In this document: piece after piece, positions 1-41,569 of the stretch | Numbering within the stretch: the first letter of the stretch is position 1 | How the letters are laid out: each line of letters opens with the position of its first letter | Assembly: GCA_900088475.1 (NCBI GenBank) | Contig: FLMG01003167.1 | Span: 1-41,569, forward strand | DNA from: Hyphochytrium catenoides | Lineage: Eukaryota; Protista; Hyphochytriomycota | Direction: 5' to 3' | Length of the DNA: 41,569 nucleotides | Notes under the pieces: generated by a model | The model's database searches: none | Told to the model about the DNA's origin: nothing | The model's input: the letters and a program-made list of their open reading frames with translations, nothing else | Translations under genes and position numbers: made by a program

Positions 1-572
1 CTTCTATCCCAGATACTCAGCAGAAGTGACTCCTGTCCTCTTCCCCCCATTCCCTCCGGTTAAGGGCCAGATGGTTAGACAGATCGCGGCAGAGATTTGG
101 CCCAGTTGGTGGTAGAAGATAGTGCTTGGTCGCTAATATTTATTCTAATCATGTTCCAGCCCGCCCACTATGCAGCGTCACAGGCACGAAAGCTCACTTC
201 CCTGCTCTTCTCTTGGCGGTGAAGCCTCTACGTTTTCAGTGTTCTGAACTTTCTCCTTGCAGCTCCCACTGTCTGCCCTCTCTCTCTCTCTTATGCTGGG
301 CTATCCGTCTCCTTGAGCTTAAGTAAAGAGGAGAGCATTGAGCTCGATCAATAGTATCGAGGGGAATAACCACGGAAGGGCCCGCCATGCTCTGCGCAAC
401 GGCGACCAAGACAATAGGGATCGCGTCTTGCTTAGGGTTGCGTGGTTTTGGGACATGATAGAGAGAACTGCTCGTGCTGCCTGCTTTAATTTTTAGATAA
501 AGCTCAGCCTACTTCCCTGAGGGTGCAGTCCTTTCTCTCGGGTTTGGCATAGGATTTCCATTCGTAACGACG

Positions 573-1343
573 TTAGAAAACTGGTTGGTAGCCATCAGGT
601 TTGCTGACACTTCTATCTGGGATCTTGTCATTACTTTTCAGCGTGCTTATTATGGACATAAGCCAGACCGCCATTGATGCTCCAGAAGCACCACTTATCA
701 TAGTACGTCTTTCTGGGCCGCGGCAGCATAGAGGAGAAAGCAGACTACATTCCTCCCGTTGAAGCACAGACATTATCAGTTCTTTAGGAAGAATTTATAT
801 TTGCCGGATAAGACACAGCTCCTTCCACCTCAGCCTTTGGCCTTCGCAATCCTTGTGACGATCTATCCTATTGGAAGAGTTGACGTCAACTTCCACGGCT
901 TTCGCCCACTGGAATAGGCGGCCAACCCAAGGACCTCAAGGCAGCAAGTTACCATTGGTTCCTGATAAACTCTCGCATCGCGCGGGCACGCCACTCTCCT
1001 CAAGAGAGCGTCGCGCCTCAGGCGGCCATAGCCGCTGTCTCTGCACCTCCGTAGAGAGTGCCGCAAAGCCAGCAGAGAGGAGCACTGTCCGGAGGATGAC
1101 GGGGACGAAGAGCATCAATGCGGCCCCGCGCTGAGGAAGAAGGAGCATGTCTTTTCACTCTCTGACAGCTCATTACATTCTCCGCGGTGTGTTTCTGATA
1201 ATTATCACTCAAAGTTACATAGTGTAAATTATATAGTTGACTCATACCTGCGCCATTGACGGAGGGATGTCAGATATGGTCCTTACTTTACATTGTGAGT
1301 GAATTCTGTTGTAAAGTCTGACAATTTGTTCAACTCGTTCCAT
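573..1343 (-). CDS. Putative 3-exon orphan protein (~160 aa), divergent from the large membrane-protein gene
   Basis: Three minus-strand ORF pieces join in phase: exon 1343-1248 (MERVEQ...SMAQ|GTATGA), exon 1130-953 (CTTCCTCAG acceptor, ends |GTAACT) and exon 781-573 (AAG acceptor, ...GYQPVF*). No recognisable domain, and the last acceptor is weak. Confidence 0.35.
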
Positions 1344-1481
1344 GTCAAGAACCAAGTTTCTGGGTGGGAAGAGTAAGAAGATCCAAGGTAGGAGCAAGGA
1401 GTTGAAGCTTGAGCCTGGCTGCCTGCCTCCTCTCCGGAACAATGTCACCAGCAGCAATCAGCAACAGGCACTGTGCGTCTC

Positions 1482-1528
<47 letters not shown>
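1482..1528. repeat. (CT)n microsatellite in the short intergenic region between divergent genes
   Basis: Directly visible CT dinucleotide run with one interruption. Confidence 0.95.
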
Positions 1529-1736
1529 CGCGTTCCCTGCATTCCCCATTGTCTGTTGTCTCCCTTTCTCACTCTCTAAAGCCAAGAGCGGCTACAACGT
1601 ACTGACGTCAAGCTTCCGAATGCTCTACTACCCGCTGTGAGCGTTTGGGAAAGGATTGCGGAGGACGCCCAGTAGAGTATTAGGACGAAGGAAAGGAAGC
1701 AAGAGCTGGGGAAGACTGCTCGCAGATGCCGGTGCC

Positions 1737-4700
1737 ATGGTCTGTATGGCCAATGCGAGAGGAGTGTTCCCAAGGTCCCGCTGGCTGGTGATTGTGCTAC
1801 TAGTAGTCGGTGCTTCTTGCGTGGCCGCCTCTGTCGCATCGAAGCAGTCTCTCTCCTGCGCTGACTTCCAACAGTATTGTCAAAAGCATGAGGGGCGGCA
1901 AGAGAAAGAGAGCGACAACATTGACGGTCGCGGTTCTGCTCTTTGTCTTCTAGAGGGCAACGTTACAGTCAAGGTCCTGCTTTGTGATCTCTCCACGTAG
2001 CGGTCTCTCCCATCTCAGTTTCGCTTTTTCTCTCTCTCATGCCTTTCACTTTCTCCCACTTGTACGTCCCCTTTAACCATCATGATTCCTCCTCTCTTCT
2101 CTTCTCTTCTTATGTCCTCCTTTGTTCTGTCCTTGTCCCATCTCCTCTCTCTGCTCTCTCGTTTCCTCCTCTTCCTCCTCTCTCTCTCTCTCTTCCTCTC
2201 TCTCACGATATCTCTTGTTCTATCTTGCCTCAGACAGACGATCACTCTTTGACTTTCTCTTACCCGTTTGTCTCTTTCCGTCTGTCTCTTTCTCTTTATC
2301 TCTCTCCCTTTTCTTTCTCTCTCTTTCCTCTTTCCGCCCACTTACTCGTTCTGTTTCATCTCAATCATCCAACACCACCCGCTCGTTGAACTCCAAAGTG
2401 CGATGCTTCGTCCGCTTTCCCTGGCCTCTCTGTCTGCCAGCTCAGAAGCTCTCAGGCAGTGGTAGTTGGAGAAGACGCTAACATTATTGCGGACGCTCCA
2501 GAAGGGGTCGAAGGCTGTGAGCTGCTTATTGAGAGTGAAGGAGACATCCGGTTGCAGGAAGGCGCAGGGATAAAAGTAAATCTTAGACGAAGAATCATTG
2601 GTTAGCTAGTGCAGTTCTCCTTCTCTTGCGCTTTTTGCCTCGCGTTTTGGCCTCTCTTTTTGGTTTTCTCGTTCCTTTTTACTTAGAGGCAAAGGAAAGA
2701 GGGTCTTTTCGCAAGGGGCTGCTCTATCTGCTCGCATCCTGTTGCATTGCGCTCACTCTGTTTGCTGTTGAACAGGCGAGCTCAATAGACCTTAAGGGAG
2801 CGAATATTCTGCTTTCCTCTTTCTCGCTCGTTTCTTCCGACGGACTCGGACCCCTGGAGGGGAAGAGACCTGGCGGGAACTGCAAAGGAGGAAGCTACGT
2901 AGGCACAGGAGGGAGATGCTCTCCTCCCTCGCACCTCTCTTTGTCACCCTCCCTTTCTCACAAAGAGCTGGATACTATCTTCCCTCTTCCGAAGAGAAAC
3001 TTCACTGTCTTTTCCCATAAAAAGCAAGCGGCCAAGCCTTGGACTGTGGAAGAGGACTGGGAGAACGGAGAAGGATTAGGCAGCGGCACTGGGACCAGTA
3101 AGTCTTTCGCCTTTTACCCTGCTTCGCTCTGTATTTGCTCTCGACATTGGCGTTCTCCTTGCCCTCCCATCGTCTCTTCTGTCTCTTCCCGCGCCTTCTT
3201 TGAGGGCAGGTCGAGCTCTAGCTTAACGTGTAGCTCTTTCATCCACTTACCTTCCTAAACACCGTCCCTTGCTTTCTGGCGTTCTCGTGGTGCCAGAAGG
3301 AAGAGCCGATGGCAATCGAGGAGGGGGCAGGGTTAGACTTCAAGCTTCAAGAGAGATTCGCGTGGCTGACGGAGCATATGTCGGCGCACAGGGACAGAGA
3401 GCCAGCCCAGGGAGTGGAGCAGGATCAGGAGGGACGATTATCCTGTCGGCTCCTCTCTTAGAAGGTGCTATTTCGGCCACGTCCCTCTATCTACCTTCAG
3501 CAGAACTTCTAAGATTATTGATTGTTCTACACATCTCTCCTTCTCTTCTTCTGTCTTTCTCTCCTTTCTGTGAAGGTGCTGCTTTAGCCCTGTCCCTCTA
3601 TCTACCTTCAGCATAAAATGCTCAGATTATGTCGATTTTTTCGAGACAACTCTCCTTATCTTCTTCTGTCTCTCTCGCATCCTGCCCCCGCCAACCCTTT
3701 GTTGTTCTTACCCCTTCTCGACTCGCAGTGAACGGTACTTTGAGTGTGAGAGGCGGAGAGGTGTTCTGCAGTGACGATGGTAGGCAAGCCCTATCCTCTT
3801 TGCAAGTCTTCTACTCTTCTCCCTTACCCTACAATGGATGTTTTTCTGACAGCCTTGTCCCTGTTGAGCTGGGTCGGTCTTAAGGGTCCTTTTCTGTTGC
3901 TTACATTAATTGTTCTCGCCGAGTTGTACGGCTTCTCTCTTGCTGGCCATCCTGTCTCCCATCTCTCGCTTGAAGCACTATTTGCTGTGTCCATCGTGCT
4001 ACCGTCTTAGCTCTCGCTTGGTGGCTATCTCCAGAGCCTCGGGCTTCCTTTTAAGACTTTAACATTTACCCAATGTACCAGGTGCACTGTCTTGCCGACC
4101 TGGAGGAGGAGGAGGGGCGATGCTGCTCCGATCAGGGCGGGCCCTGGGCAAGGGAGCAGATCTTCATGCTTCTAACATCCTTTTGGATGGTGGGACAACT
4201 GGTTCTGAACTTCTTGCTACTGACCAGAGTGGTGGAAGTGCGGTGGAGATTAATGTCCCACCTCACCTCTTGGGTGCCCCAGGCGTCCTGGTGAGTCGTT
4301 TGCCAAGCGTCACCCCTTCTTTTCTATCTTTATGCTTACCTCCTCTTGAGTTACCTGTTCTCTCGTTGATCATCAGGTCTATATCTAGCCGCTACTGACT
4401 ATTACCTGTTGTGCCTATTTCGATTGGACAGCTGCTTTACCACGGGCCTTCCCTTGACATTACGGTAGGAAGGTCCGGCGCCTCTATCGAAGGTCCCGCC
4501 AGGCCTGCAACTGTCCTGGACCTGACTGCATTTTCGACAACCGGAGAAGGGCGTCTCAGACACTTTGTGGCAACATCTGCAGAAGTTGTAGTGAGTCTGC
4601 CATGTAGTCTCATATACATTTCCTTATGTCAATTTCTTTCTGTTGTCCTCAGTCTACTTCATCGTGGCGTCAGCTCATCAAAACGTTTGCAGTCGCCGTC

Positions 4701-7700
4701 TTTGGGGTTTAGTAGCGCTGGATCGGTGGCACTCCAAGACTCTGTGCTGGTGCTAACGTCGGGCGGGGTATTGAAGGCCGACTCTTGTTTCGTCGACGTA
4801 AGCCCCAGCTTGCCCCGCACTTCTTTCTCTCCTGACACGATTTCCCCCTTTTTAGCAAGAGAAGTTGAGCGCCGCGTTTCCCGTTAACCATCTCAGACTC
4901 TCTTGTCCCTTCTGCGAAAGGCCGACTGTTCTCGTCTTCTTATTGGAGTTGGATTTTTGTCTTCTTTGCCTTGTTCCGACCGAACCTGTTCCGTGTCCTA
5001 AAGCAAACGTTGCGATGCCTTCAGGGAAACAGCAGCATCCTGTTGACGTCGGACGGCAAGTTTGAGCTCTACTCCTCCTTTTCTCTTGACAAAAACGCGG
5101 AGGTATGATTGATGACTAGCTGACTTCCCTCTTCTTAGTGTCTGGCCCAACACTCTAGCTTTTGCCACAAGCCCAAGAAAACTCTAAATAAGGTCTCAAA
5201 ACGTATAATCTTCCTTTCTCCCCTTTGTCATGTTCGCGCCACCGTGGTCTGATGTTTGGCCAGCTGACGCTCGCAGCCCCAAAACTGTCAGGAGAACGTC
5301 TTCTCAGTGTCAGTTCTCCTCAAATAAGCATAGAAGGAGCAGGTAACTTCATCTGTGAGGGCACTAAATGCCTTACTAACTTGGAGATACCAGTCTCTGC
5401 CCCTCTCCTCATCCTGGAAGCAGACAAGAGTTTACATATAAACAATTCTGTGGTTAGTACTGCAGAAAGGTGCGCCTTCTTTCTCTTCACATTCTCTTCT
5501 CTCGTCAGTGTTGGCGGTATTATTCTGCTTGTTTCTTAATTTCCTAATATTAAGTGCAACTCCATAGGTGCTTGGAGTCCGTGGCACGGTCCGATGGCGC
5601 TTGCCATCACAACTTGACAAGCGGAGACTGGAAGGGAAGGTACATCTTGCCACCTCTCTGTCCGTTACGGGTCTGCTATCCATTGCACCAACATTCCGTC
5701 TTATCCCCTTCACTTGGCTCTTAGCATGAGATCCACTCACGCTCACGCTCATTCCTTTGCATGCCTCTCAGATCCAATGCAACTTTATGGGTCAAATCTC
5801 CAAATATCACTTTGGGGGCAGTGGCGAACGTCGAAGGAGCTATTGTTGCGATCTGTGCGAAAGAGCAAACTGAGCTTCTTCCTTCTTCTGTCGTCTCGTC
5901 TTCGGGAAAGGGATGTAAGCAGAACCATGGCCTAGGGAGAGCGCAGCTTATTGCTGCTGGAGTGAAGAATGATACCGCCATTTCGTCAGTTGCACCGTCT
6001 TATCTTCAGCTCGTAAAGTCCTGGCATCCGTTTAAAAGCTCCCTTTCTGCTCCCGAAATTGTGCCCGTCGGTGGTGGTGGAGGATACGGAGGAAAAGGAG
6101 GAAGAGCTAGCTATGAGCCAGGTGGAGAGGGAGACGTTTACGGGGAAAGAGATCTGCCTCTAGCTTATCTTGGAAGTGGTGGCGGATGCCTTGATGGTTC
6201 TCCCGAATCCCGCGGAGGAGGTATTGTTGCCATAGACTCCCCAATAATCGTTTTGGATGGAACTATCACTTCCGACGGTATGAGCGGGCAAAATGGGTAC
6301 GTGGGTGCTACGCTTTTGCGTTTTTCGGTCATCTGACCATCGCCACCTCTGATTGTTGGCTCATTCTCTAATGCGTTGATACGAATGCTGTCTAAAACAC
6401 GTAGGTGCGGAGGAGGATCAGGAGGGTCTGTCATGATTCTGGCCATGAAGAAGCTCTCGGGTGGAGGACGAATTTCTGCCTCGGGAGGCCAAGGCTCCAC
6501 TGGTATGCCAGGCAGGATGAGTTCTCTTCAGTGGCTGTCCTCTCTTAGGCTTACATTGCAGTCTTGCGATTAGATCAAGTTGATCCTCTTTAAGTGACAC
6601 TTTCTCCCTCTTCCCAAACTCTCTTCGAATGGATACAGGGCGAATGACTGCGGTAGGAGGGGGAGGAGGAGGCGGGCGAATCCTTCTGGGGGTCGGCGGG
6701 AGCCTTGCCTCTCTTCTCGCTTCTTCTGCGTCATACCTCCCCTCTCCTGCGGCATCTTTTTCTGGTGTATACGAGACCTTTGGAGGCGCTCTTCCTCTCT
6801 CTGTTGTTGTGACGAAGGCTGAGCCTGGACGGAATGGCACTGTTTATGGCTTCGATTGTCCTCCAGGGAGTGGTGGTCCCTTTTGCAAGGACTGTCCGGT
6901 GGGAACGTATAAGTCGGTCTATGGGTCAAAGGAGTGCATCCCTTGTACAGGGGCTCCGCGGCACTCCTTATACTCTGCTCAGGGGTGGGCCAGTAGTGAC
7001 TGCCCCTATACCTGCAATGAGGTAGATAGACTTCCTCTCACTGTACTCAACAGCCTCCGCTTTTCCATTTCTCGCACCTCTTTCTTTTAGCTTTAATCTG
7101 CTTGGCACGATTCAATTGCGACAGGCCACCGTCTGCTCCTGCACCAAAGCCATTCCATCCTCATTACGATTGTGGAATCATACCTGCGCCTCCGGGGTGT
7201 AGCCATTTGTATTGACAAGAAACTTGCGTTTGCTCTTTTACCGTAGGGATTCACGGGCACACTCTGTCTCACTCCTTTTTCGGAGCTAATGCGGCACTTT
7301 GGAGGCGTACTGGGCTTCGCTGGCGGAAGTATCCTAGCCGTATTTCTCATTTTAATTATCCTTGGTGCATGCGGCAGAAGAGCAGGTTAGGTGCTCAGGA
7401 CATCTTTGGCGTCTCCTCAGCACTGGCTGCCACTAAACACGCTATCCTATTGGCTGCTGACCGCGACTGACGAAACCATTACCTTTAGATGGGCAGCGGC
7501 TTCGTGTTGCTGTGGACGAGCGAGAAAGTCTCCTTATGAAAATCAGTGAGCCTCCATGGTAAGCAACTGCTGGTTACTGTCGCTGAAGAAACAAGGCCTT
7601 TCTTCTTTTGCGGCGACTCTTGCTTTATCCAGCACTTCCAGCGTCTTGTACACTAATGGCGATAAGGGATGACAGCTCTCCCACTTTGCCCTTTGACCGC

Positions 7701-10700
7701 ATCTTGCCACAGCCAGGACTCACTGCCTCCTTTCCCCTCTCTTTCTTAGGTACTCTACTATCTGTAACTTTTACTGGTTACCTAAGGTGCCTTATCCGAG
7801 ACTCACAGAGAGAGACCTTGAGAACCATCTCTACCGGCTTTATTTGTACGTAACTTCCTCATCCCCTTCCGCTCTTTACTGCCTCCTGTCACCAGTAGTA
7901 GTGAGCATTCTTCCTGCCTCTGTTTCTCTATCTGACCTTACCCAGAAGCCCGTGCTAGATATGCCATGGCTTTCGGTTGCGGATCGTTCCATAGTGTTCG
8001 TGTTCCAACTCTTCCGCCATATGGTCTCCTATTCCTCTACACGGTGGTTTTAGTTTTCCTTTCCTGTGATCTTCAGTTCTGGCGAAAACTCCCCTCATAA
8101 ACCATGGAGGCTGAGGCTACGGGTCCTCCCTGAGGTAGATTAAGCTTACTGGCCCTTGAGGCTGCTCTTTCTCTTCTTCTTCACTGATCAGTCTCCATCC
8201 CTTCTTCTTTTCCCATCATCGTTGCCAACAGTGTAACTCTTCTCCTCCATTTCTCCCTTTTACTTCCCTTCCGATGTTCAGCTCCCTCTCTCATGATCTA
8301 TGTCAGATTTGTAGCGAATCACTCCGAACGTTTCTTATGATCAATTTGGTTGCCTCTTTCAGATGGCCGAGTTTGTCTACGAGAGAGAGTTCCTGGAATT
8401 CGCACAGGAAGTAAATAGGCTTTGTGACTGGACGGGCTCTTATACCACCGTCAAAAGTAAGCCATTCAAAGTCGAGTGGGTGACGTAGAACGGGAATCTC
8501 AGACGTAGAGACTTGCTGGAAGTACATACAGGGTTGTGGAGCGACGGCAGGTCAAGTCGAGTGCAGACTCGACTGTAAGACTGTTAAGCCTTTCTGATGC
8601 TGATATTCGGGAGTGGTTATTCCTTATTCTCACCGGCTAACGAGTACTCTGCCGCCATCTCTCCCTCATACTACTATCCCTGTCCCTGTACGGGCCTGGC
8701 ACAGGCTTAGTACATTCTTTGACGGAGATCTTCTGCTACCCACTCAGCTTAGACTTGATCAAGTTTAGGAGGAAACTACGCGTGAACAGGCTGAAACGCT
8801 TTCTGGAGCAGTATGACTGTAGATTTCTACGAGGGGCAAGGGCACAAGCGCTGGCCAATTCTCGTAAGAAAGAAGCTTATAGTTGGCTGGTCTTTCTTTT
8901 GTGTCGTTCCTCCTTCTAATCTTGTTGCTCGTGGTGCCAGGGCACCCATCTGTCAGGTGGCTTGTGCAGCTCCTTCTTCATCAGTGCTTAGCTGCTTACG
9001 GGTGATTTTTTTGTGCAGTTCAGTTTGAGCAAGCTTGAGCGCTATCTTCCTATTCTCGCCTAGTCCTTCGCTAAGATTGAACTTAAGGACGAGATAGAGC
9101 CATTTTGTTACTCACCATTTTCACTTGTTTTGTTCATGTTAGTCCGCCTGGGCTTCAGCCAAGACCTGTCATTGGCGTACATTGACGTACTGGGGGACTT
9201 CTATGGGGTCAGCCCTTCCCATAGCTGCTTGAAAGGTGATGCGGGAGGGGAGCACCCCCACCCAAATCTTCCTCTTGTTCTACTTATCGCTGGAAGAGGG
9301 ACCTACTCCTCTCCATACTACCTCGATCCCAATGATCTGCTGGTCCGGGCAGTGCCACAGGTACGTGGGAGCAAACCGTCTGGGATAGGGCTGCAGAGAA
9401 GAAGGAGAGAGATTAGTTGCCCAGTGGTAGAGTATGGGTTAGCCTATGCTCTTCTTCACTATTGTTCGCTCTTGGCTAATATCTCTGCTATAGTGTTCTC
9501 AATTGACGCACTTCATCGATGAGATCTGGATCGACTTTGTCGCCGAGCTAAATTCTCTGCTTCGCCTGGTGAACCATCGCGAACTAGACTCAGGCTTGCT
9601 CGACGCCATTGCCTTGATCAGTAATACCAACAAGAGTAATATGCTAGGGGGCCTGGAGGTAGGGCCATTGACTGTAGAAGAGGACCTGGATGGCAACGGA
9701 AGAAGTAAAGATAGTAGCTCGTAACCTAATGGCCCAGGTAGCCGGATAGTAACGGGTTAAAAGAGAGAGAGGAATTCTTTTACAAGGAAAGACCGCTTGA
9801 CGGAGAAGACTGATTAGCCCCGGGAATCGCCCTTCGTTTGTCTCTTTTCTTCGTGTTTAGACTTTCCCCTTGGGGAGCTAACCCTCTCCATGCTTTTCTT
9901 TCTCTCTCTCTTCCCTGTTACACTTGGCTGCGGCTTCTCGCTCTCATAACTCTCGTCGGGATTTCTCGGCGTCGACCGGTCTCCTCTCCCGTTCCCTACC
10001 ACGGAAGATCCATTTGGGCAAGTTTTGGCCGAATCTGGACTATGAGATCAGCTCCTTACCGTACGAAGAGAAACTGCACAGGACTGAGGCACGAGGCCAG
10101 CTCGGGCTTCTCCTTACCTTTAAGGTTAGCCTACCGCAAATCCTTCTCTGTTAGCTAATGATGGCCTCCTTTTTCTTTATTGTCCCCTCATTCACTCCCG
10201 GCCAGTAGCCCCTTTTTTTGAACGTATCTCCGTCGAGCTCTATTCACCTTACCGGGTTCATTACATATGTAGAGACCTCATTGGCAGCTCAAATTGTAGA
10301 TCATACTCACTGTATCTTCTGACTGCATGACCCTTAGGATGCGTCCATGAGTCGTCGAAGAGGTAGCACTTACGGTGGCAGAACAGATTCGAAGGCTCTG
10401 GACAGGGTGCATTACGAAGAGGACGACCATTTAGGTTAGCGTTTTGCCTGCTTTAGCCCGTTTATTAAATTTATTCTCACTCTAGCTTTCCGTGGCCGAC
10501 AATGCTATACTCTCCACCATGTCTTCTCTGTGCCTGAGCTAGTAAGAGACTTAGATTCGGACCCTTTTCAAGTACTCCTTCTGTCTCTCCTCCCAGATTC
10601 AGCCTCCAAGCTCATTTTTCTAGCCATCTATCCTGTGGCCTTGTTATGTTTCTTTTCCTCCGCTGTAGTGCTGACTAACAGAACCATCTGCGCTGCACAC

Positions 10701-13222
10701 TTTAGATTACCTCTCAAGCTATCCCTATCGGGACAGGACGGGGTCTGTCAACTCTGATGCTCGTAAGAGGCAAAATTCTCTGTTCCTGCATCCTTCTAGA
10801 CTCCCCTCTCTCCGCCTGTTGACTTGTTAAGCTGTCTGTTCCATGAGTGCCTCAATTCCGTTATCTGGAAATGGTTTCTTTTATGGTCTAACTGATTCGT
10901 CTACTCGTGTCTCTCACTTGATCTGCAACCGGCTACCGCAATACCGCAAATGCGCGACGTCCCTGCTTGCCTCAATCTCTCTTCCCTTGTCGGTGTTATC
11001 CGACTTATAGCCGATGGAGGAGGGTTGACAGAGACGTTTAGAGCATCTACTGTGGATCCTCTCTCGGTAATTCATTTAGGATCCGAGATCCCATGGTCAC
11101 GGTTCTTGGAAGAGCCTCAAACGGCAGAGGAGCGAGGGTATGAACTCTCAACCACATTGCCCACGGTCTAGCTGCCTGGGAAAGATTCTACTTTGATCTG
11201 CCGTCGTCTGGTTTCTTCTTTTATGTCGTCCTCCGTTGAAAGCAAAGCTATTATAGCTCTAACTCTTATCCGTTCCACTCTCTGCTGATGCCATGAAGAC
11301 TCCATGTTATTAACAATCTTTCTCCCCGTCGCAGCTCTGCCATTAGAGAAGAAGCGCTCAGGAACCGCGCTTCCACTTCTGCGTCCCTCCCTCCATCCCT
11401 TGACTTCGCATCTTCTTTGCTGCTGAAAGGGGCAGCAGCTGTGCCTGACTCGAATCTTCCATTGGACTTCGGATTGCCAGTTCCTGGAGTGCTCCTAACG
11501 CCGACAACTGTGAAGCTGAAGACCCCGAAAAAAGCTGATGGGACGTTCTCCAGCTACCTACAGCTTCTAGTAAGTAGCAATGATTCTGCTGAGCGACAGC
11601 ATTGGAATTTCATCCGTATTGTCCCTACAAATGCAAAGTACTTTATAGAGTGACTTCTCAGTTGTCCTCTCTCAAATTCCTAATGGTTGGCTTCGTCGCT
11701 GCGAGAGAGTTCTAACCCTTATGCTGCTCCAGTGGACTGTCCACCTGCGGAAGGTAGTAACTGGCATTTTAGCGCTACGAAATGTACCACGAAGCCGGGT
11801 ACTTAAGGGCGAGGGAGCTGCATATACTCTTCTTCTGTCCCTCATTATCTTAGACTGTAGTATGACCTTCCTCCTGTTGATCCAACTGCAATGCGTAAGG
11901 GACGGGGTCACCATCAGCCAGTGCAGGTAAGAGACTCATTCCGTTTACTCTACTTCCTTGTGATCGCCCCTTACCCTTAAAAATGGCAATCCCGGCGACT
12001 GCCCAGTTACCACCGTTTATGTCCATTCTACTCCATTGTTGTGCCCTTTTCTCCATCGATATCCTTGGCGTGTTACCCCGTTCGGGTCGTCGCCATTGCT
12101 TTTTAAATGATTTAGGGTGATTTCTTTGTGGACTTGAAGCTTCGCTAAACAGATACTCCCATCGCACTCTTTCACCACAGTACGGCAACTATCGGGGCTG
12201 TTTCGCTAGTATATCCGGTAAGAAGGGGGAGATGTGATAGGACTTGGAGATAGGAAGAGTTCGAAGGATTTAGTTCAATAGCTTTATTTTGTCTATTGTG
12301 AGGCTTGTTCGGCCTTTCCAATCCCTTCGAGGCATCCTTGTGTCTTTTGCTCAACCATCTTCATCCTTTAGTTTGCAATATTTGTTGCTCCGGTCACGGG
12401 CATAATAGGGCTAGCAATTTCCAAACCTTGGGCCCTCAAGAAGGTAAGCTCTGGCGGCGTTGTATCAGAAGGGATGAAGTGAGCGACAGCCACCCCACTT
12501 AAACCTGGCAAAGATAGGCAGAAAGTCCACTGAGTAGCTTGTAATGGGTCTTACTTGGATGCAGTACGCAATATGGAACAGCTTATCCAAGATCAATGCT
12601 CTGGTTGCGGTGCTGGCAGGAATGACATTTAGGCGATACCTCTCGGTATGATGCTCTCGTTGCCTCTCCAACGCTCTCAGTGCCATGTTGGCGTTTGTCT
12701 ATAGCTACAGCGGATACTTTCGAAGCCTCCTCTTCGTGCTTGTACCAACGCTTGCCTGGCAACCATCTATCCCTCTGGGTCATCATCGGCCTTGATGCCG
12801 ACTGTGTCCATCTTGCTTAACGAAGATCACACTAAGCAACCGCTTGCCTTTTTTAATCGGCCTCATCTCAGGCCCCGCTTTATAGTGGATGGTTCCCAAT
12901 CGTGCCATGGCTCTTCTTGTTATTGAAGGTAAACCAAAGTCCCATCCTCGTGGAACTTCGAACTTGTAGGATGCCAGCCGTCGATCCATACTCCATCCAC
13001 AAACTACTGCGCCTAGGAATTAACCACAATCTCTGTACTCTGCCTTGTTACCCCTCCGTGAATCTCTTCTAGTTTTTGGAGGCCCATATTTTAAATCTCT
13101 TCATCGCCATCCTGGAGACACAACGGAAGAGAGTTGGTTGGCGCGGGCTAACGGCCGCCCTCATCTCTCCGACAACGTCACCTATAGGAAGTCCTGGCAG
13201 AAGGTCTACAACCTTCACATAA
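1737..13222 (+). CDS. Large multi-exon glycine-rich, Cys-rich (TNFR/ephrin-receptor-like) membrane protein resembling the Arabidopsis At5g11700/At4g32920-type family
   Basis: About 30 exons traced through in-phase GT-AG junctions (one or two exons near 12.1-12.7 kb unresolved). Hydrophobic signal peptide (WLVIVLLVVGASCVAA). Repeated Gly motifs (GSGAGSGGTIIL, GGGGGYGGKGG, GSGGG, GGGSGGSVMI, GGGGGGGRI). Cys module CPPGSGGPFCKDCPVGTYK...CIPC...CPYTC at ~6855-7020 and a TM helix at ~7300-7370. Conserved-looking blocks HLYRLYFSGENSPHKPWRL, GFSQDLSLAYID, LPLVLLIAGRGTYSSPYYLDPNDLL and WIDFVAELNSLLRLV. C-terminal TM cluster ending WFPIVPWLFLLLK|FLEAHILNLFIAILETQ, last exon 13073-13222 (TAA). Family assignment is from remembered motifs, not a search. 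Confidence 0.8.
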
Positions 13223-13916
13223 GAAATCTCTCCTCTCTTCTTAGTTCCTTGCGTGACACTCTTCTTTTGGCCCCATCCATGTAGTCCTTCCATGTAGTCC
13301 TTAGCACTTTTCACCGTGACCGCTAATAAGCAATGTTGCATAGACCTTCTCGCTTTCATCGGCCGGACTACCTGTCCATGCGCGCTTCAGACGCATCCGA
13401 ACAGGAACGCAGACAATCAGTTTCGGGGGTTCTCAGGAGGTGAAGGGGTACCTCGCCTAGACCAAGCAGACTGCGCTATCAAACAAGTGCTAGCAGAGAC
13501 TAACAAAGGCATTCAAGGATTGCACGCTTTTGCGGTTTTAGCGGAGAAACGATTTGATGTCACAAGGAAGATGGGCGCTACTAGTTACTCAGTTAGTACT
13601 CTAAACAGCCAATTAATCATGCGATTGACCTTCAACCATTATTTCTGCAATGCCCTCTCTATGACCTGAGCACTCTCTACGGCCCTTCTCGTTAGAACCT
13701 CGGTGGTCTCTTTTCTAGCTTATCCAGCTCTCTATAAACCTGGTGGTATGTGACTTTTGTGCCACATGTCATAATAAGTGTCTTTCTATGCGACGTTCTT
13801 CGGCGGCCCGCATCGCAGGATGCCTAACCGAGAGAGAGACTGGCAACTCTCTCTCTCCCTCTCCTTGTTGCTCTTTCACGTTTTGCCAAGCACGTTCTCC
13901 TCAGTCGTCTCTCTTC

Positions 13917-15689
13917 TTACGCTGCAGCTCTCTGCTTCTGGATGTTTTTGCAGTCTTCCTTGTGAGCCGGCCAATCCTCTAGTTGATGAGCCTTGCTACA
14001 ATAGAAGACGGTCGAGCAGGCGGAACACTTCCCAAGGATGCCTCCATCAGAGCCCTAGTGAACCGGTGGAAGCAGATATGAGCAAATAGCGATGAGTCAA
14101 TGATGTGGACTGCTCGAGACGTGAAAAAGAGAAGGTTTGAAAGTGAGCAAGAAGCAAGACTATCTGCATATAACTGAGAGGGGTTGAAGAAGAAGAGCAC
14201 TTATTGAATAGCGCCTTTCTCTTAGCTCGTCGCCATTCCATAAAGTGATATTTCACGGGAGTTGAGCTCGACAGCAGCCTCTGAAGATATGGAAGCACCA
14301 AAGTGGATAGCGAAAGCTTGAAAGTTACCTTCCCGACTCCACAGACTCGGCAACCGACAGCAGCTTTTACTCCCTCAGCCATCACTGTTCCCCTTGAAAA
14401 GCTTGCCATGAACTCTCTCACTATCGCACGGAGAAAGGCTTCGATACTGGCCTCTCTAACCTTTAGAGTGATGTAGACATCTGCGTCCACTAAAGCACCC
14501 TGCAGCACGGAGGAGAGGTAAGAACTAGAGTGTCGACAGGGCAGAAGCAATAGTGACGTCGGCAGCATTGAAGATGTTCAACAGATGCAGCACATGGTCT
14601 CAAGCAATATTTCACAACCTGTGACCCACGAACCCTTGCAAGGCGGAGGGAAGGAAGATGAGCAATGAGTACGGCGGCAAGTAAGCAAGGAGACCAAAGA
14701 TCTACCGATTGTAGTCCGCTGAGAACAGCCTTCGCAGTGTCTTTAGGGGCCGTAGACTGCAACACTTGCACTCGTTCCTCGGAGTCTGAGGGGTCTACAA
14801 ATGCACAGAGTGCTCCAGTAGGGCAGGACGCCTCCGCAAAGAGGGGCATATTCTTAGCGTTGTGCTGTTGCTGGAGATAGAGGACATCCTACATAAACAG
14901 GAAAGAGAAGGTACCACAGGCATGGCAGGGAAAGTAAGAGGAGGGCATTGGCAGTGCAATGCAGGACGCTCCTGCTTGTTGACGAACGAAATTCAGCTAG
15001 GATAGATCACAGTGGTTCAACTATCAGAAGAAGTCGGCCCCCAACCGTCAAGATAAGCAGAAAGCTAAGGAGAGGACAAAGTTGCAAGGAGAGGACAAAG
15101 TTGCTCCCCTTTTATCAGAACGAGGGTTTGGAGGACCGAGATCGGGAAGCGTCAGTAAGCAGAACGGACAGTAAAGAGGAGGCTTAGCGGATATGGGAAA
15201 GGCAAGCGACAGCCTCCGTCACCTGAAGAAAGCAATCCTTTGTGATTCTCTCTTCCATCAGTGCAATAAGCCCTTTGCCTCCTTTGTTCAAGAGTTCCTT
15301 CTGATTCAACTCCGGCACTAGGACATCCGTAGCCTTTGCCGGTTGTCCCACGCCTTTCCTTCTAGCTGGGAGATCGGGTGAGGCAGCCTTAAGGATCATG
15401 CGCTAAGAAAAAAGAGTGCCAACAGCGATGACGAAAAGAGATTCAAGTCGGGGTTTAGTCTATGGTCGCACTTTCACTTGCAAAGATAAGCAAACAATTA
15501 GATTATTGATTGTACCTGGCCATATGCAGGTAGGCTGAGCCACCACCTCTGAAAGACACCACAGTGCTTTTCCCAGAAGACATAAAGCTCTTCTTTTGCG
15601 TTGAGCTCTGTCCCTAAATGAGTAGCGGCCTCGTCTACCGGCGCTTCAGACTCGTCCCTGGGCTCAGTACCGGCCGTCTTCTCACCCAT
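13917..15689 (-). CDS. MYND-type zinc finger protein (C-terminal zf-MYND), 5 exons
   Basis: Exons 15689-15516, 15402-15223, 14888-14706, ~14499-14329 and 14054-13917, all joined in phase 0 at GT-AG sites. Spliced C-terminus CRVCGVGK|GSDGGILGKCSACSTVFYCSKAHQLEDWPAHKEDC fits the MYND pattern CxxC...CxxC...YCSxx(C/H)QxxxWxxHxxxC. The start ATG (MGEKTAG) is inferred. Confidence 0.85.
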
Positions 15690-16345
15690 GGTAAGCTGGA
15701 TAGTTTCAGGCACCTTGACTCTGGTACCTTGTGGTAGCGATGTAACAAACCTCAAGGGAGGCTACCGAGATGTGATTAAGCCGCTCTCCAAGGTCTTCTC
15801 GGCAATTGACCCCGTTAACTGAGCAGGTAAGCTCTATGATGCGTCCCACGGCATCTGCGATCTGAAGATCTGAAGCTTCATTGAGGCCAGCACCTGACCA
15901 CATCTTCAAGCTCTGAACCTCGAGTCTGATTCTTATTGCACATCACCTAACGAGCTCTCCGAAGTTAACATTACACGACTGGCTTCGTCCTATCAAATAC
16001 GACGGACAGCTAAAGCCAAACCGAGGTTAAAATTACCCCCGAAGATAGCCCCATTATACATGGCTTCATTGAAAGATTAGTCTTGGTCTTTAGTTTCGGA
16101 CAGAAGATGAGGAGAGATGAAGTTTTTTTCTATTTCAAGAGCTCACAATGGTCCATGAGTTCTATGATGAGGAAGGATGGTGAGGGACAGTGGCAGCTGG
16201 GAAGTCTGCAGCGCTCTGCCCTCTATCAAGGCTGAGATTCGAGGCTGAGAGGCTCTGGCGCTTGGCATTGGCCACTTGAAGGCCCGATCGCTGGCTGATT
16301 GTTCTCTTTACGGAGCTTCAAAGGAGTTGGAGCTTTAGACTAAAA

Positions 16346-18944
16346 ATGGATTTGTATGGGGACCTCATTCCCAATCGCCCGGGCAAGTCTGGGTATAGCT
16401 TCTCCTTGGTGAAGTCTTCCGAAGGTAGCCAATCGGCGGCTTCCCCTACTGGGAAAGCAGAGGCATCCCCGAAAAATGATGATAAGAGCGGTCAAAGCCT
16501 AGGGGGCAACTCTGCGAAGAAGGCGCCGTTCCCAGGTCCTGGCGGAGGTGAGTCGGCAGTCACATGTCACTGTGAAGACCGCTAGGCATATGTAGCACTA
16601 GCTAAACTCTTCTCTATGCGTATGTAGGCTGGTCAAGAACAATGATTGCGCCCAGAATAGTTCGTCGGGATAACATGGGACCGAAGAAGGCCGCCAAGAA
16701 CGCTGCCTCTAGCGTATCCACTATCGCAAAGGTGAAGCTGGAGTTAGGGATCTATCCTCTCCACTTCAATTTCTGCCATCAATGCAAGCTCTTGGTCTTC
16801 TTTAGCTCGTGGGCTAGCTTTATATTCCTGCTGGGAAGCACTTTGTCCTGACCTTTTAGCTATCTTTTCTCTTGCTCTTGATTGTTCCTTTTATCCCCTG
16901 TATCTCCCATCTGCTGCGAATTGATGTGCTGCTCCATAGACTTCTTCGGTCGCTAGCCCTCAGAGCGCGGCATCCGCGGCTGCACCAAAGGTCAGGAAGC
17001 TCTCTTTGTCCATATACATAACGGCGATGGGTGCCATCTGATCCGCAACTAGGCTTTGTGATGACTTCTCCTTCTTCTCGTCTACTTTCTTTATATAAAG
17101 CTTTCTCACGCTTCTCCTTTGTTCCGGTTGTCGATGCTGCGCCACAGGCACCACAGCCTACCGCTTTTCGTACATCTACGGCTCCTGTTCTTGCTCAGGG
17201 CGTTGCATCATTCGCGGACGGTAGCTTGGTTGATGAGTACGATCCCGCGAAACCGAATGACTATGATGAATACTGCCAGGTATCACATGATGAGCATCTT
17301 CTTTCTCCTTATACCTAACACCATCTACCCGACGACTTATCAGGAGCGACAGAAGAAGCTTCAGGATGAGAAGAGACAACAGGACTTGCAAAGAGAATTT
17401 GAGGAGAATGCTCGACAGGTACGGCATCCACGGCGTCGTGCAGGAGAGTTTGCATTTGGCAGGTCTGGCGTACGACTAAAGGCTACATTGTACCTGTGCA
17501 GCGCCAAAAGGAGTTGGAACAGATCAAGAGAGCACGAGAGACGGGAGAAGCTGTGCCATATGTCCCAGCACCGGTTGGCAGAGGCCGGGGAAGGGGTATT
17601 GGTCTGACTATGCCCGCATGGATGACCAAGAAAGAGTAAGTTCCTATCTCACAAGGTCCTTGCGCAGCCCTTCGTCCTGCAGTCTTCGGTCGATGTAACT
17701 CTCTTTGACTTGTATCATTCACAGTCCAGGAAAGGAAGCTCCAAGCCCCGCACCTGCTCCTCAAACCTCACGTTCTGGTTCCTCCGAGGGCCAGTTCGAG
17801 GATGCTCCGAAAGGGTTGGGCTATGAGTCGCCCAAACGAAAGCCCGTGAAAGGTGGGGGACTGAGCCTTGGCGCGAAAATGCTGCAGAAGATGGGATACA
17901 AAGAAGACGAAGGTACCGAGCATTCTTTATCATCTTTTCGTACGTCACTCGAGGGAGTCTTTGACCATGTTTACTTCTTGCTACTTTCTGGGGCCTCGCT
18001 GTATCTTTCTTCTCTCTATCTTGTTCTAATGGGTCTCGCCCCTCTTTTTCGCCGGTCTTTGCCGTCCCTCTTCCGGACGGGTCTGAACAGGCATCGGACG
18101 GCGTCATACCCCAACCTCTTCATCTAGGGATGAGCTGAGGGACGATGATGTTGACAGCTCAAGGGTCATTCTGCTTCAGGTAAAGCTCACTTCAGCTCCA
18201 CAAGGTTGAGTACTTCTCTATTGAGCAGTAGCGATGCTAAAAGGTTGAACTCTCTGCGTCCATCCAGATGACACTTTTCTTCATTCGGTAGTTCGATACT
18301 GCTTACAGTCTAAGTTTCTTCTTTCTTCGTTGGGCCCTGCCTTCCCTCTATTTTTGGTTTCTGATTCTCGTCATGCCACCCAGAACATGGTAGACCCTGA
18401 TGAGGTAGACGACGAGTTAGAGGGAGAAGTGAGAGAGGAATGCAGAAAGTTTGGTGCTGTGGGCAGATGTGTCATCACCCAGAACAGATCTGCTAGACCT
18501 GAAGAAGCTGTTAGAATATTTGTCCAGTTCCACGATAGAGAATCAGCATTGAAAGGTGGGACTCAACAATCAAGGCTGTTCTGCGGCTGCGTTGAAGTGT
18601 GTACCCCAATGCTCCTCTTATTTTTCTATTATGAGACAAATCCAGCCTAACGGTCGGGCTGCTGGGCTGCCTGTTAGTTCCGTTCCGCTGTGCCACTGGT
18701 ATCCGACCTTTGGTGGGCAACCATACCCCAAATGGTGGTGAACCTTTTTTTTGCCGCCTCCGCTCTGTGCTTTGACGTGGTTTGCGTCGTATGAAGCGCT
18801 ACTATGCTAATGTCTGCTATCTCTTCACGATGCTTCCAATCAAATGCAGCCCACGCGCATTTAAACGGGCGCTTCTTTGGAGGCAGAAAAGTGAAGGCAT
18901 CCTTTTATAGCGAGCGGAAGTTTGACAGAGACCAGCTTTCGTAG
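16346..18944 (+). CDS. RBM17: Splicing factor 45 / DRT111-like protein (SPF45 motif, G-patch, C-terminal UHM/RRM), about 10 exons
   Basis: N-terminal MDLYGDL; SF45 motif [14 protein letters not shown]; GRGRG...MPAWM; G-patch-like [17 protein letters not shown]; [36 protein letters not shown]...EAVRIFVQF...[16 protein letters not shown]; stop TAG at 18942-18944. Confidence 0.93.
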
Positions 18945-20375
18945 AGCGAGCAGATCAGCACGGCATAGGAGCATGCTGAGCCTGTTACTCGCCCAATGAA
19001 GTGTCTGGAGAACGGACGGAAAGTGTAGACAAGTTCCAGCGTGAGATATGGAACATTGGCAGGAGAGAGGAGGCTATTTCGAGACCGCCTGATGGACGCT
19101 GTTTACCCTTGTTTATAGTGGCTGTAAAGTGCAGACATGCTTGAAGACTTCCTGCTCCTCATCCGGTCTATCTCTTGCCAGTCCTAGCGACTATTTGGTC
19201 GTCCGCCTCGGCCCTAGGGTTGACCGAGTTAGAATGGAGACCTCTATGAAACACCTAGCTAGGACACTGTACTACTATTTAGAGAGCGTAGAATAAAGAT
19301 TCTGATGCCACGCTAGACTTGTCCATGGGCCTGCTACGGAACACTCTTTTACGTTATCAGGGCTGCGTCGCTCTGTCGCACCCACAGGACTACACTTAGC
19401 TCGATAGATGACGGGACTGACGGAGGGGAAGTGCACACAGAGAGAAAAGCGCTCACAGCAGGAGTGCTCTTTCAACTGTTGAGACGCTGAAGACCACGTA
19501 TAAAGATGAGGAGAGAAATCAGTGGAGGGAGTAGAGTCTAGTCTAGTCTGAATTGAAACAGCAAGGTTGAGAGACATGCAACATATATCGAAGCGGCGAA
19601 TAAGAAACAATGAGAAGTTACGAGGCAGAGAGAAGAGCAACTGTGCTTTGCTGATGATGAGAAGACACACAAGACGCCTGTGCATGGCTTATTCTCCGTT
19701 CTCCCGCTTCTCTGAAACGGCGAACAAGGATCACTGTACGCACTAATGCACGTTGCTGTCTCCTCGCCAACTAACGCGCAGTCGAGGAAGAAGTGAAAGC
19801 CAAATATCACCACGAAATGGTCAGCTCCCGTCTGTTCTTGACTTGGAAACAACATGCAACCGGCAGCATTGTTATAAGCATCAGCGGATCTAGGGCTTCA
19901 CACGTCGGAATGATGATATGGAGATCAGAGCTTGAAAAGGAAGAGGCTCCCCTCTGATGTCCCAGTTCAGTAAAGGCTACGGAACGAAGAGGAACACAAG
20001 GTAGCTTTGAGTAACAGTCCATAGAATTATAAAGGTATGCAGACCAGGAGGAGCTACCATTCATTGCAAGCTACGCTAGCTAGATCTCAAGTCATCGATA
20101 AGCTCAATAACGTCTCTAGAGAGAACGTCAGACACGCGGCATCATAATGGATCTGAGCTTCAGCAGGCGGGCGATGGAGATCAAAGGAAGAAGATTGTGG
20201 CGATCTGAGAGCATCACATGATGGTCATTGTGATTAGATCAGGGGGTGGAGCTCCCAAGGTATGGTCGGGGCATGGGGTCTGGCACTATTAAGCTCAGAG
20301 CATGGCCCCGTCACACCAAGGAGTGCGAGGTTATGCCTCTCTTGTCAGTACCGTTAACGGCTCTCAGGTATCTAT

Positions 20376-20535
20376 GAGAGAGGACGGAGAGGCAGAGAGA
20401 GAGACAGAGAGAAAGAGAGAGAAAAGAGAAAGAGGGAGAGAGAAGAGGAGAGAGGTGGGAGGGGTAAGGGAAAGAGACAGAGAGAGGAAGAGAGAGAGAG
20501 AGACACGCAAGCGAGAGAGATGGCGAAAGAGAGAG
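20376..20535. repeat. Degenerate (GA)n low-complexity tract upstream of HIS6
   Basis: Visible GA-rich run. It explains the ER-rich stretch in ORF 20302-21015. Confidence 0.9.
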
Positions 20536-20760
20536 TGCTTTTTACAGCTGTTGTGGCCTACTCTACTGAGGGAGGATTCTGATCGTGCTGATCGTGCTGA
20601 GCCGAGGAGCTACCAGGGTGCTGAAGACTTTTTAGAGGTCGTGCTAGGCAGCCACCTATCCTGCATCTCTCCCGACATACCTCCCCACACCTCTGTCTTG
20701 TCCTTCCCCTCCTTCCCCTTCCGCGATCGATTAACCCGTTCGCGGCTCAGGACAGCAAGA

Positions 20761-21193
20761 ATGAAGTTCCGTCCGTGCATTGACCTGCACCAAGGAGTCG
20801 TGAAGCAGATCGTGGGGTCAACCCTCACAGAGAGCAGTGGCGACTTGCAGACCAACTTTGAGTCTCAGAAGTCGGCGAGGCACTATGCAGAGCTCTACCG
20901 TCATGATCATCTCAAGGGCGGACACGTCATCATGCTGGGAAAGAGTAAGGAGAATGAGGAGGCGGCGCTGGAGGCTGTGAGAGCGTATCCTGGAGGGCTG
21001 CAAGTAGGAGGTTAGACTCCACTCTTCTTCCAGGCCATCCTTCTAGCCTACGTCTCCAAGCTTTACCCTGGGTCCATGCCGGACTTGTCTATCTTCCTGG
21101 CTTCCTTGTTTCTTCTTCTTCCATTGGAGAAGGCATCTTCATTTCACTCTATCGGCTTCTATCTCCCTCTTTCTCTTTGTTTCCCTCTCTCTA

Positions 21194-21234
<41 letters not shown>

Positions 21235-22698
21235 GTGCCTAACTCTCATTCTTGCTGCTCATCCTGTCTTTCTGCCTTGCTGCCTCGGGCCGTATGGCTC
21301 TCTCTTTTTTACCTGACAATTTTTTTCTTCTTCCTTCAGGCGGCATCACTCCCGATAACGCATTCAAATACCTTGATGCTGGAGCCAGCCACGTGATCGT
21401 CACCTCGTATGTCTTTAAGGATGGAAAGCTAGACTTTGAACTGCTAGACGGTCTCTCGGTCGCCGTAGGGAAGGAGAAGCTGGTAGCTCACAATCAACGC
21501 TTTTCTTGGTTGTCCTTCACTTCCTTCAGTTTCCGTGGAACTTCCTCTGTCTTCGCTCCTCAGTCCCGTTCTCTCCTCTCCCTTATCCAAGCCCGACAAC
21601 ACGTTTTCTGACTCGTAAGACGCAGGTCCTGGACCTGAGCTGCAGAAAGAAAAAGGCAGAGGATGGGACAGAAGCCTACTTCGTGGTCACAGACAGATGG
21701 CAAAAGTTCACGGACCTTCAGATCACGTGAGAGCTTTCCTTATTTCTATCCTGACCTCTGTACACTGCAATGCTGTCTGCTTTGCTTCTCTGTTTATGTT
21801 GATCCCAAGGCGCTAAGCTTGTCACCGCTGGGGCTTAAAATCCTCTAACATCGGATATCTCCTATCCTCGCCCTTTTGTAGTGAGGAGACGCTGCAGCGC
21901 TTAGCGCACTACTGCATTGAGTTTCTAGTGCATGGCGTAGACGTAGAGGGCATGCGAGTCGGGATCCAGGTATTATAGTGCCAAGCTCCTGTTGGCCACA
22001 CCAACTTTATTTGTCACTGTGGCATGTCTCTCCTTAGCCATAGAGATACTCATGTTGTACATGGAACCCTGTGGATGTGATAGCCTAGCTCTCAGGTGAT
22101 TGTGTGGTCTCTGACTCTCAAAGCTTGCAGGAAGACTTAGTGGAACTGCTAGGTCGATACTCACCGATAAGGACGACTTACGCAGGCGGAGCCAACTCTA
22201 TGGTAAGCTACATCTTGCCGGGCGTTGCAACTATCAGTGTCAAAGCTGTTTGGATGATAGTTCTTATGTTCGGCACAATTTCCACAGTTGCAGAATGCTA
22301 TGGAAGAGTCGTTGTTTTCGTCTGCTGATTTTCTAGGTCACCTGTATAATCCTTTGAGACTATCACCTTTAATGACCTTATTTTTATCAGGATGATCTGG
22401 AGAGAGTTAAAAGGCTAGGCAATGGCAAGGTGAGCCTCACACGCTTCATATTTGACTTTGCTTGGTCTCCAAAGTCATTCCATGTCATGCTTCGTCCCCA
22501 TCTCTCACCGATCCTTTTCCTAAGCCCTTCCATGTCATCTCTTACCCTCCTGACGATCTGAAGGAGCTCTCCGGCCAAATTTCACTTATTTTCTCTCAGG
22601 TGGACCTGACTATCGGAAGTGCTCTCGACATCTTTGGCGGGGATGTCAAGTATGCAGATGTGGTTGAGTGGCAGAGAAAAGAGGAGGATCAAGCGTGA
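20761..22698 (+). CDS. HIS6: ProFAR isomerase (histidine biosynthesis, eukaryotic HIS6/HISN3 type), 7 exons
   Basis: Exons 20761-21010, 21340-21482, 21626-21726, 21882-21969, 22131-22202, 22391-22429 and 22600-22698. Motifs [81 protein letters not shown] and [13 protein letters not shown]. Confidence 0.97.
21198..21230. repeat. (CT)n microsatellite in HIS6 intron 1
   Basis: Directly visible. Confidence 0.95.
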
Positions 22699-23031
22699 GA
22701 GGTGGTAGAATCATGACTGGCCACTCTCGGAACAAGGGCTCTCTCCTCCTCCCACAAAAGTGGCTTGAAGCCCAAGATTGGTGGACTTTCAGTCACCATA
22801 CCCACATCAAAGGAGCTGCGTCATATCCAGGGACAGACAAACTCTTTCTTTTTGTTTTGTGCCCCTTGACATCTGTTTATGACTGCTCTCGCTGTCCTTC
22901 GTACTCAGCCTGAGGAAATTCAGACTTACTGTTGTCTGATGCGGTGCTCTGCTAGACCTATGGTTTGACCTCTATATAGCCCTGAGTCTGCTACCTTTCT
23001 TAAGATATGGGGGGACTTTAAAAGACATCCC

Positions 23032-26000
23032 CTAGCCTCTTGGCAAAATCTTTGTGCTGATCAGCTCTTGTGGTCCATGTCCTCCTGTTTTCACTGTGTT
23101 GTCGGCGGCTGAGTCCTCTGGTTCATACTCCACCTTATACTGCACACTAGACGATAGAGAAATAAAGCGTAGAGGAGAATATGCCAAGCCAACTAGGCTC
23201 TGAGCTGTGTAGAATAGGATGGTGAAGAGAGCGTCCAACGTCATACTCAAGGGAGAACGCTGAAGCAAAAGAAAGAAGACGTGTCGCTTCTCGTCTTCTC
23301 CAACATCAACTCCTGGGCGAGCTACCTCCAGAACCGTCGAAGGGGGACGAGGGTAACCGACTCCAGGGAGAATGAGGAAAAAGAGCCCGCAGTAGATTTC
23401 AACCATCAGTAACGCTGTCGTGTAGGGGACTAAGAGGCTTCTTCTCGAGACACCAAGCAGTAGGACCGTGTCCTGGAAGATGAGAGCTACGGAGACGGAA
23501 ATTCCAACGGAGACCATCAGCAGCCACCTGTGCGAGATAGACGAGGAGTGGGGGAAGACCATGGTTAGGGACGATATAACTTGCGCCACTACTATCAGAT
23601 ATCCAGGAATAATTATTAATGGGAAAGAGCGAGATCCCGTGAAAGAGGCCATTTTATGGGGGAAGAACCAAGGGGTCATTCCCGCAAAGTGTACCGGAAA
23701 ATGTTTGTTCGAGAGAGCACACTATTGAATGAGCTCAGTCGATGATGAGAGTAAACGGCGCAAAGACCACCGTGGGTCTCAGACGTCGGAAGAACAGACT
23801 GAGATATGTGTCAGCAAGTCATCAGAGGATGTCCAAGGGAGGAAGTAAAGGAGCAGCCGGCACTTCGTACCTCTCATCCCAATGCAGGAGCATTCCACTG
23901 ACGATAATGAACTCCACGAGAGAGAACATAACTATCCAGACGTCGAAGGAAGACAGGAGTCGAGCCAATAGCACTGGATGAGCTAGTGAGACGAGTAACA
24001 GATTTGTAAACAACGAGAGTGAGAAGAGCAGCAGGGAAGGTCCTGCTACTTGCTCTCTGTCAACGACTCCCGAGAGAATGAAACAATGCACGCAAAGGCA
24101 AGCGATTGTGGTGAGGATAAGGAAGGTCTCTTTGCCTGCCAGCCAGGGAGGCTCGGAAGAGCCTTGCTGCTTATTCACGGGAGACCCTATAATGTGCTCC
24201 TTTGCATCATCAGTCTGCAGTGGTGATGGTGTGATCTCGTCGCTTCGATGCGCAATAGAAGTTATGGTCGCTACTTTCTTGACTTCCTGTGCCATGTTGC
24301 TTCTCCCTTCCCGTACCCTGGCCTTCGCTCTAGCCCAGCGTTGTTTCATCCATCGAACGACAACTCTCCCAAGGTTATGATAGGCGTCCACACGAAACGG
24401 TTGAAGCTCTGCCTTAAGCTTATAAACCCTGCGGCCTCGGCGCCTAGGACGTTTATATAAAGTGACAAGATTAGTAAACCAATAACGGATGTGATGCAAC
24501 ATTGGCATCATCATGAGGTCAACAAAGATACCCGACCAGATGAGGAAGAATGATGGCCGCCGTGAACAGCTCAGACCGATTCAGGCGGCGCTGAGGAGGG
24601 GACGAGGAGGCACAGTGGCGAGCGAGAGGAATTAGAGTGATAAACAGAGCGAAAAGATCATCACTTACTGCTGCCGCCTAACCTCCTTCGCTCTCTTCGA
24701 CCCAATCTTCTCGGAGTCAACCGCCAGGCCAACCCTCCTTAAGCTCGTATTTTTCAGTGAATGACGGCGCGTCTGGGGCTCAACGCTTCTCCTATTCTCT
24801 GCTACAGCACCTAGGCGTATAGTCTCCTCCTTACTCATTCTCAGGACCTCTTTAGATGTTGAACATGACGCAGCAGCAACAGCAACCTTCGGTTCCTGAG
24901 CTTCTACACCTACTGCGGATTTGCTGACAACAACCACCGTCCCTAAGAGTTTGGCCCTCGTCCCAGTTATGTCTCCATTGCCTGCCACAACCCTCTTGGT
25001 GCTGTTGTCTCTATCATTCTTAGGTTCAGTGTTACACGGTATTGTTGCTTCAAGCTCCTCTTCCGTTCTAGTCCCTCGGTATGACTCTACTGGATCTTCT
25101 CGAACACTTGATGTCCCTGGTCCTCCTCCTATCTTTCTCTCGTCCCTCTGCTGTTCCATGCTCAGCGGCCACTTGATGTTTACAAAGTGCGACGTCCCTT
25201 TCTGAACACCTGCTGGTGGTCTAATCTTCTCTATACATTTCTTTAGCTGCTGACAATCCAGCAGCGCAATAACCAGAGTCGAGTCCGCTGCTATCAGCCA
25301 AGGCCTTACAGGGACGCGAAACAGAGTTATCTCTGTGGCCTCCATGAGTCCTTCATGGGGTGAGAGATACAGAATGTACGCTACCCTACATGATAAAGAC
25401 ATAGGGTTAGGGAGGGAGGAGTCATATGAGGACCCATGGCTATGGGACAGAGGGAAAGAGCTTGTGACTTCCACCACCAGCAACGCAAAGACATCGACGA
25501 TACAAGGCAGGGTGACGAAGCCAACTGGGAGAACAGGAAGAAGAGCGGTTATTAGAATGACGGGCACGTAGCTCATCATCTATGAAAAGATGCCAGACCA
25601 CCATCGGGTTTTACAAGGTTTTTTGAGGAGAGCTAGGATGTACCGCAGGAACAGGGCGATGGAAGTCGCAACTCCTATTAGAGCGATAACCGCGGTTGTC
25701 TTGTTAAGACCAATCGTAGGCATCGAGTCCATTAGCACCGGGTTCATAGCTCCCAGAAGGAAAGCCAGGACGTGAGCAACCGCACGGACGAGTTGTCCCT
25801 GGGAGCTAAAGTGATAACCGAAGAGGATCATACCTGGCAGGCTCTGGAACACAAAGAACCACACAGAGAACTGGCGGAACGTCCGTCGAAGTAGCCTGAG
25901 GTGGAGCTCGAGGACCAGTCCCATGCTATATATGGACATCCCTAGGGCCGTGGTATAGGATGCTAAAATTAGGCCGGGTCCCGCGTGCAGCTCTCTATGT

Positions 26001-26347
26001 TCCATGAGATAGAAAGCACCGATAAGAGCGAAGACGAGGCTGAGCCCGATAGTAAGGCCATAGAAAGGAGAATGAAGCATTCGATGGTACACTCGATGAG
26101 CTTTGCCTTGGAAGGCGATTTTGCTGACCGTCTGTCGAGCATCTAAACTTTCAGGAACATACTCAGGCGCCGGCTTGATCGTCCAGTACCTAACAGGTAA
26201 TATTAGAGACGGAACTGGTGGTCCTGGAAGGACTGCTGACGAGGAAGAGGGTCGTTGAAGGCTACTATGCGGTGTCGAAACATCATTGGCAGCAGCAGTA
26301 AGAGGAGAAGGTGGTGCAGAGACATCGCCCGATGGTCTCTCTGCCAT
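23032..26347 (-). CDS. Unknown ~12-TM (6+6) membrane protein, paralog A (829 aa)
   Basis: Exons 26347-25644, 25385-24669, 24443-23871 and 23527-23032 (sum 2490 nt, all introns phase 2, GT-AG). Shares YWTIKPAPEYVPESLD, PWLIAADS, HPVLLARLLSSFD, FQDTV and RSPLSMTLDA with paralogs B and C, and the first-half motifs with D. Confidence 0.88.
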
Positions 26348-26810
26348 AGCTTGGTTGCCTTAAAGCTGAGCAGGGAGTAGGAGGCAGGGCTGCTAAATCA
26401 CATACACCGTGCAGCCTATCGAACAAAAGGTCATTGCACCGCCCAAGACAAGAAGATTGCCCAGCCATAAGCAGCTGTTATGGCGCTTGCTCGTCTCACG
26501 CGGTACCCAGACGGCATTGGTCACCACTCATCAAGCTCTCCTTATGCGTAATGCCGTTTTCTGGCTACATCTGCTGAGACCAGCAGTGCCGTCCACGGCA
26601 GGAGGCAGGAATGAGCAGGGAGAAGGGGTAAACAGCTGCTGGGTGTACCTGTAGGGAGGAGGAGGAGGAGCTTGAGGTGCGGCGATTGGCCTCCAATAGC
26701 AGGTGAGAGGAGGAGGAGAATGAAGAGAACAGAGAGAGAAACTCAGGTGGAAAGGCAAACAACGCTGATGTAACGCTCATCACTCCTGGGGTAGCACTCG
26801 GGTGGTATCT

Positions 26811-26946
26811 NNNNNNNNNNNNNNNNNNNNNNNNNNNNNNNNNNNNNNNNNNNNNNNNNNNNNNNNNNNNNNNNNNNNNNNNNNNNNNNNNNNNNNNNNN
26901 NNNNNNNNNNNNNNNNNNNNNNNNNNNNNNNNNNNNNNNNNNNNNN
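26811..26946. other. Assembly gap (136 N)
   Basis: Run of N. Confidence 1.
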
Positions 26947-27122
26947 TTGTACCGTTGTTTTAGAAACTTTAGTGATGACCACCTTTACTTGACAATGCCT
27001 GAGGGCAGACCAACATAATAATAGAGGAAGATAGATATGTAAGGTCATCTTCATCTTGGGCAAGGATGAATTGATGATGTACATAGCTCAACGCTTATCG
27101 TGGGAACATCTCTTTCACGTAT

Positions 27123-28535
27123 CTAATTGCTGATTGAGACGCCAGCCGTCTCATTCCTCGGCCCCTCCAGGGACCACCATGTCTCTGCCAGATGGGAGAC
27201 GAAGCAAGGATGCAGTGCCAGCTCATCAAGAACACGCTTGAATAAGAGGCCCAAGTAGCTGGTCTTCAGCTGTGACAGTGTGTCACGAAGAGCTATCATC
27301 TGCTGGATCGATTGACAGGCGGCCAGATGATGACCTGGGATGATCCCGTCCGTGGTGGCTCCGGCACGGACCAGAACCTTCGCGATCTCGATATGTTGAT
27401 ACACAGCGGCCACATATAGCGCGGAGAGCCCTGCGTTGTCTCTCTTGTTCACTTCAACGCCCTTCTCATGACACAAAAGTCTCTTGATAAAGCCTAGACC
27501 CTCGGCGTAATGGGCTGTCACGATAAGAATGGAGCCTCCGCTAGGGACTGTCACATTAGGATCTGCTCCGTGCTCTAACAGTCGCTCTGCCACTTGCCAC
27601 TGGCCAAATTTGACAGCCGTATAAAGCGCAGGATAGGGCTGGTTGCCGTTGACATCTGCATTGTGCGCAAGCAGTGCCTCTATCACCTGCCAATTTCCAT
27701 AGCGTGCAGCATAATTAAGAGGAGGAGTCCCATCAAATGCCTCTTCAGAAGAAATAATAGGAGAATGGGTTGCACCGTTTTCTATTAGAAGGACCGCGAT
27801 GTCACTGTGGCCAGCCACGATAGCTTCGCATAGAGTTTCTCGGATCACTCTGGCTCTTATAGAGGCCAAGGGCTTCCCCACACGATCATGAGAAAGCCGT
27901 TGTGTCGAGGCCTGTTCCTCCTCCGTCCCTTTGTCTCCATCATCGTCCCCAAGATGGAGTAGTAGCTTCTGCACAAGCTTGCGCTCTTCACGTACGAGAG
28001 AATCCCAGATCGAGATCTGTAAGCTCCGACAACAAGTCCATTGGACCTTGGTCGGGCAAGTCGATTGCATTTCAAAGGAAGAGAGGAGGGACCGACAGAC
28101 TCCGTGGCAGACGAAGAGCACATGGCGTTGGTCCTCCGCTACCAAACTACTCTCTTTTCTCATTTCCAGCGGCCATCTGGTCTGGCCTCTCACCTCATCC
28201 GACTCTATGCGACCTGTAACTCCATCAACGAGAGAAGAAGGAATTTGGATCTCTACCAAGAGAGGGCCAGAGTCTTTCTCTTCCCCAGAGGACCTCTTTT
28301 TGCCGAAAGCTGTAAGGACCCAGCTGTTCTCCCCACTTATCATGTCTGTCGTAGCAGCATGTCCTGCTCCGATCATCTCGCCAGTAGGTGCAACAAAAGA
28401 AGAGGAGCCTTGGCTTCCTCTTTGTTGATCTAAGCTTTCTTTCAGCGATGATTGGGCACTCATGTCTCCTGAGGAGGCATAGAGATTGCACACAACAGAT
28501 AAAATCTGCCTCTGACGGCTACAAGATGGATGCAA
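27123..28535 (-). CDS. Intronless ankyrin-repeat protein (about 5 repeats) with an uncharacterised N-terminal region
   Basis: Uninterrupted 470-codon ORF; the true start may be the internal MSAQSS at ~28463. Ankyrin repeats TLCEAIVAGHSDIAVLLIENGA, GTPPLNYAARYGNWQVIEALLAHNADVN, PALYTAVKFGQWQVAERLLEHGADPN, GGSILIVTAHY...VEVN and GLSALYVAAVYQHIEIAKVLVRAGA. Confidence 0.92.
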   Translation of the reverse strand: MHPSCSRQRQILSVVCNLYASSGDMSAQSSLKESLDQQRGSQGSSSFVAPTGEMIGAGHAATTDMISGENSWVLTAFGKKRSSGEEKDSGPLLVEIQIPSSLVDGVTGRIESDEVRGQTRWPLEMRKESSLVAEDQRHVLFVCHGVCRSLLSSFEMQSTCPTKVQWTCCRSLQISIWDSLVREERKLVQKLLLHLGDDDGDKGTEEEQASTQRLSHDRVGKPLASIRARVIRETLCEAIVAGHSDIAVLLIENGATHSPIISSEEAFDGTPPLNYAARYGNWQVIEALLAHNADVNGNQPYPALYTAVKFGQWQVAERLLEHGADPNVTVPSGGSILIVTAHYAEGLGFIKRLLCHEKGVEVNKRDNAGLSALYVAAVYQHIEIAKVLVRAGATTDGIIPGHHLAACQSIQQMIALRDTLSQLKTSYLGLLFKRVLDELALHPCFVSHLAETWWSLEGPRNETAGVSISN

Positions 28536-29457
28536 ACCTCAAGAGAAGTTCTAGCTGAGTTGATAAAAGATGGTCTGGAGGCGACTCTCTGCAACAGCAG
28601 AAGACGACGCTATGACTTACTACTTCCACACAGCAGGAGAGCAAGGAAGAGTAGTCTTCCCACACTTTGGAGGGCTGTTAGATCTGACAGGTTGTCAGGT
28701 AGTAACGGTGGAACAGAATTTTCTTCATGGCGGCACCGTCGGACCAGAAGGGAAACAGCGGCTCCTTAAGCAAGTGAAACTAAGCCATGGGAAGAGGGCG
28801 GGGAGTAAATAACTCTGTCTCTTCGTACCCTGGCGCCGTCGTCTCTTGCTGGTGGTCTGCTTGTGGCAGTGACAGCTTTTGAAGGGAAGCACAGCTCCAA
28901 CAACATTTCATAATATGCTGGGACTACCAAGGAATAAGGACGCTGTCAGACGGTGCTGCTTGTTATTATAGATTCTCTCTGTCATCGATCATCGTCGAAA
29001 GAGAAAGAGAAAAAGATCTTGCTCTATGATGATAAGCAATAGAGACAACAGCCATCTTGCTGTGCTCAGTTACAAAGTTATAGCTTGCTTCTCTTCCTTT
29101 ATTTTATCGTTCTTTATGCCCTCTCTCTTTTACTTCTTGTTGTTGAGAGGAGGAGGGGAAGGAACGACTACGACTGCTACTGCTTCCTGCCTTTTTCAAC
29201 TCCTTGCAATTGTAAGTTCGCCAGCTGTGGCAGCAATAAGGAACCGCAGCAGCAGCAGAAGAGAGATAGAAGGACACCACCTTCACGCACTCTGCTGCCT
29301 GCGAGGGGAACGTCCGGAGGGAAGAGAGAGAAGAAGTTATTAGAGACCCTGCAGTAAGCTTGGGAGCAAAAAGGAGCATCATGACAACAGCAGCAGGGGA
29401 GGAGGGAGAAGAGAATAATAAGGAAAGGAGGGAAGTTCCGACGACGATGAGCCGCCC

Positions 29458-29726
29458 CATCAGCAAGGACAGTGAGGGCTGATCACAATGGCACAGAAGG
29501 AAGAGGAGGACGCAGCCGCCTTCGGACAGCGAGGTTCTTGGCTATGATCATCAGCAAGGACAGTTAGGGCTGATCACAATGGCACAGGAGGAAGAGAGGA
29601 CGCAGCCGCCTTCGGACAGCGAGGTTCTTGGCTATGATCATCAGCAAGGACAGTTAGGGCTGATCACAATGACACAGGAGGAAGAGGACGCAGCCGCCTT
29701 CGGACAGCGAGGTTCTTGGCTATGAT
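29458..29726. repeat. Minisatellite, three tandem copies of an 88-91 bp unit
   Basis: The unit CATCAGCAAGGACAGT(G/T)AGGGCTGATCACAATG...GGACGCAGCCGCCTTCGGACAGCGAGGTTCTTGGCTATGAT starts at 29458, 29549 and 29639. Length differences fall in the GA-rich middle. Confidence 0.97.
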
Positions 29727-30819
29727 AACAAGTCGCTAGCTATGGTTGGTGGGAGGAAGAGCGAAGCAGGAGGAGAGAGAGAGAGGAGGAACAAACACGC
29801 CCCCTGCTCCTAGGCCTACGGCATCCTTCCATGAACTAACACGTCTAACAACAACAACAACTGGTGCTTGTGGGAACAAGAAACAAGAGCCGTGGCGTCT
29901 GTGTTCCCCACGTATCAGAGTTTAAATTCCCCACGTGTCCCTTCCACCTTTCTCGCTTTGTCCGTTACAAGAAAGAAGCTATCTCTTCCAGGGCCTCCCC
30001 AGGCTATTGTGACAGGCTTATTGCCGCCTCTTCCTTCCTTTCTGCTAGGAAGCAAGGAGATGAGGTGAGCCTAACACTGACTAGGCTGTAGGGTGACAGC
30101 AGGCTGCGCAGTCGTCAGGGAAGAAGAAAGGAGGAGGTCAAGGGAAGAGGTGGAGCAGCTTCAGAGTGGAGGAGGTGAGAAGCGACGATACATAAGGTGC
30201 TAAGCCTTCCCACTCTCTACTGCGCCGTTGGTGGTGGGCACGCATGAAGCACACTCCATCCATTAGTAGGGTGAAGAATGAGGGGAACACTGGGGAAGGC
30301 AGCCAGGGAAAGTCAAGCAAAGAGAACAGCAAGTGGACTTCTTTACCGATAGGAGTCGGTGCTGACACTGATAAGGTGAAGTCTTTCAGCTACTGTTGGT
30401 GCTGGTAGCGCTTAATAGGAGGAAACAAGTTGATGTAGATGGGTGCATCAGGTTATCGACAAATTGAAGCGCTGGCCGCGTCTACTTCCTCTGACCGGAG
30501 CTGAAGTTAGAGCTCTTATAGATGTCTCCGAAGCCTTTTGACGTACCGCCTCAAAGGGTGGTGCGAAAGTCTAGCTGTTATCTGCTCTGGATGACTAGAC
30601 GCAGATGACGCTTCCACACCTAAATAACCGTTAGCTTCACAGCCCGGTGAGCCACCGTCCCGTCGGCTTTGTAGGAGGTGACCCACGGAGATGCCAATGC
30701 CTGTTGTTGTGCCTCTGCTTCTCATGGGCTGATGGTGCCAGACACCCCGAATGGATGGTAGCTATGGTCGAATCTTTGTGCTGCACCTATTCATCATCCA
30801 CTACCGATAGTACCTAAAA

Positions 30820-33363
30820 ATGACGCAATATTGGACGGTGAAGCCTGTCCCGGGATATCTGCCAGATATCCTGGACCCTCGGGAGTCCGTCGGTTCCCGC
30901 ATTCTTCCTAGCTGGGCCTTTAGCTTCTATACCAAGGTCCTCCGAAGGTCACGCCTCTACACTTTATTTATGTGCTCAACCCTGTTCGCAGGGATTATCA
31001 GCGCGTATATGATTTTTATTGACAGTGGATCGGCGCACTCTACGGAGAAAACAGCGACAGGTGTCATCACACTTATCGCCACTTGCTGCTATATTTTAGG
31101 ACAGGTTCCAGAGATTCAACTGCGGCTTCTCCGGAGATTATTGACACATTTTGAAGCCTGGTTCCTCATTATTCAGGCACTCATCCCCGCCATACTTCTG
31201 GGCTACGCCAATGCTTCTCGGGGTCATCATATCCGCGCCGCAGCCTTCGTCGCTGCGATTCTTAGTCAGCTATACGGAATCTTAGTGGTGGATCTACGTC
31301 CCCAGATTGAGGCTTCCAAAGTGTCTGTTGCCGTTGCCATGGTACTTGCCCTAGAAGCTATAGTGGCTCTTGTTTGGTAAGATCGTCTTCATTTCATATA
31401 ATCGTCAGCAGCAAGAGGAATGTGCCTTTTTACTTACTTGGTTATCTGTCTCTCTCTCTCCTATAACATCACCTCGGTCCTTTCCTGTCTGCCTCTCAAC
31501 CTGTTGGCTTCAGCTTACCCTTCAGAGTGCATGTGCGTTGTCTCTTGATGTAAGTTACCTGATTCCGCTTATTCTTTTGAAGAGTTTGGTTCATCTACCT
31601 TCTTAGTTCTCCAGCCATCTCCGAATATCCTCGGGTCAGCTGACACCATCTTCTTACCTTGTCTCTGTAGGATTGGTGGCAAGCTCTACTTAGACACTTA
31701 TGACGGCTTGAGAGAAACAGAGATGCAACTGTTTCAAGTCCCTATCCGTCCTTGGCTGATAGCCGCAGATTCTCTGTTCATCTCCGCTGCTCTTCATGCA
31801 CAACAGCTGACAAAGTATGTAGTTATGGTGCGGAGGTTCCGCACAGGGCAAGGATCCACTCCGTTAACTTTTGCAATGACAAGATGGCCTCTCATGATAG
31901 AGGAAGATCTTGCTACTTGGCATGACGAGGTGACAAACTTCAAACCTAGGGCCGCGGAAAGGACGCAGCAGAATGCCCAATGTCCCAAGTCAAGTGATAA
32001 AGAGAAAGAGTCACCACAGCATATACAAGTGGCGAGCCTTACTCTCCCGGGCCCGTTTCCGCCAGATCAAAGAAGCAGGTATTATGCTCTTCGGAAGAAT
32101 GATGAACGTAGGCAATCAGGCGTCCGTTCGTAAGGCTTTGCTGAGGGCCGGCGGATAGAGTAACGTCATGGGGTCTTTCATGCAAGTCTTGAGTTTTGCA
32201 AGTGGGCAAGCTCCCTAGCATGAGTAAAGACATTAGGAATGTCCGAAATGGCTGAGCGCTTAACCTCTGTCCTCTATAATGCAGGATACGCCGTGTGAAA
32301 GGCACCCGAAAGATCTATAGAATCCGACCGAAGCAGCCGGTGCTGGTGGGTCTCGATAGCTACGATGACATGCTAAGGCTGATCATAGAGAAGTTACAGC
32401 TATGGCGAAAGCGAGGCTCCTTCTCCTCAAGCAAACTGAGAAGCCAAAGAACTTGCCCCGCGTCTGAAGGAAATGACGAAGGTCATCGAAGAAGAGATGG
32501 CCAGAAGCAAGTGGCTGCCTGCTGGTGGGCATTTTGTGTGAGCAGAGAGCATTACCTCTCCTTCCTTGCTTTCTTTGGAGTCATTATGCAAGGCGTCGCC
32601 TTAGCCCTTGGTGGCCCTACCTTATGGCTAGCAGTAGGCCTTCTTTTAAGCTGCACGGGAAATCTACTGCTGATTCTTCGCGCTCATCCTCGGCTTGTCT
32701 GGAGACTTGTCACCTCGTTTGACTTCGTGGTGATCTTTCTCTCTTCAATGGAGTTCGTGACCTTCACCTGTATCTTGCTGGAATGGGATTTGAGGTAAGA
32801 TAAATCTTCCTTCCTTTCACATAAACCTCCTCGACTTGCCCGACTACAAGAATTCTCTTCACTGCCTCTCTCAAGCATCCATCTACTACATCGCTTAACC
32901 CCTAAGTACCTCCTTTGCCCACCCCATTTACAGGACTCTTGCCATGTTCTCCGTGCTCTTCACGGTCATAGCTTCTCTTACCATTCAGGATGCAGTCATC
33001 ATCAACCCGGCATGGCGGCGTCAACGCCTTTTGATCCTCCACTTGTTAGGGTTATTAGCGGTGGAGATCATTTGCGGTCTATCGCTAGTCTTTCTCACTC
33101 CAAAGAAGGCCTCCTCCTCCTCCTTGCCTTCGCTAACTGGGACAAAGACCTTAGAGGATATTATATATCGTTCTCCACTCAGTATGGGGTTAGACGCCTT
33201 AGCTACTGTCATCCTCTACACTGTTCGAAGCCTTTATAATGCGCTTCGGTCACCTCGTCGGCTGGTGGCAGTTCACTCAGATATTGAGTATGAGTTTGAC
33301 TACATCGAAGATCGGAAAGGAACCTCAAGAGTCCCAAACGCTGAAGACCAAGGCGGTAGCTGA
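30820..33363 (+). CDS. Unknown ~12-TM (6+6) membrane protein, paralog B (634 aa)
   Basis: Exons 30820-31376, 31671-32078, 32285-32794 and 32934-33363 (sum 1905 nt, all introns phase 2). Motifs YWTVKPVPGYLPDILD, PWLIAADS, HPRLVWRLVTSFD, IQDAV, RSPLSMGLDA and SDIEYE. Confidence 0.9.
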
Positions 33364-35220
33364 CATCTTTCCACTATAAAGCAGGCAGCAGGGTGCGGGA
33401 TATGCTCCACATAATGGAACCCTATAAGTCTTTTGTCACTGGCTTGCATCATAAAGCGACTCTTATCAGATATATATCTATAGCACTGCGTTGACGTCCA
33501 ACGTTTTTTCTGCAGAAGCTTCCTCCAGCACAACCATCATAAGTGCGCGGCTGCATCTCTTATTTTCTGGCGCATACTAAGGCGAGAGGTGCGGAAGAGA
33601 AACAGAAGCAGCGTCAACTGCCCATCACTGTGCTCCACAAAGAAAGAAGGGAGGCTGGCGTTATTCCTGTCTCTTGTTGTCAGAATTTGGATAGTCAACA
33701 ATAGTCACCGGGAGCCCTCGGTGTTGCTAGGATACTCATCACGCAAGAGGACGTCACAAGCGCAGCGGAGGGCTGCTAAGGTAGTCTGTGTAGCGGAGTG
33801 GATATCTTAAAGGGGAACCTTCATACCCAACTTCTGATCCTGCCCTAAGTTCTATCTGCCTCCAACAAATTCACTTCTATATCAACGACTACTCCTCATT
33901 GCCTCCTCATAGTGCCGAGATGCAAGATGAGGACCACCTGGAGCTTGAACATGGCAGCGACGACAATGGCTGGTTGCACCAGACAATAGGGCCAATGAAT
34001 AGGGAATCTGTGTCTTCGTCTTCAAGTACTAATAATGCAAAGCGCTGATGGTATGCAGTCAACCTCTCATTGTACCTAAAGCGCGCACGAAGATCTGTGG
34101 AGCTGCTCAAGCTGCAGCAGAGCTTCGTCCTCAGTCTTCAAGGTAGGCCCTTCCGCATCAGCATCAAGCTCAAGAAGAAGAAAGATGAGCGCTCTTCTAC
34201 ATTTCAAATATCTTTGTGATAACTGCAGGAAACCCCCTGGTTGGGTGGGCGAAGATAGGCCACCATCTCTGCGCAATAGATAATGAATGGCTTACAGCGC
34301 CGATGGGGGTGGGTAGGTCGATGAGGACGAGATAGATTGTCCCCCCCTCTGACGTGTAGACAAACCTTTAACCCCTCCAGCTACATCAGTAATTTAACGA
34401 GAAAGGTTCTTAATACGAATCATTGTAGGGGATGCTGATCAAGGATAGCACCCTTGTCCGTTACTGCATGAGAGGGCTGCAGCAGGTCCAGGAAGTGCGC
34501 CAGCAGTGCCGCTGCTGCGGAGAGCATTAGGATGAGCCTGGCGGCTCGGGTCTTGAGACACTTATCTTCTTTGTCTGTTCCCTCAGGATAATCCTCTAAC
34601 TTTTCCTCCCTCTCTCATGGTACTATGTGCCACTTCTCCAGCAGCGGTGATGACGCCCCCTGTTCTCACCGGCGAGGGAGGATGCTCATACATTGGGCAA
34701 ACAATCTGGCCGCAGAAGGCAAGGCGATCGTTGGATTGCGCTGACCCCATCTCCGCCCTCCGACCGACGAATGATTCTCCTTCTTTCCCCTCTCTCTTCT
34801 TCAGTGGTGAACTGCTGCTGATAGGTCAGCCGCCAATGACGGTGTACCCGCGGATGCTAGGTTACTAGAGGCTGCTAATGTTCTACCCCACGGAAAGGAC
34901 AAAGCTACTCGTAGTACCATCTGAACAATGACGCCGCCGTGGACGGAATAGGTCAGCCGTCCGTCATCAAATGCTGCCATAACATCAAGCAGTAGTGAGA
35001 CACGAGCTCATGATGGGCGAAGTTAGGGAAACTGCCATTTATCGCATTATTGTGAGATGACAATAACTACATTGCGGATGCTTGCCAAACTTCCAGGAGC
35101 CATGATGATGGTGATGAGATGAATGGTGAACACGGTTCTACTCCGCCGGTTGGACAGTAAAAAGGAGTAAAAGTGCGGTCAAGGAGTTAAAGGACCGGCT
35201 TGTGATAGTGTGACCAGGCG

Positions 35221-37696
35221 ATGGAGGATAACATTAAGGCATCAATGGGGACCACACCCGATCCTGGCCCATTTAAATCGTTGGATTGTGGGAGATTCTG
35301 GGTTTTGAAGCCCGTTCCTAATTATCTTCCGGATGTGATAGATCCTCGCTGCACGACTGGCGCCACCTTGCTGCCAGAAGCCATGATGACATTCTATGCA
35401 AAGTCATTGAAGAAGAATAGACTGTATCACCTGGTGACAGGCTTGGCTCTCGCCATCGGGTTACTCACCTGCCCATTTACTGTCTTGGACACAGAGGGTG
35501 CCGTAACCACAGTGTCTACAGCCCTAGGCACAGTCACGGCGACTTCAGTAATCTTCCTTACAATGTGTCAGGTACCAGACCTCCAGTTGCAGCTTCTTCA
35601 AAAGCTATTCTCGCAGTTTGAGGGATGGTACCTGGCGATGGAGTCTCTGCCTCCTTTGCTACTCTTTTCTATCTCAAGCAGTCGCAGGGGCCACTATGCC
35701 CGTGCCGCTGCTTTCTCTGCCTGCTGCATCTGTGTCATCTCTAGCATTTTTGCCATGGACTTACTACCGCAGTTGGTGCGCTCCAAGGTCATAATCTGCT
35801 TTGTGATACAGGGAAGTGTGGTCTGCTCACTCGCAATGCTCTGGTAAGAAGAATACCTTCCACTACCTTATGACCTGATCTGATGAGTATTGGGAGAAGA
35901 GAACCACATTCATTGTTGCTTATGCCCTGGGCCGTCACTTCTTCATCTTCAAACGTGCCAATCTCTGTTTGACCACACTGTTTACTCTTTGACTGCCAGT
36001 ATACAGCTATCCCTCTGTCTTCCGGATCATGGAACCTCGGTTGCCAACTTCAGCAATCCAGCCTTCCTTTTTCTTATGTATCGCAGTCTGACCGTGTCCC
36101 CTCTAACCCACCATCGTGTGCTGTAGGGTGGCTGGTCTACTCTATACTGATGCCTATGAAGGCATGGCGGTGACCCAGATCAATGTTTTCAACGTTTCCA
36201 TCCATCCGTGGCTCATCGCAGCAGATTCACTGGTCATCTTAGCCTTACTTTTGATGCGGCACCTAAAGCGGTATATCAACATGTTGCGTAAGCGTGAGGC
36301 AAGAGGAGGAGCGCTGCGATTCAATATTGTGACTTGGCCCTTGATGGTAGAGCTGGCACAGGAGAGGCCGCCAACCAAACTATTGGTAACTCCTCTATCT
36401 CAGAAGGATGTCGTCAGTAGTAAGGAAGATATCGGGAAATGTCGGGCGGTGGTAAAGAGCACTGAATTGGCCTCCGAGGAGGGTGTCACATCCGGAGGCC
36501 TGGAAGGGCAGCAATCAGCTTCCACCAGGTACGTAATAGCAAAGACTACAATGGAAGAGGGGCAAAGCCCTGTTAAAGCCCTTTTAATGCAGGTCTGAGA
36601 GTAAAAAGAGCAGTCGAAAGCTCTACAAGCTTCATCCTGTGCGAAGCAAGCCTGTCTTCCTTGACACTTTCGACGATATCCTAGGCTACCTGCATCGAAA
36701 GAGTTCCTTCTTTCAGGCCTGGAAGTGCCGATGGCCGACCTCAACTGACGGAGATGTCGGCATGAAGAATGAACAGGCAAATGAGCGACAAAGAGACGAA
36801 GGCGCTGAAGCTCGGCGCATGGAGCCGTTCTCCTTCCTTAACAACAACCAGTCATGTCCCATCGATATGCCCTTGAAGAAGCCCTTATTAGCAGGGCTTG
36901 AGCCAATGCTCTCTGCCATAGCGGTGATGGGGATCGCTCTTCAAGGGTTTACCGTTGCCTTCCAAACGTCAGAAGCCTGGATGGCGCTTTTCTTCTCCAT
37001 CACTTTTGTCGCTGACGTTTTACTCATGTCCCGATCGCACCCAAAACTTCTGCCAAAGCTAGTTCGTTCCTTCGACTTTATTGTCGTTGCTGCCTCTCTC
37101 TTGGAGTTCTTCATCTTCAGCGGCCTCTTGATGGGCTGGGATTATAGGTAGGTATATGTCCGTTTCTAGCTTGTTATTCCATTCTTCTGCCGCAACCTCT
37201 GATGATGCTTTGCAACTTCAAATCACTGCTTGTGGTCAGGGCTTTAATGGTCGCATCGCTTACAACCACCCTGGCATCATCAGTGATTATGCAGGACACT
37301 GTCCTAGTTACTCCTCCGACGCGAAGGAGACGCTGGCTGGTCCTTCATATGGTGGCCCTTCTCCTGATAGAGATCTCTTATGGCTGGTATATTATATTCC
37401 GCGCCTCCGCCAGCATCAAGCCCTGGCTGGAAGGTCCTCTCGCTAGTAGTATCGGGCGTTCTCCTCTCAACCTTGCGCTGGACGCCTTGGTCACTCTCAC
37501 GATTTACACAGTGAGAAGCCTTTATAATGCTGCAAAATCGCCCCACCTTTTGGTGGCCATAGTGTCGGATATCCAGTATGAGATTGTAAGCCTGGGCCGA
37601 CAGCCAACAGGGTGTCGGCAGCCAAAGGAGGAAGACAAAAACCTGATTAAACAAGCTGTAAGCAAGAAGCTCGCACCACTAGAGGAAGAAGAATGA
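35221..37696 (+). CDS. Unknown ~12-TM (6+6) membrane protein, paralog C (678 aa)
   Basis: Exons 35221-35843, 36127-36528, 36593-37147 and 37240-37696 (sum 2037 nt, all introns phase 2). Motifs FWVLKPVPNYLPDVID, PWLIAADS, HPKLLPKLVRSFD, MQDTV, RSPLNLALDA and SDIQYE. Confidence 0.9.
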
Positions 37697-38071
37697 TCAA
37701 GCATCGGTCTGGCCAATAAAAGAGGAAGAAAGGTGAACACCCATTGCATTGCCGTCCCTAATCTATAAATTCACGCTTGCCTTGGGACTTCGCACTTAAA
37801 GCTCATCATGTTCATACAATGTAATTCTTCCTTATGAATAGAATAGAAGTGAAGAAGGAGCGCGAGATTGCGCCCTCTACTTTTGGCCCCCATAAAGGCT
37901 CATATCAGAGCTGCCTCAATCATAAGAAAGAAGAAAGAACAGAGTCGACAGATCTGATTATGCAGGAACTTTCGCGGTGGGAAGAACTAGGGGCAGGTAT
38001 TAAGAGGCGCCCAATTATGTGTAGCAGACCAGCATAGGGCAAACACATTGCAGCCCCTCTTCTTTCGCCCC

Positions 38072-38845
38072 AAGACGGACAGTAATAGTCCACCTATCTT
38101 CTGCTGCGACTGGACTCACCAGCTGCAGAACAACAGGGTATCCTGAGCCATACTTCTGTCGTCTAGCGACAGAGGAACAGCCGATAGGAACAGGCATCCG
38201 ATTCCTATGGTGCAGACAACTGCATGGGATGTTCTAGTACTTACATTAAGAGCATGGGGAATGAGCTGCGGACGTCGAACAGAGTTGCCGGGCCAGCAAG
38301 GATGGGAAGGTCCTTCGCCAGGCACTCGGTTCTGGGTCATGAGTCACCTGATCTCCTTCCATCGTTCTATCAGGCTGCCATCGTGGCTCCCTCTTGTGAT
38401 CCTCTCTCCCCCCTTTTCCTCCTCTGCTCTTTCCTCTTTCCCTTTTCCTCTCCTCTTGTCTCTTTCCTCTCCTCTCTCCTCTCCTCTTTCCTCATCTCTG
38501 TCTCTTCTCGTCTCCCTTCTTCTTCCAAGCTCTCTGCTCCTGCCTCCTCCCTCCTCTGTAGCATTAGGTTGGGCCCATAAGTCTATCGTCATCTGGTTGA
38601 CGGGAGCTCTTTCCTTTCGCTCTCACTGTCCCGCTGCTGACAGATAAAGGATCAACATACACGTATCCGGCATTTATACCACACAGAATTCCATATTCCG
38701 GATCTCGAGCTCAGTTATCTAGGATAAATGATTTGGAGTGGCTGTGGGCCGTTACACGTTGGAACCCTCTCCTTTCCCTCTTCCAAAGCTCTAACCATCA
38801 CTTTCTTTCTCCTTCCTCGTCTTGCGCCCTTCTCTCTCCCGCGCC
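38072..38845 (+). repeat. Left arm of a long inverted repeat (mate 40794-41569+); outer boundary undetermined
   Basis: Its reverse complement aligns throughout with 40794-41569, with scattered substitutions and small indels (roughly 95% identity by eye). The match runs to the last base of the window. Confidence 0.95.
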
Positions 38846-40243
38846 CATAGGTCGTCGTACGCGTCCAGTACCAGGGGTTCTCCATGGCTTATCGGCTTTA
38901 GCTTGAATATCTTTCTTCTAAGGGTTGGCCGTGTGTAGCTCCTGACGTCATGAGCGAACGGGCTGCTTAGATATGCCAGAAGTTGGGATAATAGAAGGAC
39001 AAAGGACTCAAAATCCAACCCAATCAGCACATAATACCTGGAGTCTGCAACCGAAACCGTCGTGGTCATATCTTTCCTTCTGATTGCCTGGCCATGGTCT
39101 CCAGACACTTTGTGGAGGGCAGCTTCCTTGCCATTACTGCTGTCATTTGCTGCCGCCGCCGAAGCAGACCCGGTGTATGGTACGTAATAACAACGTCCTT
39201 CTTTAGTTCCCCACGCTGTCTGTCCTCCTATCTCCTCAATCATGAGTGGCCATTTCACGACGTTAAACCGCAGCGCACCGCCTTGCACTGCACGTTTGTG
39301 GGCCATGACGATGTACCTCTTGAAATGCCTCATAAGGATAATGGACATGACAAGCATACAATCTGCAGCTACCAGCCAGGGCCGAATAGGCACTCGCAGC
39401 AGAGTGAACTCGGTGTTCTCTATGCCCTCAAAAGCTCCCATATAAAATAAGCTTGCGACCCTGGAGATAGATGACGAGTTATAAGCCTGTGTAGCCTATT
39501 CGCTCACTCCTCGACGATGGTTTAGCAAAGCATATGTAGGACAAAGCAAAGGGAGGGATATCATCCTGACCCCCAAAAGGCAGCTAAGCGGGGAAAAGAC
39601 TGCAAGAAGAACAGCCTATCTTACCATAAAAGTCCCAAGACACAAAAGAAAGAGCCCTGTATGACCATGAAGACGAAGACCTTGGAGGACAGCATTTGCG
39701 GAAGCAGGTCTGCTGCCAACGCCCCGGATATTCCCGCAAGGCAAAAGACCATATACGAAGCTGCCCGTGCATGGTTTCCCCTGGAAATATTCCAATAGAC
39801 AAAGAGAAGCATCGGAGGGAGAGACTCTAACACCAGGAACCACCCTTCGAACTGCGAAAACATCTTGTGAAGAAGATGCATGTGAAGNNNNNNNNNNNNN
39901 NNNNNNNNNNNNNNNNNNNNNNNNNNNNNNNNNNNNNNNNNNNNAGGAAAAAGTTGATCACGCCCAAGGTAAGTGCCAACCAGCAAGAGACGCCGTACGC
40001 CCGGGACTTTCGAAGCTTTCTATAAAAAGTCATAACTTGGACTGAGAAGAATGCGGTTGCAGCAGTGTCCTTTGCATCGAGCTCGTCAGGAAAGTAAGCA
40101 GGGACGGCTTTTAATGTCCAATACCGCGGAAGGTCAGCCCCGTGGGTGGCGCATGGTGTTGTTATCCTATCACCGCCCCTTGGTGCCGTTGCTTCTTTTT
40201 CTTCCTCAATCTCACCTCCCGCATCGGCCCCAATCTCACCCAT
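38791..40243 (-). pseudogene. 3'-truncated paralog D of the 6+6 TM family (first 6-TM half only), fused to the inverted-repeat arm
   Basis: Exons 40243-39625 (contains the N gap), 39460-39038 and 38941-~38846, with the same phase-2 introns as A-C. Family similarity stops after ...KIFKLKP...PLVLDAYDDLW. The frame then reads 17 codons of repeat-derived sequence (AREREGRKTRKEKESDG) to TAG at 38793-38791. It could also be an expressed half-protein. Confidence 0.8.
39888..39944. other. Assembly gap (57 N) inside paralog D exon 1
   Basis: Run of N. Alignment to paralog C suggests about 105 nt are actually missing. Confidence 1.
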
Positions 40244-40793
40244 AATGGGTTGCTCTTTACCGATACACGTGGTGTTATTATGCTGCAGAAGAAGAGCCGC
40301 AGCATCTGGTCCCTCAACGTCACCTTCTTAGGGCGTTTTTAGGTGTTGGGTCCATGATGACTGTACTCGTCAGTCCAGTGACCTGAGAGCGATGACTGAA
40401 CCAGTAGTCCATCTGCGGGGTACCTCTTAACTAGACTTGGAAAGCCGTCTTCAGCGCCAAACTCCATGCATTCTGATGAATGTTTCCTTGCCTGTAGCTC
40501 TAGAAGAAAATGGGAGAACGCCTTCCACGCCTGGGAAGTGCCAGAAGGGACCTAGGTTGTACTCGCCGCCGTGCTACTGTCTGTCAAACCTCCAGAGAGA
40601 GGGCGGAGAAGTTATGGGGGAGTCAGCGGCAGGAAGAGCGTGCAGCCCGTAGCAGGCAGGAGGGATGGACGGCATGGCATTTCACGGAGGAGAGATGAAG
40701 AAGGTGCGAGAGAGAAGAAGAAAGATTGAGAGAGAAAGAGAGTGGAGAAAGAGAAAGTGTCTTTGATGGGACAATGAGAGTTAAAGAGAGAGA

Positions 40794-41569
40794 GGCGCGG
40801 GAGAGAGAAGGGCGCAAGACGAGGAAGGAGAAAGATAGTGATGGTTAGAGCTTTGGAAGAGGGAAAAGAGAGGGTTCCAACGTGTAACGCCCCACAGCCA
40901 CTCCAAATCAATTATCCTAGATAACTGAGCTCGAGATCTGGAATATGGATTTTTGTGTGTTATAAATGCCGGATACGTGTATATTGGTCCTTTATCTGTC
41001 AGCAGCGGGATAGTGAGAGCGAAAGGAAAGAGCTCCCGTCAACCAGATGACGATAGACTTATGGGCCCAACCTCTGCTACAGAGGAGGGAGGAGGCAGGA
41101 GCAGAGAGCTTGGAAGAAGAAGGGAGACGAGGAGAGACGACAGAGATGAGGAAAGAGGAGAGGAGAGAGGAGAGGAAAGAGACAAGAGGAGAGGAAAAGG
41201 GAAAGAGGAAAGAGGAGAGGAGGAAAGAGGGGAGAGAGGATCACAAGAGGGAGCCACGATGGCAGCCTGATAGAACGATGGAAGGAGATCAGGTGACTCA
41301 TGACCCAGAACCGAGTGCCTGGCGAAGGACCTTCCCATCCTTGCTGGCCCGGCAACTCTGTTCGACCTCCGCAGCTCATTCCCCATGCTCTTAATGTAAG
41401 TACTAGGAACATCCCATGCAGTTGTCTGCACCATAGGAATCGGATGCCTGTCCCTATCGGTTGTTCCTCTGTCGCTAGACGACAGAAGTATGGCTCAGGA
41501 TACCCTGTTGTTCTGCAGCTGGTGAGTCCAGTCGCAGCAGAAGATAGATGGACTATTACTGTCCGTCTT
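40794..41569 (-). repeat. Right arm of the long inverted repeat, upstream of paralog D, probably continuing past the window edge
   Basis: GGCGCGGGAGAGAGAAGGGCGCAAGACGAGG... at 40794 is the reverse complement of the sequence ending at 38845. The window end ...TATTACTGTCCGTCTT matches 38072 onward. Confidence 0.95.

Follow-up and report, generated by a model that had tools for sequence, protein, structure and literature searches.

Otopetrins consist of twelve helices forming two parallel six-helix domains in one chain, and two-pore channels have 2 × 6 helices, the six-helix channel units being either tandemly duplicated or dimerizing. In protists, unannotated families are common. The proteins described here, encoded within a window of 41,569 nt (the whole stretch of DNA analysed, which is a complete contig of Hyphochytrium catenoides), share the 6 + 6 helix organization with otopetrins (PF03189; PDB 6nf4, 6o84, 6nf6). 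They also resemble MFS proteins and ABC-exporter domains in having twelve predicted helices, arranged as six helices, a cytosolic linker and six further helices, and in having both termini inferred to lie in the cytosol. With voltage-gated-like channels, they have in common six-helix units, a conserved loop preceding the final helix of each unit and an F-D/E pair opening the third helix.

The locus contains three intact genes and one fragment:

23032-26347, minus strand: gene A, intact, delineated from ORF pieces, motifs, GT-AG phase-2 junctions and exon matches in its own genome; exons 26347-25644, 25385-24669, 24443-23871 and 23527-23032 (2490 nt including the stop, 829 codons)
30820-33363, plus strand: gene B, intact, delineated from ORF pieces, motifs, junctions and hydropathy helices; exons 30820-31376, 31671-32078, 32285-32794 and 32934-33363 (1905 nt, 634 codons plus stop)
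35221-37696, plus strand: gene C, intact, delineated from ORF pieces, motifs, junctions and hydropathy helices; exons 35221-35843, 36127-36528, 36593-37147 and 37240-37696 (2037 nt, 678 codons plus stop)
38794-40243, minus strand: gene D, a fragment, delineated from ORF pieces and the exon-1 and exon-2 alignments

Genes A, B and C comprise four exons and three introns apiece. All nine introns are of the GT-AG type, lie in phase 2 and occupy equivalent positions, and the summed exon lengths (2490, 1905 and 2037 nt) are each divisible by 3. Exon 1 of the paralogs is 34-36% identical to exon 1 of B, and the exon-2 alignment contains 16 invariant columns, including those of P-W-L-x-A-A-D and W-P-L. 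The nearest pair within the window is C and D (53% identity over exons 1 and 2), compared to 36-47% between C and B. The motifs of the N-terminal half are W-x3-P-x-P-x-Y before helix 1, F-E-x-W in helix 3, P-W-L-x-A-A-D in helix 6 and W-P-L after helix 6; those of the C-terminal half are S-F-D in helix 9, Q-D in helix 10 and R-S-P-L-S-x-x-L-D in helix 12. The set is complete in A, B and C, and D retains the motifs of its remaining part. The original prediction had described four paralogs at these places, with phase-2 introns at equivalent positions, intact frames in A, B and C, a common set of motifs, C and D as the closest pair and an architecture of about 12 transmembrane helices; the exon-1 identities and invariant exon-2 columns, the nine canonical junctions, the exon sums and the hydropathy profile (six helices, linker, six helices) agree with it on each of these points.

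By contrast, the family is not a local one of four members, as had been proposed. It has about 30 members genome-wide, and the present locus is one small array: each of the four exon probes matched 27-30 places in the 61-Mb genome, where members are arranged in tandem arrays, with 11 family genes on a single 63-kb contig. The copies on C3906 and C524 are 97% identical, and some near-identical copies may be haplotigs. The dN/dS ratio is 0.10-0.42 in every measurable pair, and substitutions at silent sites have reached saturation between the copies in the window, indicating that the family consists of old duplicates under purifying selection. These values contradict the suggestion that this locus shows the fast divergence characteristic of sensory families. 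It is hardly credible that the genes are non-functional, that is, decaying pseudogenes, mobile-element cargo or chance ORFs. Although D is truncated between inverted repeats and haplotigs might account for some of the near-identical copies (as with the 97% pair), the frames are intact, the splice junctions are in phase and of the canonical type, many pairs show dN/dS well below 1, AlphaFold confidence is high for helices 7-12, and the intron places are kept in ORFs from other samples, the Logan ORFs P0001-P0004 ending at the positions of introns 1 and 3 here.

Across the family, the proteins are 634-829 residues long. Hydropathy assigns 5, 1, 3 and 3 helices to exons 1-4, respectively, and the two resulting six-helix modules are joined by a long, variable, low-complexity linker. 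Each module is preceded by a conserved motif, R-Y-W-x3-P-x-P-x-Y...L-D ahead of helix 1 and R-x-x-Y-x3-P...L-D ahead of helix 7. Basic residues are concentrated before helix 1 (4.1 K+R versus 0.2 D+E) and in the loops that connect helices 2-3 and helices 8-9 (2.5 K+R and no D+E in the latter). This charge pattern suggests that the amino end of each module is cytosolic, and the motifs preceding helices 1 and 7 are inferred to lie on the same side. In both modules, a short amphipathic helix is located between the second and third helices and is followed by F-E/D at the opening of the third helix. Conserved polar and acidic columns are found at helix ends, namely, E and D in helices 3, 4 and 6, D in helix 9, Q-D in helix 10 and R-S-P-L-S...L-D in helix 12, and the conserved residues mostly occur near one or the other membrane face, not in the middle of the membrane. 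Such a placement would also agree with a role in gating, binding or interfacial catalysis. The helix 5-6 loop, which is predicted to be extracellular, is conserved.

The two modules agree in helix order and lengths. Profile comparison is suggestive of an internal duplication: the exon-1 profile matched the second half with an E-value of 0.054 over 29 columns, at the equivalent motif only, and profile comparison of exon 2 with the second half yielded nothing relevant. For the second half, a MAFFT alignment of whole exons 3 and 4 misplaced exon 3 on exon 4 and was discarded, whereas the trimmed pieces aligned correctly; a P0004-led alignment for helices 1-6 misplaced helices 4-5 and was set aside.

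Some features of this architecture would fit a receptor or sensor family, in which tandem multi-pass proteins detect environmental ligands and the linker and cytosolic motifs relay the signal. In chemosensory families, divergent multi-pass proteins are typically encoded in large tandem arrays, and the proteins studied here combine a conserved cytosolic motif ahead of each module with a long variable linker and a conserved extracellular helix 5-6 loop. However, this extracellular loop is the most conserved part, not the most variable one, dN/dS of 0.1-0.4 gives no sign of diversifying selection in the tested pieces, exon-by-exon Pfam searches found no signalling domain, and there was no fold match to seven-helix receptors among the VIA matches listed. 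Accordingly, we regard a sensory role as quite unlikely.

Sequence searches were run exon by exon. None of the A-D exons or P0001-P0012 matched Pfam at E-values up to 1, and no exon matched NCBIfam or PDB sequences. When a 20-sequence profile was compared to 1.84 billion proteins, only 11 hits were obtained, all unnamed or labelled 'hypothetical', with no named NCBI or UniRef record among them. Word searches with P0004, P0008 and the trimmed second-half alignment returned the query itself or nothing, the ESM Atlas yielded only unnamed eukaryote clusters, with low recognition, and we found no description of the family in the literature. The suggested link to oomycete transmembrane proteins finds no support among the 11 hits, whereas the absence of an MFS, ABC or other known-family signature holds across Pfam, NCBIfam, PDB, Foldseek and VIA-align.

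Some of the 11 hits are distant relatives with one or two modules. These sequences come from JGI metagenomes (P0006, P0008), Logan assemblies (P0009, P0010) and ENA (P0011/P0012) and are annotated as 'hypothetical proteins'. Like the family, all of them contain a six-helix module in which the third helix carries a motif of the L-L-x-x-F-E-F-W type and the fourth is followed by D-x-x-P. In P0008, the L-P-x-V-I-D-P-R-x-T stretch before helix 1 is also preserved, and hhalign matched this protein to the exon-1 profile with a probability of 89% (E-value of 2e-6, 146 columns). Unlike the family, P0010 has a single module (315 aa), P0006, P0008 and P0009 carry two N-like modules, and in P0006 and P0008-P0012 the diverged C-module is missing and the linkers are short; these proteins also lack a Pfam domain.

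Helices 7-12 were modelled separately with AlphaFold (pTM of 0.71), and pLDDT exceeds 90 for most of the helical part. In helix order and lengths, the single-module relative P0010 agrees with this model. Comparison of the model with the PDB using Foldseek and VIA-align revealed no fold above the helical-bundle background. The top Foldseek rows were voltage-gated-like channels (E-values of 0.47-2.7, TM-scores of at most 0.26), none of them significant. The otopetrin entries are among the few PDB structures that align with the model over its full set of six helices; nevertheless, the superposition is no better than the helical-bundle background and neither the A-D exons nor P0001-P0012 match PF03189, and the otopetrin assignment was rejected. 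A voltage-gated or two-pore channel assignment was likewise rejected as background, given the low TM-scores (≤0.26) and the lack of any such channel in the VIA top 50. Unlike voltage-gated-like channels, the family has no Arg/Lys ladder in the fourth helix and no filter signature; the aligned fourth and tenth helices, as read from the alignments, contain at most one basic residue, and there is no Ion_trans (PF00520) match for any A-D exon or P0001-P0012. MFS proteins were found neither by Pfam profiles nor, as chains, among the VIA matches listed, and their loop 2-3 motif is absent. With respect to ABC exporters, the linker and tail are of low complexity, ABC_tran was not matched, and there is neither a nucleotide-binding domain nor a fold match. 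Cation diffusion facilitators (ZnT/YiiP) were matched neither by the Cation_efflux profile nor by their six-helix fold. It is unlikely that the family belongs to a known 6 + 6 or six-helix family (otopetrin-like, two-pore/voltage-gated-like or CDF/ZnT-type) from which it has diverged beyond the reach of the tools used.

As judged from the sequences, these appear to be lineage-restricted, polytopic membrane proteins, for which we favour a function as a cation channel or transporter, with a probability of roughly 0.45, because acidic and polar residues are conserved at helix ends and the two modules are parallel. No match to transporter or channel families was obtained by sequence (Pfam, NCBIfam) or by fold (Foldseek, VIA-align). 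Under the proposed mechanism, the two modules of one chain, or a pair of single-module subunits in the distant relatives, would surround a polar pathway whose lining consists of the acidic and polar residues conserved at the helix ends, and cations or small solutes might be conducted through it in the manner of a channel or a secondary transporter. The linker could act as a regulatory region, and expansion of the family would yield copies differing in substrate, location or regulation. The same helix-end residues could instead belong to a membrane-embedded enzyme or a lipid-handling protein (a scramblase, a transferase or a factor shaping the wall or membrane) with an active site at the cytosolic face, since the conserved columns with E, H/Q, F-E/D, D-x-x-P, Q-D and R are concentrated at helix ends predicted to be cytosolic and the host is an osmotrophic, wall-building 'pseudofungus'. 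Yet the His positions are only partly conserved (in about 13 of the 20 N-module sequences, as read from alignment rows), no enzyme family was matched by sequence or fold, and thirty copies would be unusual for a housekeeping enzyme, so that this alternative seems very unlikely. Within the channel or transporter reading, a more far-reaching and rather doubtful possibility is that the family constitutes a new class of membrane transport proteins, built on a six-helix module with a fold absent from the Protein Data Bank, the module operating in tandem in the present proteins and as a dimer where relatives have only one. On this view, the family would be confined to hyphochytrids and a small number of unsampled protists and would have expanded to about 30 copies in the genome studied here.

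If the family truly has no known relatives, it would provide a new six-helix membrane module for a barely studied branch of eukaryotes and, probably, also a new type of channel or transporter. The approximately 30 constrained tandem copies suggest that the family is important to the way in which this osmotrophic 'pseudofungus' interacts with its environment. With a confident AlphaFold model and a single-module relative as short as P0010 (315 aa), expression, recording and structure solution become practical. The value of the family lies in a well-defined target rather than in a demonstrated mechanism.

Gene D, the two assembly gaps and the inverted repeat are organized as follows:

40243-39945 and, beyond a gap, 39887 to about 39625, minus strand: exon 1 of gene D, from ORF pieces
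39495-38794, minus strand: single ORF of gene D that spans exon 2 together with the linker and second cytosolic motif, followed by a stop
39888-39944: assembly gap in exon 1 of D, between helix 1 and the amphipathic helix
38072-38845: left arm of the inverted repeat flanking D, within which the end of the D ORF (38794) falls
40794-41569: right arm of the inverted repeat, reaching the contig end
26811-26946: intergenic assembly gap upstream of gene A, outside all family coding sequence

In this assembly D is truncated, as noted in the original prediction: its ORF stops after the second cytosolic motif and helices 7-12 are missing, own-genome exon searches having detected neither an exon-3 helix region nor an exon-4 match downstream. 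The arms of the inverted repeat measure about 775 nt, and, with the exception of one short pair, the repeat pairs are 90-99% complementary. Either a rearrangement or an artefact of the assembly could account for the truncation. At the gap in exon 1, two bases are left over on the 5' flank and the 3' flank begins with a codon start, so that the 57 N break the frame; judging by the family alignment, about 35 residues (approximately 105 nt) are missing. The real gap is probably longer than 57 nt. The second gap (26811-26946) sits between the ATG of A (26347) and an ankyrin ORF (27126-28538) and, consequently, affects no coding sequence of the family.

Genes A to D belong to a real family of membrane proteins, built of 2 x 6 helices, that is under constraint and has expanded; relatives are undetectable in Pfam, NCBIfam and PDB and nearly absent from public protein data. 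Stop-to-stop ORFs and translations of contig C2381, which the window covers in full and which is one record of the 61.0-Mb assembly (4,759 records; the published assembly is given as comprising 4,758 scaffolds (≥1 kb) plus the mitochondrial genome, 65.7 Mbp; Leonard et al., 2018, PMC5795050), confirmed the positions of all four related genes in the original prediction, and every motif that it listed is present. Three have four exons each:

23032-26347, minus strand: gene A, exons 26347-25644 (ATG at 26347), 25385-24669, 24443-23871 and 23527-23032 (sum 2490 nt)
30820-33363, plus strand: gene B, exons 30820-31376, 31671-32078, 32285-32794 and 32934-33363 (sum 1905 nt)
35221-37696, plus strand: gene C, exons 35221-35843, 36127-36528, 36593-37147 and 37240-37696 (sum 2037 nt)

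All three exon sums are divisible by three. As predicted, the introns of A, B and C occupy equivalent positions and are in phase 2; all are GT-AG and interrupt a TGG, AGG, CGG or CAG codon between its second and third bases. Three introns per gene is consistent with the 3.64 reported for H. catenoides genes (Leonard et al., 2018, PMC5795050), an article in which the terms looked up yielded no mention of the family. The other exon-1 pieces are 34-36% identical to that of B, and 16 columns are invariant in the exon-2 alignment, including P-W-L-x-A-A-D and W-P-L.

The family had been described as four-membered, but genome-wide the probes from exons 1, 2, 3 and 4 give 30, 28, 29 and 27 matching loci, respectively, spread over at least 17 contigs; a few of these loci are nearly identical and may be haplotigs. 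The main array, on contig C524 (63 kb, 1-63454; loci L003-L015, L032-L043 and L060-L072), holds about 11 family genes on both strands, as counted from strand and order. One C524 copy lacks intron 3 (L038:1441-2379, minus strand; G000:C524 ~61881-62819), so that helices 7-12, the whole second module, lie in one 313-residue ORF. Contig C3906 carries a piece 97% identical to this copy, which may be its haplotig. Long CT/GA microsatellites, several with short N gaps, flank the family copies at L021 (C685) and L087 (C2282); they translate as S-L-S-L or E-R-E-R and sometimes lie inside the ORFs of family members.

Exon-by-exon Nei-Gojobori estimates do not bear out the suggestion of a fast-evolving sensory family. 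A young pair within the C524 array (89% protein identity) has dS 0.30 and dN/dS 0.19 over exons 1 and 2, two younger pairs have dS 0.06-0.14 and dN/dS 0.33-0.42, and the older pairs still estimable fall at dN/dS 0.10-0.23. Across the whole range of 0.10-0.42, nothing points to fast, adaptive divergence. The window copies have reached saturation at silent sites (pS 0.75-0.81), with pN 0.27-0.44; these copies are old duplicates under purifying selection. Non-functional DNA is a very improbable explanation of such loci, and a receptor role is improbable.

Kyte-Doolittle windows place five, one, three and three helices in exons 1 to 4, giving six helices, a long hydrophilic low-complexity linker and six more helices. 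The segment preceding helix 1 is basic (K+R 4.1 versus D+E 0.2), as are loops 2-3 and 8-9, whereas loops 1-2 and 7-8 are not. This charge pattern predicts a cytosolic location for both termini, for the linker and for the conserved motif ahead of each module. The conserved columns are concentrated at the ends of helices:

N-module (helices 1-6): E before the amphipathic helix, Q-F-E at helix 3, D-x-x-P after helix 4, K at helix 5
Helix 5-6 loop and helix 6: Y...Y-E-G...V-P-x-R-P-W-L-x-A-A-D, then F-x-x-I-K-W-P-L
Helix 9: R-x-H-P-x-L-L and S-F-D
Helix 10: Q-D
Helix 12: R-S-P-L-S-x-x-L-D

Individual exons, or ORFs that are naturally uninterrupted, served as input to all searches and folds. Pfam gave no match at E ≤1 to any exon of A-D, and the NCBIfam and PDB sequence searches likewise returned none, so that the family remains unrecognised, as originally proposed. 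A HMMER search of 1.84 billion representative proteins with an exon-1 profile built from 20 sequences retrieved 11 proteins at E ≤1e-3 (4 at E ≤1e-10). All are unnamed or 'hypothetical' products of Logan, JGI or ENA assemblies, and none carries a Pfam domain. Among the related proteins, P0001-P0003 resemble exon 1 and end at the position of intron 1, and P0004 (800 aa) spans exons 1-3 and ends at that of intron 3, providing indirect support for splicing, with intron places kept in other samples. Among distant relatives, P0010 (315 aa) is a single six-helix module, and P0006, P0008 and P0009 each have two modules, both N-module-like (exon-1 profile versus P0008 by hhalign: probability 89%, E 2e-6, 146 columns). 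No further relatives emerged from word searches that used P0004, P0008 or the second-half alignment as query, and the ESM Atlas search returned unnamed clusters only.

The two halves of the window proteins likely arose by internal duplication. Both share a helix pattern, each is preceded by a similar motif, and P-E-x-H-x-x-L-L-x-x-L-F-x-Q-F-E-x-W in one half corresponds in position to H-P-x-L-L-x-x-L-x-x-S-F-D in the other; the existence of one-module and two-N-module relatives makes such an origin plausible. However, when the halves are compared by profile, only 29 columns align (E 0.054), and exon 2 has no match in the second half. The halves of P0008 (JGI metagenome protein, 644 aa) are very similar, and each opens on a segment resembling a coiled coil (weak K-box and bZIP-type matches); this protein appears to have duplicated internally in recent times, in contrast to the window genes, for which an old duplication is proposed.

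The second module, folded from the intron-less C524 ORF with a checked 51-row alignment, gave a model with mean pLDDT 77.9 and pTM 0.71 (pLDDT >90 across most of the helix region). Foldseek found no PDB match for it (best E 0.47, TM-score ~0.2). Judged by sequence and by the predicted fold of the second module, the family is unmatched at the family (Pfam, NCBIfam) and fold (PDB) levels; that it belongs to a known family, as an outlier too divergent for these tools to reach, is unlikely. Voltage-gated-type channels topped both Foldseek lists but were non-significant, and are absent from the top 50 of the VIA-align search. Given two parallel modules, single-module relatives that would need pairing, and acidic and polar residues conserved at either face of the membrane, the proteins would putatively act as channels or transporters of cations or small solutes (probability about 0.45). 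An interfacial enzyme or lipid-handling protein, to which conserved residues at helix ends might also be assigned, is doubtful.

The fragmentary state of gene D may be genuine or may stem from mis-assembly. The relevant features are:

26811-26946: assembly gap upstream of the ATG of A, before the ankyrin-repeat ORF; touches no family coding sequence
38072-38845 and 40794-41569: left and right arms of a ~775-nt inverted repeat, 90-99% complementary, enclosing D
38794-39495, minus strand: ORF of D with exon 2, linker and second cytosolic motif in one open frame; stop at 38794
39888-39944: assembly gap within exon 1 of D

With exon 2 through the second motif in one frame, intron 2 of D is either absent or retained in frame. 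Taken as 57 N, the gap in exon 1 leaves its two flanks one base out of frame, and about 35 residues are absent there relative to the family alignment; its true length probably exceeds 57 N. Exon-probe searches found no coding sequence for helices 7-12 downstream of D, the stop of which falls within the left repeat arm. The right arm finishes exactly at the contig end, making a fold-back assembly artefact possible.

A 471-codon ankyrin-repeat ORF between A and B has no obvious connection with the family. Long ORFs in the first 22 kb gave no family hits other than weak Pfam matches upstream of the cluster. The ORFs concerned are:

27126-28538, minus strand: ankyrin-repeat ORF between A and B with strong matches (Ank_2, E 1e-19)
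6629-7090, plus strand: ORF weakly matching Ephrin_rec_like (E 2e-5)
17705-18127, plus strand: ORF weakly matching G-patch (E 3e-4)
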